A DNA stretch of 64,000 nucleotides. Origin: a virus. Taxonomy: Duplodnaviria; Heunggongvirae; Uroviricota; Caudoviricetes. The notes below the pieces were generated by a model. The model made no database searches. It worked only from the letters and a program-made list of their open reading frames with translations, and had not been told where the DNA came from. Location: the IMG/VR virus record IMGVR_UViG_3300008114_000011. One strand, written 5' to 3'. Both the position numbers and the translations under genes were made by a program. Shown in pieces: positions 1 to 64,000 of the stretch; positions within the stretch are counted from its first letter, which is position 1, and each line of letters begins with the position of its first letter.

Positions 1-2
1 CA

Positions 3-266
3 TTGAGTTTAATTCATAAACAACAAACATCATACATGAGTTGGATTGATGAATTTATAACTGTTCGTAGAAGTAATTATATAAAATTAATTCATAAGAA
101 ACTACACACAAAAGATCTTACTTATTATAATATAAAGGTTATTGAACACCCATTTGAAATTAATAAGTCCTATTATGATTTAGAATTATGTGGTAATATC
201 CAAATAATAACAAATATCATAAAAGAGAAAATAAGAGACATAAAATTAAATCAATTAGGAATATAA
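3..266 (+). CDS. ELGI-tail family small protein (start uncertain, may extend beyond window edge)
   Basis: ORF open from window edge; C-terminus IRDIKLNQLGI matches recurrent tail motif. Confidence 0.5.
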   Translation: MSLIHKQQTSYMSWIDEFITVRRSNYIKLIHKKLHTKDLTYYNIKVIEHPFEINKSYYDLELCGNIQIITNIIKEKIRDIKLNQLGI

Positions 267-277
267 TATATTGTCAC

Positions 278-991
278 ATGGAACATAATGAAAATATTCT
301 AAATAAAATTAGATCCAATATAAAAGACTTTTGGAGATTGATTTCTATCGAGAAAAGTAAAGTTAAAGATGATAAATATTATGATATTACTTACATAAGT
401 TTAGAGTATTATAATAACAAACCACAATTTACTATTGAGTGTGAAATGCTTGATATAAAAGCTGAAGTTCGTGATAGTCTTATAGACTTCATCTTAAAAA
501 CAGATAGAGAAGAACTACCATCATTTGATGTAGAAAGTATTATCTATACACAAGAACAACAAAAACGATTAGAAGAACTTAGAACTCCAACTAAACAATA
601 TAAGTTTGATTATCGTCAAGTTATTGAAGCAAAGAAAGAATATTCAAAGTCTTTTGAAATAGGAGACCCAGTACACTACAATGGACACTATGGTATTATA
701 ACATTCAAACACCAATATCTTGGTGGTAACCAACTATGGAGTGTTAAAGTAGGAGATACCGAACATAGATATGTAGATGGTGTTTGTTTACGTAAACGAA
801 AAAAAGAAGATCTTACTAATATTTCAATTGATAAAAAACTTGATAAACTCTCTACTGAAAGACTTTTAAAGATGTATAAAAGAAGTTTGTTTATAAATCA
901 AGGAAGAGGAAATCTAAAAATAAAAAGAATACTTAACGAACGCGAACACGTTCAAAAAGGAGAAACTAAAGTAATAAATCACAAACACTAA
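278..991 (+). CDS. hypothetical protein
   Basis: 237-aa ORF with ATG start close to upstream stop; no motif recognised. Confidence 0.6.
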   Translation: MEHNENILNKIRSNIKDFWRLISIEKSKVKDDKYYDITYISLEYYNNKPQFTIECEMLDIKAEVRDSLIDFILKTDREELPSFDVESIIYTQEQQKRLEELRTPTKQYKFDYRQVIEAKKEYSKSFEIGDPVHYNGHYGIITFKHQYLGGNQLWSVKVGDTEHRYVDGVCLRKRKKEDLTNISIDKKLDKLSTERLLKMYKRSLFINQGRGNLKIKRILNEREHVQKGETKVINHKH

Positions 992-1272
992 TGGAAAAAA
1001 TATTCTGTATAAAAACTTTTATATTATCAGGAACAGAAAACATTCTTGTAGAAGAAGGTAAATGGTATGTTGGTGAAGAGTTTATGAATAAAGTATATAG
1101 AATATTTGGTGAAGGTAAATCAACACCATCTGAATTAGTTATACCAGAACCAACAGGATTTAAAGTTGATGGTGTTGATATTTATGATAATTATATCGGT
1201 ATGTTTATGAAAGAACTATTCATAAACCATACCATGTTTAGAGATGAAAAACTTAATAAGATATTAGAATGA
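991..1272 (+). CDS. small protein with degenerate ELGI-type tail
   Basis: 93 aa; TAATG stop/start overlap; C-term FRDEKLNKILE. Confidence 0.6.
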   Translation: MEKIFCIKTFILSGTENILVEEGKWYVGEEFMNKVYRIFGEGKSTPSELVIPEPTGFKVDGVDIYDNYIGMFMKELFINHTMFRDEKLNKILE

Positions 1273-1499
1273 AAGTTATTTGTATAGATGATTATGACTT
1301 AGCTGGACGTAAAGTAAAACTAACACCAGGTAAAATATATAATGTTGATTCAAATAAAAACGGTTATTTATTTGATAAAGATAAAGGAGCATGGGTCGTA
1401 ACAAATGATGCTGGTATACAAAGATGGTATTACAAGGATGTTTTAATGCCACTAGAAAAATGGAGAGAAATTAGAATAAAAGAATTGGGAATATCCTAG
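1269..1499 (+). CDS. ELGI-tail family small protein (MKVICI subfamily)
   Basis: 76 aa; N-term MKVICIDDYD; C-term EKWREIRIKELGIS; ATGA overlap. Confidence 0.7.
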   Translation: MKVICIDDYDLAGRKVKLTPGKIYNVDSNKNGYLFDKDKGAWVVTNDAGIQRWYYKDVLMPLEKWREIRIKELGIS

Positions 1500-1507
1500 A
1501 AAATTAT

Positions 1508-1515
1508 TATATTTG
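1508..1515 (+). promoter_or_regulatory. Bacteroidota-type -7 box TATATTTG
   Basis: Matches TAnnTTTG; 19 nt upstream of ATG at 1534 in an intergenic gap. Confidence 0.45.
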
Positions 1516-1533
1516 TTATAAAATCTAAAGAAT

Positions 1534-1986
1534 ATGGAAAAAACACCAATGCAACAACTTATCGATAAGATAGAACTTTATGACCAAAGAGGTGGTATTA
1601 ATATGCCTACACTTAAAGCAGTATTACAATCCTATCTTAGATTAGAAACTGAGTATTTAGAAAAACTAAAAGAAAATCAAACATCTAATATCAGTGAAGA
1701 TGCTTCTTTACTTATTGATAAGATAGATAAAGCAATTCAAAAGTTCGGCACTTACAGTTATGATGATAAAGGACCACATGAAGTAATGAACATGAATGAT
1801 ATCATAAAATTTCTAAAAAACAAACCTTTAAAAGAAATTGGTAAGATCCTATCCGAAGTATTAGACAACTACTCCAATTACTCAAGAGCATCTTATTTTG
1901 TTAATACTGTTATAGGAGAGTTTGATTATCTTCCTGAAGAAGAGTTTGAGCAATTACTTGATTGTGATAAAAGATTTGAATACTAA
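1534..1986 (+). CDS. hypothetical protein; N-terminal paralog of 11292..11528
   Basis: MEKTPMQQLIDKIELYDQRGGINMPTLKAVLQSYL vs MADKTPMEQLIDKIDLYDKNGGINMFTLKDVLQSYL. Confidence 0.65.
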   Translation: MEKTPMQQLIDKIELYDQRGGINMPTLKAVLQSYLRLETEYLEKLKENQTSNISEDASLLIDKIDKAIQKFGTYSYDDKGPHEVMNMNDIIKFLKNKPLKEIGKILSEVLDNYSNYSRASYFVNTVIGEFDYLPEEEFEQLLDCDKRFEY

Positions 1987-1990
1987 GAAT

Positions 1991-2386
1991 ATGAAAGTAC
2001 TGACAGCAGAATTAGTGGCATCAAACAGAAGAGAAAAAATATCTGGTGGTGTTTATATTGAATTCGAAACCACAGAGAATGTTAAGAAAGGCGATTACTT
2101 TAAAGTAAGAGTTGGTAATGATAATTATGACTTCAAAGCAACTGGTATTAAAGTAATTGGTGAGAAACTAATGATAACAGCTAAAGAGGTTGGTTATTGG
2201 GCATGGAAACTCGAAGATAAACCAGAGATACAAAATATAATTCTATGGGATGATTCTATGGATGTGTATGGTGTTTGGGATAAAATGCCAAATTGGAAAG
2301 AACTATTAGTGGCTTATAGAAAAACCATTTGGTTTAGTAAGAGCTTAGAAGATAAGAGAGATCAATTATTAAGGACGATATTATGA
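1991..2386 (+). CDS. hypothetical protein
   Basis: ATG at 1991 right after upstream stop preferred over the TTG at 1922 in the ORF track. Confidence 0.55.
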   Translation: MKVLTAELVASNRREKISGGVYIEFETTENVKKGDYFKVRVGNDNYDFKATGIKVIGEKLMITAKEVGYWAWKLEDKPEIQNIILWDDSMDVYGVWDKMPNWKELLVAYRKTIWFSKSLEDKRDQLLRTIL

Positions 2387-2727
2387 GTTTAGAAGATTGT
2401 TTTAACACACCATTTTTTGATTGGGTAATTGATAGTAATTATCCAAAATCAATTAAGTATTGGGATAAAATAACACATTCATTTAATAAAATGCCTCAAA
2501 GCACTCAGAAAGAATTAGAAGATGATATAGTTAAAGGAGCATTAGAAGAAATATATGATGTTCTTAAAAGAGAACCTCTTGCTGATTACTTCTGGTATAC
2601 CCATGATGGTAAACTAACTTGGACTACACCAGATTCTAAACTCGCACCTGGAGATTCATTAAGAATTAATAAAGAAAAGATTAAAGCCTTTTTTAGAGAA
2701 GAAAAATTAAATCAATTATTATCATGA
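2383..2727 (+). CDS. small protein with ELGI-type tail variant
   Basis: 114 aa; ATGA overlap; C-term FFREEKLNQLLS. Confidence 0.6.
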   Translation: MSLEDCFNTPFFDWVIDSNYPKSIKYWDKITHSFNKMPQSTQKELEDDIVKGALEEIYDVLKREPLADYFWYTHDGKLTWTTPDSKLAPGDSLRINKEKIKAFFREEKLNQLLS

Positions 2728-3110
2728 ATGTCTTAAAAACCAAGAATCTAAAGTTAGAAATGATAGAAAGAATTCTAAGCTATTTAGATAGAAACAATAA
2801 ATTAAAAATAAGTGGAGATGATTTAATGGGTTATAAACCTAATCTTTACTTATTCAGTAATCCGGTTATGCCATTCATTATAACTAATATCTACTTTAAA
2901 GGAGATGTTTTAAATATAGATATTAAATCTAATGATGATTTCTATAATTATCATAATAAACCCATCTTAGAAACCATAGAAATATCACATAAAGAAGAAT
3001 GTTATAGATTGAAGTCTGACTTAAAATACTTATTAAGTATTAAAGCTCTTAGGAGTTTAGAAGGAATATTATATACAAATCATATTAGATATGAAAGTAC
3101 TTTGTATTAA
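2724..3110 (+). CDS. hypothetical protein
   Basis: 128 aa; ATGA overlap with upstream gene. Confidence 0.55.
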   Translation: MNVLKTKNLKLEMIERILSYLDRNNKLKISGDDLMGYKPNLYLFSNPVMPFIITNIYFKGDVLNIDIKSNDDFYNYHNKPILETIEISHKEECYRLKSDLKYLLSIKALRSLEGILYTNHIRYESTLY

Positions 3111-3306
3111 TAATGATGATGTTAGTTCTATAACAGTTGGTAAGTGGTATAGAATTGCCGACCCCAAAGTATTTACTGAACAATTTAAGAATGGTAAATA
3201 TATAATATGTGATGATAAACATCGTTGGATTACTATAAGTCAAGATTTTTTTAAAACCATACAACAAATTAGAGAAGAAAAACTAAATGAATTAGGAATA
3301 TGTTAA
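3091..3306 (+). CDS. ELGI-tail family small protein (MKVICI subfamily)
   Basis: 71 aa; MKVLCINNDD...IREEKLNELGIC. Confidence 0.7.
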   Translation: MKVLCINNDDVSSITVGKWYRIADPKVFTEQFKNGKYIICDDKHRWITISQDFFKTIQQIREEKLNELGIC

Positions 3307-3749
3307 TAGTTATTATATGTTTGTCTATAGCACTGGTAATCTCTGCTATAACCATATCAAACCTCCTTGATAAAAACACTACACTCAGAACAGAATTAGA
3401 TTCTGCTAAAAAGGTAGTTGTAAAAGAAAAAGAGATATTTGATATAATGCCTGGTGATACTGGGATAATAAAGGACTATGGGATTGTAAACACCAACCCG
3501 AAAAGAGATCCTGTTAAAATAGAATATAAAGTAACTTATGAGGTAACCATCTTAGAAGTATCAAAAGATAGTGTTAAGGTTACTGCTACTGATTTCTCTT
3601 CATTTGATCTTTATCCAAGAGATCCTAATAACAGACCTAGTATAATTAACTTTATGAAAGAGAAGTGGATAGATAAGAGAATAGTAGAGATAGTTGTTGA
3701 TCAGAAAAAGATCAGAGATAGAAAATTATCAGAATTAGGAATAGAATAA
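3300..3749 (+). CDS. membrane-anchored ELGI-tail protein
   Basis: Hydrophobic N-term LIVIICLSIALVISAITI; C-term IRDRKLSELGIE. Confidence 0.65.
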   Translation: MLIVIICLSIALVISAITISNLLDKNTTLRTELDSAKKVVVKEKEIFDIMPGDTGIIKDYGIVNTNPKRDPVKIEYKVTYEVTILEVSKDSVKVTATDFSSFDLYPRDPNNRPSIINFMKEKWIDKRIVEIVVDQKKIRDRKLSELGIE

Positions 3750-3759
3750 ATATAAAATA

Positions 3760-3978
3760 ATGGGAAGTGGACTAGATAAAATGTATGATGATTACGACGA
3801 CTATCAATACATTTGTAAAAATTTAGGTGAGAAATCAACTCGTGGTTACACCGAGTTCCGTTCACATGAAACTCAGGTTTTAAGAAAACACGGGTTTAAA
3901 AGTAAATATGATTATTTTGATTATTTACACAAACAAGAAGAACGAGATAAAAAGATAGAGAATATACTTAAAAGATGA
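3760..3978 (+). CDS. small protein, degenerate tail
   Basis: 72 aa; C-term EERDKKIENILKR. Confidence 0.5.
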   Translation: MGSGLDKMYDDYDDYQYICKNLGEKSTRGYTEFRSHETQVLRKHGFKSKYDYFDYLHKQEERDKKIENILKR

Positions 3979-4142
3979 AAATATTTAATAACCTATTATA
4001 CTTAATCGTCATATCTTTTTGGTTTTTTTGTATAATTTTTGTATCATTTATATATTTAATGACACCTAAAAAGTATAAAGATTCTCTTAGAAGAAAATTA
4101 AAGATTTTTATAAATGATTAAAAGAATTTTAATATATAACTA

Positions 4143-4403
4143 ATGAAGTATATTAAAAATTTTAAGATGCTAAAAGAGCAATCTCATAAAGAGTTGCTTT
4201 CATTAAGTGAATTAAGAAAAAAATATCCAGAAGCAGTATTGACAATGGATACTAAACCTGGAGGTTATTTCGTTAGAGTGGATATAAAGACACAAGGTGG
4301 TGAACTGAAGTATATTGGTTCTCTTAGAGGAACTGTCTCAAAAGAGAAAGCTTTAGAGTTTCTTAATTCAACAATTGATGATAATTACGATAAGTATTAC
4401 TAA
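4143..4403 (+). CDS. MKYLK-head family small protein
   Basis: 86 aa; N-term MKYIKNFKMLKE. Confidence 0.55.
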   Translation: MKYIKNFKMLKEQSHKELLSLSELRKKYPEAVLTMDTKPGGYFVRVDIKTQGGELKYIGSLRGTVSKEKALEFLNSTIDDNYDKYY

Positions 4404-4419
4404 AAAATAAATAATGATT

Positions 4420-4692
4420 ATGAAATATTTACACAGATATAACGAAAGTAATGAAAATTTAGAAGGAGTTGCTCTTAAATTATATCCACCAGATCTATAT
4501 GAAGGAGATTATGGTAGCACCGAAGATTATAATAAAGATGTTAGAAATGCTTTCAAAGCTGGTGCTAAATGGCAATCAGAAAAAATGTACACCGAAGAAG
4601 ATATGAAACAATTTGGTTTATACTTAGGTGACAACCTTAAAAATTTAAAAGGTAAAACTATTGACGAGATTTTTGAAGAATTTATAAAGTAA
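4420..4692 (+). CDS. MKYLK-head family small protein
   Basis: N-term MKYLHRYNESNENLEG from ATG 4420 (alternative ATG 4414). Confidence 0.55.
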   Translation: MKYLHRYNESNENLEGVALKLYPPDLYEGDYGSTEDYNKDVRNAFKAGAKWQSEKMYTEEDMKQFGLYLGDNLKNLKGKTIDEIFEEFIK

Positions 4693-4697
4693 ATCAT

Positions 4698-4922
4698 ATG
4701 AAAGCTATTTGTATAAACGAATACGTCGGTGATACTTATATGGAACTAACTTTAGGTAAGATCTATAATGTCGTTAAAAAAGCTAAAGAAATAAAATTCC
4801 CGGATGATAAAATGAGATTCTTTATTATTAACGATGCTGGATATGGATCATACTATACGAGAAGAGTTATAATTCCATTAGATGAATGGAGAGAGAAACA
4901 ATTAAATGAATTAGGAATATGA
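4698..4922 (+). CDS. ELGI-tail family small protein (MKVICI subfamily)
   Basis: MKAICINEYV...DEWREKQLNELGI. Confidence 0.7.
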   Translation: MKAICINEYVGDTYMELTLGKIYNVVKKAKEIKFPDDKMRFFIINDAGYGSYYTRRVIIPLDEWREKQLNELGI

Positions 4923-5140
4923 AAGCAATCTGCATAAGAAAATCCCACCCTGGATACTGCAAATGGGACCTCACCCCAGGAAAGGCCTACGACGTGCTGG
5001 AACAGGGGAAAGACAACAACACCGAAGAGCCGATCTACCTAATACAGGACGACGAGGGAAACACATACTGGTACAGCAAGATCACGGTGATGCCGATAGA
5101 TGAATGGAGAGAGAAAAGGCTAAAAGAGATAGGAATATGA
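4919..5140 (+). CDS. ELGI-tail family small protein, GC-rich allele
   Basis: MKAICIRKSH...DEWREKRLKEIGI; hand count of first 120 nt gives about 51% G+C vs about 30% in neighbours. Confidence 0.7.
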   Translation: MKAICIRKSHPGYCKWDLTPGKAYDVLEQGKDNNTEEPIYLIQDDEGNTYWYSKITVMPIDEWREKRLKEIGI

Positions 5141-5189
5141 AAAAGATATTCATCTATAAAGTGAGACATATTGATTCAAAAAAGGAAGA

Positions 5190-5432
5190 ATGAAAGTTAT
5201 TTGTATAAACAACCATATGGATCAGATTCCACTTACTATGGGAAAAGTCTATGATATCAAACAAAGATTTTATAGATATGATTTTTCAAATATGAAATCT
5301 TTGTTTGATATAGAAGGAAAAGAACATTTTTCTATAAAGAACAACAAAGGTAAGGAATCTTGGTATACTAGAGAAGAAGTAGTTCCACTAGAAGAGTGGA
5401 GAGAAATTAAACTTAATGATTTATTAAAGTAG
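5190..5432 (+). CDS. ELGI-tail family small protein (MKVICI subfamily)
   Basis: MKVICINNHMD...EEWREIKLNDLLK. Confidence 0.7.
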   Translation: MKVICINNHMDQIPLTMGKVYDIKQRFYRYDFSNMKSLFDIEGKEHFSIKNNKGKESWYTREEVVPLEEWREIKLNDLLK

Positions 5433-5434
5433 TT

Positions 5435-5626
5435 ATGGAAATAAAATTTATTGAAAGTCACTCCTTCTTAGGGGAAGAAATGACTATGATAGTTAATGGT
5501 AATCATCACCGTTTAGAAATGAATAGGATGACATATGCTCAACATGCTGTAAAGATATTGAAAGATATTTATGATATTGATTTCAAACTAGAAGATGTTA
5601 AGTTTGAATGGGATGGGTATTTATAA
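5435..5626 (+). CDS. hypothetical small protein
   Basis: 63 aa ORF starting 3 nt after upstream stop. Confidence 0.45.
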   Translation: MEIKFIESHSFLGEEMTMIVNGNHHRLEMNRMTYAQHAVKILKDIYDIDFKLEDVKFEWDGYL

Positions 5627-5642
5627 AAAATTTGTTAATCAC

Positions 5643-5663
5643 TAAAAAGAATTAGGAATATGA
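5643..5663 (+). repeat. non-coding copy of the ELGI junction
   Basis: TAA AAA GAA TTA GGA ATA TGA: tail codons K-E-L-G-I directly after a stop; its ATATGA supplies the ATG of 5660..5887. Confidence 0.6.
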
Positions 5664-5887
5664 GAACATATGAAGAGTTAGTACCAGAGTTTGCTAGTAA
5701 AGGTAGAGAAGAGAAACAGAAATGGATTGATGAACTACCCATAGAAGAAATTAAAGTTCTTATAAATGGATTGAAGGGTGTTGCTTACACTGGTATATGG
5801 GATTCTTGGATTGAGTATATGGAAATGATTATACTTATAAAGATTGAATTGGAAAGAGAAAGGAAACTAAATGAACTTGGTATATGA
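5660..5887 (+). CDS. ELGI-tail family small protein
   Basis: 75 aa; C-term ELERERKLNELGI. Confidence 0.65.
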   Translation: MRTYEELVPEFASKGREEKQKWIDELPIEEIKVLINGLKGVAYTGIWDSWIEYMEMIILIKIELERERKLNELGI

Positions 5888-6231
5888 TGTTAGAAGACTT
5901 TTTAAAATTTGTAAAAGATATTGGATTCACTCTCACTATTATAAGAGATGAGTTTATCTACCTTTCTTATGGAAGATACACGATAACCATATACAATCCG
6001 GAAGAACATAGTGGATTCGAAAAAAGATATAGTCTGGGGTTTAAAAAAAATGAACACAACGTTACATATATCACAAGTGGTTCCGAAACAACTTTGAGTA
6101 GGACTACCATTTGGCTTGGCGAAAAAGTCACGTCTAACAAGATAAACTTCAAATTAGATGACTTTGAAGTACTTGAAAATGAATTCAAAGATATTATTAG
6201 AGAAAGGAAACTAAATGAACTTGGTATATGA
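5884..6231 (+). CDS. ELGI-tail family small protein
   Basis: 115 aa; ATGA overlap; C-term IIRERKLNELGI. Confidence 0.65.
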   Translation: MMLEDFLKFVKDIGFTLTIIRDEFIYLSYGRYTITIYNPEEHSGFEKRYSLGFKKNEHNVTYITSGSETTLSRTTIWLGEKVTSNKINFKLDDFEVLENEFKDIIRERKLNELGI

Positions 6232-6470
6232 ATGAGTTTAGAATAGGAGATATCGTAGTATGTATAGAAGGTGGAACAAATATACCATTCTCAGAAGGGA
6301 GATATCTAACGGAAGGTAAACAATATGAGATACAATCACTTAAATATTTAAATGGTAGAACCTATATATTCATAATTAACGATAGAAGGGCCAGGGAGAT
6401 ATATGATGTGAAAAGGTTCCGAAATTTTCAGAGAGAAAGAGATAATAAACTAAATGAACTTGGTATATGA
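6228..6470 (+). CDS. ELGI-tail family small protein
   Basis: 80 aa; ATGA overlap; C-term QRERDNKLNELGI. Confidence 0.65.
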   Translation: MNEFRIGDIVVCIEGGTNIPFSEGRYLTEGKQYEIQSLKYLNGRTYIFIINDRRAREIYDVKRFRNFQRERDNKLNELGI

Positions 6471-6700
6471 AAGTAGGAGACTTAATAAAACCCATCAACG
6501 GATTTAAATTTGGTAAAGGTAAAATGGAAATAATACAGATAATACCAGATACTAATATATCATCCGGACGAATACTCGTGAAGTACCATAATAGATCTAC
6601 ATTAAATAGAGAACCTTTAATGTCCTGGGAAGCCGCAGATGAATTTGTAGTAGATGTGGAGAGAATGAGAGATGAGAAATTAAACGAATTAGGAATATGA
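6467..6700 (+). CDS. ELGI-tail family small protein
   Basis: 77 aa; MKVGDLIKP...ERMRDEKLNELGI. Confidence 0.65.
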   Translation: MKVGDLIKPINGFKFGKGKMEIIQIIPDTNISSGRILVKYHNRSTLNREPLMSWEAADEFVVDVERMRDEKLNELGI

Positions 6701-6948
6701 ACGTAGGAGATTGGGTTAAGATAAGAAACATGGTAATGAAACCACACATTAAAATGAGAATAATAGAAATGAGGAAATACGTCGATCCGAACACATCCAC
6801 CAACTTCGTTATCGATCAGGTTCGCGTGAGGTACTATGATAAATGGTGGGTCAACGGAAAGGATATGTCTGGCTGGGAAAATGCATACGAATACGAATTG
6901 GATGTGGAGACAATGAGAGAAGAGAAACTTAAAGAACTGGGTATATGA
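6697..6948 (+). CDS. ELGI-tail family small protein
   Basis: 83 aa; MNVGDWVKIRN...ETMREEKLKELGI. Confidence 0.65.
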   Translation: MNVGDWVKIRNMVMKPHIKMRIIEMRKYVDPNTSTNFVIDQVRVRYYDKWWVNGKDMSGWENAYEYELDVETMREEKLKELGI

Positions 6949-7235
6949 AAGATTTAAGAATAAACCAATCAACATTCCCACTTAAAAATGGTGGCACTGG
7001 TGTAATAGCAATATTCATGTATGCCGGTGATGAAGATCCAAAACCTATATTAGAAGATGCTATAAGAAAATATACCGAAGGAACTGATAACTACGATACC
7101 TTTATTGATGCTCAAATGAATTGTCCATGGGTAAGAGTAATCATAAGTGGTATAAGTGAAATGGAACAAATGAATTTTAATGACTTTATAGTTCAATGGA
7201 GAAGAGATCAAAAACTAAATGAACTTGGAATATGA
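6945..7235 (+). CDS. ELGI-tail family small protein
   Basis: 96 aa; C-term QWRRDQKLNELGI. Confidence 0.65.
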   Translation: MKDLRINQSTFPLKNGGTGVIAIFMYAGDEDPKPILEDAIRKYTEGTDNYDTFIDAQMNCPWVRVIISGISEMEQMNFNDFIVQWRRDQKLNELGI

Positions 7236-7591
7236 TAAAAGTTAGGGCTATATTAAAAAGAACCGGTGAAGAATTTAACATAGATATAATAAGAACTTCT
7301 AAGGCAATGCCTGGTTCCATTACAATAAACGTTAGAGATTTAGAAAATAAACTAAATATTGTAAGTGTAAGATATGAAGAAGAAGAAAGACCAAAAGTTT
7401 GGAATGCCGACGGAACCCCTAAATATATTAGAATAGAAACTTTCCATGAGTTTAATAAATATTGGGATGTTATTTGGGTTGATGTTGATAGTTATGATAG
7501 ATTAGGATCTAATAAAGAAAGATATGAGATGATATATGGGAGCTTTAAAAGAATCATAAGAGATCAAAAGTTAAATGAGCTTGGTGTATGA
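7232..7591 (+). CDS. ELGI-tail family small protein
   Basis: 119 aa; C-term IIRDQKLNELGV. Confidence 0.65.
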   Translation: MIKVRAILKRTGEEFNIDIIRTSKAMPGSITINVRDLENKLNIVSVRYEEEERPKVWNADGTPKYIRIETFHEFNKYWDVIWVDVDSYDRLGSNKERYEMIYGSFKRIIRDQKLNELGV

Positions 7592-7782
7592 ACGATTTAC
7601 CGAATGATTTCGAAGAACTTATGAAAATTCTCTCAAAAAAGAGAAGTTCCGAACGTGATAAGAATAGGATAAAAGAAATCGATGATTTGACGAAATCATT
7701 TAGAGAGATGAGGTCAAAGAACAATTCTTTAAAAAGAAAGGGGTTTATTGAGAAGATTTTCCTATATTTGTATAAACATTAA
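7588..7782 (+). CDS. hypothetical small basic protein
   Basis: 64 aa; ATGA overlap with upstream gene. Confidence 0.5.
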   Translation: MNDLPNDFEELMKILSKKRSSERDKNRIKEIDDLTKSFREMRSKNNSLKRKGFIEKIFLYLYKH

Positions 7783-7787
7783 AGGAT

Positions 7788-8084
7788 ATGAGTAATTCTA
7801 AGAAGAAATCTTTAGAAAAGATAAGATTAAAAAATAGATACTTATCTGATCTTCATAAAAAACAGAATGAAGATTTTATGAAAAGTATAGGTAAAAATAT
7901 AGGTGAGTTTGTAACTTGTAAAAAAAGTCTTAAAGCACCTGGATTACTTGGTGGTTTCACAAAAGGTATATCATATAAAATACTTGGCTTTTGTGGTGAA
8001 CATGTTTGTTTATTAGATGATGAGAATAAAGAATATGATTCCATGGATTTATCCTTAAATTATTATAAAGAGTATTTTTATTAA
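7788..8084 (+). CDS. hypothetical protein
   Basis: 98 aa ORF in the co-directional chain. Confidence 0.5.
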   Translation: MSNSKKKSLEKIRLKNRYLSDLHKKQNEDFMKSIGKNIGEFVTCKKSLKAPGLLGGFTKGISYKILGFCGEHVCLLDDENKEYDSMDLSLNYYKEYFY

Positions 8085-8096
8085 ACAAAGACTAAT

Positions 8097-8318
8097 ATGA
8101 TAACAGAATACTCAACAACCGAACCAATAGTTACTAAAAGAGATATTATTAGATTAACCGTAAATATCATTCCGGTTGACTTTTATGTAGATGAAATAAT
8201 AGATGGAATTCCACAAATAAGTATTCTATTACCTTATCTCAATAATGTTGAATATACAGAGTATAGATTAGGAGCTACTCAACCTTTAAGAACAGGACAA
8301 GAATATGAAAAACTATAA
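8097..8318 (+). CDS. hypothetical protein
   Basis: 73 aa ORF in the co-directional chain. Confidence 0.45.
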   Translation: MITEYSTTEPIVTKRDIIRLTVNIIPVDFYVDEIIDGIPQISILLPYLNNVEYTEYRLGATQPLRTGQEYEKL

Positions 8319-8344
8319 CACATAATTTACTTTTAATATGGTTT

Positions 8345-8569
8345 ATGAAAGAAGGTGATATTGTTTTTTGTATTGATTCATCTGATCATGGTAAGAAACA
8401 GAAATTAACTTATGGTAAAGGATATACAATTAAAAGAATTGATAATTATAAATTAAATTCAAGTATATCCATTAAAAATGATAGTGGTGTAATTGGTATT
8501 TATAATTTTAATAGATTTATAACTCTCAAAGAATGGAGAGATAAGAAACTAAAAGAACTTGGGTTATGA
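8345..8569 (+). CDS. ELGI-tail family small protein
   Basis: 74 aa; C-term KEWRDKKLKELGL. Confidence 0.65.
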   Translation: MKEGDIVFCIDSSDHGKKQKLTYGKGYTIKRIDNYKLNSSISIKNDSGVIGIYNFNRFITLKEWRDKKLKELGL

Positions 8570-8835
8570 AAATGGTTTGTATAACAAATAAAATAAAAGG
8601 AAAAAACTTATCCAACCAATTAGTTGTTGGTAAAGAGTATGATTTCAAAGTGCAAGACTATGGTAGACTAACAAGTAATAGATATTGCTCTGTTTATTAC
8701 TATTGTACAAATGTTAGAGATAAATCAAATGCTTGGATAAGATTTACCGGTTCTGGTGGAGTTGATTGTATTTGGAGATGGTTTTCAACTAAACAGAATA
8801 TTAGAGATCAAAAACTAAAAGAGATTGGGATATGA
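8566..8835 (+). CDS. ELGI-tail family small protein (MKVICI subfamily)
   Basis: MKMVCITNK...NIRDQKLKEIGI. Confidence 0.65.
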   Translation: MKMVCITNKIKGKNLSNQLVVGKEYDFKVQDYGRLTSNRYCSVYYYCTNVRDKSNAWIRFTGSGGVDCIWRWFSTKQNIRDQKLKEIGI

Positions 8836-9032
8836 ATGTAGATGAAGATTTACTAAGATATTTTATTATACATTCACAAGGAATTAAACACGACGGTCCT
8901 TTATTTGATATCAGATTACTTGGTAATTCAATTATGTTTAGACTGAATCCTAATAGTGGTGCTTATGGTGTTGATTATAACTACTATAAGAGTTTATTAA
9001 GAGATAAGAAACTAAAAAATCTTGGGATATGA
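8832..9032 (+). CDS. ELGI-tail family small protein
   Basis: 66 aa; C-term LLRDKKLKNLGI; contains the 70-nt segment repeated at 15464. Confidence 0.65.
   Translation: MNVDEDLLRYFIIHSQGIKHDGPLFDIRLLGNSIMFRLNPNSGAYGVDYNYYKSLLRDKKLKNLGI
8888..8957 (+). repeat. 70-nt near-identical repeat (copy 1; partner 15464..15533)
   Basis: acacgacggtcctttatttgata...cctaatagt vs acacgagggtcctttatttgata...cctaatagt; about 3 mismatches by eye. Confidence 0.8.
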
Positions 9033-9247
9033 AAGAGATAAAGATTGGTACCAGATACCTTTGGATTGAAGATGGATATATCATAAGAGGAATTATAAAG
9101 GATATAAAAGAGAAAAACATAATCATACACTGGTATGGTAAGACAAACTATTCATACAAAATAGATTATTTTATGAATGAAACCAGAATACAGATGGATA
9201 AAGAGTATTATAGAGATCAGAAACTAAAAGATCTTCTGGGTATATAA
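9029..9247 (+). CDS. ELGI-tail family small protein
   Basis: 72 aa; C-term YYRDQKLKDLLGI. Confidence 0.6.
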   Translation: MKEIKIGTRYLWIEDGYIIRGIIKDIKEKNIIIHWYGKTNYSYKIDYFMNETRIQMDKEYYRDQKLKDLLGI

Positions 9248-9262
9248 AAATAAAAACGAATT

Positions 9263-16003: not shown

Positions 16004-16216
16004 ATGAAAAAGTTAATTAAAGAATATGAGAAGCTCAATCCTGGGTGTAAGATTAAGTACATACCTGAAAATTTTGCTTCTATTGAAATTTATAATAGTG
16101 GTGGATTAATTGCTATATTAGAGCCATTTGAATTGAGAGTGGAAGTGGAAAGAATGGTGAAAAATAAAGCTGAAGTTCGTGATAAAAAACTTAGTGAGTT
16201 ACTTGGAGAAAATTAA
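16004..16216 (+). CDS. small protein with ELGI-type tail variant
   Basis: 70 aa; C-term EVRDKKLSELLGEN. Confidence 0.55.
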   Translation: MKKLIKEYEKLNPGCKIKYIPENFASIEIYNSGGLIAILEPFELRVEVERMVKNKAEVRDKKLSELLGEN

Positions 16217-16308
16217 AACTAACGGTTATGGAGATATAAAGATTAACAACATTATAGAAACTAATTGAAAAAATTATTATCTTTGATGTGTAAATTAAAA
16301 CCACCAGA

Positions 16309-16638
16309 ATGGCATCATCCAGAAAACGAAGACTTAAAATTAAAAAAGGTGAAACTCATAAGAGTATAGAAATTAAATATTGTAAGCCAGAAATATCTAT
16401 ACAACATACTCGTGAATATTCAAAGATATTTGTTGAATGGGAAGATAAAAACGAAAAATCAGAAGATCTACGTAGAGAAGGTAAATACCATATAGTGTCA
16501 TATACTTATAGAAATAAACAAGAGTTGGATGATAATATCCAAAAGATCTCCGACTTAAAGAATATATTCCCATATCTAAGTATAAAATCATCACTTATTA
16601 AGTATTTGAAAACTCTAAGACCATTATCATATGTTTAA
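16309..16638 (+). CDS. hypothetical basic protein
   Basis: N-term MASSRKRRLKIKKGE resembles 18100 (MSSKKRRQALRK) and 20609 (MASKKARKKLRPK). Confidence 0.5.
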   Translation: MASSRKRRLKIKKGETHKSIEIKYCKPEISIQHTREYSKIFVEWEDKNEKSEDLRREGKYHIVSYTYRNKQELDDNIQKISDLKNIFPYLSIKSSLIKYLKTLRPLSYV

Positions 16639-16870
16639 AAAGGGAGATATATTAATTGCTAAAACGAGCTCAATTTATAATAACCATAATAAATTGACTA
16701 TTGGTAAAGAATATGTAATAAAAAATACATATGGTGGTCTAAATATTTATGATGATACTTTAAAAGCTTGGTTCTTTTCTCCAGATGAATATGATATTCA
16801 TTACTATGGGAAATTCTTTTATACCAAAGAGGAGTTGAGAGATATGAGATTATCCACTTTACTTGAATAA
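16631..16870 (+). CDS. small protein with ELGI-type tail variant
   Basis: 79 aa; C-term EELRDMRLSTLLE. Confidence 0.55.
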   Translation: MFKKGDILIAKTSSIYNNHNKLTIGKEYVIKNTYGGLNIYDDTLKAWFFSPDEYDIHYYGKFFYTKEELRDMRLSTLLE

Positions 16871-16930
16871 AATTGATAATATTTTATTTATATATTTTTC
16901 TTTGAAAAGAATTTTGAAATGATAGATATT

Positions 16931-16968
16931 TCATTATTCTTCATCATTATTTTCTGGTATCATATTAC
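16931..16968. repeat. 38-nt exact repeat (partner 10911..10948), orphan gene-end fragment
   Basis: Identical to the 3' end of - strand gene 10914..11210, but here intergenic. Confidence 0.85.
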
Positions 16969-16987
16969 TATTAAACTCCAACCTGCT

Positions 16988-17560
16988 TTATACACATACT
17001 TGAAGAAGTGAACCTTTATTTAATAATACTACTAATTTACCATCAATATTTAACCAATTATTCATGATGGTTTCTTTACTCCATTCCCACGCCTCCTTCT
17101 TGTATATATTCAATAAAAAACCATATCTCTCAAAAAACGACCAGATTGAAGTGCTTACGTAAATTCGTCTATCTCTACTTTTATCATAAAAAATTATATT
17201 GTCACCTGGATTATACCTATAAAGAACACATCCAGGGTGATCCTTACTCTCAACTTTTTCCATATCAGAAAAGTTTTTATTTAACCAATCAATACATACA
17301 TTCTCTATTGGTTTATCAGTAACTATAATTCCTTTACTTGTTTTATGAGAGTAATATCCTTCCTCTTCTATCCATGATTTTAAATGGTTTATTTTATCTT
17401 CACTAGGTTCTTCACTAAATTCAAATAAACGAAACATAGATGTATCTCCGTACTTCTCATCAAAGGTAACCTCATCAACCTCTATTGGATCTAAAGCAGA
17501 TGTTACAATCCATTTAGGATCTTCTCCATCGAAGTTTTCAAATAATTTTAAGTATTTCAT
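16988..17560 (-). CDS. MKYLK-head family protein
   Basis: 190 aa; N-term MKYLKLFENFDGE. Confidence 0.6.
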   Translation of the reverse strand: MKYLKLFENFDGEDPKWIVTSALDPIEVDEVTFDEKYGDTSMFRLFEFSEEPSEDKINHLKSWIEEEGYYSHKTSKGIIVTDKPIENVCIDWLNKNFSDMEKVESKDHPGCVLYRYNPGDNIIFYDKSRDRRIYVSTSIWSFFERYGFLLNIYKKEAWEWSKETIMNNWLNIDGKLVVLLNKGSLLQVCV

Positions 17561-17690
17561 ATTTCTATATATTATTTATTAAATGATTCAGATGGATAGA
17601 TTCATTAAATTTTCTTATCTTCATAAAGTATATATTAACTTTGTTTATTCTAAAAAAATTCATATCTTTATATAAACTAAAAATAGAATT

Positions 17691-17798
17691 ATGAAATTGT
17701 CTCCATTTACCTCATTAGTAATTAGTATGATATTCACCATCATTTGTACAATGGTCGTATTATCACATATACACCAAAACTTCCCTAATTGTAAATAA
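17691..17798 (+). CDS. possible 35-aa membrane peptide (below ORF-track cutoff)
   Basis: MKLSPFTSLVISMIFTIICTMVVLSHIHQNFPNCK; hydrophobic core; fills a gap. Confidence 0.35.
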   Translation: MKLSPFTSLVISMIFTIICTMVVLSHIHQNFPNCK

Positions 17799-17800
17799 TC

Positions 17801-17914
17801 ATGAAAGAAGGAGTACAACCATGGCATATCATTTTATCAGTAGTTCCACTGGTTATTACCGTCATAATTCTAATATTCATAGTACTCAAAAGAATATCAA
17901 AAGACTTAGATTAA
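17801..17914 (+). CDS. possible 37-aa membrane peptide (below ORF-track cutoff)
   Basis: MKEGVQPWHIILSVVPLVITVIILIFIVLKRISKDLD; ends 1 nt before next ATG. Confidence 0.35.
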   Translation: MKEGVQPWHIILSVVPLVITVIILIFIVLKRISKDLD

Positions 17915-17915
17915 A

Positions 17916-18098
17916 ATGAAAGGAATAAACAATATTAAATCAACCTCATCAGTAGATAAATTTACCGATGATGTATGTGTTTTTAGAGAACATAATGAAC
18001 TAAGACTTGAGTTCGATTGTCAAGAAACAATCATTCTCACATTAACAAAAGAACAATCAGAACAAATGATTCTTATGTTAGAGAAAATGTATAAATAA
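17916..18098 (+). CDS. hypothetical small protein
   Basis: 60 aa ORF in chain. Confidence 0.45.
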   Translation: MKGINNIKSTSSVDKFTDDVCVFREHNELRLEFDCQETIILTLTKEQSEQMILMLEKMYK

Positions 18099-18099
18099 T

Positions 18100-18399
18100 A
18101 TGAGTTCTAAGAAACGGAGACAAGCATTAAGAAAATGCTCACACCCTATGAATATATTAGAGGGTAAAGGCGTAAAGTTTACATCCGGCCCATGGGAAGG
18201 TTGTGATGCAAATATAGGACGTAGAAGTAAAAAGGGTATTTGGGACATAACGGTTCGATACCCGAAAAATGGGTCTTATCAAACCAATATTTGGTGGGAT
18301 CTTCATAAAATAAAAGATAAACACCTATTTGAATATTCAGAAGATGTTAGAATACTTCTGAGAGATGTTAGATTAGCAAACTTATTAAAAACTTATTAA
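18100..18399 (+). CDS. basic protein with ELGI-type tail variant
   Basis: N-term MSSKKRRQALRK; C-term LLRDVRLANLLKTY. Confidence 0.55.
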   Translation: MSSKKRRQALRKCSHPMNILEGKGVKFTSGPWEGCDANIGRRSKKGIWDITVRYPKNGSYQTNIWWDLHKIKDKHLFEYSEDVRILLRDVRLANLLKTY

Positions 18400-18400
18400 A

Positions 18401-18637
18401 ATGAAAACACAAATAACAATAGATGTTAGTGCTCACCTACCTAATGGTAAGTTTATAGGTGATGAACAATTAAAAATGATTATATGGCAATTTGAGAATA
18501 TTGGTGGGAAATATATTAATTCTCAATATATCAGACCAGAAAATCTTTCTCAACAGCCTTATTATAGTTCAACATTTGAATTTGAGTGTAAGGAAGATCC
18601 TTCATTCTTCACCCCATTAAGTATGAAAGTTATTTAG
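18401..18637 (+). CDS. hypothetical small protein
   Basis: 78 aa ORF starting 2 nt after upstream stop. Confidence 0.5.
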   Translation: MKTQITIDVSAHLPNGKFIGDEQLKMIIWQFENIGGKYINSQYIRPENLSQQPYYSSTFEFECKEDPSFFTPLSMKVI

Positions 18638-18676
18638 ATTTTAATCATTTTTATTTGAAAAGAGTAACAAAGTTAC

Positions 18677-18684
18677 TATATTTG
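18677..18684 (+). promoter_or_regulatory. -7 box TATATTTG
   Basis: TAnnTTTG 16 nt upstream of ATG 18700. Confidence 0.45.
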
Positions 18685-18699
18685 TAAAAGAGTTAAACT

Positions 18700-19062
18700 A
18701 TGAATACCACCAATATTTTAAATAAGTTAAAAGATTTCTTAGAGAAACATGATTATGTAAAAGATGCATTCCCTGAAATCTTAGAGAAACATAATGTAAC
18801 CAATATTAAATCAGAGTTCGCTGATAAACTGGATACAATAACAGATCCATTCGAAAGACTTATAGTAGGAATGCATATGGTGGACCTCATCGATGAAGAC
18901 CAGGCAGATGATCAAGTCCTATCCGACCTAAATGAAAGACACCAATCTCTTATTAAGGTTTGGTTATATATGAATGATAACAAAATACAAAGAGCAGAAG
19001 AATCTTTAAGAGTATATCTGGCTCAGATAAGAGATTCGAGACTTACACATTTAGGTATATAA
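18700..19062 (+). CDS. ELGI-tail family protein
   Basis: 120 aa; C-term AQIRDSRLTHLGI. Confidence 0.6.
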   Translation: MNTTNILNKLKDFLEKHDYVKDAFPEILEKHNVTNIKSEFADKLDTITDPFERLIVGMHMVDLIDEDQADDQVLSDLNERHQSLIKVWLYMNDNKIQRAEESLRVYLAQIRDSRLTHLGI

Positions 19063-19074
19063 TCTATTAAAACT

Positions 19075-19332
19075 ATGAAATTCGAAATAGACTTCAACGA
19101 TACTCATTACCAAAATGATGATCTCCTAATAAAATTAGGAGCCAAATTAGTACCCACTGGAAGTACTAAATATCCACCATTTGAAGTATTCGAAATTGAA
19201 ATCGATAGTTTAGATAAACTAAAAGATATTACTGAGATCGTAGATGAAGAACTCTACGCAATATCAAGTTTAGTTATATCATTTGATCCAGCAACTATAT
19301 TTATAGATTTCATGGAGAAAAAGAGATACTAA
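19075..19332 (+). CDS. hypothetical acidic protein
   Basis: 85 aa ORF. Confidence 0.5.
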   Translation: MKFEIDFNDTHYQNDDLLIKLGAKLVPTGSTKYPPFEVFEIEIDSLDKLKDITEIVDEELYAISSLVISFDPATIFIDFMEKKRY

Positions 19333-19667
19333 TGGATTATAGTACAGATTTAAATACTTTTACTAGCCAAAAAGTATTCAACTATGGTACTGATTGCCAA
19401 TTTTACCATGAGTTAAAGTCGCATTATGAGTGGAATATAACTCTTGATGGGTTTTATGATGATGAATACTCTGGTTGGAGATGGTCTATTAATATTAGTT
19501 ATCCAGGTGGAACTATGATGTGTGGTGGTTATGGAGATAATAATGAGATTCTATTTAAAACATATAAGGATGCTTTAGAATACGCAATTGAAATTATCTG
19601 TGGAAACAGATCTGATGGTAAAGAATTAAGAAGAGATATGAGATTAAAATTAATATTAGAATTATGA
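19332..19667 (+). CDS. hypothetical protein with degenerate tail
   Basis: 111 aa; C-term ELRRDMRLKLILEL. Confidence 0.55.
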   Translation: MDYSTDLNTFTSQKVFNYGTDCQFYHELKSHYEWNITLDGFYDDEYSGWRWSINISYPGGTMMCGGYGDNNEILFKTYKDALEYAIEIICGNRSDGKELRRDMRLKLILEL

Positions 19668-19822
19668 ATATATTCCAAATAAGAGAAATAATTGCTGAGA
19701 GTGGTAGACTAAAAGTTAAAGAAGTATTAGAATACTTTGAAAGTCTTCACCCTCAAGCTGATCCTAAAATCGTGGAGGAACAAGCTAAAGAAATGATTAA
19801 AGAAGCTAAAAAATACATATAA
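19664..19822 (+). CDS. possible 52-aa protein (below cutoff)
   Basis: ATGA-coupled; MNIFQIREIIAESGRLKVKEVLEYFESLHPQADPKIVEEQAKEMIKEAKKYI. Confidence 0.4.
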   Translation: MNIFQIREIIAESGRLKVKEVLEYFESLHPQADPKIVEEQAKEMIKEAKKYI

Positions 19823-19823
19823 A

Positions 19824-20084
19824 ATGAAAAATGTAATCTTAGGTGGTCTTATCACCATCATAACACTCGCTCTATTTAGTTATACAACAACTGATAATAG
19901 TCGCACCAATTATAATCATAGAACGATTTACAACATCCCTCTTAAACAAAGGAGAGTAATTACAACGAATGATATCAAAGTAGTAAATAAACTCGTTAAA
20001 GGAGGTTATAGAGTCGAATTCGTTACAGAGAATTGGTATAATAGTAATGGATCAGAAACAACTTATACTCTAATCTTATACTAA
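19824..20084 (+). CDS. secreted or membrane-anchored small protein
   Basis: N-term MKNVILGGLITIITLALFSY. Confidence 0.5.
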   Translation: MKNVILGGLITIITLALFSYTTTDNSRTNYNHRTIYNIPLKQRRVITTNDIKVVNKLVKGGYRVEFVTENWYNSNGSETTYTLILY

Positions 20085-20086
20085 AG

Positions 20087-20251
20087 ATGAAAAAATTAAT
20101 TTATTCACCAGCCATTTCACTAATACTACATATTTTTATGTTTTATATGTTGTGGTTTTATTGGTCACTTCCAATGATTATAGTTTGGTCTATTTTTCTT
20201 GTAATTTACAATGAGAGAAGATACAATTGGAAAAAGTCCAGAAAATACTAA
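20087..20251 (+). CDS. possible 54-aa membrane protein (below cutoff)
   Basis: MKKLIYSPAISLILHIFMFYMLWFYWSLPMIIVWSIFLVIY...; stop codon lies inside the 26-bp palindrome. Confidence 0.4.
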   Translation: MKKLIYSPAISLILHIFMFYMLWFYWSLPMIIVWSIFLVIYNERRYNWKKSRKY

Positions 20252-20271
20252 AATCCGCACGTTTTTTAGTA
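20246..20271. repeat. 26-bp palindromic element, copy 1 (core TCCGCACGTT)
   Basis: TACTAAAATCCGCACGTTTTTTAGTA; 8-bp perfect outer arms. Confidence 0.9.
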
Positions 20272-20364
20272 TTTTACTACGTAAAAATCTAAACTAAGTT
20301 TAGTATACCTGAGCTTGTGAAATCCAGATAAAATGCTTATCTTTGTTAATAATAATTTTATTAT

Positions 20365-20598
20365 ATGACAAAGTCCGAAATATTCAAATCTCAATTTCCC
20401 GATTTTTGTGGAACTCTTGGTTTCTATACTGAAGATTGCCAAATGGTAAACTTCATCGATGTTGAATCTGATATAGTTGAATTTGCAACATTAGTACCTA
20501 TGAGTTGTTCTAAAACCAAAGCACATTCAATTACATTATCCGAACTACTTGATGAAATGCCGGATAATGATTTTGAAAAATTCCTTGAAATTTTTTAA
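20365..20598 (+). CDS. hypothetical acidic protein
   Basis: 77 aa ORF downstream of a promoter-like TATCTTTG. Confidence 0.5.
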   Translation: MTKSEIFKSQFPDFCGTLGFYTEDCQMVNFIDVESDIVEFATLVPMSCSKTKAHSITLSELLDEMPDNDFEKFLEIF

Positions 20599-20608
20599 AT
20601 TATAAGAT

Positions 20609-20965
20609 ATGGCATCTAAGAAAGCTAGAAAAAAGTTAAGACCCAAAGAAGATAAACAAAATTATCTAAAAGCTTATGTTTCATGGGACTTTGGGTTTAA
20701 ATCATTCAGAATATTAAATCGTGATAATTTTGATGTTATTTCAGAAAGAAAACTAATTAAAGATGGTAAACAATGCTGGTTTGATCTATCTAACGTTAAA
20801 GATGAAGTTGAAAGATATGCCACAGAAAGAGATTTATCTACATGGGGTTTAGGAGAATTATACCAATGTATCGATGATGAAGGGTTTAGTTATTCACATA
20901 AAGATCCTAACTTAGAAGGAGTTAAATCAAAGGCGAAACAAAAATCAATTATATTGATAGATTAA
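20609..20965 (+). CDS. hypothetical basic protein
   Basis: N-term MASKKARKKLRPKEDKQ. Confidence 0.5.
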   Translation: MASKKARKKLRPKEDKQNYLKAYVSWDFGFKSFRILNRDNFDVISERKLIKDGKQCWFDLSNVKDEVERYATERDLSTWGLGELYQCIDDEGFSYSHKDPNLEGVKSKAKQKSIILID

Positions 20966-20977
20966 AATATAATACAT

Positions 20978-21163
20978 ATGAAAGTAAGAAAAGGTGATAG
21001 TGTTAAGTTATTAAACGGCTTTAAAGAGACTATAAATGAAATTGATGTACATAAAGGTAAATTCAATATAAATGGTGAATATAATTATATGTCATTTATT
21101 ATTGCTGATATTATAGAATTAAATGGCGTAGATGTTAGATATAATACAAATTTGACTTTTTAA
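20978..21163 (+). CDS. hypothetical small protein
   Basis: 61 aa ORF. Confidence 0.45.
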   Translation: MKVRKGDSVKLLNGFKETINEIDVHKGKFNINGEYNYMSFIIADIIELNGVDVRYNTNLTF

Positions 21164-21174
21164 AAAAATAAACT

Positions 21175-21330
21175 ATGATAGCAATTATTCTTATACCAAT
21201 AATAATCACCAGTTTCCTTATCGGGAAATATACAGAGAGATTTCAATGGAATAAACTAATCAAATTAGGTAGAATTCCTAAACCAAATAACCCTAATCTA
21301 AATCATTCAGATTATTGGGCAAATAACTAG
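21175..21330 (+). CDS. possible 51-aa membrane protein (below cutoff)
   Basis: MIAIILIPIIITSFLIGKYTERF... Confidence 0.35.
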   Translation: MIAIILIPIIITSFLIGKYTERFQWNKLIKLGRIPKPNNPNLNHSDYWANN

Positions 21331-21432
21331 ACTAAACAAACTAAAACATAAATATATGGAATACTTAGCTTATACATTTTTTGGAATGGTTATATACATT
21401 CTTGCTTATTTACTATTAAAACCTGAGAAATA

Positions 21433-21657
21433 ATGAATTTAGCAGACCAAATGAAAGCTGATATTAACTTTAATAAGATAATATCACAACTACAAAGAGA
21501 ATTCTCTTCCGGTAAATCTCAAGTTCTTATTGATAGCAACCTTTTAGAGAATAACATACAACGCCTTAGAGACGAAGGCTTCCATGTTGATACTGATGGT
21601 TTCCAATATAATGGTGGTGCCTACGTTTCATTCAAGAAGAAAAATCAATGGATGTAA
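21433..21657 (+). CDS. hypothetical small protein
   Basis: 74 aa ORF. Confidence 0.5.
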   Translation: MNLADQMKADINFNKIISQLQREFSSGKSQVLIDSNLLENNIQRLRDEGFHVDTDGFQYNGGAYVSFKKKNQWM

Positions 21658-21664
21658 ATCAGAT

Positions 21665-21982
21665 ATGATTAAAAATCCAAAATTTACTCAGATTGGTGAA
21701 GAAGTTCATGATGATATAATTGAACTAATTCAGGATATTACTGTTTCTGGTATTCATTATTCTTCAAAGCCATATAGTAATTGTGAAATCAAAATAAAGA
21801 GTATTCTACTTACACTCGTATTTGGTAAATGGTCATATCTTATCAATTATGAAATAGGTGATAAAAATATGAATTTCTATACTTCTGAGAGACATAGTTC
21901 ATTAGATAATAAAATTGAAGAATATTTAGATAAACATATGACCCAAATAATAAGGGATGAGAAAATAAGAGAAATACTTTGA
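21665..21982 (+). CDS. protein with degenerate ELGI-type tail
   Basis: ATG 21665 preferred over overlapping upstream start; C-term QIIRDEKIREIL. Confidence 0.5.
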   Translation: MIKNPKFTQIGEEVHDDIIELIQDITVSGIHYSSKPYSNCEIKIKSILLTLVFGKWSYLINYEIGDKNMNFYTSERHSSLDNKIEEYLDKHMTQIIRDEKIREIL

Positions 21983-21984
21983 AA

Positions 21985-22410
21985 ATGGTCTTTACCATGT
22001 CAATGAAACAAAAAACAAACCAAATGATTAACACACGTATCTTCAATATAAAGTCATTTAAAGGGTTCACCTTAGGTAAAGAGTATCTTATATTAGATAA
22101 CTCACCAGGGACTAAGAAATCACACGAAATCATTGGCTCAAATGATCATGACTGGATAGCATTCCACTATCAATATGATGGATATGTAAGTCCATATGAG
22201 TATTTTGATTACCTATCTAAAAGGAACGCTATGCGTAAAAAGAAAATAGGCAAACAAAAGAATGAAAAGAAAGAAAGATTCTATATCATAGATGATTTTG
22301 GAAAAAGAAGATCATTCACAAGAAATGAATTAAATATGATATTCACTAATAATAGTGATGATATAACTTTAGAAATACGTAACGCTAAACTAAATACTTT
22401 AAATATATGA
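21985..22410 (+). CDS. protein with ELGI-type tail variant
   Basis: ATG 21985; C-term EIRNAKLNTLNI. Confidence 0.5.
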   Translation: MVFTMSMKQKTNQMINTRIFNIKSFKGFTLGKEYLILDNSPGTKKSHEIIGSNDHDWIAFHYQYDGYVSPYEYFDYLSKRNAMRKKKIGKQKNEKKERFYIIDDFGKRRSFTRNELNMIFTNNSDDITLEIRNAKLNTLNI

Positions 22411-22577
22411 TAGATTTATTAGAAATAATACTTATAGTAGGATTATTGGTATTCACATTTTTTCTTTTTACCACACTTTGGTTATTAATTAAATACCCAA
22501 AGTATGCAAATAAAATGATAAGTAAAATGATATGGGGTAAAGAGTGGGTTAAAAAGAATAAAAAACTAAATCCATAA
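22407..22577 (+). CDS. possible 56-aa membrane protein (below cutoff)
   Basis: ATGA-coupled; MIDLLEIILIVGLLVFTFFLFTTLWLLIKYPKY... Confidence 0.4.
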   Translation: MIDLLEIILIVGLLVFTFFLFTTLWLLIKYPKYANKMISKMIWGKEWVKKNKKLNP

Positions 22578-22736
22578 GAAGTTGTTTTTATGAAATAAAA
22601 ACCCTACTCACTTGTGAGAGTCATATAAAATGACTATCTTTATAATGTCAATGAGAACATCGAAGACGGGTCCGTATAACTCCAATACGTAGAGGGTAAA
22701 CTCCAACCTGCTTATATAAATAATAAAACAAATAAA

Positions 22737-22762
22737 TACTAAAAAACGTGCGGATTTTAGTA
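22737..22762. repeat. 26-bp palindromic element, copy 2 (inverted core)
   Basis: TACTAAAAAACGTGCGGATTTTAGTA, the exact reverse complement of copy 1. Confidence 0.9.
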
Positions 22763-22780
22763 TTTTGTCTCATTTTTATT

Positions 22781-22788
22781 TATATTTG
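22781..22788 (+). promoter_or_regulatory. -7 box TATATTTG coupled to palindrome copy 2
   Basis: ttatatttgtataaactaaa; same string follows copy 4 at 23981. Confidence 0.5.
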
Positions 22789-22834
22789 TATAAACTAAAT
22801 GTTATGGCTAAAACTAATACTAAATTAAATAGAA

Positions 22835-23041
22835 ATGGAAAAGTTTTTTAAAATACTAATAATAGTTTGTGCAATATTTATAGTTGTGAATAATTACCAA
22901 AATGGAATTGATAAAAATTACCCAATAATGCAATTAGGTGTAACATCTTTATGGATGTTGGTATCTTTTATTCTGTATAAAAGTATTAATAGTAAAGGTA
23001 AACTAAAAAGAAAACCTTTAAATTTTGAGGAAAAATACTAA
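22835..23041 (+). CDS. small membrane protein
   Basis: FFKILIIVCAIFIVV and LGVTSLWMLVSFILY hydrophobic segments; stop inside palindrome copy 3. Confidence 0.5.
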   Translation: MEKFFKILIIVCAIFIVVNNYQNGIDKNYPIMQLGVTSLWMLVSFILYKSINSKGKLKRKPLNFEEKY

Positions 23042-23061
23042 AAAACGTGCGGATTTTAGTA
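23036..23061. repeat. 26-bp palindromic element, copy 3 (inverted core)
   Basis: TACTAAAAAACGTGCGGATTTTAGTA. Confidence 0.9.
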
Positions 23062-23080
23062 TAATCTAAACAAAGTTTAG

Positions 23081-23088
23081 TATATTTG
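23081..23088 (+). promoter_or_regulatory. -7 box TATATTTG coupled to palindrome copy 3
   Basis: Preceded by CTAAAC-aaa-GTTTAG mini-palindrome, also seen at 20290 and 25445. Confidence 0.5.
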
Positions 23089-23107
23089 TTCTACAAAACA
23101 AGTTCCT

Positions 23108-23386
23108 ATGAAAACTACCGAAGAATATAAAATGGATACTTTCCGTATGTGGGAAGGAGACTGCCACCCAGCTATATACAAGAAAAATAAAAAAGGTGAA
23201 TGGGATTACCTATTCCTCGTCAGTAGCAAAGAAGAGGGACAGGCATACCTGGAAGACCACTCCACCATAAAGAGACGATACATTCAGGACCGCGTACTAA
23301 TCTACACCCTTTTCGTGATACCAGCGTCAGCTCTGTTGTTATGGTCAATAATAGTAGGTATATTGGCAGTAACCGGGAATATGTAA
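23108..23386 (+). CDS. small C-terminally membrane-anchored protein, GC-rich allele
   Basis: C-term LIYTLFVIPASALLLWSIIVGILAV; visibly GC-rich relative to flanks. Confidence 0.55.
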   Translation: MKTTEEYKMDTFRMWEGDCHPAIYKKNKKGEWDYLFLVSSKEEGQAYLEDHSTIKRRYIQDRVLIYTLFVIPASALLLWSIIVGILAVTGNM

Positions 23387-23421
23387 TCAAGATTTAATGT
23401 AGGTAAAATTATTTTATTAAA

Positions 23422-23715
23422 ATGAAAACACATTTGACTAACCCCAAGACAAATAAAACATTAGTCTTGGACCACAATATAGAACAGACTGTTTTTGATT
23501 CAATATTTAATGATTCAAAAGAATTGTTTTATAATAAACAAGAAGAAATTGAAGAAATATATGGTGTTTCTTTTGATTTATGTGATTTGAAAATTGATGG
23601 TGAATTATTATATGGTTATTTTATCAACGATTTAACTTCAGATGAAATTTTAGAAGAAATATTTAACGATTTAAATAAATTCATCATAGATAATATTGGA
23701 GAAGTAATAAACTAA
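23422..23715 (+). CDS. hypothetical acidic protein
   Basis: 97 aa; stops inside an out-of-frame ELGI junction remnant. Confidence 0.5.
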   Translation: MKTHLTNPKTNKTLVLDHNIEQTVFDSIFNDSKELFYNKQEEIEEIYGVSFDLCDLKIDGELLYGYFINDLTSDEILEEIFNDLNKFIIDNIGEVIN

Positions 23716-23731
23716 AAGAATTAGGAATATG
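23712..23731 (+). repeat. out-of-frame or non-coding copy of the ELGI junction
   Basis: ctaaaagaattaggaatATG encodes L-K-E-L-G-I in a frame closed upstream; supplies the ATG of 23729. Confidence 0.55.
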
Positions 23732-23932
23732 GACCAACAAATGAATATTATATGTATAGCTGAAGGTACTTACAAAATAACTAAAGGCAAGACCTACCAA
23801 GTAAACGCACATTCAACTCACCAATATTGGATCATAGATGATGAAGGTCATATGCAATTGATAGGTAAAGACTTTTTCAGAACACAACAAGAAATAAGAG
23901 AAGAGAAGTTAAATGAACTTGGAATAATCTAA
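23729..23932 (+). CDS. ELGI-tail family small protein
   Basis: 67 aa; NIICIAEG...QEIREEKLNELGII. Confidence 0.65.
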   Translation: MDQQMNIICIAEGTYKITKGKTYQVNAHSTHQYWIIDDEGHMQLIGKDFFRTQQEIREEKLNELGII

Positions 23933-23947
23933 ATTTTACTAATAAAA

Positions 23948-23973
23948 TACTAAAATCCGCACGTTTTTTAGTA
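23948..23973. repeat. 26-bp palindromic element, copy 4
   Basis: TACTAAAATCCGCACGTTTTTTAGTA. Confidence 0.9.
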
Positions 23974-23982
23974 TTTATTTCT

Positions 23983-23990
23983 TATATTTG
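23983..23990 (+). promoter_or_regulatory. -7 box TATATTTG coupled to palindrome copy 4
   Basis: cttatatttgtataaactaaa. Confidence 0.5.
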
Positions 23991-24012
23991 TATAAACTAA
24001 AAATAAACAACC

Positions 24013-24177
24013 ATGATAACCTTATTCAAAAAACTATTCAATAAAGATTGTAATCACAAGTGGGAACTTGTACAAAACGATAAAAAACTAAATATCAAAG
24101 TCCACCAATGTGACAATTGCAATAAAAGAAAATTAAATGTATCAACATCATTCGGTAATGAAGTAATTGAATTATAA
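24013..24177 (+). CDS. possible 54-aa Cys/His protein (below cutoff)
   Basis: MITLFKKLFNKDCNHKWELVQNDKKLNIKVHQCDNCNKRKL... Confidence 0.4.
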   Translation: MITLFKKLFNKDCNHKWELVQNDKKLNIKVHQCDNCNKRKLNVSTSFGNEVIEL

Positions 24178-24182
24178 TCTTA

Positions 24183-24250
24183 AAGGTTAGATACAAACCT
24201 AATCAGCGTCCATCTCCATAATCCAATAGGAGGCAAATATATCTAACCTT
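24183..24250. repeat. long hairpin, 11-bp perfect arms
   Basis: AAGGTTAGATA ... TATCTAACCTT. Confidence 0.8.
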
Positions 24251-24281
24251 CAATGAAACTAAGGCATTGAGCCAAGATGCT

Positions 24282-24420
24282 GTTAGTGTGCGTTATTTAT
24301 TAGTAGAATGGCTTGAGGGCAACCCTATTATCGAATGTTTAGAGTATTGGAGTAATCTACCTAAATACGAAGGTTTTAAAATAGAACACACTATTTGTCG
24401 TATTACTAATGCACACTAAC
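24282..24420. repeat. long hairpin, 10-bp perfect outer arms plus inner arms
   Basis: GTTAGTGTGC...ATTAGTA // TACTAAT GCACACTAAC. Confidence 0.75.
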
Positions 24421-24509
24421 GTATCGGGGCTTTGCGTAGTAGTCCTTAGTAGAAACTTAAAATTAACCACGACACTTGATAGGGCTATTACACAAAGCCC
24501 TTGTTATGT
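24417..24509 (+). repeat. attC-like junction element (TAAC ... GTTATGT)
   Basis: TAACgtatcg-GGGCTTTGCGTAGTAGTCC ... GGGCTATTACACAAAGCCC-tt-GTTATGT; 19-nt arms with 3 mismatches. Confidence 0.55.
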
Positions 24510-24527
24510 GCCGTTAAATTTCACAAA

Positions 24528-24731
24528 ATGAGATACGAAGAAAAAATTATCGAACACACAGAAGAAGAAACAGACTTCTTACCACTCAAAGAAGCAATAG
24601 TGAATATCGAATTTTCTCAAGGTGACTTGATTGAAATGAGAGATATTTTAAGACAATTTAAGCCTAATTTATGGGCAAAAGGATTGTTGTCAGATATAGA
24701 AGCCACACTCGAAAAGGTGTCGGTGTATTAA
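24528..24731 (+). CDS. hypothetical small acidic protein (cassette ORF)
   Basis: ATG 24528; flanked on both sides by TAAC/GTTA hairpin elements. Confidence 0.5.
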   Translation: MRYEEKIIEHTEEETDFLPLKEAIVNIEFSQGDLIEMRDILRQFKPNLWAKGLLSDIEATLEKVSVY

Positions 24732-24813
24732 TGGCCCGTTTTGCGGTTTTGTGTTAGGCTACGAAGCCTTGGCATTGAGCGGTCGAGCAGCTTGCACAAA
24801 ACCGCTGTTATAC
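24729..24813 (+). repeat. attC-like junction element (TAAT ... GTTATAC)
   Basis: Stop TAA is part of TAATGG; arms GCGGTTTTGTG / CACAAAACCGC (11 bp perfect); then t-GTTATAC. Confidence 0.55.
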
Positions 24814-24871
24814 GCTGGCACGGGTAATTTAGTAGGAACTTAATTTGAAACACAAATAAAAATCAAAAGCA

Positions 24872-25174
24872 ATGGCAACAGTAATTTATGAAATACCAAA
24901 CTCCGTAAAGGAAATGTTTGAACAAGGCGAAAATAGTTATCGCATTATTGACTATTCAATACAGGAAATGGATAACATCCAAAGTATGCAACATTTCCTT
25001 GACTGTATAGGTGCAACAACGGATAATATCGAAACAGATGATGGAACGCAAGTAGTAGTAATTCATCCCGATTTTGACCACAAACTTGTAATTGATAGTG
25101 GTGGGTTGGGTGATTTTTATTCTCACGGTTATGACGTAACTCTCTATTCGGAAACGGTCAGTAGTGCTTGTTAA
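24872..25174 (+). CDS. hypothetical acidic protein
   Basis: 100 aa ORF. Confidence 0.5.
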   Translation: MATVIYEIPNSVKEMFEQGENSYRIIDYSIQEMDNIQSMQHFLDCIGATTDNIETDDGTQVVVIHPDFDHKLVIDSGGLGDFYSHGYDVTLYSETVSSAC

Positions 25175-25188
25175 ATATAAAAAACATC

Positions 25189-25398
25189 ATGAAAGATTAC
25201 AAGAAAGGTGATGAATTCACATCTAAAAACTCAGGGACTATTTCAACAATAATAGAGATTGCATCGGAAGATGTCCTAAACTGGTACGGATTAGAAGGTC
25301 CAGCGTTCTGGATAAATGAGAATGGAAGCTCTCAATTAAGACTTTGTACCATAGAAGGCCTCAAAGAACTATTCATTATACCCGAAGAGAAAAAATAG
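25189..25398 (+). CDS. hypothetical small protein
   Basis: ATG 25189 (MKDYKKGDEF...) preferred over TTG 25168. Confidence 0.5.
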   Translation: MKDYKKGDEFTSKNSGTISTIIEIASEDVLNWYGLEGPAFWINENGSSQLRLCTIEGLKELFIIPEEKK

Positions 25399-25474
25399 GT
25401 TTCTGACTTCGTGGAAAAATAGTGAACCTTCGTTAACTCAGGTACTAAACTTCGTTTAGAGTTTCTAAAGAAAC

Positions 25475-25500
25475 TACTAAAATCCGTGCGGATTTTAGTA
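25475..25500. repeat. 26-bp palindromic element, copy 5 (fully symmetric)
   Basis: TACTAAAATCCG-TG-CGGATTTTAGTA, 12-bp perfect arms. Confidence 0.9.
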
Positions 25501-25584
25501 TCATTAGCTTGTGATATACAGATAAAATCATTATCTTTATACTCACAGAGTGAGAGTATAAAATACTAAAACAAAATAAGAGAT

Positions 25585-26004
25585 ATGAACCTTGACACTA
25601 TAATAAAATCACAAATAATCGGATTAGAAATCGGAATAATAAACGTTATCAAAACAACCGAGTTTAACGTACACGCAATCGCAAACGAATTATCCGATAT
25701 ATTAGGTAAAGAAAATATCCAAATATTCAAAGTTGGTACCCACACAGGTATATCAATACCAGAAATCGTTAAACAATTCGATAACTTCGACTACTCTAAA
25801 CCAATCATAATCGTTACAAACAAAGACGCAATCTATAAACATATCATACCAAGAAACGGTAAAGTAATTCAATCTAAATGCCCAAAAACAGGCTTCCTAA
25901 TCCTAAACGATGTTAAATGGAAATTCACACGTTTCCAATCTACTTTCGAAGGAACAATAACTCAACTAAGAAGAGATTACCAATTAGAAACACTAATAAA
26001 TTAA
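25585..26004 (+). CDS. hypothetical protein with degenerate tail
   Basis: 139 aa; C-term QLRRDYQLETLIN. Confidence 0.55.
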   Translation: MNLDTIIKSQIIGLEIGIINVIKTTEFNVHAIANELSDILGKENIQIFKVGTHTGISIPEIVKQFDNFDYSKPIIIVTNKDAIYKHIIPRNGKVIQSKCPKTGFLILNDVKWKFTRFQSTFEGTITQLRRDYQLETLIN

Positions 26005-26014
26005 AAAATAGGTT

Positions 26015-26084
26015 AGGTGGGTAGCTCAACTGGAAAGAGCCTCTCATTAAGAGAGAGATTAAGGTTCGAATCCTGTCCCTTCTG
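26015..26084 (+). tRNA. tRNA-like element (type I size, loop ATTAAGA, possible UAA anticodon) with weak T stem
   Basis: D arm GCTC-AACTGGAAA-GAGC. Anticodon arm CTCTC-ATTAAGA-GAGAG. GGTTCGAATCC T-loop with only 3 T-stem pairs. Acceptor AGGTGGG/CCCTTCT has 1 mismatch. The helix extends 7 more bp (26008..26014 with 26084..26090). Confidence 0.45.
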
Positions 26085-26108
26085 ACCTATACTAAACTTC
26101 AGAGAAGA

Positions 26109-26134
26109 TACTAAAATCCGCACGTTTTTTAGTA
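26109..26134. repeat. 26-bp palindromic element, copy 6 (arms extended to 14 bp)
   Basis: agaagaTACTAAAATCCGCACGTTTTTTAGTAtcttct. Confidence 0.9.
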
Positions 26135-26348
26135 TCTTCTTTAGTTCTGATTGATCCGAGCCGCCCGAAATCACCGATTAAAATTGTTAAAAACCAGGTA
26201 AAAACCCAGTGGATTTTTTACTGAAAAATGACCCTCTGGAAACGTAAGCAGGTCAAGGCTTTCCGAGAGGTGTGTATATACAAATTGGTGCTGAAAATAA
26301 GGCTACTGGTAGAGAAAATGAAATGGCGATAGAGTTTACACAAAAATA

Positions 26349-26374
26349 TACTAAAAAACGACCGGATTTTAGTA
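26349..26374. repeat. 26-bp palindromic element, copy 7 (variant, inverted core)
   Basis: TACTAAAAAACGACCGGATTTTAGTA. Confidence 0.8.
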
Positions 26375-26389
26375 TGTTGAAAAATAAGG

Positions 26390-26415
26390 TACTAAAAAGT
26401 GTGCGGAATTTAGTA
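26390..26415. repeat. 26-bp palindromic element, copy 8 (degenerate)
   Basis: TACTAAAAAGTGTGCGGAATTTAGTA. Confidence 0.7.
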
Positions 26416-26571
26416 TTAACTAAAAGTGAAGTATGACTTTGAAATCGTTCCATTCAAATTAAATCAAAACTAATTCAAATTCTATAAACGTAAAATTGTT
26501 CACATTACACTATAATTTATTTTTATTATTCGTATAGAGTTCTTATATTTATTAAATCAAAACGAAAATAT

Positions 26572-26913
26572 ATGAATGTATTTGATCTAAAAAACAAAAA
26601 GGGATATTTCTTTGACGGATTTACACTTCTTTCTGGTTATATCGGTGGTGGTGAATCAGTATATAGTAGATACTTATCAGGTAAAGTTATTTATGACAAA
26701 CCAGTTTGGTTTTCCAGAACTTGGAGACACGGTTATAAATACGATAATTGGGATTTTAGTAATTTTGAATTCATACCATACGATACATTCAAAAACTTAG
26801 AAACTTATCTTAAATTCATTGAGAAAGCAACCTACAATGAAATTAAAATGTACTTCAAATTGAAAGAGGTAATGAAGTCAGAAGACTTTATAGAATGTGG
26901 GATTAAATTATAA
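26572..26913 (+). CDS. hypothetical protein
   Basis: 113 aa ORF; aromatic-rich. Confidence 0.5.
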   Translation: MNVFDLKNKKGYFFDGFTLLSGYIGGGESVYSRYLSGKVIYDKPVWFSRTWRHGYKYDNWDFSNFEFIPYDTFKNLETYLKFIEKATYNEIKMYFKLKEVMKSEDFIECGIKL

Positions 26914-27144
26914 AATAATATGAAACAGATTAATTTATTACTGGATAAGATTTCTAACATTCTTCTGAGTTAGAGGTTATAGTTTATACCAAGGGTATAG
27001 ATTTATTAAATGAGATGTATTAAAATTTTTTTACCTAACGGTAAGAAGTAGTTATTTTTTATTTATATTTGTAGAAATATCTCACTATGAAAGGACACAA
27101 TAGTTATGTGGGAATTAGGTTTATTTAATGGTAATTTATAAGTT

Positions 27145-27609
27145 ATGGAAGGTAGATTATTTAAGGTTGATGATGTTTGGAGGTTAGTCAATTCAAAGAA
27201 TTCAATAATAGCAACGAGTGATTTAGAGTATCAGAGAGCTTTTAGGTGTTATAAACTATCTAATGATAATTGTGAGTTTATATATGATTATGAAAAAATA
27301 TACAATGATTTTAAATTAAATAATCAGTATTGGTTTGCTAAACTTAAAGATGGTAGTATTTTATCTTGTGGATATGGATTAGTTGAAAACGAATTTAATG
27401 GTGATACTTGGTTTGAAATTGGTAAAATAATACCAGATGAGTTGAAAAGTATAGATGGGTATTATACTTTTGATGAGACTCATGATTTAATTAATAATAA
27501 TGGTATAAAAATTGGTAAATTAAGTGATATTGGATATAATAGTCATCCAGATGAAAATAGTTTTGTTCTGATACCTAAATCTGATATTATTGAAACTTAT
27601 TTCAAATAG
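27145..27609 (+). CDS. hypothetical protein (cassette ORF)
   Basis: 154 aa ORF followed by a TAAC...GTTATGT hairpin. Confidence 0.5.
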   Translation: MEGRLFKVDDVWRLVNSKNSIIATSDLEYQRAFRCYKLSNDNCEFIYDYEKIYNDFKLNNQYWFAKLKDGSILSCGYGLVENEFNGDTWFEIGKIIPDELKSIDGYYTFDETHDLINNNGIKIGKLSDIGYNSHPDENSFVLIPKSDIIETYFK

Positions 27610-27636
27610 CGAAGCTTTCATCAATTTTATTACTTA

Positions 27637-27687
27637 TAACGTCTGATGATAAATTATCGTTTTAATGTTGTTTATCATTTGTTATGT
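27637..27687 (+). repeat. attC-like junction element, CGTTTTAATG loop
   Basis: TAACgtctga-TGATAAA-ttatCGTTTTAATGttg-TTTATCA-ttt-GTTATGT. Confidence 0.55.
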
Positions 27688-27719
27688 GTAGGTTTTTAGT
27701 TAATTAAAAAAATATAAAT

Positions 27720-27860
27720 ATGAAAAAGATAATAGAAGAAATAGATTTTTTGTGGAAAGGTGATAGAAGTATGTTAATTACTATGTGGTTATGTATATTG
27801 TTAGCACTTGTAGTTTTAACTGAACTTGGTTTTAACATATACTTCACTTTTTTTAATTAA
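27720..27860 (+). CDS. possible 46-aa membrane peptide (cassette ORF, below cutoff)
   Basis: MKKIIEEIDFLWKGDRSMLITMWLCILLALVVLTELGFNIYFTFFN. Confidence 0.35.
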   Translation: MKKIIEEIDFLWKGDRSMLITMWLCILLALVVLTELGFNIYFTFFN

Positions 27861-27879
27861 TGTTAAGAAAACTTACACA

Positions 27880-27999
27880 TAACGGTTGAGAATATAAGCA
27901 GTTATTAACGAAAACTTAAATTGAAACACAGAACTTAATTATTAACAGACAACTTTTATTTGAAAGTAATGAAATAATTGCTTATATTTTTTGTTAGTT
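27880..27999 (+). repeat. attC-like junction element (long form)
   Basis: TAACGGTT-GAGAATATAAGCAGTTATT ... AATAATTGCTTATATTTTT-t-GTTAGTT; 19-nt arms with 3 mismatches. Confidence 0.55.
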
Positions 28000-28019
28000 T
28001 TAGTATTTAATTTTAATTC

Positions 28020-28274
28020 ATGATTATGAAAAAAACAGATTTGATTTCTTATTTAAAAATATTAGGTGGTTTATCACTTACATTTCCATTATCTCATGCG
28101 TTTTTTGCACTTGACTTTGGGTTAGTAAAAGGTGGATTTATAGCACTTGGTTTATATTTTTTGATGATGTTAATTGCAATACCAATGTTTAACTACCTTG
28201 AATATGGTAAATTTTGGTATTGGGTAAGTGATAAACATAGAGATAGTTTTGATAAAATTAAATATTGGAACTAA
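28020..28274 (+). CDS. small membrane protein (cassette ORF)
   Basis: Two hydrophobic spans LGGLSLTFPLSHAFFALDF and FIALGLYFLMMLIAIPMF; stop TAA is the TAAC of the next element. Confidence 0.55.
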   Translation: MIMKKTDLISYLKILGGLSLTFPLSHAFFALDFGLVKGGFIALGLYFLMMLIAIPMFNYLEYGKFWYWVSDKHRDSFDKIKYWN

Positions 28275-28362
28275 CGGTTGGTTGTATATGTAGGTTTTTT
28301 AATTCTAACCTTTAATATATACTATGACTTAATAAAAAACTTGCATATACACCTTGTTATAT
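28272..28362 (+). repeat. attC-like junction element with one unpaired T
   Basis: TAACGGTT-GGT[T]GTATATG ... CATATACACC-tt-GTTATAT. Confidence 0.55.
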
Positions 28363-28371
28363 ACCGTAAAA

Positions 28372-28803
28372 ATGTGGGATGGTAAAAAATTAAAATTAGA
28401 TATGAAACATAAAATAAAAACAACTCTACGAGAGTTTATTAGGGAAGAACTTGAAAAATTAGATTATTTTTCAACTAATATAGATGGACATCGTTTTGAA
28501 TTGTTGAAAGATGGTGAAGTGGTAGGTTGGACAATGTTTAGTAATGTCATTAAAAATAATAAATTCAATAATCAACCACATATAAGTTTGTGGGATTTAA
28601 TGATAAAAGAACAATATAGAAAGAAAGGATATTCTAAAATATTAATGGAAAAAGTTTTAGAATATTTAAGATACAGTGTAGATATTGTGGATTTACAGGT
28701 TATGGAACATAATAAACCTGCAGTAAATTTATATAAGAGTTTTGGATTTGAAATTTATCATAATACTGGACAAGGTGTTCTTTATATGTCAAAAAAATTT
28801 TAA
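28372..28803 (+). CDS. GNAT-family N-acetyltransferase (cassette ORF)
   Basis: Motif A-like QYRKKGYSKILMEKVLEYL; C-terminal NKPAVNLYKSFGFE; ATG 28372 preferred over TTG 28354. Confidence 0.7.
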   Translation: MWDGKKLKLDMKHKIKTTLREFIREELEKLDYFSTNIDGHRFELLKDGEVVGWTMFSNVIKNNKFNNQPHISLWDLMIKEQYRKKGYSKILMEKVLEYLRYSVDIVDLQVMEHNKPAVNLYKSFGFEIYHNTGQGVLYMSKKF

Positions 28804-28838
28804 TTTTTTTAAGAAGGGTGTAAAATTTTTATTGTATA

Positions 28839-28888
28839 TAACGGTTGAGAATATGTTTCGTTTCAATGATAAATATTCTTTGTTAGAT
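28839..28888 (+). repeat. attC-like junction element, CGTTTCAATG loop
   Basis: TAACGGTT-GAGAATAT-gttt-CGTTTCAATG-ataa-ATATTCT-tt-GTTAGAT. Confidence 0.55.
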
Positions 28889-28909
28889 TGCGTTTCAATG
28901 TGATCTAAC
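28882..28909 (+). repeat. hairpin with CGTTTCAATG loop, overlapping previous element
   Basis: GTTAGAT-tg-CGTTTCAATG-tg-ATCTAAC. Confidence 0.6.
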
Positions 28910-28968
28910 GATACTCAGATATATTTAGGTTTTCTTTTTAATATATACTTAAAAATAATAAACGAGTT

Positions 28969-29217
28969 ATGAATAAATTAACACACCTTAAAAGATTTAA
29001 CGAGTCAGAAGAAAACTTGAATATATCTGATGTTAGTGAGAGTAGATGGAATATGATTCCAGATAGATGTGAATATAATGGTAAAATATACAGAATTCTC
29101 AATATAGAACTACAAGGTGGATATTTTACACTACAAGATTTAGAAGCAGAAAGAGGTGACATTCAAGTTTTAGATGATATAGATATGGATAAATGTATTC
29201 CAGTCTATTCTCACTAA
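28969..29217 (+). CDS. MKYLK-head-like small protein (cassette ORF)
   Basis: MNKLTHLKRFNESEENLNISDVSES; leader and N-term paralogous to 29276; stop inside TAACGG. Confidence 0.5.
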   Translation: MNKLTHLKRFNESEENLNISDVSESRWNMIPDRCEYNGKIYRILNIELQGGYFTLQDLEAERGDIQVLDDIDMDKCIPVYSH

Positions 29218-29275
29218 CGGTCACAGATATATTTAGGTTTTCTTTTTAATATATAAACTAAAATAATTTACAAAG

Positions 29276-29644
29276 ATGAAAGGTAAAAATAACATACAAA
29301 GTTTCGAAGAGTTTAAAGAAAACTTGAATATATCTGATGTTAGTGAGAGTAAAACTATTGGAGATATAATAGATGATAACACTAAAGATTCTAATGGATT
29401 TTTTTGGGGTGTATTTTCTGATACTATGAATTTTTTCATTGTTGATAAGGGGTTTAATGTTATATTTGAAACACCTGCGTTTTTTAATGGAAAATGGACA
29501 AATGATGTAAAAGAAGCAATGAAAAAATATGGAATAGACGACAACAAATCAAGAATGAGAACTGATAATAACATAGAAAAATTAAAAAAATCCATTAAAC
29601 TAGAATATGATTTATGGAAAATGTATAGTGATAGAACTAAATAG
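29276..29644 (+). CDS. small protein paralogous at N-terminus to 28969 (cassette ORF)
   Basis: Shared FEEFKENLNISDVSES; shared upstream string cagatatatttaggttttctttttaatatata. Confidence 0.5.
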   Translation: MKGKNNIQSFEEFKENLNISDVSESKTIGDIIDDNTKDSNGFFWGVFSDTMNFFIVDKGFNVIFETPAFFNGKWTNDVKEAMKKYGIDDNKSRMRTDNNIEKLKKSIKLEYDLWKMYSDRTK

Positions 29645-29693
29645 TTTTATTCTCACTAATGGTTTGTGTATATGTATAGTTAAATTTTTTAAT

Positions 29694-29873
29694 ATGAAAG
29701 TTAAATGTATAAAAAACAGTATTGATTCAATGACAATACAAATGCCTTGGATAAAGGTAGGAGAAATTTATGAAGTAGTTGGTGAGCATTGGTCAAGGGA
29801 AGATTATTTTGCAGTAAAAGGTGAAGGCGGTTGTATTGCGTTTTATAGGAAGAGTTGGTTTGAAAAAATTTAA
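29694..29873 (+). CDS. MKVICI-type small protein lacking the ELGI tail
   Basis: ATG 29694: MKVKCIKNSIDSM...GEIYEVVGEHW. Confidence 0.45.
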   Translation: MKVKCIKNSIDSMTIQMPWIKVGEIYEVVGEHWSREDYFAVKGEGGCIAFYRKSWFEKI

Positions 29874-29887
29874 TTATTCATATACGC

Positions 29888-29916
29888 TGTTAGCAAATCG
29901 TTTTAATGTTTGCTAA
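29888..29916 (+). repeat. hairpin with CGTTTTAATG loop immediately upstream of the recombinase gene
   Basis: GTTAGCAAA-t-CGTTTTAATG-t-TTGCTAAC, 9-bp perfect stem. Confidence 0.6.
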
Positions 29917-29969
29917 CTAGATTATATCTCTAAATCAACATTAATAATTAATTTACAAATACTTAACAT

Positions 29970-30770
29970 ATGAAAAAGACAAATTATTACGAAATTTGTA
30001 ATCAAAAATTGAAGTATTTAAACTATTCAGATAGGACTATCAAGTCCTATCTTTATTATATTAATCAATTTTTAGAAAATACTAAAATACCACCAACCAG
30101 ATTAACAGCAACAGATTTCCAACAATATCTCAATAATTACAATTTTACCTCCACCTCACAACAAAATCAAGTCATAAACTCAATAAGATTCCTATACAAA
30201 GAATCACTTAATAAAAAATATGATAAGGTTGATTTTAAAAGACCTAGATCTGAAAAGAAACTACCAAAAGTAATTGATGGCGATTATATCAAATCTAAAC
30301 TTTCTAAAATAGAAAACCTTAAGCATAAAACTATACTTACTTTAACCTATTCAGTTGGTTTAAGAGTTTCCGAAATAATAAATCTTAAAATAGAAGATAT
30401 TGACTCCAAAAGAATGATTATTCATATTAAAAATGCTAAAGGTAAAAAAGATAGAATTGTACCACTTTCAGAAAACGTACAAAATCTAATAAAAATATAT
30501 TCAGAAAAATATACACCAAAAGAATATCTTTTTAATGGTCAATCCACAAACAAATATTCAATACAATCCTGTCAAAATATCTATAAAAAATATATTGATG
30601 AAAATTCATCTATACATACCCTCAGACACTCAGCCTTTACCAACCTCTTAGAAAATGGAACAGATCTAAGAATAATACAGAAAATAGCAGGTCACTCATC
30701 CACCAAAACAACAGAGATATATACACACGTTTCTAATCAACTTTTAAATAAAGTTAATCTACCAATTTAA
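29970..30770 (+). CDS. tyrosine recombinase, IntI/XerC/XerD-like (short, 266 aa)
   Basis: N-terminal SAM-like pattern LKYLNYSDRTIKSYLYYINQF; GLRVSEIINLK; AKGKKDRIVPLS; HTLRHSAFTNLLENGTDLRIIQKIAGHSSTKTTEIYTHV (R..HxxR..Y catalytic pattern). Confidence 0.85.
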   Translation: MKKTNYYEICNQKLKYLNYSDRTIKSYLYYINQFLENTKIPPTRLTATDFQQYLNNYNFTSTSQQNQVINSIRFLYKESLNKKYDKVDFKRPRSEKKLPKVIDGDYIKSKLSKIENLKHKTILTLTYSVGLRVSEIINLKIEDIDSKRMIIHIKNAKGKKDRIVPLSENVQNLIKIYSEKYTPKEYLFNGQSTNKYSIQSCQNIYKKYIDENSSIHTLRHSAFTNLLENGTDLRIIQKIAGHSSTKTTEIYTHVSNQLLNKVNLPI

Positions 30771-30799
30771 CTTTTCTTTGAAAAGAATTATTAAATGAT

Positions 30800-30807
30800 T
30801 ATATTTG
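30800..30807 (+). promoter_or_regulatory. -7 box TATATTTG
   Basis: TAnnTTTG 21 nt upstream of ATG 30828. Confidence 0.4.
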
Positions 30808-30827
30808 TATATAATCACACACATAAT

Positions 30828-31256
30828 ATGATAAAGTTTGTTAAGAAGTCGAGTTCGGGGTCTACAAAAGAGGTGGATTTAATATTATCTGATGTTAGTA
30901 ATTGTAAATCATTAGCATCTTCTATCTTATTAAGAAAATATTTAATGGAGATGGATGTGGATTATATAGAGAAGATGGATTTGATTAATAAACGTATTGA
31001 GTTTAGTAGAAGTTATTTAGAGAGTGTTTTATCTCGTGATGGTGATATTAAGTGTACTTATTGTGGTAAGGGAGATTTGGTTATTGAGTATGATGGGATG
31101 CGTGTCAAAGAAAGTATAAAGGCTACGATTGATCATATCGTTCCTGTATCAAGAGGAGGAGGTAGGTTTGATGTTAGTAATATAACTCCATGTTGTGGTG
31201 AGTGTAATGGTAAGAAGGGTAATAAGTCATTAGATGATTTTCTAAAGTCGATTTAA
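30828..31256 (+). CDS. HNH endonuclease
   Basis: CTYCGKG...ATIDHIVPVSRGGGRFDVSNITPCCGECNGKKGNK. Confidence 0.8.
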   Translation: MIKFVKKSSSGSTKEVDLILSDVSNCKSLASSILLRKYLMEMDVDYIEKMDLINKRIEFSRSYLESVLSRDGDIKCTYCGKGDLVIEYDGMRVKESIKATIDHIVPVSRGGGRFDVSNITPCCGECNGKKGNKSLDDFLKSI

Positions 31257-31257
31257 T

Positions 31258-31650
31258 ATGAATAAGATCACATTTTGTTTATCGGATAAGGCTGAATCAT
31301 TTTCATTTGATTTTGATTACTTTACTTTATTGGATGATGGTTCCATAACTTATAGTGGTGTAAATAGACATACTGGTTTTAGCACTAACGAGTTTTATGA
31401 TATTGAGAATATTTTTAAACAAAATGAGAGGTTTGATTTAATTGTATTGAGATGTTTTAGAATTAGAATAAATACTGTAAATAGGGTTATACATGGAGAG
31501 ATTACAAGTTTTGAGAGTTCTGGTCTTAGTAAGGTAAATTTAACTATTAAACCTAAGTTTATTTGGGATCTCGATCTTGGTGATGAGTTTTACAAACATT
31601 TACCAGCAATCAGAAGAGAAATAAAATTAAATAATATTATAGGAATATGA
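31258..31650 (+). CDS. protein with ELGI-type tail variant
   Basis: 130 aa; C-term AIRREIKLNNIIGI. Confidence 0.55.
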   Translation: MNKITFCLSDKAESFSFDFDYFTLLDDGSITYSGVNRHTGFSTNEFYDIENIFKQNERFDLIVLRCFRIRINTVNRVIHGEITSFESSGLSKVNLTIKPKFIWDLDLGDEFYKHLPAIRREIKLNNIIGI

Positions 31651-31946
31651 CATTAGAAGAATTAAGAGATCGTCCTTTAGAAGAAAAGGTAGATTATATA
31701 TGTGACTACGTTATCTCTCATGGATTGGGACCAAAGTTTAGAAATATTTCTTTCCGTGGAGTAATTGTTGAATATAAGGATATATTTGATGCTATTAGAG
31801 AAGTTAATAGGAGTTTAAGACCAGCTGAATATCATACCGATTGGTATCGATTAGGTGCTAATGTATTTAAAAATGAATTAGTTAAGGGAGTTTTAAATCA
31901 TGAATTGATATTCCCACGTATAAAAGAAGAAATATCAAAGTTATGA
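31647..31946 (+). CDS. hypothetical protein, tandem paralog A
   Basis: MTLEELRDRPLEEKVDYI...VKGVLNHELIFPRIKEEISKL. Confidence 0.6.
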   Translation: MTLEELRDRPLEEKVDYICDYVISHGLGPKFRNISFRGVIVEYKDIFDAIREVNRSLRPAEYHTDWYRLGANVFKNELVKGVLNHELIFPRIKEEISKL

Positions 31947-32242
31947 CATTAGAAGAGTTAAGAGAAAAGTCTTTAGAAGAAAAGGTGAATTATATTTTTG
32001 ATTATGTTACGTCTTATGCTCGTGAAAGAGAAGATAGGTTTAAAGATATACCTTTACGTGTATTAATTGATGAGTATGATGATATAATTGATGTTTTCAG
32101 AGAAGTTAATTATGGTCTAAGAAGATTTTGGAGTCAACCCGGATATCGAGCAAGTATTGAATATAAGAGAGAAGTAGTTAAGGGAGTTTTAAATCATGAA
32201 TTGTTATTCCCACGTATAAAAGAAGAAATATCAAAGTTATGA
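31943..32242 (+). CDS. hypothetical protein, tandem paralog B
   Basis: MTLEELREKSLEEKVNYI...VKGVLNHELLFPRIKEEISKL; same length (99 aa). Confidence 0.6.
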   Translation: MTLEELREKSLEEKVNYIFDYVTSYAREREDRFKDIPLRVLIDEYDDIIDVFREVNYGLRRFWSQPGYRASIEYKREVVKGVLNHELLFPRIKEEISKL

Positions 32243-32565
32243 GAGTGGTAACTGAAAGCCCAGAGAACTGGGTTATATTAAAAATTGACGGTGTTGATGG
32301 TGTTTACTATCGAGTTTTCGGTGGTTGGCGTGGTGGTTATGCCGGCAGTGATCGTTGGAAGATGAACTCTGGTATTGTTAAGGTGGAATCTGATAGTGAT
32401 TACTATTACTTTATAGGAGCTAGTGGTAGTTGTTATAAATGTCACAAGGAGAGTTATGCTGGTTTCAGTGGTTGGGTTTATGGAGTTTTGTCTAAGATAA
32501 TGGATGGAAGTCCGGTTCCTATTGAGGTTTTAGATGAAATGAATTTTGAGGAGTTAGGTATTTAA
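32239..32565 (+). CDS. hypothetical protein with short ELGI end
   Basis: 108 aa; C-term DEMNFEELGI. Confidence 0.55.
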   Translation: MRVVTESPENWVILKIDGVDGVYYRVFGGWRGGYAGSDRWKMNSGIVKVESDSDYYYFIGASGSCYKCHKESYAGFSGWVYGVLSKIMDGSPVPIEVLDEMNFEELGI

Positions 32566-32604
32566 TTTATTATACGGAATTTGTAAATTAAAAAAGATAT
32601 TAGG

Positions 32605-32865
32605 ATGAAAGATGGGATGGTTCAGTGTGTATCAAATGGTTGTGGTTATTACAAGAGTTTGAAGGTTGGTAAGTGGTATAAATTTAGAGAGGTATCTGAT
32701 TTAGTGGTCCCACCTCGGCTCGAAGGTCAATATTTAATTTACTTTGATGATTATGTTTCTGGACCAAAGGGTTCTCAAATGCTCAGATGTTCTTATCCAA
32801 AGAAATTATTTAGAACGGTTTCTGATAGAAGAGATTTTAAACTTAAAAAGATCGGTGTAATATAA
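32605..32865 (+). CDS. ELGI-tail family small protein (variant)
   Basis: 86 aa; C-term SDRRDFKLKKIGVI. Confidence 0.55.
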   Translation: MKDGMVQCVSNGCGYYKSLKVGKWYKFREVSDLVVPPRLEGQYLIYFDDYVSGPKGSQMLRCSYPKKLFRTVSDRRDFKLKKIGVI

Positions 32866-32870
32866 AAAAT

Positions 32871-33170
32871 ATGAATGGAATTTTAATATCATTAGTAGTC
32901 GTATTAGGAATTATTGCGATTGCTGTATTATTTTTAATTTGGAAGATTGTTTCTTTCAAAAGTAAAATTGAGGATACTGTTGTCGATAGTATCAAAGAGG
33001 TTATTGTAACAAGAGGACCTGAGGCTGTTAAGTATGTTAATGGTAAGATTAGTAAACCAAAACCACCAAGAAGTCAGATAATAAAAGAAGGGCGTGATCC
33101 AGTTCCTGCACCACCAAAAGATAGGATTTTAAAAGAAGGTGAACAACCACCTAAACCAGATAATTTATAA
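32871..33170 (+). CDS. membrane-anchored Pro/Lys-rich protein
   Basis: N-term ILISLVVVLGIIAIAVLFLIW; repeat PPRSQIIKEGRDP / PPKDRILKEGEQP. Confidence 0.55.
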   Translation: MNGILISLVVVLGIIAIAVLFLIWKIVSFKSKIEDTVVDSIKEVIVTRGPEAVKYVNGKISKPKPPRSQIIKEGRDPVPAPPKDRILKEGEQPPKPDNL

Positions 33171-33172
33171 AT

Positions 33173-33889
33173 ATGAGAAATAATTTAGTAGAGATATTTC
33201 ACGATACTCAAATCAAGTCCGTGAAGTTTAATGATGGTGTTACAACACAACATTCAAATAATGAGATAGTTGGACCTTATTTATCAGTTTATAAAGGTAA
33301 TGTTAAGGTCGTTAATTTAGATACGGTATCTGCTCTTGTAGAGTTATCTAAGTCTGGTAAAACTTGTGGCTTGAATATGGCTTCGTATAAGAAACCGGGT
33401 GGTGGAGTTCGTAATGGAGCCAGAGCTCAAGAAGAATGTTTATTTAGATGTTCTAACTTAATCAATTCAATTGTAGAAGATTTTTATCCATTAGAAGATG
33501 GTACTTGTCTTTATACATCAGATGCTACATTCTTTAAAGATAAGGATTATAATGATATGGAACCGGTTGAGTGTGATATTATTACGATAGCTGCTATAAA
33601 CTTAAACAGTCGTAGTTATGATAAAGAGACTTATGAAGAGATTACACTCCAAAAGATAAGATTGATGCTTACTATCCCATCTAAACATGGTGTTGAGAAC
33701 TTGGTTTTGGGAGCTTTTGGTTGTGGTGTTTTTGGGAATGATCCCCATGTGATGTCAGAATTATTTAGAAAGGTTTTAGTTGAAGAAGGTTATTCATCTT
33801 TATATAAAGAGGTTGTTTTTGCTGTTATAAACGATCATAATTCTGTTGGTAATAATTATAGTGTGTTTTCTGATAAATTCTACTCTTAA
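33173..33889 (+). CDS. macrodomain protein, microbial PARG-like (TIGR02452/DUF2263-type)
   Basis: LNMASYKKPGGGVRNGARAQEECLFRCSNL and LVLGAFGCGVFGNDP signature blocks. Confidence 0.7.
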   Translation: MRNNLVEIFHDTQIKSVKFNDGVTTQHSNNEIVGPYLSVYKGNVKVVNLDTVSALVELSKSGKTCGLNMASYKKPGGGVRNGARAQEECLFRCSNLINSIVEDFYPLEDGTCLYTSDATFFKDKDYNDMEPVECDIITIAAINLNSRSYDKETYEEITLQKIRLMLTIPSKHGVENLVLGAFGCGVFGNDPHVMSELFRKVLVEEGYSSLYKEVVFAVINDHNSVGNNYSVFSDKFYS

Positions 33890-34317
33890 CCAAATTGAAT
33901 TAAAATACTCATTGAATTATTAAAATTACCGCGCCCACTTAGAATAGATTTTCCATCTATATAATCTAAGTGTTCTTTCAGAAGAACAATAAAATTATTA
34001 AGTATTTCATTATCAGAAGGTGAAAAATCAAGTCTAGTTTTTTTAGATGTCTCAATCGAATTTTTGTGAATAACTAAAGAAATTCCATTTATCTTTTTTC
34101 TAGCTCTACCAGCATCTCTTGATGTGTTATAATCATCAACATTTATAAATGATTGTTTCCAATCTTTACTGAATTGAAAGGTATATTGAATATCAAATCC
34201 CTCATCTTCTATGATATATGATATACTTTTAATATCTTCTAGTATTTCATTAGCCTTTTTATTATTTTCAATGAGTTCTTCAATAGTGAATTTTTCAAAT
34301 AGTTTTAGATATTTCAT
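33886..34317 (-). CDS. MKYLK-head family protein
   Basis: 143 aa; N-term MKYLKLFEKFTIE. Confidence 0.6.
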   Translation of the reverse strand: MKYLKLFEKFTIEELIENNKKANEILEDIKSISYIIEDEGFDIQYTFQFSKDWKQSFINVDDYNTSRDAGRARKKINGISLVIHKNSIETSKKTRLDFSPSDNEILNNFIVLLKEHLDYIDGKSILSGRGNFNNSMSILIQFG

Positions 34318-34341
34318 AGTGTATATATTAAAATAATTTAG

Positions 34342-34349
34342 TATATTTG
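34342..34349 (+). promoter_or_regulatory. -7 box TATATTTG
   Basis: TAnnTTTG in divergent gap; only 4 nt before ATG 34354, so assignment is uncertain. Confidence 0.35.
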
Positions 34350-34353
34350 TTAT

Positions 34354-34503
34354 ATGAAACTAAAGAGATTTTTATTGAAGGAATTGAGACCTATTTTAGG
34401 TAGTCTTTTATTCTTTATATTCATAACAGCACTACATGGGTTGTTATGGGGATTTATAATCACTGTAATATTTGTTTCTCTTTGTTTATTTTTATATAGA
34501 TAG
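34354..34503 (+). CDS. possible 49-aa membrane protein (below cutoff)
   Basis: MKLKRFLLKELRPILGSLLFFIFITALHGLLWGFIITVIFVSLCLFLYR. Confidence 0.4.
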   Translation: MKLKRFLLKELRPILGSLLFFIFITALHGLLWGFIITVIFVSLCLFLYR

Positions 34504-34504
34504 T

Positions 34505-34717
34505 ATGGAAAATTTTATTAGAAATTTTATTGGAAAGGGACCAGATAAAGGGTTTAGGGGTATTTTAGTTGTAATAATACTATGTCTTTTATTATGGACA
34601 TCAATTTTCACAATCGAGTTTGTAACTGGTTTATTTATGCCAAGAATGTTGACTGGTGCGATTGCTGCCATATCAGGGGTTTTAATTGGAACTTGGGTTG
34701 GTCGTTTAACTGATTAA
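34505..34717 (+). CDS. small membrane protein
   Basis: ATG 34505; GILVVIILCLLLWTSIFTIEFV and AIAAISGVLIGTWVG spans. Confidence 0.5.
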   Translation: MENFIRNFIGKGPDKGFRGILVVIILCLLLWTSIFTIEFVTGLFMPRMLTGAIAAISGVLIGTWVGRLTD

Positions 34718-34718
34718 G

Positions 34719-35027
34719 ATGGAACATTTATTAAAAGATAAGAATTTCATGAAGTTAGTTAACATTGCTGAGGTGTTATCTGAATTCATAGTTAAGGAAT
34801 CAGAAAGTGGTTCATTACTTAGACTTTATAAGCAATGTGATTACATCAGAGATGCTGTTAATAAGTTCAATCAGAAGTTTGATGGTGAGAAAGCACTATT
34901 CTACAATAGAATATTTGAAAGAAGTTTAGAGAAGTCTATGAAGATATTGGAGATTGATGGGTTTCATCAATCTGAGATTTATTTTGTACAAGATTTATTA
35001 AGTCATATAAGATCATTTAAAAAATAA
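34719..35027 (+). CDS. hypothetical protein
   Basis: 102 aa ORF. Confidence 0.5.
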   Translation: MEHLLKDKNFMKLVNIAEVLSEFIVKESESGSLLRLYKQCDYIRDAVNKFNQKFDGEKALFYNRIFERSLEKSMKILEIDGFHQSEIYFVQDLLSHIRSFKK

Positions 35028-35029
35028 AT

Positions 35030-35233
35030 ATGAGATACGCAATTAAACACAAACCCACTAATACCTTTTTATATGAAGATGAGGGTGGTGCCTTTTTAAT
35101 TCCTGAGGAAGAGGCTTTTATAACATTTGGTAGAAAATTAGATGCTGAAGAAATGCTAGATTGTTATGATGATGTTATTTACACAGAGAATGGAGATTTT
35201 CCAGTTAATGAATTTGAAGTAGTTGAAATATAA
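35030..35233 (+). CDS. hypothetical small acidic protein
   Basis: 67 aa ORF. Confidence 0.5.
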   Translation: MRYAIKHKPTNTFLYEDEGGAFLIPEEEAFITFGRKLDAEEMLDCYDDVIYTENGDFPVNEFEVVEI

Positions 35234-35236
35234 GTT

Positions 35237-35674
35237 ATGAGTTATACAAAAGAAGAATTTTACAAAGCGTTTATTGAAACGCAAAAGTTAACAGGTCAGG
35301 GAACATCTGGAATTGTTAAAGTTGCTGGTGGTCCAACAATCGCAAAGATACTTGATGATTTAATCGAAGAAGGTCTTTGCGTGGCTGAGAATACTGGTGG
35401 TTCATTAGGTCACCCAGAGTCTAATATCTTTTACATGCCATCAAAAGGTTATAATGTTTGGCGAGAAGAAAACAGTATGGCGGCGTTAGAGTGTGTTAGG
35501 TATTACATTGCTAAACAAAGAGGTGAGAAATATAGTGGAGATCGTTTCTTAAAGATTGACGAGAGTTCGTTTGAAGAAGGTGGTCCATTCCACGAGTTCT
35601 ATAATAATTGGTTAGAACGAAATAGAGAGGAGTTAGATGTGATGATGAATCTATCAGATGTTTATCCGAATTAA
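35237..35674 (+). CDS. hypothetical protein
   Basis: 145 aa ORF followed by a strong terminator. Confidence 0.55.
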   Translation: MSYTKEEFYKAFIETQKLTGQGTSGIVKVAGGPTIAKILDDLIEEGLCVAENTGGSLGHPESNIFYMPSKGYNVWREENSMAALECVRYYIAKQRGEKYSGDRFLKIDESSFEEGGPFHEFYNNWLERNREELDVMMNLSDVYPN

Positions 35675-35680
35675 ATAAAA

Positions 35681-35706
35681 GTCCTGATGAAAATCAGGAC
35701 TTTTTT
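35681..35706 (+). terminator. rho-independent terminator
   Basis: GTCCTGAT-gaaa-ATCAGGAC followed by TTTTTT. Confidence 0.8.
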
Positions 35707-35722
35707 ATTTAATATATAATGA

Positions 35723-35884
35723 ATGAGATACTTAAAGTTATACGAAGCTTACTTCAAGAAAGAAGATATTGATATACAAAAGGTTTGTGATATTTATGAA
35801 GATGTTAAGTCAATTGGATATATTCTTTTGATGAGAGTTTTATTAAGGTTGAAGGTTGGAGACCACCACAAAGAAAAGATATAA
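35723..35884 (+). CDS. possible truncated MKYLK-head ORF (53 aa, below cutoff)
   Basis: MRYLKLYEAYFKKEDIDIQK... Confidence 0.3.
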   Translation: MRYLKLYEAYFKKEDIDIQKVCDIYEDVKSIGYILLMRVLLRLKVGDHHKEKI

Positions 35885-35915
35885 TTATATCAAAAAATTA
35901 TTTTATGGAAAAGGT

Positions 35916-36203
35916 TTAGGTCCAAAGTGATTTTCTGATTTTCATAAGACGAAGTAACATTTCATCATCTTCATCATCAGAGTTTAACTTCCAATCTCTA
36001 TCTGAACGAATTTTCCACCATTGATAAAGAAATCTTACTTCATCTACAAAATCTTTGTGAGCTTCATAATTACAATGAGTGTCAACTCCTTCTTTTTCAA
36101 CACAATCTACAAGAATTTGAAAGCAAGAGTGTAACATAATGACATCTCGATCAATCCAAGCGTCTGATGCTTTTGGAAGTGTTGTTATTTTAACAAGTCT
36201 CAT
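35916..36203 (-). CDS. hypothetical protein
   Basis: 95 aa; overlaps upstream - strand gene end. Confidence 0.5.
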   Translation of the reverse strand: MRLVKITTLPKASDAWIDRDVIMLHSCFQILVDCVEKEGVDTHCNYEAHKDFVDEVRFLYQWWKIRSDRDWKLNSDDEDDEMLLRLMKIRKSLWT

Positions 36204-37002
36204 ATAAATCTGTTATTTCAATTTTAAATTTCTGATAAGTTTCATCACTTATACCTAATTTTTCTAACCAATTCTTAAAGTATTGATCTAATTCATTACT
36301 TCTCGGATGTGTTCCTAAATGATAAAGTTCAAAATCTTTTCTATTTTGAATTTTATCAGCGATCAACATATCATTTACATCTTTTAAAGGAGATAATCTA
36401 ATTTCTTCTAAAGAATTAATCTCTCTTTTAGATAAGTATTCATTTGCTACTGAACGATATTCTGTTAAAGCAATTATAGTCTTTGTATCAAATTCCTTTA
36501 ATTGGTCATAGTTTTGTTTTAATGCCTCATCACTTTGAATAATAGGGTGTAACATATAAGCCTTTTTAGCTGTTTCTGATGCTCCTATTTTTTCTAAAAT
36601 ATAAAGACCTTCATCTATGTGGTTCATTAAGTAAACACCACTACGAGTTGCCTTTTGATCACCATAAAATTGTGATATTGTTTTGTATTCTTTCGTATCT
36701 TCAAAATCTACTTCTACGAATGGTATATCATTCTTTTTTAAGTAATCTGAAATGTTACAATCAGTTGACGTTATAATTTTATTTGTTATCCACTCTTTGT
36801 AAATTCCTTTACCTCGGTACCCATCTAATATATAAATTGATTGGTATGGTAGTCCACCTTTAATAAAATAAGCAATAACAACACCTTCATCCGGAGTTAT
36901 TATTTCATTTAATGAAAAACCAAATCGTAACAATTGTTTAGCTCTCGCCATAAAATATTCAATTGCTTCATCAGTTGTTTTAGCGTCGTGGTTAAATCTC
37001 AT
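36190..37002 (-). CDS. hypothetical protein
   Basis: 270-aa ORF; no motif confidently recognised. Confidence 0.6.
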   Translation of the reverse strand: MRFNHDAKTTDEAIEYFMARAKQLLRFGFSLNEIITPDEGVVIAYFIKGGLPYQSIYILDGYRGKGIYKEWITNKIITSTDCNISDYLKKNDIPFVEVDFEDTKEYKTISQFYGDQKATRSGVYLMNHIDEGLYILEKIGASETAKKAYMLHPIIQSDEALKQNYDQLKEFDTKTIIALTEYRSVANEYLSKREINSLEEIRLSPLKDVNDMLIADKIQNRKDFELYHLGTHPRSNELDQYFKNWLEKLGISDETYQKFKIEITDLYETC

Positions 37003-37423
37003 TTATAATTTGTTTTAGTTTTAATTCTCTATTCCAAGAAACAGACTCTTCTATTATCCCCTCTGATATTAGTATATCAATTTTTTCAATAAAAGGTTTT
37101 TTATCAAAGAATGTTCCAATGGTTCTCACACCATCACCATCATATGACTTTATAGTAGGATTTATGATATTGATATTATCAACATCTTTGGTATGTTCTT
37201 TTGTTTTTATTTCACCTGATTCATCTTTATAAAGATTTTGTTCTGAATAGATAACTCTTCTTAATATAAAGACTTCCTCTGATTTAGAAGAATAATTACT
37301 ATTCCAGAATCCACTTTCAATGAAAAATGAATCTCCATTTTCTAAATGAATACCATAATCAACCTTTTCTTTATTATGAAAAGAAAGTTCTATACTTTTA
37401 ATAACTTTATATGCTTTTAACAT
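36992..37423 (-). CDS. hypothetical protein with ELGI-type tail variant (- strand)
   Basis: 143 aa; C-term WNRELKLKQIINEI. Confidence 0.55.
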   Translation of the reverse strand: MLKAYKVIKSIELSFHNKEKVDYGIHLENGDSFFIESGFWNSNYSSKSEEVFILRRVIYSEQNLYKDESGEIKTKEHTKDVDNINIINPTIKSYDGDGVRTIGTFFDKKPFIEKIDILISEGIIEESVSWNRELKLKQIINEI

Positions 37424-37567
37424 TAGTTATAATAAGTTAAATCATAGATAAGTGCGTCTAAAGCAATCGCTTTTGTCATAAGTTTTATTAGTTCTGTGTC
37501 AAAGTAGTCTTCGTACTGGTTCATGATTTTTATTTTTATATAAATATAGTTATTTTAAATTAAAAAA

Positions 37568-37590
37568 GAGGTCTGTGACCTCTTTTTTTT
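37568..37590. terminator. bidirectional hairpin terminator
   Basis: AAAAAA-GAGGTC-tgt-GACCTC-TTTTTTTT immediately downstream of the - strand ATPase gene. Confidence 0.7.
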
Positions 37591-38272
37591 ATGAGTTAAT
37601 CATATAACTTGCTAAGTTTTTCCAAGTATCTGGGTAACAACATCTGATTTTTGAAATCATAATTAATGTTCTCATATTCAACTCACACTTATCTTTGTTA
37701 AGATCTAAGAAGTTTAATGCTTCTTCTTTTACTTTAATGTCATAGTCTGGTAAGATATTTGGTAGGATAAATTTCATACGTTGTATCTTTTCAGATGGAG
37801 TCATTGACAAGTCAACAGTTAAAGATCTTGATAAAACTGCTTGATCAATACTAGACTTATTTTTATTTGAAATAAAGATGATATTACCTGTAAACTTAAA
37901 TTGTTGTGGGTATTCATCACTCTTATTCATTTTAGCCATCCAAGAAATTTCACGAGTATCATAAGAGTCAAGTGCTGACTTTAAGATATTAACAGCAACT
38001 CTATCATCTAGTACTGAGTCACAATCGTCAAAAATAATCAACTTACCATTGTTATCGTAAAGAGTATTATAAAGACCTCTTGCTGTTGAGTAACCTTTAA
38101 AGAAAACATAATCATCTGGTTGTAAACCACTCTCATTAATAGATTCTTTAACTGTATGAGTTTTACCTAAACCACCTTCACCAGTTACTAAGATAGAAGG
38201 AGTTATACCAGCTACTACCATTGAGGTTAAGTCTTGTAAGAAATTAAATTTTTGATTGATGTCGTATACCAT
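37589..38272 (-). CDS. P-loop AAA-type ATPase
   Basis: Walker A VTGEGGLGKTHTV; Walker B-like KLIIFDDCDSVLDD. Confidence 0.75.
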   Translation of the reverse strand: MVYDINQKFNFLQDLTSMVVAGITPSILVTGEGGLGKTHTVKESINESGLQPDDYVFFKGYSTARGLYNTLYDNNGKLIIFDDCDSVLDDRVAVNILKSALDSYDTREISWMAKMNKSDEYPQQFKFTGNIIFISNKNKSSIDQAVLSRSLTVDLSMTPSEKIQRMKFILPNILPDYDIKVKEEALNFLDLNKDKCELNMRTLIMISKIRCCYPDTWKNLASYMINS

Positions 38273-38315
38273 TTTTCTCAGATTTTGTTTAACAAATATA
38301 GTGAAAAATGTTTAT

Positions 38316-38507
38316 TTAATTCGTGTATTTTGGTTTTTTTCTAAATTTTTTTGTTCTTCTACCACTTGAACATTTTTTTCTTACCTTATGAACTTCGTGA
38401 AACATTTTGATAGAATCTTCTTTTCTATCATTCATTCTTTGTTGGTATATATTGTAATTATTACAAGAAGTTAAAATTAATACTATTATAATTAATACTA
38501 TTTTCAT
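38316..38507 (-). CDS. small lipoprotein-like basic protein
   Basis: MKIVLIIIVLILTSCNNY (lipobox-like LTSC). Confidence 0.5.
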   Translation of the reverse strand: MKIVLIIIVLILTSCNNYNIYQQRMNDRKEDSIKMFHEVHKVRKKCSSGRRTKKFRKKPKYTN

Positions 38508-38854
38508 ACTAAATCATCTAAATTTTTTCTTCTTCTATATTTCTTTTTTGATTCTTCTAATTGTTTATCAGCGTTTCTATAATCAGCACTCTTAAATATT
38601 AATAAAGTAGCATCATTAAGATTTTCTTTTATACAATCATCACATATAGCAATAATGAATTGGTCCATATCATGGACAGATCCGTATCCAGCATCAATTA
38701 TATGTATAATACCATTATTGATCATTTCATTATTGATGGTTAATCTTCTACCTTGTTTCTCAACAGATCTCCAAAGTAAATCTTCTTCGGTTTCATCAAG
38801 ATTTTTATCAATAAATGGTGATACATTATTTTTCTTACAACAGATACAATACAT
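38504..38854 (-). CDS. hypothetical Cys-containing protein
   Basis: 116 aa; MYCICCKKN...AICDDCIKEN. Confidence 0.5.
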   Translation of the reverse strand: MYCICCKKNNVSPFIDKNLDETEEDLLWRSVEKQGRRLTINNEMINNGIIHIIDAGYGSVHDMDQFIIAICDDCIKENLNDATLLIFKSADYRNADKQLEESKKKYRRRKNLDDLV

Positions 38855-39060
38855 TACTTTTTCTTTTTAAGTTTTTTTGTGAATTCAACCATTGAAATAC
38901 AAATATCATTCACACCTTTAATATAATCTGTTTCTTCACAATCGTTGTGATGACACCATTGATAGTTTCTATAAACATGATACCTTAATTTTTCAATTAC
39001 TTTATCAAGCTTATCATTTTTCTTTTTTAATTTATTCTTTTTTTTCTTGTCTTTTTTCAT
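38854..39060 (-). CDS. small lysine-rich protein
   Basis: MKKDKKKKNKLKKKNDKL... Confidence 0.5.
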   Translation of the reverse strand: MKKDKKKKNKLKKKNDKLDKVIEKLRYHVYRNYQWCHHNDCEETDYIKGVNDICISMVEFTKKLKKKK

Positions 39061-39128
39061 ACAACATATTTAGTGTAAAATTAAATAAAGTTTTTTAAAA
39101 TTCATATCGATTTAAAAAAAATATTTTT

Positions 39129-39136
39129 TATATTTG
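39129..39136 (+). promoter_or_regulatory. -7 box TATATTTG
   Basis: TAnnTTTG 17 nt upstream of ATG 39153 in divergent gap. Confidence 0.45.
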
Positions 39137-39152
39137 TCAAAAATTGTATTAA

Positions 39153-39794
39153 ATGAGTAAGATTTGGAAAATAACAAGTAAGAAGTATTATGGTCAGAAT
39201 AACCAATATACTTACAACAACATAACATATGTTTATAGCGAGAAAAAACTAAATCAAGAGTTAAAAAAGTCAACAGAGGGTACAGTTGAAGTTTTTGAAT
39301 TAACCAAAACTTTTGATATCGCAGCTCATTTATCTTCTTTAGTTAGAGATAATCAACTAGATAGTTTACTTTGTGTTGATGATGAAAAATCAATTCTTCA
39401 CTCTAAATTTATTGAGTTATTAGAAAGTGCTAACACACCTAATAGAGAATATGATAGACGTTATCTCAACTCTCTTAAAAAAGAATGGGACTTCTTAAAG
39501 AAAAGTGATGAACCAGCACTTAAAAAGTTTTTTGCGAAATATAGAACTTACTTATTACATTATGCTAATGATAGTGTTGAGTGGTATCAAACACTTTTAA
39601 GTATTTACAATTTTGCTGATATAAAACCAATTTATACTTCAAATTGGACTTATAATAGAGTAACTAACCGACATGAAAGTGTTAAAAAGTTAGTTCTTGA
39701 TTTAACAGAAGATCAAAAAACCAATTTTGCTGAAGCCAAGAAAGTAGTAAGTGCTGAGAAAAAGGCTAAAAAGAAACTTAAATTACAAAAGTAA
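39153..39794 (+). CDS. hypothetical protein
   Basis: 213 aa; Lys-rich C-terminus. Confidence 0.55.
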   Translation: MSKIWKITSKKYYGQNNQYTYNNITYVYSEKKLNQELKKSTEGTVEVFELTKTFDIAAHLSSLVRDNQLDSLLCVDDEKSILHSKFIELLESANTPNREYDRRYLNSLKKEWDFLKKSDEPALKKFFAKYRTYLLHYANDSVEWYQTLLSIYNFADIKPIYTSNWTYNRVTNRHESVKKLVLDLTEDQKTNFAEAKKVVSAEKKAKKKLKLQK

Positions 39795-40057
39795 TGAAAC
39801 TATTTCTACTTAGATGTTACCTAATAATTCTACATTTATTTGATTTAAACCTTTTTTATTTCTTCACAAAATATATATTAGGTGTAGATTTAATTTTTGG
39901 TAATATACCACTAGTTTTCAAATTATTAATGTTATACATAATGTATAATATGATTAAGTGGATTATTAAAAAAAGTGAATTAGATCAAACATTCGAATCA
40001 TTAATAGAAAAAGAACTATCTAAAAATGATATACAAGATAGAAATAGAGATAAATAA
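39794..40057 (+). CDS. small membrane protein
   Basis: Hydrophobic N-terminal half LFLLRCYLIILHLF / IPLVFKLLMLYIMY. Confidence 0.45.
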   Translation: MKLFLLRCYLIILHLFDLNLFYFFTKYILGVDLIFGNIPLVFKLLMLYIMYNMIKWIIKKSELDQTFESLIEKELSKNDIQDRNRDK

Positions 40058-40526
40058 AACCACTTTTTTGTCTGGTGATAGATGGGGTAATAACTTAACA
40101 AAAGTTATTGAATCTATTTATCACCAAACTAATAGTTTGATGTTACATTCATATTCAAGTCAAGAAACTTGGGGCAATAGTTATTGTTTAAAAAACATTA
40201 AAAAGTTTAATTTAGACAGATTGAAACACAAAAGAGTTTTCATTAGAGATTTAAGAATGTTTCACGAAGAAGATGGTGGTAGATTTCTAAAAGAAGAAAC
40301 AAGTGAGTTTTTAAAACATTTTACAGGTGATGTAGATATTTATCTACCTTTTTATCATAATCAACATTATCATGAGAATAAATGGATTACTAAGTTGGGA
40401 GATTTCTTTTCTTATGTAGAAGAAAACTTCGATGTGAAAGACTTTATCAAATTTTCTGATAATGATGCTTACTCCACCATTTCAAAAAACATAATTAGAG
40501 ATATTAAACTAAGTGATTTAATCTAA
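40026..40526 (+). CDS. protein with ELGI-type tail variant
   Basis: 166 aa; C-term NIIRDIKLSDLI. Confidence 0.5.
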   Translation: MIYKIEIEINKTTFLSGDRWGNNLTKVIESIYHQTNSLMLHSYSSQETWGNSYCLKNIKKFNLDRLKHKRVFIRDLRMFHEEDGGRFLKEETSEFLKHFTGDVDIYLPFYHNQHYHENKWITKLGDFFSYVEENFDVKDFIKFSDNDAYSTISKNIIRDIKLSDLI

Positions 40527-41150
40527 AGAGTTTCTTAACCAATCAACCTTTGATTCGTGTACTAACAAACAAGGACTTGATGTGAAAAACTCAACACCTC
40601 CACGTAAATTAGCTTTATCTAATTTAGATAAGTCTTCTAAAGGAACTTTAAAATCTGGAGTATAATTAACCATTATAAAATTATCTTTACTAATTTGTTT
40701 TCTACCAACTAATTCACTTCCACCAGGTCTATCATTAGATAAAGCCCATAAGTCAACAATTGGACAAAAAACAATTTCTGAATTATCATAAGGTATAACT
40801 AAGAACATATCACTATCAACTAAAAATTTCAGTGTATCAAGATTGGTACCACCAATCAACGAATTCTTTCTTTTAACTGGGAAATTAGGATCATCAGCTA
40901 TGTCATTAAAAAATTTAGGAAATGCAACTGGTCTAGCATTACGAGGACTTGGTTGAAATAATTGTAAATCAGACTTACTAACTTTATTTTTACCTCTCCA
41001 CAACAAATCATTACTAAATGAGAAGTTTTTACAATTTTGTCTTAATAAGTCTAAGAATTCCTGTTCGTTAAGATCTTTACATCTTTCTATTCTTTCTAAA
41101 TTTGTATCAACACCAGCAATACTCTCTTTAAATGATTTTAAATATTTCAT
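40518..41150 (-). CDS. MKYLK-head family protein
   Basis: 210 aa; N-term MKYLKSFKESI. Confidence 0.6.
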   Translation of the reverse strand: MKYLKSFKESIAGVDTNLERIERCKDLNEQEFLDLLRQNCKNFSFSNDLLWRGKNKVSKSDLQLFQPSPRNARPVAFPKFFNDIADDPNFPVKRKNSLIGGTNLDTLKFLVDSDMFLVIPYDNSEIVFCPIVDLWALSNDRPGGSELVGRKQISKDNFIMVNYTPDFKVPLEDLSKLDKANLRGGVEFFTSSPCLLVHESKVDWLRNSLD

Positions 41151-41331
41151 AGATTATATATTAAACTTTTAGCTTTATTTTATTATATTTGTAATGTACC
41201 TTCTGGTAGTTATATAATACTTGATATATAAAATGATTATAACTTTACAGAGACCAACCGAAGAGGAACCGAACAGCAACAAGAATATAGAAGTGGTGTT
41301 GTGGGTACATTTTTAATAAATAAATTTAAAT

Positions 41332-41820
41332 ATGAAGATTTTGATTCTTGGTAACATGAGGTCTGGAAAAGACACACTCGCTGAATTATTAAATGAGTAT
41401 TTCGGAATGACTTACAGATCTTCATCCGAAATGGCAAATGAGCTATTCATTTACGACACAATTAAAGATGAATATGGTTACCAATCAATCGAAGAGTGTT
41501 TTGAAGATAGAGTAAACCATAGAAGTTTATGGTATAAACTTATCTGTTTCTTCAACAAAGAAGATAAAGCCAAGTTAGCAAAAGCCATCTTGAAAGAAAA
41601 TGATTGTTATGTTGGAATGAGAGATTTAGAAGAGTTTGAAGCGTCTAAACATCTTTTTGATATAATCATATGGGTTGATGCTTCAAAGCGTCTTGGTAAC
41701 TCTGAAATCACAAATAAAATATCAATCGAAGATGCTCATATTGTTGTACATAATAATGGTACATTTGAAGAGTTTCAAGAAAAAGCAAAAGTAATCGGTA
41801 AATTATTGTTTAAAAAATGA
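41332..41820 (+). CDS. deoxynucleoside monophosphate kinase-like P-loop kinase
   Basis: MKILILGNMRSGKDTLAELL resembles the T4 gp1-type GxxRSGKDT P-loop. Confidence 0.65.
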   Translation: MKILILGNMRSGKDTLAELLNEYFGMTYRSSSEMANELFIYDTIKDEYGYQSIEECFEDRVNHRSLWYKLICFFNKEDKAKLAKAILKENDCYVGMRDLEEFEASKHLFDIIIWVDASKRLGNSEITNKISIEDAHIVVHNNGTFEEFQEKAKVIGKLLFKK

Positions 41821-42071
41821 AGATTGATATCGATGTAATGAGGAAGATACTAATTATCTTAAAAGAAGAAAACACAGCAAATGTAAATGATATTTGGTTT
41901 GATGATTGTGTTGAGGTTATTAGACTTAGAGAAATCCACGTAGAAATGTTATCAGTTGATTTATTCCACCCGGAACGCAGAATAATGGGTAATTTTTATT
42001 TCGGTAAATGTAGAGTTAATGAGGTTTTAAGAAAAGAAAGAGAAAATAAATTAAATGAGTTAGGTATTTAA
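41817..42071 (+). CDS. ELGI-tail family small protein
   Basis: 84 aa; C-term RKERENKLNELGI. Confidence 0.6.
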   Translation: MKIDIDVMRKILIILKEENTANVNDIWFDDCVEVIRLREIHVEMLSVDLFHPERRIMGNFYFGKCRVNEVLRKERENKLNELGI

Positions 42072-42103
42072 AATATTTTTATTATCTTTACAAAAAAAAC
42101 AAT

Positions 42104-42394
42104 ATGATATTTAGATTTTTAATCGCATTTGTTCCACTTATTATAGTCATGATTATGATCTATAAGGTATTGGAAAAACCAAAGAAAGTACGTGAACCCA
42201 GTAAGTTTATGACTTTAATCAACAAACCTTTTTTTAAAATACCGATTGGTATTATTATTTCACTAATCTCAATCTTATTAGCTCTGAGATTTGCGAAAGT
42301 CTTACCACTTGTTGGTAAAATCGCGGTGATTGGATTAGAATTCACAATCATCTATTTAGTAGTAAATTATTTAATAATCAATAAACAAAAATAA
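42104..42394 (+). CDS. small multi-span membrane protein (possible NfeD-like partner of the SPFH gene)
   Basis: Three hydrophobic segments; directly upstream of the prohibitin-like gene. Confidence 0.5.
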   Translation: MIFRFLIAFVPLIIVMIMIYKVLEKPKKVREPSKFMTLINKPFFKIPIGIIISLISILLALRFAKVLPLVGKIAVIGLEFTIIYLVVNYLIINKQK

Positions 42395-42396
42395 AA

Positions 42397-43242
42397 ATGG
42401 AAATGACACCAAAAAACATCATTAAATTAGTAGCGATTTCTTTAGTTTCGCTTATCAGTATTATCATCTTTATCACGTCTTGGGAAGATGTAGAACAAGG
42501 TTCAGAAGGGTTCCTTTATAAACCATATAGTGGAGGTATCCAAAAAGAAGTAATCTATGACGAGGGTACTTACTTTGTAGCTCCTTGGAACGAAATGGTT
42601 ACTTACAACATTCGTCAACAATCAAAACGTGATACAACAACCGTAATGGATATCAACGGTACAGATATCACAGTTGTTTTATCAACTAACTATTCAGCGG
42701 CTAAAGGTAAAACACCTAAACTACACTTAAAACACGGACCTGGTTATATCCAAGTTATTGATGATAAAGTGAAAGGTGCTATTAAAGACGTAATTGGTCG
42801 ATATACTTACCAAGAGGTTTACTCAACTAAACGTGAAGCACTTGAAGAAGAGATTGAGGAAATCCTAAGAGAAGACTTTTCTAAAAACTTTATAACATTG
42901 AACTATGTTGAGTTAGCAGACGTAAACTTACCAGGAGCAATTGCGAATGAGATTGTTAGTAAAGAAACTCAAAAACAGCGAAACTTAACTTCTGAGTTAA
43001 AGAAAACTGAAGAGAAAAACTTAGCAGACGCTAGAATTGAAAAAGCACGTGGTGACTCTTCTTTAATCATTACAGCAACCTTTAAAGCAGAAGCAATTAA
43101 GAAAGAGGCTCAACAATTAAATAAAAACCCTCAGTATATCGAATACATTAAGTGGAAAGGATACGCTGATGGTCAAGGTTCACCTTATGGTTCTGGCAAC
43201 GTCTTTGGTTCAGGGACTACTGTGATAAAAGGAATTAAGTAA
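42397..43242 (+). CDS. SPFH/band-7 (prohibitin/HflC-like) protein
   Basis: N-terminal TM then GSEGFLYKPYSGGIQKEVIYDEGTYFVAPWNEMVTYNIRQQ; coiled Glu/Lys-rich C-terminal region. Confidence 0.75.
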   Translation: MEMTPKNIIKLVAISLVSLISIIIFITSWEDVEQGSEGFLYKPYSGGIQKEVIYDEGTYFVAPWNEMVTYNIRQQSKRDTTTVMDINGTDITVVLSTNYSAAKGKTPKLHLKHGPGYIQVIDDKVKGAIKDVIGRYTYQEVYSTKREALEEEIEEILREDFSKNFITLNYVELADVNLPGAIANEIVSKETQKQRNLTSELKKTEEKNLADARIEKARGDSSLIITATFKAEAIKKEAQQLNKNPQYIEYIKWKGYADGQGSPYGSGNVFGSGTTVIKGIK

Positions 43243-43258
43243 TAAACAGTTTAACTAA

Positions 43259-43290
43259 ATGAGTCACCTAAATGGTGACTCATTTTTATT
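43259..43290 (+). terminator. rho-independent terminator
   Basis: ATGAGTCACC-taaat-GGTGACTCAT followed by TTTTATTT. Confidence 0.65.
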
Positions 43291-43300
43291 TATAATAAAT

Positions 43301-43897
43301 ATGAATATCTTTAAAAGACTTTACAATTACTTTTTAGAAAAAGTTGAGAAACAAAAAGAAATAATTGAGGAAAAAGAAATAGAACGCAAGGTAGAAAAAG
43401 CTCTTAACAATGTATGTAAAAGTTGTAATGGTATTGGAATAGTAGATCATGAAAATGCTGAGTTTCGAACTGTTAAACATTGGTGTAACTGTAAAGTGCA
43501 TGAAAATGGTAGACCACCAGGTGATGCTTGGTCATTTGATATTAGATGGAGAGAGTGTTATAAGATGATTATAATGTCTAATTCTGAATTTGATAAACCA
43601 AACATGACATCTATTTCCGAAATTAAAACATCTCTACCAAGACCGGAACTAGTATTTGAACCTTATATAAAACTTTATATACATGAAGATAATAAAGTAG
43701 TAAAGATTGTTACATTTGAGAAAAAATATGGGTATAATAGATTCTTAGGTTTAGGAAATTATAAACCAGAAGTATCAAATACAAAAAAAGTTTTTTATTG
43801 GGATCATATTGATGTTCAATCGTGGATCACAGATGAAGATAATAAAATTTTTCTTAGTGAATTAAGAGATATTAAATTAAAAGAACTCGGAATATAG
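43301..43897 (+). CDS. ELGI-tail family protein with CxxC pairs
   Basis: ATG 43301 (the track start lies inside the terminator); CKSCNG...CNCKVH; C-term ELRDIKLKELGI. Confidence 0.6.
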   Translation: MNIFKRLYNYFLEKVEKQKEIIEEKEIERKVEKALNNVCKSCNGIGIVDHENAEFRTVKHWCNCKVHENGRPPGDAWSFDIRWRECYKMIIMSNSEFDKPNMTSISEIKTSLPRPELVFEPYIKLYIHEDNKVVKIVTFEKKYGYNRFLGLGNYKPEVSNTKKVFYWDHIDVQSWITDEDNKIFLSELRDIKLKELGI

Positions 43898-43920
43898 TTT
43901 ATTTTCCATATCTTTGTTAT

Positions 43921-44130
43921 ATGGAAAAAATAAACAAAATATTGAACAACGGCTTTAGTGATATAAAAGTATTTTATGAAAAAGTTGATGATGAATATAT
44001 TGTTTATCAAAAGTATAATTTTTTCTGGGTGAAATTTAAAAGTAAAGTTATTTCTTGTAGAAATTTTGAAACTTTAAAAGAAGTAGATAATAGATGTAAT
44101 TTAGGACTATTTGAGAAATCCTCAAAATAG
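43921..44130 (+). CDS. hypothetical small protein
   Basis: 69 aa ORF. Confidence 0.45.
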   Translation: MEKINKILNNGFSDIKVFYEKVDDEYIVYQKYNFFWVKFKSKVISCRNFETLKEVDNRCNLGLFEKSSK

Positions 44131-44152
44131 ATAATTAATATCATGATGTTAC

Positions 44153-44410
44153 ATGAAAGTTAAATGTATTTCCAATCAAAAGAGATGGGGTGGGTCAGTT
44201 AGTACCTACCCTTTAGTAGTTGGTAAAGTATATAATGTTATATCAACTGGTCACGTACCATTTGTTTCGAGAAGATATGATGATTATAGTGGACCTTTCT
44301 ATAAAGTCACTAATGAAGATGGTGTAGAGGGTAATTATAGTGATGATATTATGAGACCATTAAATAAGTCTGAAATGAGAGACGAATTGTTAAAAGAGTT
44401 GGGTATATGA
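44153..44410 (+). CDS. ELGI-tail family small protein (MKVICI subfamily)
   Basis: MKVKCISNQ...SEMRDELLKELGI. Confidence 0.65.
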   Translation: MKVKCISNQKRWGGSVSTYPLVVGKVYNVISTGHVPFVSRRYDDYSGPFYKVTNEDGVEGNYSDDIMRPLNKSEMRDELLKELGI

Positions 44411-44625
44411 TTGGAATTATTTGGGTTTGTGTTGACAATACTGCTAATGAACATAGACTAACTGTTGGTAAAAAATATACCGAGATTTTAAATAAATTTG
44501 CTGATCTTGATTGTATTTTAATAAAAGATGATAATGGTATGATATCAGAGGTTTATCAACCTGGTTTCTTTATTAAAATTGATGAATGGAGAGATAGTCA
44601 GTTAAGAAAAATTGGAATAAAATGA
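44407..44625 (+). CDS. ELGI-tail family small protein
   Basis: 72 aa; C-term DEWRDSQLRKIGIK. Confidence 0.65.
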   Translation: MIGIIWVCVDNTANEHRLTVGKKYTEILNKFADLDCILIKDDNGMISEVYQPGFFIKIDEWRDSQLRKIGIK

Positions 44626-44858
44626 TAAAAGTAATTTGTATAAATGAACCAGATATTTCTTATACAAGAAATAAAAAGTTAGAATTGAATAAACAATACA
44701 ACGCTAAAACCAATGAGGTTTCTTTAGGTTTTTCATATGGTATTGTTTATATGTATAAGATATTTGATGGTAATAACTATCTTGGTGAGTATTATAGACG
44801 TGATTTTCTCACTGTTGAAGAATATCGTGATAAAAAATTAGAATCAATTTTAGACTAA
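44622..44858 (+). CDS. ELGI-tail family small protein (MKVICI subfamily)
   Basis: MIKVICINEPD...EEYRDKKLESILD. Confidence 0.65.
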   Translation: MIKVICINEPDISYTRNKKLELNKQYNAKTNEVSLGFSYGIVYMYKIFDGNNYLGEYYRRDFLTVEEYRDKKLESILD

Positions 44859-45163
44859 TGAAATTCTTCACTGATTATAAAAATTTAAAATGTAACTATG
44901 AACAATTTGAGTTCATAAAACCTTATCTTTATGCTGATGGTTGGGATTGGTATAATGGTGATATATTCTTGTATGACGAATCAAATGAAAATATTGATGA
45001 TTATCTTGATGATTTAGTTATGATACAACCACATTATAAATATGAAGAAGATAAAAATCATAAATTCTTTATTCCTTATTATGAAGATGAAATTGAATAC
45101 TTAAAATTTGAAAAAGATGTTAAAGAAATAATCAGAGAAATTAAATTAAATGAATTATTATGA
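44858..45163 (+). CDS. ELGI-tail family protein
   Basis: 101 aa; C-term IIREIKLNELL. Confidence 0.6.
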   Translation: MKFFTDYKNLKCNYEQFEFIKPYLYADGWDWYNGDIFLYDESNENIDDYLDDLVMIQPHYKYEEDKNHKFFIPYYEDEIEYLKFEKDVKEIIREIKLNELL

Positions 45164-45411
45164 GCCCGTATAAAATATCTGGTGTAGAAAGGCGAAAACT
45201 CAAAAAAGAACTTTCTGAATTAAAATACTTTGTTAAAATGTTTTGGCACTTCGAAGATATAGATAGAGTTTATGGTGGTGGTTTAACAGACAAAGAATGT
45301 GATGATTTAATAGAAGAAAAGAATAAAGAAATAGAAAAGTTAGAAAGTTTATTAAATGAACCTTCTGATCAAATAGTTAGAGATTTTAAATTAAATGAAT
45401 TAGGTATATGA
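45160..45411 (+). CDS. ELGI-tail family small protein
   Basis: 83 aa; C-term QIVRDFKLNELGI. Confidence 0.6.
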   Translation: MSPYKISGVERRKLKKELSELKYFVKMFWHFEDIDRVYGGGLTDKECDDLIEEKNKEIEKLESLLNEPSDQIVRDFKLNELGI

Positions 45412-46004
45412 TAGTTTTAGTATTGTTATTGATAGCATCACAAGTTTTTCTATTTGTGAAATATTCAGAGTTATTAAAAGTAAAGAAAGAAAGTGAAGAG
45501 GTTATTGAAAAGTATAAAGATGTTAAGATAGTTGCTAATATACCTGAAGAGCCTCAATATGAAGATATCGAACCTGATTATAAAACATTTTATAATTTTA
45601 TGGAGAACATAAAGTTAGAAAACTGGAAGGTAAAGATTGATGATGATTATTGTACGGATACTTATTCATATTGGACGGTTTTGATTGAGTCACATGATGG
45701 TGAATATTGTATGTATATTTCATTAAATTGTTACGATGGTAAACAAGTTGAATTTTCAACTTGTCGAATTGGTAGAACACAATTAGGTGTCGGTAATACA
45801 GAACATCATCTATACATAAAAAGTACAACAAAACACCAAATTAAGAAAGATGTTACTATATTTGCATGGGATTATATTATCAAATATTATGAAGATAAAA
45901 ATCAGAAAATATTTGATAAAATAAAAGATAATATTGATGTTATCAATAAGAGTATGAAAACATTAAATCGTAGTAATAGATTGGATGGTATTTTAAAATT
46001 TTAA
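45408..46004 (+). CDS. membrane-anchored protein with degenerate tail
   Basis: N-term MIVLVLLLIASQVFLFV; C-term LNRSNRLDGILKF. Confidence 0.55.
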   Translation: MIVLVLLLIASQVFLFVKYSELLKVKKESEEVIEKYKDVKIVANIPEEPQYEDIEPDYKTFYNFMENIKLENWKVKIDDDYCTDTYSYWTVLIESHDGEYCMYISLNCYDGKQVEFSTCRIGRTQLGVGNTEHHLYIKSTTKHQIKKDVTIFAWDYIIKYYEDKNQKIFDKIKDNIDVINKSMKTLNRSNRLDGILKF

Positions 46005-46006
46005 TT

Positions 46007-46366
46007 ATGAATATTAAAATAGGAGAACGAGAATACAAAACCATGGATATGCTTGGGAAAGCATCAGAATTAAAAAAAGCCGGAACTGTTGTACTTCATC
46101 TTTATGATTGTGTTGAAGATGATTTAAATTACTTAAAATCATTTCCGGAAATTGATAAAATGGTGTGTATGAAAAGACATTACACTTGGGTATTCTTGAA
46201 TTGTGAGATTCAGACTTTACATTTCGCTCCTGCGAGATGGAGTTATAATCATGAACACAAAGATTTAATTGTTACTTTTAAATTCAAAGATATAGTTGGC
46301 TCACATAGTGATGAATTGGTAAAAGGTAAAATCAGAGATAAAAAATTAAAAGAATTATTAAAATAA
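46007..46366 (+). CDS. ELGI-tail family protein
   Basis: 119 aa; C-term GKIRDKKLKELLK. Confidence 0.6.
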   Translation: MNIKIGEREYKTMDMLGKASELKKAGTVVLHLYDCVEDDLNYLKSFPEIDKMVCMKRHYTWVFLNCEIQTLHFAPARWSYNHEHKDLIVTFKFKDIVGSHSDELVKGKIRDKKLKELLK

Positions 46367-46404
46367 TTTCCCGTCTGAGGGAGTAAGTTTTTTATATATA
46401 GATA

Positions 46405-47193
46405 ATGGGAAAACATTATTTATATAAACATATAAGAAATGATAGTAATATCATTTTCTATATTGGTATAGGGACAAAAAATAAATCTGATATAACTTAT
46501 AATAAGTATAGTAGGGCTTTTAATAAAAAAAGGAGAAATAAACATTGGTTAAATACAGTTTCTTTATTGAATGATGATTATTCAATTGAGATAGTATGTG
46601 AGACCGATGATTATGAATATGTGAAAAGTCTAGAAAAAAATCTGATTTTATTTTATGGTAGAAAGGATCTAGGTTTAGGTAATTTAGTAAATATGACAGA
46701 TGGTGGTGATGGTCAAATAAAAAGAGTTTGGAGTGAAGAGTCTAGGAAGAAGGCATCTAAATCACACATTGGTAAAGTAATTGATGGTGAGTGGAAGAAA
46801 AATTTAATAAAAGCTAGATTTGGAAATAAATCACATTCTGGTCGAACTTTTTCAGATGAACATAGAAAAAAAATATCAGAAGCAGGTAAGGGAAAAATAC
46901 CTTGGAATAAGAATAGAGAATTATCCAATGATGAGATTGAAAAAATAAAAAAGGGTATAGAAGAAAATAAAAAAATTTGTTATATTTGTAATGTTGAGTG
47001 TGACTCTGCTAATTATAATAGATGGCATGGTGATAAATGTGAGATGGGATCTATTTTAGATAGGGTTGATGAGATAAAGGATTTATTGTATAATAAAGTT
47101 CCTTTACTTAGGATTAGTAGAGTTTTAGGAATAAAGTATAAATTATTGAGAAGATTAAAAGAGTCAGTTTTATTTAAAGAAGAATTATTATGA
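46405..47193 (+). CDS. GIY-YIG homing endonuclease with NUMOD3-like repeats
   Basis: HYLYKHIRNDSNIIFYIGIGT (GIY...YIG); repeats SEESRKKASKSHIGK and SDEHRKKISEAGKGK. Confidence 0.75.
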   Translation: MGKHYLYKHIRNDSNIIFYIGIGTKNKSDITYNKYSRAFNKKRRNKHWLNTVSLLNDDYSIEIVCETDDYEYVKSLEKNLILFYGRKDLGLGNLVNMTDGGDGQIKRVWSEESRKKASKSHIGKVIDGEWKKNLIKARFGNKSHSGRTFSDEHRKKISEAGKGKIPWNKNRELSNDEIEKIKKGIEENKKICYICNVECDSANYNRWHGDKCEMGSILDRVDEIKDLLYNKVPLLRISRVLGIKYKLLRRLKESVLFKEELL

Positions 47194-47963
47194 AATATTT
47201 AAAAAAGAAATATCCGGATGGTAGCTTTTATGTTGAAGTAGAGGATTTTAGTGAACCTATAATAACCGAAAGAATAAATTCATATGAGGACCTTTTTTTC
47301 ATAAAATCCATCAAAGAGGTTTGTGATTTTAATGGAATTAAAGATGTTGAGTTATTTATACCATGTATGTTTCAACAGCAACATGACCGTAGATTTTTTG
47401 ATAATCAATCATTTGAACTAAAGATAGTTTGTGACTTTATCAACTCATGTAATTTTAGTAAAGTTTATGTTTTCCATCCACATTCTGATTCCACTCAAAT
47501 GGGATTGAATAATATTAGAGTTGTTGATAATTCTAAATTTATATCAAGTGTTTTAAGTAGAATTGATTCTAATCCAATATTATTTTCAACAGATGCTGGT
47601 TCATTTAAATGGATAAATAAATTAGTTGATAAAATAGGATTTAATGGTGATGTTTATTGTGCTAGTAAGTCTAGAGATTTAAAAACACATGATTTGAAGC
47701 AAGTTATTGATTGTTCTGATTTTGGTGGTAGAGATATATTAGTATTGGATGATTTATGTGTAAAGGGTGGTACATTTATAGGTCTATTGAATATGTTAAA
47801 GGAGAGAAATGTTGGTAAGATATACTTAGCAGTTAGTCATATGACTATTCAAGATCCAAATACAAGTCTTGAGTGTTATGATAAGATATTTACTACTAAT
47901 AGTAAGTATGACTATTATGTTCTAAATAATTTAGAATTGATTGATTATAAAAGTATTATATAA
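47190..47963 (+). CDS. prs: ribose-phosphate pyrophosphokinase (PRPP synthetase)-like protein
   Basis: LFIPCMFQQQHDRRF resembles the Prs xPYxxYxRQDR block; PRPP-binding loop DILVLDDLCVKGGTF. Confidence 0.6.
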   Translation: MKYLKKKYPDGSFYVEVEDFSEPIITERINSYEDLFFIKSIKEVCDFNGIKDVELFIPCMFQQQHDRRFFDNQSFELKIVCDFINSCNFSKVYVFHPHSDSTQMGLNNIRVVDNSKFISSVLSRIDSNPILFSTDAGSFKWINKLVDKIGFNGDVYCASKSRDLKTHDLKQVIDCSDFGGRDILVLDDLCVKGGTFIGLLNMLKERNVGKIYLAVSHMTIQDPNTSLECYDKIFTTNSKYDYYVLNNLELIDYKSII

Positions 47964-47968
47964 AAGAT

Positions 47969-48826
47969 ATGAAAAACTTTAAAATAGGAGGTGTTCCCGA
48001 ACACTTCAACTTACCTTGGCGTTTAGCCATTGAAGAAGGAAGATTAAATGATTTAGATGTAAATCTACACTGGTCTGATATGACTGGTGGTACTGGTCAA
48101 ATGATTAAAGGTTTACAAGCAGGTTCAATTGACATCGCAGTTCTTCTTACTGAAGGAATTACAAAAGCAATTTTAGATGGTTTGGATGCCAAAATATTAA
48201 CAGTTTATGTTAAAAGTCCATTACGATGGGGTATTCACGTACCTTTTAATTCAGAAATGAAAACTTCTGATGATATCAAAGGTAAAACATTTGCTATCTC
48301 AAGAGAAGGTTCTGGTTCACACTTAATGGCTTATGTAAACTCATTTCAAAGAGGTTGGAATACCGATGATTTAAAGTTTGAAGTTGTTGGTGATGTTTAT
48401 GGTGGTTTATGGGCTTTAGAGAATGGGCAGTCTGATGTTTTCTTATGGGAAAAGTTTACAACTTATCCATTTGTTAAAGCAGAGAAATGTAAATGTATCG
48501 GTGAAGTTGTAACACCTTGGCCCTGTTTCGTAGTTGCTGTTAGAAACGAGATCTATGAACAACACAAAGATTTGTTAAGAGAAGTTATGAAAGTCGTTGG
48601 TGGTGTCGCAAATGAGATTAAAAACCCATCATTACATGATTTCTATTCAAATGAAATTTCTTGGAGATATAACTTAGAAAAAGATCAAGCTTCTACTTGG
48701 TTGAATGAAGTAGAATGGAACTACACTGGTGATAATGATGTTAATGATTATGAATTAGTAGTTGATTATCTACAAAAAATATCTCTTATTGAAGAAAATA
48801 AAGACTGGAAATCTAAATTATTTTAG
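47969..48826 (+). CDS. NMT1/THI5-like periplasmic-binding-fold protein (tentative)
   Basis: N-term KIGGVPEHFNLPW recalled as typical of the NMT1/THI5-like family; assignment from memory only. Confidence 0.4.
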   Translation: MKNFKIGGVPEHFNLPWRLAIEEGRLNDLDVNLHWSDMTGGTGQMIKGLQAGSIDIAVLLTEGITKAILDGLDAKILTVYVKSPLRWGIHVPFNSEMKTSDDIKGKTFAISREGSGSHLMAYVNSFQRGWNTDDLKFEVVGDVYGGLWALENGQSDVFLWEKFTTYPFVKAEKCKCIGEVVTPWPCFVVAVRNEIYEQHKDLLREVMKVVGGVANEIKNPSLHDFYSNEISWRYNLEKDQASTWLNEVEWNYTGDNDVNDYELVVDYLQKISLIEENKDWKSKLF

Positions 48827-48871
48827 AGGTAATAGGTTCTTATATATATAAGTATAAAAGAAGTGATACTT

Positions 48872-49846
48872 ATGTTAGAAGAATTTATAAAAAAATCGAT
48901 AGTTAAATTTGGTAATAAATTTGATTATAGTAAGTTTAATTATGTGAATGCTAAAACTAAATCTATAATCATATGCCCAGTACATAAAGATTTTTTTCAA
49001 ACACCTGATAAGCATTTACGTTCAAAATATGGATGTAAATTATGTTGGGAAATTGAAAAAAAGAAAATAAAAAGAGATTATGTAAAGGGTCCAAATATCA
49101 TTTCAAAAGATGAGTTCTTGGGTAGATGTTATGAGAAGTTTGGTGATAAATTCAAATACGATTTATCAAACTACAATGGGTTTGTTGGTGATTATATAAA
49201 AATAACTTGTTCAGAACATGGTGATTTTTATACAAAACCGAATATACATTTATTAAGTAATAACACCTATGGGTGTAAATTATGTGCTAATGATAATAGA
49301 GTACTCAATAAAACACAAACCTATGATGATGTTATAGAAAAATTATCAAATATTTATAATGATAAATATATTTATCCTGAATATAATAGAGATACTTATA
49401 TTAACAAGAGGTCGAAAATAGATATAATTTGTCCGGATCATGGGCTATTTGTTAAGAGTGTTCAAAAACACCAAAGCGGTCAATATTGTTTTGAGTGTAA
49501 AATTAAGAATATGGTTTTTAATAATATTTTAGTTGGTGGTTACACTGAGAAATTATTTGAAGATAAACCAGAATTAAAGGATAAAAAATCTAAATTATAT
49601 TATTTGAGAATAAATAATGGTGATTATTATAAAATAGGAATAACAACAGTTTCGGTTGAAAGTAGAATAAAGTCATTGAAGAGTAAATCTAAAGGTTTTA
49701 TAAAAGATGTTGAGATTTTATTTGAAAAGGAAATGTCTTTATATGAATCATATATCATGGAGAGTAAAATATTAAATGATAATATAGATAGTAGAGTTTA
49801 TAAAAAATGGAGTACTGAAATTTTCAACAAAAATGTTTTGGAATAA
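48872..49846 (+). CDS. homing-endonuclease-like protein (repeated Cys modules plus T5orf172/GIY-YIG-like C-terminal domain)
   Basis: Three repeats of FG.KF.Y....Y......I.C..HG.F......HL....GC..C; C-term LYYLRINNGDYYKIGITTVSVESRIKSLKS. Confidence 0.55.
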   Translation: MLEEFIKKSIVKFGNKFDYSKFNYVNAKTKSIIICPVHKDFFQTPDKHLRSKYGCKLCWEIEKKKIKRDYVKGPNIISKDEFLGRCYEKFGDKFKYDLSNYNGFVGDYIKITCSEHGDFYTKPNIHLLSNNTYGCKLCANDNRVLNKTQTYDDVIEKLSNIYNDKYIYPEYNRDTYINKRSKIDIICPDHGLFVKSVQKHQSGQYCFECKIKNMVFNNILVGGYTEKLFEDKPELKDKKSKLYYLRINNGDYYKIGITTVSVESRIKSLKSKSKGFIKDVEILFEKEMSLYESYIMESKILNDNIDSRVYKKWSTEIFNKNVLE

Positions 49847-49881
49847 TAGAATAATTATTATCTTTATAAAAAATAAAAACT

Positions 49882-51462
49882 ATGAACTTTTTAGAAATTT
49901 ATTATACCGATGTGTATAAAACAGGACACAAACCAATGCTACCAGTGGGTAGTGTTTTGATGCAATCAAATTTTACACCAAGGAGTGGTAAATATAGCAA
50001 TTGTCCAAATAATGGTAAAATTGTTTCGTTTGGTCAACAAATGATGGTGAGAAAAATGAAACAAGATTGGGATGTTAACTTTTTTCAAAGACCAATTGAA
50101 GAAATCGATCAATTTGGGAAGGATTTAACAGATATGTTAATGCTGAGTGATCCTTTTGATGTTACTCACTTCAAAGAACTACATAAATTGGGATATCTTC
50201 CGATTGAGTTTAGAGCAATCACTGAAGGTGAGAGAATTCCGTATAAAATACCATTATCGACTATCGTTAATACTAAACCTTTAAATGGTCAAGTTTTTGA
50301 CTGGATAGTTAATTACTTAGAAACTATTAATTCTGCTGAATCTTGGCAAGCACCAACTTCAGCGACGCTATCATTCGCATTAAGAGAGTTATCAACAAAG
50401 TGGATCACAAAAACAGATCCGGAGAGTTTGTGGTTTGTTGACTATCAAAATCATGATTTCTCAATGAGAGGTATGGGTGGTAAATCAGCTATTGTTAATA
50501 GTGGTTTAGGATTTGCTACTTGTTCGAGAGGTTCAGATACACTACCTGTTATACCAGCTGCTAGAATGTATTATGATGAAAAAGATGTTTGTATCAACTC
50601 TGTTATCGCATCTGAACATGCTATTATGTGTTCATTGACTGGATTTTTCATTAAGACTAAAGATGGTTCTTGGGATAAGGTTGGTAACTTTGAAGTTGAG
50701 ACATTTAGGTATTTATTAAGAACTTTTCCAACTGGAATATTGTCATTAGTATCTGATACTTGGGATTTATGGAGAGTTATTACGGAGTACTGTCAAATAT
50801 TAAAAGATGAAATTTTAGCAAGAGATGGCAAACTTGTTATCCGTCCTGACTCTGGTGATCCAGTAGATATTATTTGTGGTAGCATAACTCCAGATATGTC
50901 TTCTTATAATGAAAGATACAAACAACCTCAATATAAAGGTGTTATCGAGTTATTATGGGATATCTTTGGTGGTACTGAAACATCAACCGGATATAAAAAA
51001 TTAGACTCACACATTGGTGCTATCTATGGTGACTCTATTAACTATAAGAGAGCTGAGAGTATTTATGAAAGATTATCAGCTAAAGGATTTGCAACAACAA
51101 ACATCGTTCTCGGTGTGGGATCCTATTCACTTCAGATGGTAACACGCGATACACATGGTATGGCTCAAAAAGCAACCTACATCGAAATTGAAGTTGATGG
51201 TGATGTTGAAGGTATCAACATCTTTAAAGACCCTATCACTGATGATGGTACTAAAAAATCAGCAACTGGATTACTAAAAGTAGTTAAAGTTGATGGTGAG
51301 TTTACATTAATTGATAAATGTACTTGGGATGATGTTAACTCGGAAGATAATGAGCTGAAAGTTATCTTCAAAGATGGTAAGTTCTATAACGAAACGACTT
51401 TGACCATCATACGTGGGAAGTTAGAGGATCTTGTTTCTAAAGAACAACCTGAATTAGTTTAA
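49882..51462 (+). CDS. nadV: nicotinamide phosphoribosyltransferase (NAMPT/NadV)
   Basis: 526 aa; N-term YYTDVYKTGHKPM; length and blocks SDTWDLW, IRPDSGDP, GAIYGDSI fit NAMPT. Confidence 0.8.
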   Translation: MNFLEIYYTDVYKTGHKPMLPVGSVLMQSNFTPRSGKYSNCPNNGKIVSFGQQMMVRKMKQDWDVNFFQRPIEEIDQFGKDLTDMLMLSDPFDVTHFKELHKLGYLPIEFRAITEGERIPYKIPLSTIVNTKPLNGQVFDWIVNYLETINSAESWQAPTSATLSFALRELSTKWITKTDPESLWFVDYQNHDFSMRGMGGKSAIVNSGLGFATCSRGSDTLPVIPAARMYYDEKDVCINSVIASEHAIMCSLTGFFIKTKDGSWDKVGNFEVETFRYLLRTFPTGILSLVSDTWDLWRVITEYCQILKDEILARDGKLVIRPDSGDPVDIICGSITPDMSSYNERYKQPQYKGVIELLWDIFGGTETSTGYKKLDSHIGAIYGDSINYKRAESIYERLSAKGFATTNIVLGVGSYSLQMVTRDTHGMAQKATYIEIEVDGDVEGINIFKDPITDDGTKKSATGLLKVVKVDGEFTLIDKCTWDDVNSEDNELKVIFKDGKFYNETTLTIIRGKLEDLVSKEQPELV

Positions 51463-51514
51463 TTTAAACAAGGCACCAAACTTGTAAACTAATTTCTTTA
51501 TTCACTCGTTAAAA

Positions 51515-51536
51515 AACCCACTCAATTGAGTGGGTT
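51515..51536. terminator. bidirectional terminator between convergent genes
   Basis: AAAAAA-CCCACTCAA/TTGAGTGGG-TTTTTT perfect palindrome. Confidence 0.8.
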
Positions 51537-51548
51537 TTTTGTTTATAG

Positions 51549-51932
51549 TTATTCAAATATAGATACTTTTATTTGTGGATTTCTAATAAGTTCTCCATAT
51601 TCCATACCATCATCATATGTTATTACACATTCGTAATTTGGATATTCATCTTTTACTTTTTTAATACCACTATTTATATCATTCATTATATCTTTTGTAA
51701 TTTGGAGATCTTTTATATAATCTTCAATTTTCATAAGAGGTGATCCATCCCAATTATTTCGATAATCTACTTTTGGCTCTGGTAACTTTTCAAACTCTAT
51801 TAAAACAAAATCTTCATCATCAATATATTTGATTTTATCAGACTCTATTAAATCAATAAAGCATAATTTTACATAGTCGTAGTCAAAACTATCATCTTCA
51901 ATATTCTCATTAAACTTTTTTAAGTGTTTCAT
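51549..51932 (-). CDS. MKYLK-head family protein
   Basis: 127 aa; N-term MKHLKKFNENIED. Confidence 0.6.
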   Translation of the reverse strand: MKHLKKFNENIEDDSFDYDYVKLCFIDLIESDKIKYIDDEDFVLIEFEKLPEPKVDYRNNWDGSPLMKIEDYIKDLQITKDIMNDINSGIKKVKDEYPNYECVITYDDGMEYGELIRNPQIKVSIFE

Positions 51933-51947
51933 ATTTATCTTTATATT

Positions 51948-53663
51948 TTATGTACAATCTGGACAATCAATTCTACCATCACCATCACATCGATTACACC
52001 AAATTCTACCTTCACCATCACAATCACCACACTCTCTGGTACCATCACCACCACATCTATCACATTCGTTAGTACAGTCACCCTCACATTCAGAACAATC
52101 TTGTTTACCTGATCCACTACAATAAGAACACTCATTTCCCTCATCATCTTCTCCAGTTCCATCACAACTAGAACAGTCTTCTTTTCCAGTTCCTTCGCAG
52201 TTATCACAAGGTAGAGTACCGTGTCCATCACAATTAGAACATTCTACTTCACCAGAGGCACCACATTCTTCACAATCATATCTTCCATCACCCTCACATT
52301 CATAGCAATCAATTCTTTCATCACCACCACATCTTTCACATTCTTCTCCATTACCACCATCAGTTTCTCTTAGTTCGTAATAGTTACTATTTATTACTAA
52401 TTTTTGCTCATTTGTTAAGAATCCATAATCCCATTCATAATAACAAAGAGTATCTAAATAAGGGTATTTACTAAAGCCGTTCATTTCTAAATCAACTTTA
52501 ATTGTTCCGATGTTTGAATCAGAACCATTAAACATAAACTCTTCCTCTGAAATATTTTGATTTTTCTTATAAACATATCCCATTTTAATTGCGTATTTAA
52601 TAAACAATTCTTGGTCTGGTGAATTACTCACATAAATTCTATCCATAAATGGTTTTCCTTCTGATTCGGTATGTTTTACTAAATTATATTTCGTTATTAC
52701 TCCTTCATCATCACCACCATCCCATGGCATATATTCTGGTTTTTTCCAAAGAAGAGCTCTACCTATAATTTTAGTTGGATCTTCTTTAGATTTTAATATA
52801 ACTAATCCAACACTTTTAGGATTTTTAGAATATATGTTTAAGTAGTCTTGACATCTAGCATGTCTCATACAAGATGCTCCTAAAGTATGATTACCACCTC
52901 GATAATAATTACCTTCATAATAAAACTTTTTAATATCATCACCTTCAACCAATTCAAAATCAGAGAATATATTTTCTTTTTTAGCTTTAGTGGCAATTGA
53001 AAACTTAGTTACAAAATCTTCAACTTCAGTTCCTTTAACTTCTTTACCAGCTTTCTTCAATAGTGATTGAACGAATGATCCAACTCTAACTTCTTGTGAG
53101 GAAACCGCTCCCTCACCAATTTTAAGACCATAATCTTCAATGATAAGATCAATATTCTCACCACTTCTATTAAATCTTATATGATAAATTTTACGTCCTT
53201 GATCAAGATACCATTTTAATCTATTTTTTACATCCTCATCATTAAAATCATCAATACTTGTTATCTGTTTAGTAATAGTAGCTTTTTGGTTTCTTTGAAG
53301 TAATTCATACCAATTCAAAAAACCTTTTTCGACTCTTGGATCTTCAAATAATTTAGCAAATGATGTAAATATTTCTTTTGATAAGATAGACAATGATGCG
53401 CCAAAATCAATTATAACACAAGAGTTTTTAGACTTTTTATCGGATTTAAATTGTATAAAGTTGTCTTTATCATCAGAAATATCAATAAAGTTTGTATCAA
53501 CATCAACGTCAACACCCTCTAAATCTAAAATCTCTTTTGAAAGTGGACTATTAACCGACTTCAAAATTTCTTTGAAATCATCTTTATAAACCATATTACC
53601 TTCAAGTAGTAAATTGAGTTTACTCTCGTTTAGGAAACTATCATATCTTAAAATATTACTCAT
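51948..53663 (-). CDS. large protein with about 12 tandem CxxCxGxG (DnaJ-type zinc-finger-like) repeats at the C-terminus
   Basis: C-term CERCGGD..CYECEGDG..CEECGASG..CSNCDGHG..CDNCEGTG..CSSCDGTG..CSYCSGSG..CDRCGGDG..CGDCDGEG..CNRCDGDG..CPDC. N-terminal domain paralogous to 61155..62276. Confidence 0.75.
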   Translation of the reverse strand: MSNILRYDSFLNESKLNLLLEGNMVYKDDFKEILKSVNSPLSKEILDLEGVDVDVDTNFIDISDDKDNFIQFKSDKKSKNSCVIIDFGASLSILSKEIFTSFAKLFEDPRVEKGFLNWYELLQRNQKATITKQITSIDDFNDEDVKNRLKWYLDQGRKIYHIRFNRSGENIDLIIEDYGLKIGEGAVSSQEVRVGSFVQSLLKKAGKEVKGTEVEDFVTKFSIATKAKKENIFSDFELVEGDDIKKFYYEGNYYRGGNHTLGASCMRHARCQDYLNIYSKNPKSVGLVILKSKEDPTKIIGRALLWKKPEYMPWDGGDDEGVITKYNLVKHTESEGKPFMDRIYVSNSPDQELFIKYAIKMGYVYKKNQNISEEEFMFNGSDSNIGTIKVDLEMNGFSKYPYLDTLCYYEWDYGFLTNEQKLVINSNYYELRETDGGNGEECERCGGDERIDCYECEGDGRYDCEECGASGEVECSNCDGHGTLPCDNCEGTGKEDCSSCDGTGEDDEGNECSYCSGSGKQDCSECEGDCTNECDRCGGDGTRECGDCDGEGRIWCNRCDGDGRIDCPDCT

Positions 53664-53753
53664 AACTTATATATAAAAATGTTTAACTTAAAAAAATTTT
53701 TTCACATTTTATGAAAAGAAACTTTTCGATTTTGATAATAAATATATACTATT

Positions 53754-54587
53754 ATGGAAAAGGGATATATTTATAAAATAATTTCACCAACTAACAGGAT
53801 TTATATTGGTAAAACTTTTAATTTGGAAAAGAGAGTAAGATCTTATAAAGGTTTATGGTGTAAAAAACAAAGAGTTTTGTATAAATCATTAGTTAAATAT
53901 GGTTGGGATAAACATAGTTTTGAGATACTATTTGAAGATTTTTGTAGTGAGGAATATTTATCTGAGTTGGAGACAAAGTATATAATTGAATATAATAGTT
54001 TTCGAAGATACAACTATAAATTTGGAATGAATTTAACTCTTGGTGGTGAAGGATCTTGTGGATTAAAACATACGGATAAAACTAAAAAAATGATATCCGA
54101 AACTAAGAAAAAGGCTAAAAGAACGGAGAAAGAGATTTTAGCAAGTGAAAAAAGAAGAGGGACTAAGGTTTATAAAAGTGAAGAGTGGATTAAAAATAAC
54201 GCAGAGAGTATAAAAAAACCAATATTGCAATATGATTTGGATGGTAATTTTATCAAAGAATGGAAAAGTGCTAAAGATATTGAATTGGAATTGGGATTTT
54301 CTAGGAAAAACATTTCCTGTAATGTTAGATATAAAAGTAATAGTGCATTTAACTTTATATGGATTTTTAAAAATGCCGATCTTAAAATAGATGATATTCT
54401 AATAAGGAGAAAAAGAGAAAGAAAAAAACCAACTAATAGTATTAAGGTTTTAGATATTGAATGTAATATTGTCTATGATAGTATAATGGATGTAGTTAAA
54501 AATACTAACATGACATATGCTAAAGTTTATCGAGTTATATACAGTAATGATGAGAATAAAAAGTATATTATATATGAAGAGAAATAA
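53754..54587 (+). CDS. GIY-YIG homing endonuclease
   Basis: GYIYKIISPTNRIYIGKTFNLEKRVRSY; NUMOD-like HTDKTKKMISETKKKA. Confidence 0.8.
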   Translation: MEKGYIYKIISPTNRIYIGKTFNLEKRVRSYKGLWCKKQRVLYKSLVKYGWDKHSFEILFEDFCSEEYLSELETKYIIEYNSFRRYNYKFGMNLTLGGEGSCGLKHTDKTKKMISETKKKAKRTEKEILASEKRRGTKVYKSEEWIKNNAESIKKPILQYDLDGNFIKEWKSAKDIELELGFSRKNISCNVRYKSNSAFNFIWIFKNADLKIDDILIRRKRERKKPTNSIKVLDIECNIVYDSIMDVVKNTNMTYAKVYRVIYSNDENKKYIIYEEK

Positions 54588-54594
54588 AATATCT

Positions 54595-54978
54595 ATGGAT
54601 TTTGATAGCACTATGTCACGTAAAGATGTACAAGAATACGCAACCAAACTAGTAAATGAAGGTTATGAAGTTTGGATTGTAACAAGTCGATGTGCTACTG
54701 AACCAGCTTTAGCCAAGGGTTGGTGGTGGGTTGAAAAACAAAATCAAGAGTTATATGATGTTGCTGAATTGGTTGGTATTCCAAGAGAAAGAATACAATT
54801 TACAGAACACGTTGATAAGATTGAGTTTTTAGAAGGTAAAAACTTTATTTTTCATTTAGATGATGATCCGGATGAATTATGGGCTATTATTAGAAGTGGT
54901 GATCCTTGTAAACCGGTAAATGTTGAACATTTTGAATGGTTAGAAACTTGTAAAGAAATTTTAAAAAAATGTAAATAA
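54595..54978 (+). CDS. HAD-like phosphatase (tentative)
   Basis: MDFDSTMS (DxDxT motif I) at N-terminus, VTSR, HLDDDPDE; alternative ATG at 54574. Confidence 0.45.
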   Translation: MDFDSTMSRKDVQEYATKLVNEGYEVWIVTSRCATEPALAKGWWWVEKQNQELYDVAELVGIPRERIQFTEHVDKIEFLEGKNFIFHLDDDPDELWAIIRSGDPCKPVNVEHFEWLETCKEILKKCK

Positions 54979-55133
54979 TATTAAACTTTTTTTTATTTTT
55001 GTAAAAAAAGTAATTATGAATAAGTGTAGAAGTAGAGAAATTAAACCGTTGAAAAGAAGATATAGAAAACAAGTTAAATTTCATAATTATTTGAAAGAAT
55101 TTTTGTTCGATTTAAGAATTTTATTACAGTAAT

Positions 55134-55571
55134 ATGATTAATATAGGTGATAAACAAATAGAATGTTCTGTTCATGTTGTTCAGACATCAAAATTATCAA
55201 ATATAAGACGATTTGATGATACTTATGATATTTTAGGTAAGAATATACCAGGTGGTGAAAATTGTTTATTAGAGTTTCGTATTTTTGATAAAGTAGTTGC
55301 TACTTCTGACTTAGAAGATGAATACCCAAATATCGGATATGATTTTATTTGGACTTGGATTAAAAGTCCAAGTATTAGATCAGTTAAGGTTTCCTATGAT
55401 AGTGATAACAAAGTTAAAATACACAATGGTGTTGTAGTTGTTTCACCAGTTAAAAAGTTATATTCTGAAACAGATGTTATTGATATGTTATCATATGCTT
55501 TAACTAGTGATAGTAGTGAAAATATTAAAGAAAAAATAATTGAAGTGTTGGGTTGGTTTAAAACTAAATAG
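55134..55571 (+). CDS. hypothetical protein
   Basis: 145 aa ORF. Confidence 0.5.
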   Translation: MINIGDKQIECSVHVVQTSKLSNIRRFDDTYDILGKNIPGGENCLLEFRIFDKVVATSDLEDEYPNIGYDFIWTWIKSPSIRSVKVSYDSDNKVKIHNGVVVVSPVKKLYSETDVIDMLSYALTSDSSENIKEKIIEVLGWFKTK

Positions 55572-55576
55572 TTTTT

Positions 55577-56014
55577 ATGAGGAGTTGGATTTTGTTTTTG
55601 ATTTTTTTACCATTTGTTACTTTCTCTCAATGGAATTTACATGAGGAAGTAACAAGTGGTTTAGATGCTTATAGAGTTGCTGATATTAAATCAGGTAATA
55701 GTGAATTGTTATTACAAGAGTATTATGAAGATGTTATGTTTTGTTTACATGACTCTACTTTTATTTCTGATACACAGACCGTAGTTTTAGAAATAACATA
55801 TGGTTTAGAAACAAAAACTTTTATCCTAAAAGACTTAATTGTTAATGACTATACTATTATACTATCTCCTGATGTAAAAAAAGAAGAATATTTTAATTAT
55901 TTGGAATTATCAAGGTCTATTAAAATTTCTTTAGTAGGAACTTCACCAACAAAGTGTTATCAGTTTAGTACAATAGGTACTATTAATGCTTATAACTACA
56001 TTATAGATTTATAA
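55577..56014 (+). CDS. secreted hypothetical protein
   Basis: Signal-like N-term MRSWILFLIFLPFVTFSQ. Confidence 0.55.
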   Translation: MRSWILFLIFLPFVTFSQWNLHEEVTSGLDAYRVADIKSGNSELLLQEYYEDVMFCLHDSTFISDTQTVVLEITYGLETKTFILKDLIVNDYTIILSPDVKKEEYFNYLELSRSIKISLVGTSPTKCYQFSTIGTINAYNYIIDL

Positions 56015-56024
56015 ATTAAGAAAC

Positions 56025-57749
56025 ATGAAAAGAATATTATTTTTACTAACACTATTATTATCATTTAGTTCATTAGCAACTAATTATTATATTAGTTCAA
56101 CCGGAAACAATACAAACAATGGAACATCATCTATTACACCAAAATTAACATTAGCAAACGTTTTCAGCACCTATAATTTAGGTTCTAATGATACTATTTT
56201 CGTTGAAGCAGGAACTTATTCTGAGACAGGTATTACTGTTGGTACTGATGATGAAGGTTTTGTAATTTCTGGTGCGGCTTTATCATCTGGTGTACCTACA
56301 TCTATTTTTGATGCAGGTAGTACCGCAAGATGGTTATTGTTAAATAACACAAATAATGATAATATCACAATCACTAAATTAATTATAAAGGATCATAAAA
56401 ATTCTGATGGAGGTGATCCAGGAGGTGGTGGAGCAATTAAAATAATTGCTGGATGTACAGGATTTAAAGCAACTTATTGTCAGTTTGATAATTGTGATAC
56501 AAGAACTGCCTCTTTACATCACCGAGGTGGTGTTATTTATTCTGCTGAGGGAATAACCATCGATTATTGTACTTTCAAAAATTGTAATGCTGAATATTAT
56601 GGTGGTGCTATTTCAATAGAATTATCACCAACATCATCATCATCAATAAAACATTCAATTTTTTATTCAAATACCGCTACTAATTACGGAGGTGCTATAT
56701 TCTTTGGTGTTGGATCTACCTCTACTCTAACATTAGAAAACTGTTTATTTTATGAAAATAATACATCATCAGGAGAGGCTGTTATTGTTGCTATGAATAC
56801 ATATAGTACATTAAATATTATGAACTGTACTATAACTGCTAATGGTAATGCTTCTGTTGGAACTGGAGGTGTTTTGGCTTTATCATCAGCTAAAATAAAT
56901 TTAATAAATACAATTATTTATAATAATTTAGGTAATACTTTCAATGATGTTTATAATAATGCCGCTACCGTTAACATGACAAATTGTTGTTATGGAAATT
57001 CAGCTGAGATAAAATCAGCTACATCAAATACATCACCGTTAATATCAAATCCACTATTCACAAATAGTGCTAGTGATGATTATACACTTTCTGGTACATC
57101 ACCTTGTATAGATTGGGGAACAACAACCGGAGCACCAACTGATGATTTGAGACATTATAGTCGTATTGGTAATCCAGATGTTGGATGTTATGAATCAAAT
57201 GGTATTGCTTTACCAATTGAGTTGATTTACTTTAAAGTTAAATTTGAAGATGGTGTTGTTAAATTAAGATGGTCAACAGCATCAGAACACAATAATGATT
57301 ATTTCACAATTGAAAAGTCAAAAGATGGTTTAGATTATGATATAGTTACAACTCTACCAGGTGCTGGTAATTCAACTCAAAGAATAAACTATCAAGCAAT
57401 TGATCGAAATATTGAAACTGGAATAACTTACTATCGATTAAAACAAACTGATTATAATGGTGATTATAAAAGAACAGATTGGGAGTCTATATTAATTCAA
57501 TTAAATATTGAGAACTTAACGGTTTATCCAAATCCAATTACAAATGAAATAAATGTTTCTTTACATTCATCTTTTAGTAAGGTTGAAGACTTATTGATAT
57601 ATGATTTAACCGGTAAACAATTTTATAAAAAATCATTAGATTTACAATTAGGTGATAATTATTTTGATGTAGAGTTACCACAACTTTCTAAAGGTCTTTA
57701 CATACTACAAATAGGTGATAAGAAACTTAAACTTGAATATAATGATTAA
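56025..57749 (+). CDS. secreted beta-helix-like protein with T9SS C-terminal sorting domain
   Basis: Signal peptide MKRILFLLTLLLSFSSLA. Repetitive G/N/T-rich segments (GGAI.I, YGGAIS, YGGAIFF). C-term LTVYPNPITNEINVSL...DLTGKQFYKKSL...LSKGLYILQIGDKKLKLEY is typical of the Por/T9SS CTD. Confidence 0.75.
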   Translation: MKRILFLLTLLLSFSSLATNYYISSTGNNTNNGTSSITPKLTLANVFSTYNLGSNDTIFVEAGTYSETGITVGTDDEGFVISGAALSSGVPTSIFDAGSTARWLLLNNTNNDNITITKLIIKDHKNSDGGDPGGGGAIKIIAGCTGFKATYCQFDNCDTRTASLHHRGGVIYSAEGITIDYCTFKNCNAEYYGGAISIELSPTSSSSIKHSIFYSNTATNYGGAIFFGVGSTSTLTLENCLFYENNTSSGEAVIVAMNTYSTLNIMNCTITANGNASVGTGGVLALSSAKINLINTIIYNNLGNTFNDVYNNAATVNMTNCCYGNSAEIKSATSNTSPLISNPLFTNSASDDYTLSGTSPCIDWGTTTGAPTDDLRHYSRIGNPDVGCYESNGIALPIELIYFKVKFEDGVVKLRWSTASEHNNDYFTIEKSKDGLDYDIVTTLPGAGNSTQRINYQAIDRNIETGITYYRLKQTDYNGDYKRTDWESILIQLNIENLTVYPNPITNEINVSLHSSFSKVEDLLIYDLTGKQFYKKSLDLQLGDNYFDVELPQLSKGLYILQIGDKKLKLEYND

Positions 57750-58476
57750 ACAAAAATTAGACGAATACTTAGAGTTTGATTCATCTTTGTTATTTGGTGA
57801 TGATACTTTCATCACTAATGAATTAAAAGATCGTGGAATAATTTATAATAAGTTAGTTAGAGTTTTTGGTGGAGCTTTAAGAGATATTATAGCCGGTCAA
57901 AAAATCAATGATGTGGATATATTAATTGGTACTAAATCAATGAATTTTGTTGATAAAGTATTAGTTGAGAATGGATATATTTATCATGAAAATTTAGCAC
58001 CTAAAGATCTATCATCTGTTTATGATATGAATATGGTTATATCTGAACCCTATTCTTATGTTAAAGGAACTAAAGTGGTTCAACTTATAAGACCAAGAGT
58101 TATGTCTGTTGAAAGACCATCCGATGTTACTCAAGATTTATACACGCAAACGTTTATTGATTTGATTGCTAATGTTGATATTAGTTGTTGTGGTATATCT
58201 TATGATGGTAAAAACTTATATCAAAACTATCCAGGTGCTATTTCACATGCTAAACATAGAAAGTTTCTTGTAAATAACTTAGCTAAAATGTATAATCAAA
58301 AAAGAATTAGTTCTAGAAGATGGAAGCTGATAAATAGAGGTTGGGAAGAGTTGAATGGAGTTGCTGATTATAGAGATTTTAAAATAGATGCTATTTTTGA
58401 TATCGAAAATTTTGAATATATAGATGAATCAAAAACCATAAATAAAAAGAAGAATAAAGAGTTCGATTTGTGGTAA
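57742..58476 (+). CDS. nucleotidyltransferase of the CCA-adding/poly(A) polymerase family (head domain)
   Basis: VRVFGGALRDIIAGQKINDVDILIG matches the GGxVRDxLLG..x.DxD motif; ATG 57742 overlaps upstream stop. Confidence 0.65.
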   Translation: MIKQKLDEYLEFDSSLLFGDDTFITNELKDRGIIYNKLVRVFGGALRDIIAGQKINDVDILIGTKSMNFVDKVLVENGYIYHENLAPKDLSSVYDMNMVISEPYSYVKGTKVVQLIRPRVMSVERPSDVTQDLYTQTFIDLIANVDISCCGISYDGKNLYQNYPGAISHAKHRKFLVNNLAKMYNQKRISSRRWKLINRGWEELNGVADYRDFKIDAIFDIENFEYIDESKTINKKKNKEFDLW

Positions 58477-58499
58477 TAAAAATAAAAAATAAAAAATAA

Positions 58500-59033
58500 A
58501 TGAGAAAACCCTTTAAGAGAGTAGAACCAAAAAGAAAACACAAAATTAATTTAGAAATAACATCAAGTGATGTTAGATTGATTGGTAATGGAGAACCAAT
58601 CGTTATTTCTAGAAATGAAGCTATTAGAATGGCTGAAGCAGAGGAAAAAGATTTGATTATGATTAATGAAAATCAAACTCCACCTATTGTTAGAATTGAG
58701 GACTACAACAAATTTCTTTATAATCAAGAAAAGATTGAGAAAGAGAAAAAGAAAAATGCTGTTAAATCCTCTTTAAAAGAAATACAATTATCGGTTAATA
58801 TATCAGATCATGATTTAGAAACTAAATCTAAAAAAGGTAGAGAGTTTTTAAGTGACGGTGATAAAGTAAAAGTTGTTATCTCTTTAAAAGGTAGAGAGAA
58901 AGCATCTCCAGAAAGAGGTGAGTTAGTTATGTTAAAATTTGCTCAATCCGTTGAAGAGTTTGGTACACCAGAGGCACTTCCTAAATTAGAATCCGGAAAG
59001 TGGTTAATGATTTTGAAATGTAAAAAGAAATAA
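58500..59033 (+). CDS. infC: translation initiation factor IF-3
   Basis: INLEITSSDVRLIGNGEPIVISRNEAIRMAEAEEKDLIMINENQTPPIVRIEDYNKFLY...KEIQLSVNISDHDLETKSKKGREFLSDGDKVKVVISLKGRE follows the two-domain IF-3 pattern. Confidence 0.85.
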   Translation: MRKPFKRVEPKRKHKINLEITSSDVRLIGNGEPIVISRNEAIRMAEAEEKDLIMINENQTPPIVRIEDYNKFLYNQEKIEKEKKKNAVKSSLKEIQLSVNISDHDLETKSKKGREFLSDGDKVKVVISLKGREKASPERGELVMLKFAQSVEEFGTPEALPKLESGKWLMILKCKKK

Positions 59034-59136
59034 CTATCTTCACTTTATGAAGAAAACCATTCTAATATTAGGATTTTTTTTAGGAGCTATTGCCGGTATG
59101 ATAGCTTATAAATTAGAAAAACTATTCAAATGAGTA

Positions 59137-61158
59137 TTAAACCCATTTATCATTTTTTCTTTTAAGAAGTTTATCTCCTTCTAATTTATAAAACTTATAT
59201 TTTTTATCAATAGAAGTTATAACATAATATTTATCTGGTCCTAATTCCTTATATCTTTTCATATTACCAGTTACCTTAACACCATCCACTTCACCACCCA
59301 TTTGTTTGGCATAAGCCCATTTAATATAGTGTGGATCAACGTGTCTCGATCTTAATTTATCTTGTTCAATTGATGTTTCTAATGTAGATAATAAGTGAAT
59401 AAAAACTATTTCATATCCATTCTCTCTTGCTAAATCAAATATATCCTTAATGTGTTCATAACCAGTATCAGTATATTCTTTACCAGCACCGGTTGTATCA
59501 TAGATAAAGTTTTGACCAGTTTTCATAAAACCTTTCATCTTCATTAAGTTTAATTCAGACGCATTTTTTGTTCTACCACCTTCTTCTTTTTCTTTTCCTT
59601 TATAATAAACATTTGGATCTTTTGTGTAAAGAAGTGAAATATCATCAGTTGAGAAGTCTTTAATGTTTGTATTTTTTGTATGTAAATAATTATTCACAAA
59701 GTGTGAATTATGTAGTATTGTTGGTAAGTTACCACCTATGAAGTTATGATGTTTATCTAAGACTATATCATAAACATAATCATTATGTTCTATTGTTGAT
59801 ATATTAGTTATTTTATCAAAAAATAAGTTATTGTGATGATTAATATATGTTTCTGGTATATAAACATTATTCTCATTTAAAAAATTACATATTTTATTAA
59901 AACGTTTTTTCGTTATTACTCTTCTATATTTATAACTTCTAGTAAATCTATATCCAGTTTCATCTTCTGGTATAAATTCGGTAATAAAAAATAAAAAAAC
60001 AAATTTAAATAATAAGGATTTTTTATCATATATAGTCAGGGTAACAAGTGATGATTTTAATTTATTTGGAGAAATATTAAATAAATATATTAGATGTAGT
60101 AGAAAAAAAATTAAACCAATTGAAAAAACTAATACAAATATTGGTGGATTTATACCAAATGATGACATGGTGGAATTAATTTATAATAATAAATTAAACA
60201 TTAAAAGTGCATAAGATAAATCAGTAGCCATTTCATATGACGATGTGTAATATTCAACTCTATTTTCAAATACAGAACCATCACAAGATAAATAACTACC
60301 TAAGAAATGTTTTAATGATTCACTGTTTGATATTATATCATCCGGAATTCTAACTTTATGTGATTTGTTGCCAAAAATATAATCACCACATATTTCAGAA
60401 ATATTTGAAATAAAATCATATTTATCTTTTTTAAATCTTCGATTTCCTAATTTAATATCATCTGAATATTGAACACTATGTCTTATTTTTTTAGATTTTA
60501 CTGTTAATATTTTATTTTCTTTTTCGACACATTTTCTAAAATCATCTATTATATCAATATCTATATTTGTTAGTGTTAGAAATTTACTATTTTTATTTTT
60601 TATAAAATTACCATCACTTAACGAATAACCAATAATCCTTGATAATTCATTACTTATTTTTGATTTATTATTAAAAGTGTTATTTATTATTCTAGGTCTG
60701 GCTAACTTATCATCTATTGTTATTTCTGATGATTTTTTCCAAATAATATCACCGTTTTTTTCTAAAACTAATAATGGGTGTATAGGTGTAACTTTTATAT
60801 CAACACCCGTTTGTGTTTTTATATTTATTAACTTTTCTGAATAGCCTCTATATAAACTCGAAATCTCATTTTCCACAAACTCACCACTATCATTTAATGA
60901 TTTAACATATAAGTTTTTAACAGGAATATTTATTTCACCAATTTTTGATTCGGTGTTATAGTTATCTATCAATTTACCAATTTTAGTCATTTTATTATTC
61001 ACTAAAATGGGTGTATTATATTCTAAGCACTTTCCAATACCGGGAGCACCGATTAGGAAAACAGCTAATCCTTTTTCTTTATCTAATATTTCTGGAATTG
61101 GTTCATTCTTTGACCATTCTTCTTTTATGTAATTGAAAAATTCTTTTATATATCTCAT
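59137..61158 (-). pseudogene. intein-containing P-loop kinase, reading frame broken by one in-frame TAA (60181..60183)
   Basis: ORFs 60181..61158 and 59137..60168 are in the same frame. N-extein ends GAPGIGK. C-extein starts SHFVNNYL...IYDTTGAGKE (zeta/AAA_33-like kinase pattern). Confidence 0.6.
59707..61029 (-). mobile_element. class 1 intein with LAGLIDADG homing-endonuclease domain
   Basis: Block A CLEYNTPILV directly after the P-loop Lys. Block B VTPIHPLLV. LAGLIDADG motifs IIGYSLSDGNF and FLGSYLSCDGSV. Blocks F/G YVYDIVLDKHHNFIGGNLPTILHN|S. Confidence 0.8.
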
Positions 61159-62276
61159 ACTAATCTATTTATTTTAGTTTCAATTCCTTTTCTTTTCAAA
61201 AAGATGTGACCATCTCCACAAACATCACAGATTCCATTGTAACTTGAGAAACATTCACCATCACATTCATAACATTGATCATCACCACCATCCGTTTCAT
61301 GTAACCAATTACAATTCTTAGATGGTAAGTTTGATAACTTTTTACCTTTTAAGAAACAAAGTGTATCAATGAATGGATATTTATTGAAGTTTGATTTTTC
61401 TAATTTGACAGATATTTCGCCAAAAAATTCCTTATTATCATATAAAAAACAAACATTTGTTTCCGTATGACTATTCATTTTCTGTTTATATAAAAATTTA
61501 TTCTCATTAGCAAAATTTTTAAACTTTATAACATCAGAATCATTATTTACATAAACTCTATCCATAAAATATTTAGCATCACAAGGTGACTTTTTTAGTT
61601 TCCAAACTAAAGCTCGACCACAAATTTGATCAGTTTCTTTATTGTGTAGAATTAAAAGACCAACTTTATTATCATTCTCCACATATAGTTTTAATTTACC
61701 CCTAGCATCACCCATACAAGATCCTCCTAAAGTCCCATTAGTGTTTAAGTAATTAGATGTGTTATAATATTTGATAATATCATCACCTTTAACAATTTTA
61801 AACTGCCATTTATCATTTATTTCTAATGATTTATATGCGTTCACAAAGTCTTCAACATCTTTATCGGTTAAATTAAAATTAATAGATTTTGAACTTTGTA
61901 TCATAGACACAATAGATCTCAAAACTCTACCAATTTTCATTTCAGATCTCCCTAATGTGTATGGCAAATCTGGATCTTCATCATTATCCCAATCTTTAGG
62001 AACTTTATCATTCATAGTGAAACTAACCATATCAACTCGATTGGTAGTATCAAAAAAGTTTTGAGTTATTGAATCATCTTTTAATTGATGAAATGGATCT
62101 GCTTTTCTATTTAAGAATTCATCAATGATTTTAGAAATATCACCCACTCTACCAGATTGTCTAGATAATTCGGAAATCTTTCTATGAAATTCGGATGTCG
62201 AATATAAATACCCCTCTAATAAGATGACTAAATCATTATTTAATTTTTCTAAAATAAATTGGTTATACTTTCTCAT
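61155..62276 (-). CDS. paralog of 51948..53663 with a single short Cys cluster
   Basis: Shared blocks GDDIIKYY, LGGSCMGDA, VGLLILH, ICGRALVWKL, FMDRVYVNN, YPFIDTLCF, ETDGGDDQCYECDGEC. Confidence 0.7.
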   Translation of the reverse strand: MRKYNQFILEKLNNDLVILLEGYLYSTSEFHRKISELSRQSGRVGDISKIIDEFLNRKADPFHQLKDDSITQNFFDTTNRVDMVSFTMNDKVPKDWDNDEDPDLPYTLGRSEMKIGRVLRSIVSMIQSSKSINFNLTDKDVEDFVNAYKSLEINDKWQFKIVKGDDIIKYYNTSNYLNTNGTLGGSCMGDARGKLKLYVENDNKVGLLILHNKETDQICGRALVWKLKKSPCDAKYFMDRVYVNNDSDVIKFKNFANENKFLYKQKMNSHTETNVCFLYDNKEFFGEISVKLEKSNFNKYPFIDTLCFLKGKKLSNLPSKNCNWLHETDGGDDQCYECDGECFSSYNGICDVCGDGHIFLKRKGIETKINRLV

Positions 62277-62294
62277 TTCTTATATATTTAATCT

Positions 62295-62906
62295 TTATCT
62301 TTTAATTCTTTTAATAGCACCTTTTATAACAGATTTATGATCAAATGCCATATCAACAATAGTTTCACCACTATAACTAACATCAATCCAATCACATTCA
62401 TCAGCATCATCAGCCGCGGATGTTTCAGGTATATCACTTAAAATAACTGAGAAAGCATAAGAAATACAATTCTTATTTCTTGGATCTCTCCACGGTTCAT
62501 TGAATACATCAATAAATCTCAAATATCTTTTAGGTACTTTTAAACTTGTTTCTTCTTCCAACTCACGAATAGCAGCATCTATTGGTTCTTCACCTTCGTC
62601 AATGTTCCCACCAGGACAAGCCCACTTGCCTTTAAATGGATCTTTATTTCTTAGAATTGCCAACATCTTATAATTTGAGCCAGTATCAACTAAAATAACT
62701 AAATCGACACAAGACATACCCGTATCAACTATCATATCACCATTCAATCTAAAAACATATGTATAACCTTTCTTTATTTGATTTATAGAATTATTTACAA
62801 AATTTCCAGAAGTTGTATAAACTTTACGATCTTTTATATCTAGAACCTTAACAGGTCCAAACCAATCACTCGAATTAAATTGGTTATAAGTTTTAATTTT
62901 TAACAT
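62295..62906 (-). CDS. Nudix hydrolase with MKYLK-like head
   Basis: Nudix box GGNIDEGEEPIDAAIRELEEETSL; N-term MLKIKTYNQFNSS. Confidence 0.8.
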   Translation of the reverse strand: MLKIKTYNQFNSSDWFGPVKVLDIKDRKVYTTSGNFVNNSINQIKKGYTYVFRLNGDMIVDTGMSCVDLVILVDTGSNYKMLAILRNKDPFKGKWACPGGNIDEGEEPIDAAIRELEEETSLKVPKRYLRFIDVFNEPWRDPRNKNCISYAFSVILSDIPETSAADDADECDWIDVSYSGETIVDMAFDHKSVIKGAIKRIKR

Positions 62907-62937
62907 AATGTATATATAAAATATTAAAAAAATTTTT

Positions 62938-62945
62938 TAATTTTG
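62938..62945 (+). promoter_or_regulatory. -7 box TAATTTTG
   Basis: TAnnTTTG 5 nt before ATG 62950 in divergent gap; spacing is short. Confidence 0.35.
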
Positions 62946-62949
62946 TAGA

Positions 62950-63375
62950 ATGAATTTAGATAGTTTAAGAGATTGGCTTGACTCAGAAGAAGGTCAACAA
63001 AGTATTATTGAGTTTGGTGAAAAACTCAAAAGAAAAAGAGAAAGACAAGAAAGATATACTCAATATATCCATGATAACTTCAGAGATAATCTCGATGAAC
63101 TTATTCAAAAGATTTATGATAAGTATAGTTCTGATAAGTATCGTGATCGTGAATATAGTTTAGGTAGAGAACCTATGGAAGTTCTTTACTGGACACTACT
63201 TGAGTATTCTAAAGAATATGGTGTAGAGTTTACTGAACAAGAGTATGAAGATTATTCTTGTATGTTTACCGGTGAAATGTATTACTTAGGTGATTGGGTA
63301 TTTGAGGTTCTTCACGGACAAGGATCTTGTGTAGAAGTTTATAAAAAAGACCAATTAAAAAGAAACTCTCAATAA
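62950..63375 (+). CDS. hypothetical acidic protein
   Basis: 141 aa ORF. Confidence 0.55.
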   Translation: MNLDSLRDWLDSEEGQQSIIEFGEKLKRKRERQERYTQYIHDNFRDNLDELIQKIYDKYSSDKYRDREYSLGREPMEVLYWTLLEYSKEYGVEFTEQEYEDYSCMFTGEMYYLGDWVFEVLHGQGSCVEVYKKDQLKRNSQ

Positions 63376-63954
63376 TTATTGAGAGTTTTTCTTTGTTAGG
63401 TTTTCAATATCTTTTAAAATTGATTGTTGCCAAGGAATATCACCACCTATATAAGGTATAACAACGTCCAGGTCTTCGTTTATAGGTAATTCAGTAATAT
63501 CATCATTATCTAAGTTGAATATATTTAATATATTTTCTTTATATTTCTCCTTAAACTCGTTTATATTATCACCTGTATATTCATAAATAGGATAAGCATC
63601 AATTCTTGAGTATCCAAGAGATTTTAAATCTTTATGAATAAATATCTTATCCAACTTAAATGCTGATCTTTTAACATTATACTTTTGTTTAATCTCTTCC
63701 GCGAGTTTCTTAGTTCTTGTATCATAATCATCATCTAACTTAATAACACAACTATCATTTTCTATTTCTCTTAATAAAACTTGAGAAGCCCACTCACCAA
63801 TATTTAAATTTAATTCACTACAATACTTTTTAATAGTAGAATGAGTTTTACCAGGTATTGTAATCGTTTTTGGTTTATTTTTTTCTCTCAATTCTTTTTC
63901 CATTTGCTTAACCTTCTTCTTCATTTCGATTAAGTCTTCTTCTGTAAAGTCCAT
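63376..63954 (-). CDS. hypothetical protein, possible ribbon-helix-helix DNA-binding N-terminal region
   Basis: TITIPGKTHSTIKKYCSELNLNIGEWASQVLLREI has a strand-helix-helix look; tentative. Confidence 0.45.
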   Translation of the reverse strand: MDFTEEDLIEMKKKVKQMEKELREKNKPKTITIPGKTHSTIKKYCSELNLNIGEWASQVLLREIENDSCVIKLDDDYDTRTKKLAEEIKQKYNVKRSAFKLDKIFIHKDLKSLGYSRIDAYPIYEYTGDNINEFKEKYKENILNIFNLDNDDITELPINEDLDVVIPYIGGDIPWQQSILKDIENLTKKNSQ

Positions 63955-64000
63955 ATAATTATTTTTATTTTTAATTATATATATAATAATTATCTCTCCC

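Follow-up and report, generated by a model that had tools for sequence, protein, structure and literature searches.

The gene at 4919..5140 (hereafter island 1) lies in a 64-kb stretch of phage DNA, the whole of which was analysed and is referred to below as the window, with a G+C content of 28.5% (0.285) and a + strand that is largely a run of small genes. The window looks like a piece of a large uncultured AT-rich phage genome, apparently lytic, and encodes a nicotinate phosphoribosyltransferase, a PRPP synthetase, an SPFH protein and an intein with a LAGLIDADG domain, together with homing endonucleases of the GIY-YIG, HNH and other types. One of its proteins carries a type IX secretion sorting domain, a hint of a Bacteroidota host, and the host is probably a member of that phylum; a search of GTDB genomes returned chance matches to Rhodanobacter only and gave no clue to the host. 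The cultured-phage database held no DNA match, near or distant, for the region or for island 1, and no match for the protein of the neighbouring paralog at 4698..4922, while the best match of a conserved window enzyme among cultured phages was at most 34% identical, suggesting that the window belongs to a lineage without a cultured relative. Many metagenome assemblies hold contigs identical or near-identical to the window; one sequence, L013, taken from a contig of 66.6 kb, matches it at 100% identity across 1698..7922. Searching IMG/VR gave a single spurious match (34%, in the 66% G+C contig L003), with no match for the second G+C-rich segment described below and no exact occurrence of a junction 24-mer. 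Rfam models found two tRNAs only in the window, both away from the G+C-rich segments.

The run of small genes has a common architecture. About 27 of them close with the tail R[DE]xKLxELGI, and at most junctions the terminal ATA (Ile) codon and the TGA stop form an ATGA overlap with the next start. The window contains 12 copies of a 15-nt junction pattern, GARHTNGGNATATGA, where 0.04 would be expected, and the synonymous sites of the tail differ from junction to junction. Approximately 17–20 of the chain proteins are paralogs that share the consensus MKxxCI...LTxGKxY...R[DE]xKLxELGI, and many chain proteins have an SH3-like beta-barrel and, after it, a C-terminal helix that ends in R[DE]xKLxELGI. 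A profile search of public data with this family retrieved 3859 cluster representatives at E <= 0.001, and a literature search with the tail peptide returned nothing relevant. The product of island 1 begins with the family head (MKAICI) and closes with the family tail (WREKRLKEIGI), as the earlier note had read them. Its predicted structure (pLDDT 87) is a five-stranded SH3-like barrel with a C-terminal helix, the barrel superposing on SH3 domains, and it has two relatives only in a search of 5.8 billion proteins. Neither Pfam nor PHROGs gave a function for the island proteins. Coordinates of the features discussed are collected in Table 1.

Table 1 Features of the window that bear on the origin of its G+C-rich segments
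Feature	Position	Strand	Description
Left junction of island 1	4908..4922	+	GAATTAGGAATATGA; tail of resident gene 4698..4922
Island 1	4919..5140	+	Complete 73-aa gene of the SH3-like MKxxCI...ELGI family; foreign codon usage
Right junction of island 1	5126..5140	+	GAGATAGGAATATGA; donor identity stops 2 nt on, at 5142
AT-rich 18-codon ORF	5137..5193	+	MKKIFIYKVRHIDSKKEE; between island 1 and gene 5190..5432
Orphan junction motif	5649..5663	+	GAATTAGGAATATGA; ends no ORF; direct repeat of 4908..4922
Exported AT-rich native cassette	6228..6470	+	98.3% identical to L006 6778..7006
Mosaic gene B'	6697..6948	+	Identity to donor gene B 0.57 in the AT-rich 5' part, 0.94 at 6771..6838, 0.76 at 6839..6948
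Chimeric gene	15110..15388	+	Five resident codons (MLKDI) fused in frame to donor gene A
Island 2	15125..15471	+	347 nt of G+C-rich donor DNA: gene A and the first 87 nt of gene B (MKLKIGDWV...)
AT-rich filler (59 nt)	15472..15530	+	Completes the 406-nt insertion; copy of part of an 8832..9032-like gene
Rest of resident gene	15531..15872	+	SRINDLVETIGF...; start cut off, out of frame with ATG 15110
Island 3	23108..23386	+	92-aa gene, hydrophobic C-terminus, G+C moderately raised
HNH endonuclease	30795..31256	+	AT-rich, GC3 0.25; ortholog of the G+C-rich HNH gene in L006

Base composition and limits of the G+C-rich segments

The G+C content of island 1 is 0.473, rising to 0.508 in its first 120 nt (4919..5038), where the earlier note had counted about 51% by hand, and it falls to 0.290 (4698..4918) and 0.267 (5141..5432) in the flanks, close to the 30% given there for the neighbours. 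A sliding comparison of G+C and codon usage, which the note had proposed as a check, gave a clear deviation: the gene has a GC3 of 0.62, approximately 5 SD above the mean of the 142 ORFs of the window (0.217, SD 0.080), and only 0.24% of all 222-nt segments reach its G+C content. Similar values were obtained at two of the further sites that had been named as G+C-rich, namely 15110..15470 (G+C 0.484 for 15125..15471, island 2; GC3 0.62 for the gene at 15110..15388) and, in part, 6780..6850 (G+C 0.485 for the patch 6771..6838, compared with 0.297 in the 5' part of its gene). Island 3, for which the same pattern had been claimed, shares the elevated composition (G+C 0.416, GC3 0.46, flanks 0.22–0.23) and departs from the rest of the description, as its protein lies outside the ELGI family and there is no junction motif at either end. 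The G+C excess of the islands sits mainly at synonymous or third codon positions.

The segments also differ in where they end. The suggestion that they are bounded by the conserved junctions describes island 1 well, whereas the G+C-rich block of island 2 overruns the gene junction by 86 nt and ends mid-gene, in a fragment of the next donor gene.

A G+C-rich sister lineage and the direction of transfer

The origin of these segments could be read from two metagenome contigs, L006, found by a back-translated scan of metagenome contigs, and L025, found by a follow-up scan. Sequence of this G+C-rich lineage was readable over 13.9 kb, 5.6 kb and 2.4 kb only; L006 is represented by 13.9 kb of a 36-kb contig with 47–50% G+C, and L025 is a 5.6-kb contig with 51% G+C from a different sample. 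In both, small ...KLKELGI genes joined by ATGA overlaps form a chain of the type seen in the window, with GC3 values of 0.60–0.80 in most genes of L006 and 0.57–0.82 in the genes of L025. Genes outside the islands that are common to the window and L006 or L025 share 52–84% protein identity, and the HNH ortholog pair of the window and L006 (84% amino acid and 79% nucleotide identity) has GC3 values of 0.25 and 0.65, respectively. The many common genes, together with the same chain at approximately 50% G+C, indicate that L006 and L025 represent a sister lineage of the window phage, and one project, whose sister assemblies form the series JACCDW to JACCEA, contains both lineages. Against this background of moderate similarity, nucleotide identity is 0.92–0.98 inside the blocks of island 1, island 2 and a cassette that moved the other way (6228..6470, see below), and 0.21–0.54 outside them.

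Island 1 is 96.4% identical to L006 10001..10224 and 97.3% identical to L025 3101..3324, with identity dropping to 0.21–0.41 just outside. The block runs from the ATG at 4919, which the left junction GAATTAGGAATATGA overlaps, to ...ATAGGAATATGAAA at 5142, its right end being the ...GGAATATGAAA junction, and thus covers exactly one gene between two junctions. The encoded protein is 95%, 65% and 49% identical to tandem paralogs in the G+C-rich lineage, compared with 26–37% for its paralogs in the window, and the right-hand neighbours of the gene are the same in L006 and L025, which marks island 1 as native to the G+C-rich lineage and foreign to the window. The AT-rich flank downstream of the gene recurs in L002 and L004, and the 18-codon ORF within it is probably the leftover head of a resident gene. 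Contig L021 runs straight from position 4922 into 5664, the join falling in the 15-nt direct repeat GAATTAGGAATATGA; what this contig lacks is a block of four genes (4923..5663) and not a single gene. As none of the contigs preserves the island 1 site in its form immediately prior to acquisition, replacement, insertion and later rearrangement are inseparable there.

The G+C-rich gene is missing from the automatic gene calls recorded for several contigs identical to the window, and such transfers may therefore be under-annotated.

Island 2 has a different structure. Its donor gene A (MTAKLIAKEDYF...KLKEIGL) is another member of the SH3-like superfamily, and the island as a whole is 92.2% identical to L006 5727..6086 and 91.4% identical to L025 458..817, with values of 0.34–0.42 in the flanks; the block of identity to the donor lineage spans 15123..15471, and its gene B part is 100% identical to L006. 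The AT-rich filler that follows resembles the window itself (15461..15533 is 94.5% identical to 8885..8957), and L006 has a distant homolog of the gene 8832..9032 directly after gene B. The site before insertion is preserved in contigs L027-L029, which have flanks 95–98% identical to those of the window and lack exactly 15125..15530, that is, 406 nt after codon 5 of an unrelated resident gene. In these contigs the site reads ...GGAATATGTTAAAAGATATT/AGTAGAATTAACG... (...GATATT/AGTAGA... at the insertion point itself), and the uninterrupted resident gene (MLKDISRINDLVETIGF...) encodes the 147-aa protein P0161 (MLKDISRINDLV...). The insertion length of 406 nt is not divisible by 3, so the resident gene in the window has been decapitated and left out of frame. 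All three joints of the insertion are microhomologies of a few bases, such as ACACGA(G/C)GG. Island 2 is thus an illegitimate insertion, template-switch-like or deletion-bearing, and not a homologous allele replacement. The earlier proposal of replacement by homologous cassettes therefore does not extend to island 2, where a 406-nt insertion interrupts an unrelated gene, nor to island 3, which belongs to another family and whose nearest G+C-rich relative is only 77% identical.

Two further loci between positions 6228 and 6948 show exchange with the same lineage. In the mosaic gene B', the patch 6771..6838 is 94% identical to L006 and 93% to L025, with 0.55–0.57 on its 5' side and 0.76 on its 3' side, and over 6839..6948 the differences from donor gene B are mostly GC-to-AT at third positions. 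Contig L014, from a sub-lineage, lacks 6474..6915 and is joined there through the 12-nt repeat GGTATATGAAAG. The neighbouring cassette 6228..6470 is native to the window and forms an AT-rich island in L006, with a GC3 of 0.23 against a background of about 0.65 and a flank identity of 0.44–0.54. Its left crossover lies in ...GAACTTGGnATATGA, the tail of the upstream gene, and its right crossover within its own tail, after AATAAACTAAA, so both ends of the identity block fall in ELGI tail-coding junctions. L006 contains a further AT-rich island at 2396..3835, and the presence of AT-rich, window-type cassettes within the G+C-rich lineage shows that transfer has occurred in both directions.

The window-specific differences within the islands are clustered and have no GC-to-AT bias, from which we infer that the transfers are recent relative to compositional drift. 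Decay towards AT after transfer is ruled out on the same ground. The recency claimed in the earlier note is thus upheld for islands 1 and 2, as is its attribution of both to a phage of different base composition, since the L006 and L025 copies are 91–97% identical and match the composition of their own background. The true donor is a slightly different member of that lineage, 3–8% from L006 and L025.

Island 3 stands apart from this set. It has homologs at 77–80% nucleotide identity in L008, a jumbo-phage contig of 187.7 kb with 36% G+C for which it is the sole DNA-level match to the window, and in L026 (47% G+C). None of the readable contexts contained an empty site, the gene always being present (L032 starts too near to be informative). 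Island 3 is probably an older or indirect acquisition.

Proposed routes of exchange and rival explanations

Taken together, these data make it very probable that island 1, island 2 and the patch 6771..6838 are DNA recently captured, by two routes, from a sister lineage of approximately 50% G+C. This lineage occurs alongside the window phage in samples of the same kinds, and the islands retain its codon usage. Under the first route, whole cassettes would be exchanged by recombination within the junction or head sequences, where about 11–15 nt are identical; both island 1 and the exported cassette 6228..6470 would fit this route, as would the gain or loss of cassettes in L021 and L014. The second would be illegitimate, by microhomology-mediated joining or template switching, and would fit island 2 as a composite of two templates. 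Co-infection would presumably provide the occasion for transfer, and the phage recombination or replication machinery its enzymology. Recombination in shared junction or head sequences, as proposed in the earlier note, thus accounts for part of the events only: mapping of the breakpoints relative to the junction motif placed those of island 1 and of 6228..6470 in junctions, with the repeats in L021 (15 nt) and L014 (12 nt) in agreement, whereas none of the three joints of island 2 lies in the motif. The synonymous sites of the tail vary and the peptide is kept at both 28% and 50% G+C, which argues that the motif is conserved for the protein; recombination at ELGI junctions is then probably a by-product of protein conservation. 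Moreover, given such short identity and variable synonymous sites, the clustering of breakpoints at gene ends may reflect selection against broken genes and not a preference of the recombination itself.

The mosaic gene 6697..6948 switches at 6771 from AT-rich, diverged sequence to G+C-rich, donor-like sequence, and in terms of donor gene B this switch lies no more than about 4 nt from where the fragment at 15385..15471 stops. The sub-lineage of L027, which is without island 2, is also without 6474..6915 (L014, from the same sample), yet it has island 1. A single break in donor gene B may have left two recombinogenic ends, each captured at a different locus (15385..15471, and 6771 onward). A more far-reaching proposal, which combines this single break with a role of the ELGI tail and its ATGA overlap as a portable coding linker, seems to us unlikely. 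If it were true, a repertoire of small SH3-like genes would be exchangeable across lineages whatever their composition, and presumably whatever their host, and the linker would play a part like that of PeSLs or of the attC sites of integrons.

Several other explanations for the islands were weighed. It is possible, and we would put it forward only tentatively, that the DNA arrived indirectly, through an intermediary with cassettes of both the G+C-rich and the AT-rich kind, either a third, already mosaic phage or a defective prophage. In island 2 the 59-nt AT-rich filler follows the G+C-rich part in the gene order of L006 (A, B, 8832-like), which fits a mosaic donor with an internal deletion; L006 is itself mosaic, with AT-rich islands at 2396..3835 and 6780..7022. 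L008 (36% G+C overall, locally 28–45%) has only island 3 in common with the window, and the differences of 3–8% that separate the islands from L006 and L025 fall in clustered patches. No intermediate contig was present in the searched collections. Such an intermediary is a refinement of capture from the sister lineage and not a contradiction of it. Homing is a more specific proposal, in which an HNH endonuclease of the L006 type cut the AT-rich phage during co-infection and repair co-converted the flanking gene without the HNH gene itself. The HNH gene of L006 (9461..9985) ends 15 nt upstream of the island 1 gene, occupies a different locus from its window ortholog, as a mobile gene would, and the window is rich in homing-endonuclease genes (GIY-YIG, LAGLIDADG/intein and others). 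The 477-bp contig L004 even links an HNH tail, the island 1 gene and the window-type AT-rich flank; it is short, however, and its alignment switches parent from L006-like to window-like variants within the gene, so that it may be a true recombinant or a chimeric contig assembled across the common 96% repeat, and it was given no weight as evidence for an HNH-linked transfer. Since L025, the closest relative of island 1, has no HNH gene beside it, the identity to L006 begins exactly at the ATG with no HNH gene or remnant adjoining island 1 in the window, and no endonuclease is connected with island 2, we regard homing as improbable.

The two remaining explanations would remove the need for any transfer, and we give both very little credence. 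An assembler might have stitched G+C-rich pieces into an AT-rich contig through the common junction sequences, as both lineages occur in the sister assemblies JACCDW to JACCEA and L004 is possibly chimeric. However, the 12–15 nt of junction identity should be too short to bridge contigs built from longer k-mers, and the island arrangement recurs at 99–100% identity in ERZ27247979, ERZ4249286, SRR7182497, SRR12685669, JGI 3300008264, GCA_031544975 and others, in contigs that span separate data sets and record formats (k141_, NODE_, Logan, JGI and NCBI names); the joints of island 2, which are unique sequences, recur in L022-L024. Alternatively, local selection might hold resident genes G+C-rich, through overlap with a structured RNA or through special codon usage, and G+C-rich islands in very AT-rich genomes do often mark structured RNAs. 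Here the folding z-scores against shuffled controls were +0.46 (4919..5140) and −0.70 (15125..15471), that is, no better than the controls, and the islands have no Rfam match, which rules out the structured-RNA reading. The concentration of the excess at third codon positions, the near-identical copies in genomes where such composition is the background and the existence of an empty site for island 2 likewise speak against selection on resident genes. Recent capture from the G+C-rich sister lineage accordingly remains the preferred explanation.

Comparison with known systems

Mosaicism of tailed phages, with conserved 'linker' sequences at module boundaries, is familiar from the modular theory of Botstein and from comparisons of lambdoid phages. 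The window resembles those mosaics in its sharp-edged blocks of high identity at gene borders and in the presence of both homologous exchange and illegitimate joins. Unlike in those mosaics, the partners here are more than 20 points apart in G+C, so that the blocks are compositionally labelled and the direction of transfer can be read. In the T-even phages, free-standing homing endonucleases drive the co-conversion of markers. A mobile HNH gene adjoins the transferred gene in one contig of the donor lineage (L006), as in that system, but neither island has an endonuclease gene beside it in the window, and L025 is without an HNH gene at that place.

Phage recombinases are known to carry out relaxed homologous recombination (De Paepe et al. 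2014, PMC3945230), which would explain exchange through short, imperfect junction matches of 11–15 nt. Unlike the setting of that study (PMC3945230), no recombinase gene was identified in the 64-kb window, the sole recombinase-like match being a tyrosine integrase-family protein at 29970..30770. In T4-type phages, PeSLs are intergenic regulatory cassettes that consist of an early promoter and a stem-loop terminator (Arbiol et al. 2010, PMC2839356; Comeau et al. 2014, PMC4122927). As in PeSL shuffling, which acts in the plastic regions of large lytic phages (PMC2839356, PMC4122927), short repeats at gene borders mediate the insertion, deletion and replacement of small genes, mostly of unknown function, between close relatives. 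Unlike a PeSL, the repeat in the window is a coding tail (...KLxELGI) that overlaps the next start (ATGA) and leaves no intergenic space. Between positions 3000 and 9500 of the window, the counts were 34 promoter-like sites (40.1 expected) and 1 terminator-like site (1.6 expected); with ATGA-overlapping genes and no enrichment of either kind of site, PeSL-type cassettes are ruled out. The features of an integron-like array are likewise missing: the junctions appear by eye to be purine-rich on one strand and not palindromic, and the only integrase-family gene (29970..30770) lies 15–25 kb from the islands.

The direction, the recency and the exact joints of single phage exchange events can rarely be read elsewhere. 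In the present case the gap of more than 20 points in G+C labels each exchanged piece, empty sites are present in the population and both routes are visible side by side. It follows that two lineages with compositions suggestive of different hosts must come together in a single cell or have a common intermediary, and that recombination can use a conserved coding tail and its stop/start overlap as a linker. Set beside these known systems, the case is a well-resolved example of phage mosaicism, familiar as a process and unusual in having a coding junction for its linker.

Deletion variants, foreign composition and gene calls

In three metagenome contigs (L018, L019 and L005), a deletion has joined gene 5190..5432 to the middle part of gene 5435..5626, and the joint lies at a microhomology of 2–3 nt, indicating that illegitimate deletions, too, segregate in the phage population. 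A contig of the sister phage lineage (L006) carries an island of the opposite composition to its background, of which only 86 nt match the window (29261..29346, 87%), and its source is therefore another AT-rich relative. In four contigs with stretches identical to the window, the stored gene calls omit the G+C-rich gene of island 1, the ORF of which is intact; genes of foreign composition may thus be under-annotated in AT-rich phage contigs.

Features of the window and of related contigs and proteins (coordinates refer to the window unless a contig is named)
Feature	Location	Strand	Details and basis
130-nt deletion	5396..5525		Missing in L018, L019, L005; contig comparison with window
Island 1 gene left uncalled	L013 3226..3519 = window 4923..5216; likewise L014, L015, L020		Stored gene calls
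tRNA, 90 nt	12126..12215	+	Rfam, 40.3 bits
Second orphan junction motif, aaactaaaaGAATTAGGAATAtgg	23718..23732	+	Non-coding DNA immediately 5' of gene 23729..23932
G+C-rich intergenic hairpin	24405..24510	+	Fold prediction against shuffles
Tyrosine integrase-family gene, then HNH endonuclease gene	29970..31256	+	PHROG integrase match, E 2e-40
Three neighbouring ORFs, intein splicing and LAGLIDADG domains	59137..62276	-	Domain matches
AT-rich island, several genes	L006 2396..3835		G+C 0.27–0.37, GC3 0.20–0.38; contig background ~50% G+C
Proteins with tandem SH3-like repeats	P0010-P0014, P0019, P0022		289–1941 aa; domain as in phage ELGI family

Non-coding elements

The G+C peak at 12037..12187 is explained by the tRNA matched by Rfam, which ARAGORN did not report and which may contain a long variable arm or insert. 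The predicted fold of the intergenic hairpin is long and almost perfect, with a minimum free energy of -35.3 kcal/mol (z -5.09) that none of 200 shuffles equalled, and it has no match in Rfam; a second G+C-rich intergenic stretch (24728..24835) is only weakly structured (z -1.7 to -1.9). The second orphan junction motif, a copy that ends no ORF, looks like the relic of an upstream gene of the ELGI family (small SH3-like phage genes) that has since been lost.

Intein, integrase and SH3-like domains

The three ORFs with intein splicing and LAGLIDADG domains look like a candidate intein-containing gene, apparently split over separate reading frames. The integrase-family gene, which lies directly 5' of the HNH endonuclease gene, is unusual for a phage otherwise resembling the large lytic type. 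In other sources, the SH3-like domain (KVxCI...LTxGKxYEV) occurs as 3–15 tandem repeats within single long proteins; these repeats, in public proteins matched by the ELGI-family profile, lack the ELGI tail, and the phage gene chain and the tandem-repeat proteins may be evolutionarily linked.

Follow-up and report, generated by a model that had tools for sequence, protein, structure and literature searches.

A near-palindromic repeat at the ends of small transcription units in a plastic island of an uncultured freshwater jumbo phage

Eight copies of H1 in one small-ORF island

The window analyzed here is a 64,000-nucleotide stretch of DNA from an uncultured freshwater jumbo phage with a Bacteroidota-type host. 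Its kinship to T4 is distant, as seen in clamp loader matches and in T4 baseplate domains on a sister contig. A single 6-kb plastic island of small ORFs holds all eight copies of a 26-base near-palindrome, TACTAAAATCCGCACGTTTTTTAGTA, which we call H1. The coordinates and orientations given for these copies in the initial annotation were all confirmed, and dinucleotide shuffles yield 0 matches. A pattern restricted to the arms, TACTAAAA-N10-TTTTAGTA, recovers exactly these eight, where 0.34 would be expected by chance. H1 copies alternate with Bacteroidota-type -7 boxes and delimit six consecutive mini transcription units (Table 1). Between 20.0 and 26.7 kb there are six successive intergenic -7 boxes with an H1 before each, and every H1 lies at the end of a unit.

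The -7 boxes reported after copies 2, 3 and 4 are present, as are the string TTATATTTGTATAAACTAAA common to the positions after copies 2 and 4 and all three sets of CTAAAC-N3-GTTTAG mini-palindromes; the block at 25445 shows a 32-nt indel polymorphism relative to L134 and L165. The proposed overlap with stop codons holds only in part. Only copy 3 clearly supplies a stop codon, that of the gene at 22835..23041. The reading frame said to end in "KY-stop" at 20249 (20087..20251) is not called as a gene in public assemblies and lies partly over the residual start of a 145-aa gene, of which the variant L123 has an intact version. Copy 6 closes the unit ending in a tRNA gene and has no promoter behind it; AGAAGA/TCTTCT flanks lengthen its stem to 14 bp (-17.2 kcal/mol).

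Table 1. Features of the H1 island (positions in the window)
Feature	Coordinates	Strand	Context
H1 copy 1, canonical	20246..20271	+	after 86-aa gene; -7 box at 20338, 66 nt downstream
Mini-palindrome CTAAAC-TAA-GTTTAG	20289..20303	.	family D14
Full Bacteroidota-type promoter, TTG + 20 nt + TATCTTTG	20312..20345	+	drives 8-gene unit 20365-22577; repeat family D5
Promoter TTG...TATCTTTA (at 22635) and ~90 nt of conserved noncoding sequence, ATCGAAGACGGG...	22609..22736	+	runs to copy 2
H1 copy 2, canonical, reverse	22737..22762	-	ends small noncoding unit; 18 nt to -7 box 22781
Cassette: promoter, 68-aa gene, copy 3	22763..23061	+	present here and in L123/L165; absent from L152/L190
-7 box TATATTTG	22781..22788	+	68-aa gene cassette
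H1 copy 3	23036..23061	-	TAA stop of gene 22835..23041; 19 nt to -7 box 23081
Mini-palindrome CTAAAC-AAA-GTTTAG	23066..23080	.	
-7 box TATATTTG	23081..23088	+	unit 23108-23932; overlaps right arm of mini-palindrome
H1 copy 4	23948..23973	+	9 nt ahead of -7 box 23983
Cassette: promoter 23983, five small genes, GC-rich noncoding stretches, copy 5	23974..25500	+	
Mini-palindromes CTAAAC-TTC-GTTTAG and GTTTCTAAAGAAAC	25445..25474	.	
H1 copy 5, perfectly symmetric	25475..25500	.	full -33/-7 promoter 25506-25539 next
Full promoter TTG...TATCTTTA	25506..25539	+	unit of 139-aa gene and tRNA-Leu
tRNA-Leu(UAA)	26015..26084	+	last gene of unit closed by copy 6
H1 copy 6	26109..26134	+	directly 3' of tRNA-Leu; first site of four-site noncoding module
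Noncoding module core	26135..26348	.	between H1 sites; H1-like degenerate site at ~26198-26223
H1 copy 7, GGTC-centre variant	26349..26374	-	2 mismatches; conserved third module site
H1 copy 8, variant TACTAAAAAGTGTGCGGAATTTAGTA	26390..26415	-	3 mismatches; conserved fourth module site

Two early readings of individual copies had to be revised. Copy 5, first noted as a fully symmetric version, is a derived allele of this genome only; its orthologues in L123, L134, L160 and L165 have the ordinary asymmetric form. Copies 7 and 8, described as degenerate, are not decayed. They are position-specific variants kept in a noncoding module of about 300 bp (26109-26415) that occurs in many relatives and carries four such variants, always in the same order; two of them are 114-116 nt apart, and copy 8, as in relatives, begins 15 nt past copy 7. 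An invariant palindrome, TGTATATACA (26273-26282), lies within the module core. The unit that runs to copy 2 is a candidate small RNA unit and displays a compensatory hairpin variant (CGTAT/ATACG versus AGTGT/ACACT). Some relatives carry unrelated hairpins, such as AGTCACTTAACGTGACT, in place of H1 after this unit, which points to a structural role at the 3' end. In the neighboring hairpin modules, changes in one arm are compensated in the other and the loops vary freely.

The real H1 unit is 28 bp long (A-TACT...AGTA-T), with an A preceding it in 109 of 140 contexts and a T following it in 114 of 140. Its left flanks are A-rich (59%) and its right flanks T-rich (56%), compared with a background of about 35%, and the flanks are complementary over at least 5 bp in 14 of 115 contexts versus 5.2 +/- 2.1 in shuffles. 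The core hairpin is weak, at -4.2 to -4.9 kcal/mol, and its stem includes a single G-C pair. Ordinary terminator-like hairpins of the window reach -13 to -17 kcal/mol, are GC-rich and are each unique in sequence. Of the H1 copies, the symmetric copy 5 alone passes a standard terminator scan.

Distribution, spacing and rearrangements in relatives

Allowing as many as 5 mismatches reveals no further H1 copy in the window, and there is none in the adjoining genome 9.7 kb upstream and 8.9 kb downstream of it (about 18.6 kb). The H1-free remainder exceeds 76 kb, and a stretch of at least 82 kb thus has its copies in a single 6-kb cluster. A search of 185,579 representative bacterial and archaeal genomes found no H1 save one diverged match, and therefore it is not a host site.

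In related phages, the same 26-mer recurs with its asymmetric centre, exactly so in 54 of 126 unbiased unique contexts. This centre is the commonest state; the symmetric form, which stabilizes the hairpin, appears once in the 126. Essentially all classified contexts are intergenic. H1 shows no preferred orientation in tandem contexts (37:29), where a stop codon falls inside it in 8 cases, or toward the promoter side (36 versus 31). At orthologous sites the centre can be inverted with the sequence otherwise kept, and the L123 orthologue of copy 1 has its centre in the opposite orientation. The exact 26-mer is retained where the neighboring protein is only 68-92% identical between phages, and a second centre family, ACTGTTGCTT, has the arms alone in common with H1. 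Mosaicism is rampant, with blocks 90-98% identical between otherwise distant contigs.

Where a -7 box lies nearby in relatives, H1 occupies three spacing classes, 8-10, 18-21 and 28-32 bp upstream. These classes are about 10 bp apart, and of the gaps between them 11-15 bp holds no case and 22-27 bp a single one (Rayleigh p ~1e-14, relatedness of contexts ignored), and one orthologous promoter shows all three. In about half of the H1 contexts, the 45 nt to either side contain no -7 box. Upstream hairpins are lacking at most of the window's other promoters, so a terminator ahead of every promoter is no general need of the phage.

Two cassettes are precisely present or absent among relatives. L152 and L190 lack the cassette between copies 2 and 3 and keep a single H1 at the junction; L155 lacks that between copies 4 and 5, and a lone H1 there connects the sequences flanking these two copies. 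Extra H1 copies in L123 flank a replaced module, and frequently only one of the two sides of a replacement bears H1. The indels of adjacent hairpin modules fall at microhomologies. The early suggestion of mobile modules bounded by the palindrome accordingly stands as far as gain, loss and replacement are concerned. It does not extend to inversion, as no gene-scale inversion between inverted H1 copies was seen among the relatives compared. An empty site with both flanks intact was not found either. H1 is present at 4 of 16 distinct tight rearrangement junctions and absent from the other 12, and most gene shuffling in these phages proceeds without it.

Connector, operator or recombination site

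PeSLs of T4-type phages are stem-loops that lie just upstream of host-type early promoters, before small ORFan genes, and favor hyperplastic regions; both termination and the formation of mini-circles have been shown for them experimentally (PMC2839356, PMC4122927). Our preferred explanation, tentative and somewhat short of probable, is that H1 is a PeSL-like connector, a terminator or insulator coupled to a promoter, and doubles as a cassette boundary prone to recombination. Each mini unit of the island would run from a host-type promoter, with its -7 (and -33) element, to an H1, whose A-tract, 8-bp AT stem, 10-nt centre and T-tract could act in either direction. By stopping or attenuating read-through, H1 would allow each unit to be expressed autonomously. 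Because the copies are identical over 26-28 bp and form hairpins, they would be favored spots for short-homology recombination and template switching. Such events could add or remove cassettes with one copy left behind, cause small indels of neighboring hairpin modules and invert the asymmetric centre. We infer, then, that the H1 hairpin terminates or insulates transcription and that recombination takes place within H1. In favor of the connector are the unit map, the closing of a unit by copy 6, the A-left/T-right flanks and their excess complementarity, the intergenic placement in either orientation, the unrelated hairpins that stand in for H1, the compensated arms of neighboring hairpin modules, the two cassette polymorphisms, the extra copies in L123, the confinement to a plastic island and the distant kinship to T4. 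Several observations fit poorly: a pure hairpin role does not require a conserved asymmetric centre, the spacing classes hint at coupling on one face of the DNA that a terminator does not need, and the weak core hairpin, the terminator scan and the 12 H1-free junctions all count against the connector.

Like PeSLs, H1 is repeated within a genome, common to relatives and concentrated in a plastic region. Comparisons of close relatives place both at junctions of insertions, deletions and replacements, and in both a single element remains once the cassette between a tandem pair is excised. They differ in that the H1 promoter is of the Bacteroidota -33/-7 type (TTG...TAnnTTTG) rather than sigma-70, and in that the H1 stem is AT-rich and weak whereas PeSL stems follow G(n)...C(n). 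In addition, the 10-nt H1 centre is conserved, asymmetric and flips between orthologous sites, and for roughly half of the copies the nearest promoter is more than 45 nt away. Finally, H1 lies at only a quarter of the junctions examined.

The main alternative, which we consider less likely, is that H1 is an operator, at which a phage DNA-binding protein, recognizing duplex or cruciform H1, would repress or activate the island promoters as a regulon. The four-site module at 26109-26415 would then be a high-occupancy control region, consistent with its retention of four variants in fixed order. An inverted centre would be neutral for a protein bound to duplex DNA and not for an RNA signal, and the dyad symmetry and orientation neutrality of H1 agree with this. 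The persistence of the exact 26-mer beside diverged proteins also favors an operator, although frequent mosaic exchange weakens any argument from deep conservation. The three spacing classes, seen even at one orthologous promoter, suit a bound protein too, but may come from promoter geometry, if H1 is directly followed by a -33 element or by 8-10 nt of T-tract. Similarly, H1 is restricted to a subset of promoters and is not a host site, yet the contexts that have no -7 box and the position of copy 6 after a tRNA gene are hard to reconcile with promoter control. The same promoter occurs in 12 configurations lacking H1, so its activity does not depend on H1. A simple homodimer leaves the asymmetry of the conserved state unexplained, and the A-left/T-right flanks with their excess complementarity, like a second centre family sharing only the arms, are unexpected for an operator. 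An HU/IHF-family gene about 8 kb beyond the window in the same genome encodes a candidate binder, by analogy with TF1 of SPO1. The protein proposed at the outset (63376..63954) has no recognizable domain, the structure model of the conserved 139-aa neighbor is unusable (pLDDT 55), and no binding protein was found.

It is improbable that H1 is the site of a dedicated enzyme that captures, excises or flips cassettes. Its length and geometry fit a tyrosine-recombinase core of 11+6+11, ATACTAAAATC|CGCACG|TTTTTTAGTAT, a serine-invertase hix-like site of 12+2+12, or a single-stranded hairpin of the REP/RAYT or integron attC kind, in which hairpin mismatches are conserved as they are here. The asymmetric centre, conserved in both orientations, and the two cassettes, which behave like products of precise single-site excision or integration, also fit, and 3.5 kb downstream (29970-30770) lies the gene of a 266-aa tyrosine recombinase. 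However, this gene is absent beside the H1 clusters of L129 and L140 and has no link to H1 in relatives, and no serine recombinase or Y1 transposase was seen in the sequence examined, by a crude search with approximate queries and in precomputed Pfam lists covering 15.6-36 kb. No relative has a gene segment inverted between inverted copies or an empty site with intact flanks, many replacements have a one-sided H1, and 12 of 16 junctions have none. Moreover, the cassettes have their own promoters, unlike integron cassettes, and the copies are confined to one cluster, unlike REP elements. We doubt just as strongly that H1 is a functionless selfish or neutral repeat, spread by template switching and cassette hitch-hiking and kept uniform by exchange, as the mosaicism, the single dominant centre with its tail of decayed variants, the microhomology indels and the lone cluster would allow, since its consistent placement at unit ends, fixed promoter distances, absence from gene interiors, conserved module variants and structured flanks speak against it.

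H1 among known repeats

REP/BIME elements of enterobacteria and pseudomonads are, like H1, palindromes 20-40 bp long that are imperfect and conserve their mismatches. Both lie strictly outside genes, often just past stop codons, occur in both orientations and cluster with small modules, and their proposed roles overlap: transcript 3' ends, sites for proteins (IHF, gyrase) and recombination hot spots. REPs, however, number hundreds of copies genome-wide on chromosomes, in contrast to one 6-kb cluster in a phage; H1 has no GT[AG]G head, and no RAYT-type transposase was found in the sequence examined. Integron attC sites are likewise imperfect palindromes with conserved unpaired bases that bound small single-gene cassettes, presence or absence of which leaves one site, and a tyrosine recombinase lies near H1 in the window. 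Yet H1 lacks a GTTRRRY core and an attI/Pc arrangement, its cassettes have their own promoters, its sites lie in either orientation, and relatives do not keep the recombinase nearby.

The stoperators of cluster A mycobacteriophages, which are thought to control transcription through a phage protein, are also short, conserved intergenic repeats near stop and start codons. They are 13 bp long, asymmetric, strictly oriented to transcription and spread over the whole genome, whereas H1 is a quasi-palindrome of 26-28 bp, without orientation bias and limited to one island. Bidirectional intrinsic terminators share with H1 an A-tract, hairpin and T-tract between units, workable from either strand, but the H1 stem has a single G-C pair, its centre is 10 nt long and one sequence is reused many times. 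At some sites where units were gained, lost or swapped, H1 recurs in relatives, as PeSLs do in T4-type phages.

H1 copies at the ends of transcription units

The initial annotation had described eight copies of a 26-bp near-palindrome, here called H1, and exact matching, shuffling and an arms-only scan confirmed all eight at their positions (see table). No H1 match arose in the dinucleotide-shuffled window, and the arms-only pattern TACTAAAA-N10-TTTTAGTA returned the same eight sites against 0.34 expected, clustered and all at unit ends. A ninth copy is absent from the 64-kb window when up to five mismatches are allowed, and H1 is absent from 9.7 kb upstream and 8.9 kb downstream (18.6 kb of flanks, retrieved via flanking proteins). 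All eight copies fall among small ORFs in a single 6.2-kb cluster, the only one in at least 82 kb. The promoter strings and CTAAAC-N3-GTTTAG mini-palindromes described alongside them were likewise found.

Between 20.0 and 26.7 kb every gene lies on the plus strand, and the order alternates: H1, promoter, genes, H1, promoter, genes. H1 precedes six of the seven intergenic -7 boxes (TAnnTTTG promoter elements) in this interval, and each copy marks the end of a transcription unit. Most strong -7 boxes elsewhere in the window lack a hairpin in the 75 nt before them, and the ordinary terminator-like hairpins of the window are GC-rich and each unique in sequence.

Features of the window and of one contig from the same genome
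Feature	Position	Strand	Description
tRNA	12126-12215		90 nt per Rfam (40 bits), unreported by ARAGORN; insertion or intron possible; -7 box at 11855
H1 copy 1	20246		exact TACTAAAATCCGCACGTTTTTTAGTA
Unit 1	20365-22577	+	eight genes
Small noncoding unit	22609-22736		promoter-equipped, ~90 nt; same as Unit 2
Unit 2		+	promoter and ~90 nt noncoding, closes at copy 2
H1 copy 2	22737		reverse complement of TACTAAAATCCGCACGTTTTTTAGTA
Unit 3		+	one 68-aa gene, stop codon within copy 3
H1 copy 3	23036		reverse complement of TACTAAAATCCGCACGTTTTTTAGTA
Unit 4		+	three genes, closes at copy 4
H1 copy 4	23948		exact TACTAAAATCCGCACGTTTTTTAGTA
GC-rich noncoding stretches	24178-24510, 24730-24850		long predicted hairpins
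Unit 5		+	1.5 kb, closes at copy 5
H1 copy 5	25475		wholly symmetric form
Unit 6		+	139-aa gene and tRNA-Leu, closes at copy 6
H1 copy 6	26109		exact TACTAAAATCCGCACGTTTTTTAGTA
Last module	26109-26415		noncoding, contains copies 6-8
H1 copies 7 and 8	26349, 26390		variants
Tyrosine recombinase	29970-31256	+	266 aa (29970-30770), then HNH endonuclease
Tandem ORF copies	31646-32242		two copies, ~300 bp, 75% identity, 3' of the HNH endonuclease
Putative translation initiation factor 3 homologue	58500-59033	+	177 aa, IF3_N and IF3_C domains (precomputed Pfam list)
Intein with LAGLIDADG domain	59137-61158	-	spread over two neighboring ORFs
HU/IHF-family protein	L197 1954-2226		PF00216, HU-HIG; ~8 kb past window end

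Two kinds of noncoding DNA accompany the copies. The last module is a conserved ~300-bp region with four H1-type palindromes in fixed order, every position keeping its own conserved variant. Homologues (for example L129 8836-9190, L150 960-1300, L137, L135, L164, L170, L172 and L192) lie between genes that vary among phages. The module contains an invariant palindrome, TGTATATACA (26273-26282), and a conserved ATAG(A/G)(G/A)TT block, and its sites 2 and 3 are separated by 114-116 nt in ~10 divergent loci. Its global fold pairs only inverted H1 copies, and it has no Rfam match, RNAalifold consensus structure or conserved ORF; a small minus-strand ORF across copies 7 and 8 (26253..26453) is not a gene, since its translations are unlike between the window and L129. 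It might serve as a control region or an origin, or it might encode an unusual RNA. The small noncoding unit that ends at copy 2 (…GTCAATGAG…ATCGAAGACGGG…) has homologues in more than 20 loci, with three copies in L137 and two in L162. Its hairpin, CGTAT-AACTCCA-ATACG, has a fully compensated variant, AGTGT-AACACCA-ACACT, and a 9-nt variable tail precedes CTTATAT; H1 or another hairpin usually comes after the unit. It has no Rfam match and is a candidate phage small RNA family.

The two GC-rich stretches between copies 4 and 5, within the otherwise AT-rich island, have a fold z of about -3.5 across 24178-24860 and no Rfam match; 24236-25171 is missing from the variant contig L123. Rfam matched nothing but the tRNAs, even at E<=1 across 22.5-26.7 kb.

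The window itself has 25-34% G+C and is densely filled with small ORFs. It encodes a clamp-loader-like protein with ~1300 matches, mainly in T4-like phages, together with a NUDIX hydrolase, PRPP synthase, NAPRTase, homing endonucleases, an intein and a protein with a type-IX-secretion sorting domain, and a sister contig links the region to T4-baseplate-domain genes. The closest DNA-level relatives of one protein are uncultured phages of 460-640 kb, and a homologue of a window protein lies on a 629-kb scaffold; INPHARED held no near-identical phage. TAnnTTTG boxes, sometimes with TTG ~20 nt upstream, precede many genes window-wide, and such elements are established as promoters of Bacteroidota. 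Because of this gene content, these relatives and this promoter type, we regard the window as a stretch of an uncultured jumbo phage from freshwater, distantly T4-like, with a Bacteroidota-type host. Two public contigs match the window identically for 8-13 kb before an abrupt switch, L121 to bacterial-type genes (1-5100; H+-pyrophosphatase, PorP/SprF, BlaI-like) ahead of window position 20709 and L120 to T4-baseplate-domain genes (13077-17012) beyond 28661. These switches are assembly chimeras or real structural variants, with H1 at neither breakpoint.

H1 in related phages and cassette exchange

Searching with the 139-aa protein recovered identical contigs, the variant L123 (95-99%) and remoter loci whose protein identity is 92, 81, 68 and 56%. 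Of these remoter loci, the first three carry the exact 26-mer, and the 56% relative has one diverged copy. Scanning metagenome contigs added 59 stretches, mainly lake-derived, and the combined scans gave 225 H1 instances in 141 unique contexts (82 exact). Because the first metagenome scan had fixed part of the H1 centre, we repeated the census with arms-only detection and dropped sole anchor copies, leaving 126 unique contexts. The canonical centre occurs in 54 of these, alongside a tail of centre variants and a second centre family, ACTGTTGCTT, with nine members, while the symmetric form is represented once, by the window copy. Since the asymmetric centre (TC...TT, one arm bearing A4 and the other T6) is the commonest and the symmetric form was seen once, we conclude that asymmetry is the normal state of H1. 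A second palindrome family with H1 arms and another centre, TACTAAAAACTGTTGCTTTTTTAGTA, is found in relatives (for example L123 5015, L143 3899, L178 4958/5293, L164 and L170) and not in the window, in intergenic contexts like those of H1. The motif was not found in IMG/VR, where a loose arms-only pattern gave single chance matches with unrelated centres. A host-derived site was rejected, as 185,579 representative bacterial and archaeal genomes yielded one diverged match.

Orthologous sites differ in the orientation of the centre. Three alleles of the copy-5 locus, all delimited by shared TACTAAA...TTTAGTA ends, consist of H1(+) alone (L134, L160, L165), a 32-nt block of two mini-hairpins with H1(-) (L123), and the 32-nt block with symmetric H1 (window). 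Copy 1 is (+) in the window and L165/L166 and (-) in L123, and site 3 of the noncoding module reads (-) in the window but (+) in L129, its architecture unchanged. These opposite orientations show that the H1 centre inverts at orthologous sites, probably because its inverted arms recombine or allow template switching. Inversion of this kind has been described for hairpin loops in chloroplast spacers. Additionally, a 33-nt block (two mini-hairpins, TTTAGTA end) follows copies 2 and 4 in L123 and is missing from the window. Other small hairpin modules around H1 (GTTTCTTTAGAAAC, CTAAAC-N3-GTTTAG, AGTCAC-N-GTGACT and CTTTTC-N3-GAAAAG) show compensatory arm changes, and their loops vary or flip. Among the loci compared, no empty site joins both flanks without H1, and a MITE-like insertion with TA duplication was rejected on that ground.

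The H1 region is strongly mosaic among relatives. L152/L190 lack the 299-bp cassette that lies between copies 2 and 3 and comprises a promoter, the 68-aa gene and H1; one H1 remains there. L155 lacks the 1.5 kb from copy 4 to copy 5, and a single H1 connects copy 4's left flank to copy 5's right flank. In L123, a two-gene, GC-richer module replaces five window genes, and three H1-type copies bound and interrupt it. One gene of the module that replaces 21171-22634 (L123 4574-4918, with H1-type copies at the borders) is far GC-richer than the phage, which suggests that it was acquired recently from elsewhere. The proposal that modules are gained, lost or inverted at H1 fits the two clean cassettes and the H1-flanked replacements, but no gene segment was found inverted in any relative. 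Moreover, when the window was compared with all loci, H1 stood at only 4 of 16 distinct tight junctions (non-colinear abutments of two window-homologous blocks), with one more having H1 on the window side only. Indels also fall at plain gene boundaries without H1 (13937 to 14862, 15125 to 15996, 20604 to 20971 and 24236 to 25171). From its presence at some junctions and the many H1-free indels, we conclude that H1 appears to be used, yet is dispensable, for shuffling; enrichment over other intergenic gaps is not demonstrated.

Placement, hairpin strength and promoter spacing

The intergenic or stop-overlapping placement first reported was largely borne out: H1 is intergenic across the relatives' contexts, "inside ORF" cases being spurious ORFs in noncoding DNA, and of the window copies only copy 3 clearly holds a stop, that of the 68-aa gene. 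In tandem contexts (n=66), its orientation relative to transcription is 37:29, and a TAA within H1 is the upstream gene's stop in eight. The T-rich side points towards the nearest -7 box 36 times, and the opposite side 31 times. Convergent-gene contexts, which might have served as a pure-terminator test, were mainly artefacts of spurious ORFs in noncoding DNA, and apparent divergent contexts were mainly due to the small noncoding unit in between.

Flanking sequence is rich in A to the left of H1 and in T to the right, with A preceding H1 in 109 of 140 contexts, T following it in 114, and a T-run beside it in 79. Flank complementarity of at least 5 bp occurs in 14 contexts, compared to 5.2 +/- 2.1 in re-paired controls, and several flank stem extensions are sequence-specific and 6-12 bp long. 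The canonical stem has 8 bp with a single G-C pair, and its core folds only weakly (-4.2 and -4.9 kcal/mol), reaching -7.5 to -17 kcal/mol with flanks. A standard terminator scan passes only the symmetric copy 5.

The coupling of H1 to promoters suggested by the initial annotation stood in part. Beyond the island boxes, H1 lies 8-32 nt upstream of a -7 box in 55 unique contexts among relatives, and the distance from its end falls into three classes (22 contexts at 8-10 nt, 15 at 18-21 and 18 at 28-32), with none at 11-15 nt and one at 22-27 nt. A 10-bp period gives a vector strength of 0.69 and a Rayleigh p of ~1e-14, the latter uncorrected for kinship among contexts. However, in 70 contexts, about half, there is no -7 box within 45 nt. 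At the promoter of the small noncoding unit, H1 lies at a distance of 9, 18, 18, 20, 29, 29, 30 or 32 nt, and it is missing in 12 further configurations. Matches to sigma-70-type promoters were not enriched (60 versus 57.8 expected).

H1 compared with known elements and its possible roles

H1 lacks features that define REP elements, integron attC sites, stoperators and intrinsic terminators of the canonical type. REP/BIME elements are dispersed over extragenic space in hundreds of copies, with a RAYT (Y1 transposase) and a GT[AG]G head, whereas H1 forms a single cluster in at least 82 kb and has no such head. Integrons have adjacent intI, attI and Pc, and promoterless, co-oriented cassettes whose attC sites have a GTTRRRY core; in contrast, H1 cassettes have their own promoters, and the sites occur in both orientations without this core. 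Stoperators keep a fixed orientation to transcription, unlike H1 at 37:29, and intrinsic terminators combine a G+C-rich stem with a T-run, where H1 has one G-C pair. Literature searches turned up nothing relevant on such elements in Bacteroidota phages.

The closest likeness in architecture and distribution is to the promoter-early stem-loops (PeSLs) of T4-type phages, and H1 appears to work like them. PeSLs are transcription-terminating stem-loops just upstream of early promoters in hyperplastic regions, and their recombination deletes or inserts ORFan cassettes and makes mini-circles (PMC2839356, PMC4122927). Similarly, the H1 stem-loop lies directly upstream of a host-type promoter and small gene (six of seven boxes; 55 contexts) and is concentrated in a plastic small-ORF region. 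Its A/T-tract flanks and unit-end placement resemble a terminator, but the core reaches only -4 to -5 kcal/mol; it lies at two clean cassettes and at replacements, yet at few of the tight junctions (4/16). PeSL promoters are close to the sigma-70 consensus, whereas those at H1 are TTG/TAnnTTTG, reflecting the host lineage. H1 also differs in its AT-rich stem, its conserved, invertible asymmetric centre, its promoterless copies and its four-site module. We tentatively favor H1 as a PeSL-like connector, that is, a hairpin terminator/insulator, a role that falls just short of probable. We prefer it because it also explains the promoterless copies and the flanks. In its favor are the unit map, the A/T tracts beside H1, the stem extension behind the tRNA, and the fact that in some relatives unrelated hairpins take the place of H1 after the small noncoding unit.

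Weighed line by line, a hairpin terminator/insulator and an operator are roughly balanced. Overall, we regard a putative operator, a DNA site recognized by a protein, as possible but rather unlikely. It fits the weak stem better than a simple terminator does, and better explains why the stabilizing symmetric form is rare, why the asymmetric centre is conserved, why spacing falls into three classes, and why H1 is confined to one island with its four-site module; dyad symmetry and ~10-bp spacing classes are compatible with a dimeric protein. However, none of the candidate proteins checked could be tied to H1. The HU/IHF-family protein of L197, from the same genome, is a candidate for binding palindromes or hairpins with AT flanks, with no link to H1 found, and the 139-aa neighbor was set aside because its predicted structure was unusable (mean pLDDT 54.9).

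A bolder reading, in which H1 is the site of a dedicated DNA-acting phage factor, is likewise rather unlikely. This putative factor could be an island-wide regulator, for example the phage's HU/IHF-like protein, that would turn all the shuffled accessory cassettes of the island on or off through phase-locked H1 sites, with the four-site module as control hub. Alternatively, a hairpin-specific recombination system would turn the island into a viral platform for capturing cassettes, much like an integron.

A dedicated recombination or mobility system acting on H1 is improbable. The geometry fits dif- or hix-like sites and excision-like polymorphisms exist, but no linked enzyme, inverted gene segment in any relative or empty site was found; the crossover point within H1 cannot be placed because the copies are identical. 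The tyrosine recombinase, 3.5 kb away, was rejected as a partner, as it is missing near the H1 clusters of L129 and L140; the 109 bp shared in L140/L189 covers only an upstream region, and neither that place nor L129 has an integrase. In all DNA examined, a crude tblastn search with Hin, IS608 TnpA and phage HU-like queries returned the HU gene alone, the Hin and TnpA queries being approximate sequences. Neither this search nor the precomputed Pfam lists revealed a Y1-transposase-like ORF in that DNA. A function-less spreading repeat is similarly improbable. Frequent mosaic exchange between these phages makes H1 identity across distant genomes weaker evidence of selection than it first seems.

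If H1 is indeed a PeSL-like connector, it would extend the idea that regulatory connectors double as recombination joints for swapping ready-to-express cassettes. That idea has so far been based on T4-like coliphages and vibriophages, and its recurrence in an uncultured freshwater giant-phage clade with Bacteroidota promoters would hint that large phage genomes are generally designed in this way. Whether such elements are hairpins or protein sites is a question that the PeSL literature left open; it is raised here by the asymmetry and conservation of the centre and by the classes of spacing, and H1 would offer a way to test mere hairpins against protein-recognized joints. As a 26-bp handle, it would also serve to locate the clade's accessory-gene islands in metagenomes and to define their transcription units without culture.

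Follow-up and report, generated by a model that had tools for sequence, protein, structure and literature searches.

A probable integron-like gene-capture platform in a large phage of Bacteroidota

A documented precedent for regulatory hairpins repeated between phage genes is the PeSL, and shuffling by recombination between such repeats has been proposed for T4-type phages (PMC2839356, PMC4122927). In integrons, the I2 helix of the integrase IntI is described as the innovation that enables single-strand attC recombination (PMC7790495, PMC4792948). Cultured Polaribacter phages Freya_1 to Freya_10 carry a homolog (40% identical) of the recombinase analysed below, and this Freya integrase has been interpreted as indicating a temperate lifestyle (PMC8776804). 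No earlier description was found of a phage cassette platform such as the one reported here. The window, meaning the whole 64-kb stretch of DNA that was analysed, comes from a large phage of Bacteroidota and probably holds an integron-like gene-capture platform composed of a short recombinase, an attI-like site, and a polar cassette array. If this is true, small accessory genes would be captured, lost, exchanged between phages, and reordered. The original prediction, which was an integron-like array running into a tyrosine recombinase, was largely right about the mechanism and wrong in placing the locus within the integron family as that family is defined.

The features of the region are listed in Table 1, where a slash within a sequence marks the cassette boundary. 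Well-formed cassettes occupied the part between 27.04/27.64 and 29.92 kb, and an older block lay at 24.19-25.44 kb. The predicted cassettes and sites were real, but they did not form one continuous array: the distal block (24.2-25.4 kb) had imperfect ends, and the array was broken by 1.6-2.2 kb of other DNA with a tRNA-Leu gene and four copies of a different, unrelated hairpin repeat. This interruption also held a degenerate site (27036-27054) and is not demonstrably cassette DNA. The two family C sites (28906-29035 and 29215-29342) reached into the ORFs that come next. Nearly all positional details of the prediction were reproduced, including an ATG at each of the ten ORF starts, the quoted inverted repeats exactly at 24743/24795, 24427/24493, 28847/28873, and 28280/28344, TTGTTA or CTGTTA at all six listed 3' ends, the TAA of TAAC or TAAT as the upstream stop codon at 24729, 28272, and 29215, and the shared motifs AACTTAAWTTGAAACACA (24837 and 27913) and GGCATTGAGC (24263 and 24771). 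The motif CGTTTYAATG was found at 27658, 28859, and 28891 as given, while its fourth copy starts at 29899 rather than 29898; the last hairpin was present at 29889-29917, one base from the 29888..29916 proposed. The GNAT, HNH, and 266-aa recombinase genes were all confirmed.

Table 1. Cassettes, sites, and neighbouring genes between 24.2 and 31.3 kb of the window.
Feature	Position	Strand	Details
Most distal recognisable cassette tail	24186..24247	+	GTTAGATA ... TATCTAAC/, inverted repeat I20; R'-like and R''-like ends complementary, 46 nt apart; TAAC at 24244-24247
Cassette with 50-aa ORF 24267-24419	24248..24420	+	Inverted repeat I9 (19 nt, 84% complementary); end GTTAGTGTG (24282) complementary to CACACTAAC/ (24412-24420)
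Hairpin site D (24417-24506) and cassette with ORF 24528-24731	24417..24732	+	TAAC/GTATC-GGGGCTTTG...CAAAGCCC-TT-GTTA; ends TAAT/ (24729-24732), pairing with GTTATGTGCCG possible through G·T wobbles only; element also in L033, L046, L073
Hairpin site (24729-24810) and two-ORF cassette (24872-25174, 25168-25398)	24729..25437	+	TAAT/GG...GCGGTTTTGTG...CACAAAACCGC-T-GTTA; element common to L057; end at TAAC 25434-25437 poorly defined
Array interruption	25438..27039	+	ORF 25585-26004, tRNA-Leu(TAA) 26015-26084, ORF 26572-26913
Probable cassette with 154-aa ORF 27145-27609	27040..27640	+	5' site degenerate
Family A hairpin site (27637-27684) and cassette with 46-aa ORF 27720-27860	27637..27883	+	Covariance model match; ends GTTATGTGTA and TACACATAAC/ complementary over 10 bp; family A sites present in dozens of loci
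Family E hairpin site (27880-27996) and cassette with 84-aa membrane-like ORF 28020-28274	27880..28275	+	Stop codon inside next TAAC
Family B hairpin site (28272-28359, one unpaired T) and GNAT acetyltransferase cassette (ORF 28372-28803)	28272..28842	+	Ends GTTATATAC and GTATATAAC/ complementary
Short hairpin site (28839-28885) making 67-nt ORF-less cassette (28843-28909)	28839..28909	+	Covariance model match; ends GTTAGAT and ATCTAAC/ complementary
Family C site (28906-29035) and ORF 28969-29217	28906..29218	+	Inverted repeat I1; loop contains ORF start codon; 3' arm and GTTAGTGAG coding (NISDVSES); cassette end CTCACTAAC/
Second family C site (29215-29342) and cassette with ORF 29276-29644	29215..29660	+	Inverted repeat I2; ends CTCACTAAT/ (29652-29660)
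attI-proximal cassette with ORF 29694-29873 in loop	29661..29917	+	Family-B hairpin split by its loop; arms GTATATG (5', 29668-29674) and CATATAC (3', 29879-29885)
attI-like insertion site TAAC/TAGATTATATCTC	29914..29930	+	Conserved in relatives; indel breakpoint there (TAGATTATATC after TAAC/ to 29928)
Simple tyrosine recombinase, 266 aa	29970..30770	+	SAM_4-type N-terminal domain and catalytic domain
HNH endonuclease gene	30795..31256	+	Neighbour of recombinase gene

An attI had not been evident to the original prediction. The consensus ATTr-N3-mTAAC/TAttATATAT was nevertheless located 56 nt upstream of the recombinase gene in 83 of 87 related phage loci, and in the window the TAAC at 29914-29917 likewise begins 56 nt ahead of the recombinase ATG. 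Sequence to the left of this site was unrelated between loci, sequence to the right was conserved, and cassette indels of related phages had their breakpoint at this site; the crossover lies inside or immediately after TAAC. The proposed site would consist of a left arm (ending ATAA) and a right arm (TATAT) on either side of a central region, C-TA-N-N-A. Within 3 kb upstream of the site, hairpins of the form TAAC-5 nt-stem...stem-2 nt-GTTA were enriched approximately 25-fold, with no enrichment downstream. Their density was 1.37-1.39/kb in the first 2 kb upstream, dropped to approximately 0.13/kb at 8-10 kb, and was 0.03-0.1/kb downstream. When hairpin arms were searched for at TAACG sites of the related loci without requiring GTTA, an arm of at least 8 nt was present at 42% of the sites upstream of the recombinase and 1.5% of those downstream, and GTTA followed the arm in 93% and 0% of the arm-bearing sites, respectively.

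The elements were more than a chance pattern. When a covariance model was derived solely from elements found in other phages, it matched two sites of the window, at 28833-28891 (40.2 bits, E 3e-7) and at 27631-27690 (39.7 bits, E 4e-7), both on the + strand only. There was no further significant match in the whole 64 kb, that at 27030-27060 being weak (13.9 bits), and the model was strand-specific (39.7 vs 10.5 bits). Compensatory changes were observed at all 11 stem pairs, with 98.7% of cells paired as against 28-52% when the partner was slid, and 132 different 8-nt arm starts were present among 282 unique sites. The register of the variable stem is fixed, at 5 nt from TAAC and 2 nt from GTTA, and an ATTG is conserved 5 nt upstream of TAAC. 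In 114 of 287 cassettes, the first 6 nt after GTTA and the last 6 nt before the following TAAC showed perfect complementarity (control, 2 of 326). Stem covariation, complementary cassette ends, and polar enrichment thus upheld the view that these sites are conserved in structure and variable in sequence. Folding of the + strand was indicated by isolated stem mismatches, since G·T pairs exceeded A·C pairs 225 to 4 (91 to 4 after de-duplication); because the mRNA has the sequence of this same strand, RNA structure could account for both the bias and the hairpins. Hairpin free energies were only modestly better than those of shuffles (z -0.6 to -3.0).

Near-identical related phages differed by single cassettes placed exactly at TAAC/. 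Locus L003 equalled L001 plus one cassette at ...TAAC/TAGATT, L015 equalled L017 plus one 797-nt cassette, and L017 was 100% identical to L012/L016 for 2651 nt from the T of TAAC and unrelated upstream. The cassette adjoining attI differed in 5 of 12 groups with recombinase genes at least 96% identical. L011 and L065 share a 477-nt cassette at 100% identity, with unrelated DNA on either side of it; a 956-nt cassette was found at attI in L033/L034 and 2381 nt from attI in L046, and a 271-nt cassette was at attI in L022 and internal in L033 and L046. In L021/L022, the left boundary of one common block was not at a site. The Freya phages differed by nested insertions, one alternative cassette, one internal 902-nt deletion, and one terminal cassette; all of these junctions were at xxAAC/ beside the recombinase gene, although no obvious attC-like hairpin was found at the Freya sites. 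The exact indels, whole-cassette transfer, and reordering supported the core idea of the original prediction. Comparison of these genomes showed that the mobile unit starts immediately behind one TAAC, ends with the following one, and contains the hairpin body, GTTA, a short leader, the ORF, and N5-TAAC. For the array in the window itself no variant was found, other contigs of the same phage being identical, and cassette mobility was for this reason demonstrated in relatives only. A crossover point had been absent from the original interpretation; the indels place it at the 5' TAAC and not at the 3' GTTA.

The recombinase was placed in the XerA/IntI clade with archaeal XerA at least as close as IntI. 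The residues R-K-H-R-H-Y were conserved, and relatives at least 76% identical formed more than 120 clusters (90% identity), nearly all of 266 aa and a few of 267-296 aa; the protein is under strong constraint. The I2 insertion specific to integron IntI was absent, as had been suspected, and the scores were under the cut-offs of both integron-integrase models, and a place in the defined integron family is thus not supported. The absence of the I2 helix counts against an integron-like single-strand reading. The + strand had the 5/2 spacer geometry (TAAC/GGnnG-stem...stem-nT-GTTA) that L153 and L131, whose attC arrays look canonical, show on the bottom strand of those arrays, and the intI-attI-array geometry of integrons was matched once the phage + strand was read as the integron bottom strand. 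A co-oriented, downstream recombinase had been listed as a caveat; the orientation was correct but is not odd on this reading, and only the cassette ORFs are inverted relative to integrons. These ORFs are carried by the strand of the recombinogenic type, which corresponds to the integron bottom strand, so that each of them, preceded by its own site and leader, is read in the direction of attI and the recombinase.

The + strand site may be written as N5-(A)TAAC/G(G)TT(G)-variable stem-loop-stem'-TT-GTTA(T)-N5'. In the proposed mechanism, the two ends of a circular cassette would pair into a 10-bp stem, and the circularised site would resemble an Xer/attC site with a stem, an unpaired spacer of 5 nt versus 2 nt, and a second stem. 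The circle would recombine with attI and insert there beside the recombinase gene, and recombination between two cassette sites would release a cassette as a circle. The substrate would be the folded + strand, with a single strand exchanged at AA/C and the junction resolved by replication, as in integron attC x attI recombination and CTX-phage ssDNA x dif recombination. The neighbouring recombinase most likely recombines the attC-like sites; we infer its catalysis of the cassette events from adjacency and conservation, and the sites presumably act as folded single strands. Around the crossover, attI and cassette sites have only approximately 5 nt (aTAAC) in common, which rules out homologous recombination and is an argument against classical two-strand exchange.

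An Xer-like action of the recombinase on double-stranded core sites (left arm ATTG-N4-ATAA, central region, right arm) within the same platform, the hairpin symmetry serving cruciform extrusion, expression, or an accessory factor, is unlikely. The plain XerA-like enzyme without an I2 helix, the resemblance of the attI-like site to a dif-type site, and the conserved ATTG would all fit it. However, to the right of TAAC no central region is common to attI and the cassette sites, the stem covaries in fixed register to TAAC and GTTA, mismatches are strand-asymmetric, and the geometry is that of the bottom strand of canonical-looking attC sites. Slightly less likely still is PeSL-type shuffling, in which the hairpins would be regulatory repeats (terminator and/or promoter, or translational control) between early genes, turnover would occur by homologous or illegitimate recombination between repeats, and the recombinase would be an unrelated neighbour. 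Regulation of this kind would explain why site sequence families recur many times per array, why sites lie directly upstream of ORFs with conserved leaders, and why family C encloses a start codon; the G·T bias fits RNA folding, and PeSLs have documented precedent (PMC2839356, PMC4122927). It accounts poorly for attI insertions that join sequences with so little in common, for strictly polar arrays ending at the conserved site near the recombinase gene, and for an identical cassette between phages despite differing neighbouring sites. Complementary cassette ends are not required by regulation, and no terminator-like motif coincided with any element.

An ordinary role of the protein as integrase or dimer resolvase is very improbable; attI would then be an attP or dif-like site, and the variable DNA beside it would have built up by aberrant excision or by other processes at a hot spot. 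Phage integration is within the capacity of simple tyrosine recombinases, the Brujita integrase was among the structural matches, and the temperate interpretation of the Freya integrase (PMC8776804) points the same way. Against this, copies of the recombinase clade more than 49% identical were missing from a set representing 185,579 species of bacteria and archaea, bar one 2-kb fragment, and there was consequently no prophage sign. Aberrant excision, moreover, would not give serial units with a site, complementary ends, and co-oriented ORFs (229 on + and 7 on -), or internal single-cassette deletion and reordering.

On the integron-like platform reading, two observations concern the immediate surroundings of the attI-like site and the recombinase gene. 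The mini-hairpin at 29889-29917 (GTTAGCAAA-TCGTTTTAATG-TTTGCTAAC/) had a folding z of -4.25, and a tail of the form GTTAn5-TCGTTTTAATG-n5TAAC also adjoined attI in L018, L030, L032, and L037. The HNH gene was not a conserved partner in the recombinase family; the Freya phages have an HNH gene in the same position.

The window was AT-rich (~28% G+C) and densely packed with small plus-strand ORFs. It encodes inteins, endonucleases of the GIY-YIG and HNH types, an NAPRTase, one tRNA and a 574-aa protein (56025-57749) with a C-terminal sorting domain for type-IX secretion (Por_Secre_tail). This content fits a large phage of Bacteroidota, and the sorting-domain protein points to a Bacteroidota host. 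Contigs encoding an identical recombinase were obtained from freshwater metagenomes and were up to 160 kb long. A blastn search of 23.8-31.4 kb against GenBank phages gave no DNA-level match, an Rfam scan of 22-32 kb returned the tRNA only and no attC-type family, and searches of the window's cassette ORFs with PHROGs and Pfam returned nothing besides the GNAT acetyltransferase, all others being ORFans. The elements from which the original prediction had proposed an integron-like cassette array, namely the ORF starts, the inverted repeats, the 3' TTGTTA ends, the overlaps with stop codons and the internal motifs, were all located, with two positions one base off. The 266-aa recombinase ORF was found to carry Phage_int_SAM_4 and Phage_integrase domains, the gene after it encodes the expected HNH endonuclease, and the GNAT gene lies at 28372-28803. 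Folding with DNA parameters gave the anticipated hairpin for every element, with modest stability (z -0.6 to -3.0), and the plus strand was the more stable in 7/8 window elements. The layout of the array is given in the table, where a cassette is the unit from just after one TAAC to the next and site families are recurrent hairpin sequences. In the two family C sites the ORF begins within the loop and continues through the 3' arm.

Organization of the cassette array and adjoining genes in the window
Feature	Position	Strand	Remarks
Older-looking block	24186-25437		About four cassettes, less regular, higher G+C
Stretch between the two blocks	25438-27039		Two ORFs, tRNA-Leu, different hairpin repeat
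Probable additional cassette	27040-27640	+	5' site degenerate
Well-formed cassette	27641-27883	+	
Well-formed cassette	27884-28275	+	
Well-formed cassette	28276-28842	+	GNAT
Well-formed cassette	28843-28909	+	No ORF
Well-formed cassette	28910-29218	+	Site family C (28906-29035)
Well-formed cassette	29219-29660	+	Site family C (29215-29342)
Well-formed cassette	29661-29917	+	Last before attI; entire 59-aa ORF inside loop of family-B hairpin
attI (insertion site)	29914-29930	+	Followed by recombinase gene
Recombinase gene	29970-30770	+	266 aa
HNH gene	30795-31256		

A second, unrelated hairpin repeat, TACTAAAATCCGCACGTTTTTTAGTA (TACTAAAATCCGCACG...), was present in eight copies between small ORFs in both orientations (20246, 22737, 23036, 23948, 25475, 26109, 26359 and 26400), with 14 matches on both strands combined where 0.24 would be expected by chance; the interruption of the cassette array contains four of the copies, and no exact copy was found in IMG/VR. 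The tRNA-Leu (anticodon TAA; 26015-26084), which lies between the two cassette blocks, scored 30.3 bits in Rfam against a threshold of 29.

The family of the recombinase is very large and shows tight conservation, all of the best 120 clusters (90% identity) being at least 76% identical to the window's protein. Nearly all members are 266 aa long, and R132, K157, H216, R219, H242 and Y251 are invariant. Scores remained below cut-off with XerA_Arch (NCBIfam, "site-specific tyrosine recombinase/integron integrase"; 185 bits versus 220), the IntI model TIGR02249 (158 versus 265, matched in two pieces), NF011946 (96 versus 435), XerD (148 versus 330) and XerC (145 versus 335). Sequence matches in the PDB were led by XerA of P. 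abyssi (136 bits), followed by VchIntIA (109 bits), and these two tied for best in fold comparison of an AlphaFold model that was moderate (pLDDT 69) because the alignment lacks diversity and was taken for fold class only. The suspected lack of the IntI-specific insertion was borne out by alignment to VchIntIA (2A3V), in which query residues 171-207 span IntI residues 174-258; the ~48 residues missing are the IntI-specific region between the beta-hairpin and the HxxR motif, where the model predicts a single helix leading to the HxxR helix. By alignment and model, the additional domain typical of integron integrases, the I2 helix region near patch III, is absent. Nor does the enzyme fit the Xer dimer resolvases: it does not exceed the XerA, XerC or XerD cut-offs, and its gene is tied to an array of many sites, compared with one dif site per replicon for Xer resolvases. 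The HNH gene was considered as a partner and was dropped because no HNH gene lies downstream of the recombinase in any other locus of the family.

Related phage loci were assembled from 80 IMG/VR loci on contigs of 4-362 kb, with recombinases 58-83% identical to the window's, together with contigs of an 86% relative. The original prediction had seen no evident attI; a conserved attI-like site was nevertheless found in the window and in 83 of 87 loci, where TAAC^TA..ATATAT (the caret marking the inferred crossover; fuller form ATTr-N3-mTAAC^TAttATATAT) starts 56 nt upstream of the recombinase ATG. Sequence to the right of this TAAC is conserved between loci, whereas that to the left is unrelated save for ATT(G) 5-7 nt upstream. 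Sites were counted relative to attI with a simple scan (TAAC, exact stem of at least 7 bp, GTTA), which gave densities of 1.37-1.39 per kb in the first 2 kb upstream, then 0.88, 0.59, 0.39 and 0.41 per kb in the four kilobases beyond that. Between 8 and 10 kb upstream the density was down to ~0.13 per kb, and downstream of attI it was 0.03-0.1 per kb. A second test did not presuppose GTTA and asked whether TAACG was followed, 3-8 nt after TAAC, by the start of a hairpin arm 8 nt or longer. Such an arm was present at 148/354 TAACG sites in the 3 kb upstream, and GTTA lay within 4 nt of the 3' arm in 137 of these 148; downstream the arm occurred at 3/202 sites and was followed by GTTA in none, and other 4-mers used as a control had hairpins in 3-6% of cases. 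Contigs ended within 3 kb upstream of the recombinase gene in 32 of the 80 IMG/VR loci versus ~8 within 3 kb downstream, which fits repeats and population heterogeneity in the array.

The layout TAAC-5 nt-stem...stem-2 nt-GTTA was shared by 282 unique sites, whose lengths cluster at ~45, 85 and 125 nt and whose arms begin with 132 different 8-nt sequences. The 5' spacer, most commonly GGTTG, was 5 nt long in 188 sites, and the 3' spacer, most commonly TT, was 2 nt long in 151. Covariation was assessed by aligning 42 trimmed sites that differ in their stems and come from loci other than the window. In this alignment 98.7% of cells were paired, compared with 28-52% when the partner was slid by 1-3 columns, compensatory changes occurred at all 11 stem pairs, and cells changed on both sides numbered 169 versus 49.5 ± 5.1 in shuffles. 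Stem pairs 8-11, which were free of the selection criterion, were still paired in 38-41 of the 42 sequences, and one T:A pair was nearly invariant, suggesting a recognised L-box. As in attC sites, therefore, structure is conserved while sequence varies, as documented by layout, covariation and a geometry shared with the bacterial arrays described below. A covariance model made from these 42 sites and run on the 64 kb found 28833-28891 (40.2 bits) and 27631-27690 (39.7 bits), both on the plus strand, and nothing else of significance, because it is unable to span long loops; the reverse strand of 27631-27690 scored 10.5 bits. Isolated stem mismatches were G·T in 225 cases versus A·C in 4 (91 versus 4 once collapsed by arm and position). 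This asymmetry and the strand specificity of the covariance model favour folding of the plus strand; the former could also reflect RNA folding, since the plus strand is the mRNA or coding strand. A looser hairpin scan, in which G·T pairs, mismatches and loops as long as 300 nt were tolerated, was discarded as far too permissive. A motif TCGTTT(T/C)AATG, seen at 27658, 28859, 28891 and 29899 in the window and beside attI in L018, L030, L032 and L037, occurs either in the loop of short hairpins or as the sole filler between GTTA-N5 and N5'-TAAC in the tails of ORF-less cassettes.

The proposal that differences between relatives would begin and end at the TAAC/GTTA boundaries held in that cassette-sized differences were found, with the junction at the 5' TAAC. 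Locus L003 differs from L001 by one extra insert directly upstream of the recombinase. At attI, L001 reads attacacaTAAC^tagattatatc and L003 reads attacacaTAAC^gtctgatgataaa...tttatcatttGTTAtacaca...ORF (177 aa)...tgtgtaTAAC^tagattatatc. Likewise, L015 equals L017 plus a 797-nt unit, ...GGAGCATAAC^GGTTGGGTGTATGAG...CTTATACACCTTGTTATGTACA...ORF...TTGTACATAAC^TATCATATATC. The sole sequence repeated by these inserts is (a)TAAC, which places the crossover within TAAC or immediately behind it, where the hairpin has its 5' end, and in both the two ends of the unit are complementary over 10 bp. In 114 of 287 cassettes the 6 nt after GTTA were perfectly complementary to the 6 nt preceding the next TAAC, and 181 cassettes had 4 or more contiguous paired bases; the corresponding values for a control with the hairpin's own 5' flank were 2/326 and 14/326. 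In L017 and L012/L016, 2651 nt are 100% identical starting from the T of TAAC, with nothing in common upstream, and the attI-proximal cassette differed in 5 of 12 groups with recombinase genes at least 96% identical. Ends of BLAST blocks fell on TAAC in 5/16 cases on the right and 10/22 on the left; as informative blocks were few, whole cassettes, taken as predicted from TAAC^ to TAAC^, were looked for in other loci instead. A 477-nt cassette was 100% identical in L011 and L065, with unrelated flanks on both sides, in phages whose recombinases share 78% and 66% identity with that of the window. A 956-nt cassette lies at attI in L033/L034 and 2381 nt from it in L046, a block of three to four other cassettes being kept in order, and a 271-nt cassette is at attI in L022 and internal in L033 and L046. 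As read from the aligned loci, these patterns bear the marks of cassettes being captured at attI, excised, reordered and passed between phages; from them we infer the roles of the recombinase and of the folded strand, and the exact position of cleavage. No variant of the window's own array was found among contigs with an identical recombinase, which carry the same array, and the one metagenome contig retrieved by an exact-pattern scan was arranged identically; for a 99%-identical protein (P0002) the gene map hints at different neighbours. On these comparative grounds, mobility is demonstrated in the relatives rather than in the window's own lineage.

A cultured counterpart was identified by protein-level search of GenBank phages, in which "integrases" 40% identical to the window's recombinase were found in Polaribacter phages Freya_1 to Freya_10. 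Each of these genes is followed by an HNH gene, as in the window, and the isolates come from one host, with genome sizes between 43,978 and 48,920 bp. In the array regions that were compared, Freya_1 reads TTGTTTACAAC^ACCCCTATAAC at attI, the region is progressively longer in Freya_2 and Freya_5, Freya_6 has a different 442-nt unit at attI, Freya_8 is missing one internal 902-nt unit, and Freya_9 differs from Freya_10 only by the missing attI-proximal unit. All junctions fall on sites of the form ...(T)TAC(C)AAC^ or GCTAAC^, and no clear attC-like hairpins were seen at the Freya sites. The paper describing these phages takes the integrase as a sign of a possible temperate lifestyle, and a term search of its text gave no mention of a variable region or indels (PMC8776804).

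Cassettes were small (modal size 200-400 nt, median ORF 90 aa), and the longest ORF was on the plus strand in 229 of 236 and on the minus strand in 7. Only ~10 of 150 cassette ORFs from related loci had Pfam matches, which include three DNA methyltransferases, a PARP-type ADP-ribosyltransferase, YopX and an RNA ligase. Otherwise unrelated proteins of family C cassettes share an N-terminal leader of ~25 aa, MK..KHI..FNE..ENLNISDVS(D/E)S (window 28969-29043 and 29276-29350; also L010, L011, L019, L026, L040, L055 and L056). The 3' arm of the recombination site and its GTTAG supply the final codons of this leader, and the loop-encoded part is conserved as protein and not as DNA; the leader is reminiscent of the capsid-targeting one that internal proteins of T4 have in common. 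Within the HNH gene, the 5' part (30812-30897) contains TAAT...ATATTATCTGATGTTAGT, which encodes ILSDVSN and is very similar to the 3' arm plus GTTAGT found in family C sites; the HNH gene may have originated as a cassette. Immediately downstream of the recombinase and HNH genes, two tandem overlapping genes (31647-31946 and 31943-32242) encode 99-aa paralogues, MTLEELR..EEKV.YI.DYV...VKGVLNHELIFPRIKEEISKL.

Promoter early stem-loops (PeSLs) of T4-type phages (PMC2839356, PMC4122927) resemble the present elements in that conserved stem-loops flank small unknown ORFs in hyperplastic regions of large lytic phages and indels between close relatives start and end at them. Shuffling there is attributed to homologous recombination between regulatory repeats, with no associated recombinase, attI, polarity or AAC/GTT core. 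Such homology-driven shuffling cannot explain that junctions in the phage arrays share only ~5 nt of identity, those at attI being without homology, that the arrays are strictly polar toward a conserved site beside the recombinase gene, or that cassette ends are complementary. The window elements also give no sign of an early promoter paired with a terminator stem-loop: no terminator-like motif was found at any of them, and promoter-like matches, scanned for with the sigma-70 consensus and not with a Bacteroidota-type one, were at chance level.

A duplex Xer-like reaction at the sites is possible and is disfavoured. Duplex sites are used in the pdif modules of Acinetobacter plasmids, which are likewise discrete gene modules bounded by Xer-type sites in differing contexts; those, however, have XerC/XerD sites in inverted pairs, depend on host Xer proteins and show neither array polarity nor an insertion site. 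Against a duplex reaction in the phage arrays, attI and cassette sites have no central region in common, the stems covary with a fixed register, and the mismatches are asymmetric between strands. An attP or prophage origin is disfavoured since representatives of 185,579 species of bacteria and archaea yielded no close copy of the phage recombinase. Recombination of a folded single strand, the reading we prefer, has a parallel in CTX-phage and IMEX, where a Xer-type enzyme without the IntI insertion acts on a single strand folded so as to imitate a duplex site whose centre is unpaired, and a single strand exchange yields a junction resolved by replication. There, by contrast, the enzymes are host XerC/D, the whole phage genome integrates at dif with one site per element, and neither a cassette array nor a dedicated recombinase is present. 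The action of XerCD on the folded CTX-phage strand means that Xer-type enzymes without I2 can use hairpins.

Of the integron reading made originally, the attC-like sites and the cassette array stood, and an attI was added; the IntI insertion, whose lack had been suspected, proved absent, and the ORF strand opposite. In common with integrons, especially sedentary chromosomal ones, the phage loci have a tyrosine recombinase gene adjoining the primary insertion site, a polar array of small, mostly single-ORF cassettes, AAC...GTT cores with paired but variable stems and an unpaired spacer, crossover at the AAC of a bottom-strand-type strand, excision and reordering of cassettes with complementary ends, and homogeneous site families per array, like VCR-type repeats. 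As beside integron integrase genes, attI is the site used for insertion, natural single-cassette insertions lying exactly there. The phage loci differ in that their recombinase lacks I2 and scores under the IntI model cut-offs, the cassettes are smaller, and the system resides in large, virulent-looking phage genomes. Integron cassettes consist of an ORF followed by attC and are read away from attI from Pc; phage ORFs are instead preceded by their site, lie on the opposite strand relative to site polarity and face attI and the recombinase, with no Pc-type arrangement apparent. The crossover at the 5' TAAC and the 5/2 geometry shared with two bacterial loci indicate that the phage plus strand corresponds to the integron bottom strand; when flipped, the locus shows the classical layout of a leftward recombinase, attI, and cassettes with sites at the far end.

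The two bacterial loci are from a Desulfitobacterium sp. Sab5 chromosome (L131, 6001-12795) and an Ignavibacteriota MAG (L153, 5956-12822). Each has a comparably short recombinase (~40% identical), after which comes a canonical-looking array of 6-8 ORF-attC cassettes, whose attC bottom strand, TAAC^GGCCG-stem...stem-GT-GTTA, has the same geometry as the phage sites on the plus strand. These recombinases also lack the IntI insertion, matching TIGR02249 below cut-off in two pieces and XerA_Arch just above cut-off, and the arrays would presumably be called CALINs by standard tools. Bacterial relatives (at most 49% identity) mostly lack upstream TAAC...GTTA hairpins, which sets the phage clade apart. 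Many short relatives among L096-L175 (40-49% identity, mostly Bacteroidota) sit at contig ends, the contigs often stopping a few hundred bases downstream of the recombinase gene, which suggests multi-copy elements. In L096 and L097, a ...TAAC^G(T/C)CCAT.. motif ~55 nt upstream of the ATG resembles the phage attI.

Integrons are regarded as bacterial, and recently also archaeal, devices defined by IntI. In our estimate it is about evenly balanced whether the phage loci represent a widespread undescribed class of I2-less integrons in Bacteroidota phages, in which a XerA-like recombinase joins folded single-stranded attC-like hairpins to attI. If so, the class would extend over large and small Bacteroidota phages, from freshwater metagenomes to cultured marine Polaribacter phages, and the short bacterial relatives beside attC arrays (L131, L153) would join it. 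Virulent phages could then take up, drop, rearrange and swap small accessory genes, which probably serve host takeover or anti-defence and some of which carry a shared N-terminal leader. The IntI I2 helix would not be required for hairpin recombination, and integron-type gene capture would predate IntI or have arisen more than once. A phage-encoded platform would offer a testable mechanism for the turnover of ORFan-rich hyperplastic regions, a long-standing puzzle, and would account for assemblies breaking just upstream of the recombinase gene. The idea is open to direct test because the cultured Freya phages are already polymorphic, and possible uses include the compact 266-aa enzyme and 45-nt sites as tools and the cassettes as a pool of candidate anti-defence genes. 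In the integron literature, the I2 helix is held to have enabled the shift to single-strand substrates (PMC7790495, PMC4792948), so an enzyme without it bears on the evolution of single-strand hairpin recombination. A literature search of incomplete coverage found no report of a phage encoding its own recombinase, attI and cassette platform, and none of integron-like systems that lack I2. What has been reported in phages is PeSLs (PMC2839356, PMC4122927) and, on the integron side, only bacterial-type attC clusters and integron fragments (PMC9892861). In the latter, by Qi et al. (2023), attC-type sites are reported in virulent phages, one a Polaribacter phage, and orphan DNA methyltransferases are among the cassette genes, as here. 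Those sites, in contrast, are of bacterial type, found with IntegronFinder, tested with bacterial IntI1 and read as acquired integron pieces, with no phage recombinase, attI or cassette dynamics described.

Judging from its domains, the phage genome is rich in selfish elements. The regions concerned (59137-61158 on the minus strand, 53754-54587 and 48863-49846) contain intein splicing and LAGLIDADG domains in two adjacent ORFs, a GIY-YIG/NUMOD1 homing endonuclease and a weak T5orf172 match below cut-off. In L001-L004, a TnpB/Cas12f-like OrfB_IS605 gene (~16636-17814, minus strand) adjoins phoH a few kb downstream of the recombinase.

Follow-up and report, generated by a model that had tools for sequence, protein, structure and literature searches.

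A bacterial-type poly(ADP-ribose) glycohydrolase predicted in a huge phage: family, active site and possible counter-defence role

Which enzyme is encoded by a phage gene that resembles poly(ADP-ribose) glycohydrolase (PARG), and what might a phage do with it? The gene lies at 33173..33889 (+, stop codon included; 238 aa) in a 64,000-nucleotide stretch of phage DNA (IMG/VR record IMGVR_UViG_3300008114_000011), the whole of which is called the window here. An earlier note, written from the letters alone, had named the product a phage-encoded macrodomain protein of the TIGR02452/DUF2263 PARG-like family and had suggested that it may reverse ADP-ribosylation imposed by host defence toxins, or process signals derived from ADP-ribose. 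The ORF and both sequence blocks quoted there are real: by ORF listing and translation the frame starts with ATG on the + strand, and LNMASYKKPGGGVRNGARAQEECLFRCSNL and LVLGAFGCGVFGNDP are found exactly, at aa 67-96 and aa 177-191. The reverse strand of this interval has many stops. The start codon is supported by the N-terminal residues M1, L5, D11 and T12, which show no variation across 30 homologues.

Profile searches bear out the family named. The protein scores 130.5 bits against TIGR02452 (cut-off, 50; E=8.1e-38), and in Pfam a macrodomain match to PF10021 (PARG_cat_microb) reaches 75 bits (cut-off, 23.5; E=1.1e-20), both above the curated cut-offs. A PDB sequence search matches the PARGs of T. 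curvata (TcPARG; 3sig, E=3.9e-17) and D. radiodurans (DrPARG; 5zd*, E 1e-16), and the 5zd* match improves to E=7e-27 when the query is a profile built from 30 phage-clade homologues. An AlphaFold2 model built on an alignment of 30 phage-clade homologues has a pLDDT of 85.5 and a pTM of 0.86. Its best Foldseek match is TcPARG (E 3e-16, TMq 0.85), with DrPARG at a TM of about 0.75 and canonical PARGs at an E of about 1e-6 and a TMt of 0.4 or less. Solved bacterial PARGs are the model's best structural neighbours, and the fold is a PARG-class macrodomain nearer to them than to other macrodomains. Two other classes were tried and rejected. The canonical (eukaryotic-type) PARG profile, PF05028, gives only 14 bits against a cut-off of 26.3 (E 0.038), and the 238-aa protein has no accessory domain; it also falls outside the class of DarG/TARG1-type antitoxin macrodomains, which are usually DarT-adjacent or DarT-derived. 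In sequence and in modelled fold the product agrees with every criterion of the bacterial-type PARG family, which supports that assignment. We hold it very probable that the enzyme is a bacterial-type PARG with the predicted chemistry of an O-linked ADP-ribose glycohydrolase; by homology, motif conservation and fold, an intact O-glycohydrolase of the PARG class should release free ADP-ribose.

The family signature is GGG-X6-8-QEE, in which the second Glu is catalytic (PMC8120803, PMC6445106). Alignment to 3sig and 5zd* finds it here as GGG-X7-QEE (G76-G78 and Q86-E87-E88; 33398..33436, +), with E88 aligned to the catalytic Glu115 of TcPARG (PDB 3sij is the E115A mutant) and Glu112 of DrPARG. 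The Gly-rich diphosphate-binding loop GAFGCGVFGN (aa 180-189; 33710..33739, +) aligns with GAWGCGVFGN/RN of TcPARG and DrPARG, and both the catalytic Glu and this loop, the features on which the earlier note had staked its assignment, are kept in the alignment. Conservation was scored in two sets, 30 clade members at 55-67% identity and 108 single-domain representatives of the wider family. GGG-X7-QEE is invariant in all 30 and in about 108 of the 108; G180, G183, C184, G185, V186, F187 and N189 are invariant in all 30, and the diphosphate-loop positions are essentially invariant among the 108. Since the motif positions are invariant in the clade and essentially so in the wider family, catalysis is taken to be under selection.

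The active site has one point of difference, the C-terminal 'ribose cap'. In TcPARG, Arg268 is held by Asp261 and blocks the adenosine 2'-OH, which makes the enzyme exo-only, whereas DrPARG has Thr267 at the cap position and shows endo-activity (PMC6445106). The corresponding loop, N220-D221-H222-N223-S224-V225-G226-N227-N228 (33830..33856, +), was placed from alignments, with the register anchored on the conserved FAV-x-[DN]-x-H segment and on DrPARG primer sequences and residue numbers. The salt-bridge Asp (261/260) corresponds to N220, which is invariant, and the Arg268/Thr267 position to N227 (ungapped register) or N228 (MAFFT). Position 227 is N, S or K (in 25, 4 and 1 of 30 sequences, respectively), position 228 is Asn in all 30 clade members and in 104 of 108 wider relatives, and aa 216-232 of the present protein contain neither Arg nor Lys. 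The TcPARG-type obligate exo subtype was rejected, its Arg-Asp cap being absent and Asn standing at both positions. As judged from these alignments, in a loop that the model renders with its lowest confidence (pLDDT <50 at 221-223), the phage clade as a whole would be without the Arg-Asp cap; with Asn/Asn in its place, access to the adenosine 2'-OH is probably unobstructed, as it is in DrPARG, and internal (endo) units may therefore be accepted too. Compared with TcPARG (3SIG/3SIH/3SIJ), the founding bacterial-type PARG, the phage protein shares the profile, GGG-X(6-8)-QEE, a GAWGCGVFGN-type loop and a similar size, but identity is about 26% and the Arg268/Asp261 cap is replaced by Asn227/228 and Asn220. 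The apparently open-type cap site, without the Arg-Asp pair, is shared with DrPARG; unlike DrPARG, the phage clade has Asn at the cap and Asp positions both. A modest peculiarity of the clade is the Asn that it keeps almost without exception at the cap position.

The family assignment, made automatically by JGI (where the identical protein is an 'uncharacterized protein (TIGR02452 family)'), and the presence of the family in viruses were already known. The identical protein occurs on at least 18 metagenomic contigs of up to 171,766 bp; six contigs have the gene with 100% DNA identity, and one of them, L001, is identical over the compared flanks too. Relatives at 45-67% identity lie on contigs of 87-642 kb (IMG/VR contigs, 109-597 kb). 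Among GenBank phages, tblastn finds a homologue in only 20 records: the metagenomic huge phages LR756502 (642-kb; the closest relative) and LR756511 (595-kb), fifteen Lak megaphages, Bacillus phage G (gp114; two records) and one 23-kb faecal phage contig. A megablast search of 50,697 phage records with the gene and its surroundings (5 kb) gave no match, and IMG/VR yielded no exact copy of a 51-mer taken from the gene. The top match in a viral structure library is 'Gp114 [uncultured marine phage]' (A0A8D9C9L8; 50% identity, TM 0.89), followed by giant-virus proteins labelled 'microbial-type PARG' or 'TIGR02452/DUF2263'; UniProt likewise labels viral homologues 'microbial-type PARG'. The phage G gp114, A0A8D9C9L8, Lak megaphage and giant-virus proteins belong to the same family at 34-52% identity (tblastn), and they are, like the present one, stand-alone proteins of very large viral genomes; unlike them, the present protein comes from a freshwater or environmental huge-phage clade. 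The wider family comprises 8,518 50%-identity clusters at E<=1e-3, 98 of them at E<=1e-30. HD-PARG (P0244, P0250) is the only informative kind of domain fusion among the relatives; a second, with a GT41 glycosyltransferase, is likely a gene-call artefact.

That the gene is phage-encoded, as first supposed, is very probable. Coding sequence makes up 89% of the window, 113 of the 135 ORFs share one strand, and the GC content is about 28%. A tRNA, IF3, inteins, homing endonucleases (several) and numerous families of small ORFs are present; four unrelated window genes have their best database matches in huge-phage or Flavobacteriia-phage genomes. A huge-phage origin is well supported by this gene content and these matches; neither a capsid nor a terminase family turned up in the window. 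We infer a Bacteroidota host, which fits the GC content and a protein with a T9SS sorting domain. That protein (56025-57749, +; 574 aa) combines a C-terminal T9SS sorting domain (Por_Secre_tail) with DUF5123, which suggests a Bacteroidota host and possible export by the host secretion system.

The PARG-like gene comes last in a string of nine + strand genes (29970..33889) separated by gaps of -4 to +39 nt, in which a tyrosine-recombinase-like gene comes first, then an HNH endonuclease and then six small ORFs without family matches. Its stop overlaps by 4 nt that of a convergent 143-aa ORF. A sigma-70 promoter scan gave 36 matches against 37 expected, which is chance level, and no terminator was found at the 3' end of the gene. 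The tyrosine recombinase (29970-30770, +) has Phage_integrase and a SAM-like N-domain; in contigs L002 and L006 its gene call is shorter by 25 aa. Upstream of the PARG-like gene in the same string are tandem 99-aa paralogues (31647-31946 and 31943-32242, +; 56% identity) with overlapping stop and start codons and no family match. Contig L003 departs from the window upstream of a point at about 28.9 kb and encodes there a CrAss_Ring_2 protein (L003 324-986, -), indicating mosaicism or mis-assembly.

The best explanation of the whole, which we regard as somewhat probable, is a competent bacterial-type PARG that serves as a free-standing counter-defence factor for O-linked ADP-ribose; the counter-defence role against macromolecular ADP-ribosylation is, taken by itself, a tentative proposal that falls short of probable. 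The macrodomain cleft would bind an ADP-ribose unit, with loop 180-189 on the diphosphate and the GGG-X7-QEE loop on the distal ribose. As a free-standing accessory factor whose gene would share a transcript with a series of small early-type genes, the enzyme would strip off ADP-ribose that host or competitor ADP-ribosyltransferases had put on via a ribose 1''-O linkage. Candidate targets are the RNA 2'-OH (RhsP2-type), 5'-phosphate RNA or DNA ends (Tpt1/KptA-type) and poly(ADP-ribose) (PAR) chains, and removal would leave phage and host nucleic acids and translation usable. Known substrates of bacterial PARGs include PAR chains, not Glu- or Ser-linked mono-ADPr (PMC6445106). Bacterial PARG homologues also accept the 2'-OH RNA ADP-ribose installed by RhsP2, where the linkage is ribose-ribose as in PAR, and 5'-phosphate-linked ADP-ribose on RNA and DNA; bacterial-type PARGs protect cells in vivo from the RNA-ADP-ribosylating RhsP2 toxin (2025).

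Several observations weigh against this explanation. The neighbouring genes are not conserved and so give no hint of a target: when the ORFs of the window region and of 14 divergent loci were compared all-against-all by BLASTP, PARG alone was common to them, and a pooled Pfam scan of 150 neighbouring ORFs shows no recurrent ADP-ribosylation, sirtuin, TIR or RNA-ligase family among the best 25 of 101 families, the commonest being DHFR (3 of 150 ORFs). The protein has no match in PHROGs or PADLOC. DarT modifies bases and CmdT the adenine N6, and PARG activity on such linkages is not reported; RhsP2-type toxins are weapons used between bacteria rather than demonstrated defences against phages. 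The Bacteroidota host is itself deduced, no cognate toxin is known for the phage, and the cap loop is poorly modelled.

A housekeeping role in end repair, in which the enzyme takes ADP-ribose off 5'-phosphate ends so that breaks made in tRNA or DNA during infection can be closed by the phage's RNA/DNA ligase and end-healing enzymes, is unlikely. Such a role has been proposed for the ligase-PARG-PNKP operon of D. radiodurans, and that operon and the 5'-P-ADPr activity speak for it, as do the HD-PARG fusions. DrPARG (DRB0099; 5ZDA-5ZDG), however, sits in a DNA-damage-induced operon, and the phage gene is without such neighbours. An RNA ligase gene does lie about 5 kb upstream in two huge-phage loci, but these belong to one closely related phage pair, and RNA-repair genes are not recurrent neighbours in the 14 divergent loci. 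The window itself encodes a HAD_SAK_2 phosphatase of the 'Swiss Army Knife' RNA-repair type (13063-13542, +; E 1.7e-27), 20 kb away from the PARG-like gene.

The enzyme might instead erase the work of a PARP-like or other ADP-ribosyltransferase (ART) that the phage encodes outside the window, and so regulate host takeover or phage DNA repair. PARP-like genes occur in jumbo phages (PMC11662467, PMC9503650). In the phage collection, PARP-like genes are found in 16 records and PARG-like genes in 20, but both in only one, LR756511.1, whose PARP-like catalytic domain and PARG-like gene (186479-186847 and 592396-593016, both -) are a possible viral writer/eraser pair; LR756502, the closest relative, is not PARP-positive. 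Within the window, Pfam finds no ART, PARP, sirtuin or second macrodomain among the 135 ORFs, and a tblastn probe with a single, approximate PARP1-core sequence found nothing, a search that covered 64 kb out of a genome of at least 172 kb. We consider a phage-encoded writer quite unlikely to be what the enzyme serves.

A link to NAD metabolism was raised by the earlier note, which had listed NAMPT and Nudix genes in the same phage. Both are present, though neither is adjacent, and the 'NAMPT' is more probably a Namat. This NadV/Nampt-type gene (49882-51462, +; NF006629, 424 bits against a cut-off of 405; NAPRTase) has two genes upstream a Prs-like gene (47190-47963, +), an Adps candidate with 30.6% identity to the 'ribose-phosphate pyrophosphokinase' of Bacillus phage FADO; the match is to FADO Adps, and the FADO NARP1 operon has been studied experimentally. 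Because of this upstream candidate, the gene is probably the Namat half of a NARP1 pair, and it qualifies as Namat under the operational criterion of an adps gene within 10 genes. By sequence, the two look like a putative NARP1 pair, which would make NAD+ from ADPR and nicotinamide. Between them lie genes for a PBP2/SsuA-like solute-binding protein (47969-48826, +) and a T5orf172/GIY-YIG-like ORF (48863-49846, +), and the putative pair is both interrupted and flanked by homing-endonuclease-like ORFs. The Nudix hydrolase (62295-62906, -; PF00293, E 2e-17) has as its nearest NCBIfam models the Nudix domain of bifunctional NMNAT/Nudix proteins (NadM-type) and NtrR, all below cut-off, and would therefore be an ADPR-type Nudix without an NMNAT domain.

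Released ADP-ribose could pass to NAD+ via the putative NARP1 pair (the 47190 Adps-like and 49882 Namat-like genes). The PARG-like gene stands outside the Adps-Namat operon, as it ends at 33889 and the Adps candidate starts at 47190; it is 14-16 kb from the NARP1-like pair, which makes any coupling to these genes metabolic speculation, and 28 kb from the Nudix gene.

The same genes bear on the proposal that the enzyme degrades soluble ADPR-derived immune signals, as a macrodomain analogue of RyDEP. Iyer et al. 2022 report that 56% of jumbo phages have Macro domains, usually stand-alone, and 33% NadV, and argue that phage Macro domains counter mainly soluble ADPr derivatives (PMC9503650). RyDEP, a RyR-domain protein, and XopQ are glycosidases that cleave such signals; the bond that RyDEP splits by hydrolysis is a ribose-ribose O-glycosidic one, and the product is linear ADPR, the NARP1 substrate for NAD+ (PMC13232231). 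A NARP1-like pair is present in our window as in RyDEP phages, and the linkage of 2'cADPR is, like that of PAR, ribose-ribose (1''->2'). The two proteins are nonetheless unrelated in fold, and RyDEP lies inside the NARP1 operon whereas the PARG-like gene lies 14 kb off; in other phages no NAD-salvage neighbours of homologues were found at the loci examined. The PAR linkages cleaved by PARGs are alpha, whereas the cADPR isomers (2'/3'cADPR) probably keep the beta configuration at C1'', and the substrates of RyDEP probably differ from PAR in anomeric configuration. PARG moreover binds extended ADPr, in which the leaving ribose is part of another unit, and no paper linking PARG-type enzymes to Thoeris signals was found in the literature searched. 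Signal degradation is decidedly improbable on these grounds. It is very doubtful that the Asn-capped huge-phage clade is, in a more specific version, not a PAR eraser but a glycosidase of small ADPR-derived messengers (2'cADPR-like or another ADPr conjugate) whose linear ADPR goes to NAD+ via the NARP1-like pair; if this were true, the clade would be a macrodomain-based convergent counterpart of RyDEP.

That the protein is a non-catalytic ADP-ribose binder, a sensor or sponge, is highly improbable: some macrodomains are readers only (PMC9503650) and phage sponges of nucleotide signals are known (PMC13232231), but neither of the signature glutamates nor any part of the catalytic loop varies in the clade or the wider family, which is unexpected for a pure binder.

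ADP-ribosylation and NAD+-derived molecules are central weapons of bacteria-phage conflict. Phage-borne ADP-ribosylhydrolases with a counter-defence role include NADAR, which acts against DarTG1 in T4-like phages, and a DarG2-like macrodomain in chimalliviruses (PMC11825919, PMC13309987). A free-standing PARG acting in counter-defence would be like these orphan antitoxins in concept, by analogy a phage hydrolase that reverses ADP-ribosylation by host defences. Being intact and conserved, found almost exclusively in huge phages and at varying places in the genome, the clade may reasonably be put forward as a candidate third class of phage ADP-ribose eraser, after NADAR and DarG-like macrodomains. 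No paper describing a role of a PARG-type enzyme in phages was found in the literature searched. Work on the clade could show by which O-linked ADP-ribosylation (or signal) hosts of the Bacteroidota type oppose huge phages.

Other genes of the window deserve mention in their own right. Its only tRNA is a tRNA-Leu (anticodon TAA; 26015-26084, +). A full-length IF-3 gene with IF3_N and IF3_C (58500-59033, +) is a trait of very large phages. Intein pieces occupy adjacent ORFs at 59137-61158 (-), with an N-terminal splicing region and LAGLIDADG in one (60181-61158, -) and a C-terminal splicing region in the other (59137-60168, -); they match models of RFC, helicase and ATPase proteins that contain inteins, and the gene may be a split one or have been called wrongly. 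Homing-endonuclease-like genes, all on the + strand, carry HNH (30795-31256), NUMOD3 (46405-47193), T5orf172/MUG113 (48863-49846) and GIY-YIG with NUMOD1 (53754-54587), and three of the four cluster round the NAD-salvage genes. A family of ORFs of about 75 aa, with 28-43% pairwise identity, is dispersed over the + strand (1269-1499, 4698-4922, 4919-5140, 5190-5432, 8345-8569, 44153-44410 and 44407-44625). Finally, the proteins of 51948-53663 (-) and 61155-62276 (-) form a paralogous pair (33% identity over 309 aa), and neither matches a Pfam or NCBIfam model; their family is single-copy in Cellulophaga phages and present in 6-16 copies per genome in metagenomic huge phages of 630-735 kb (LR756501-4, LR745206).
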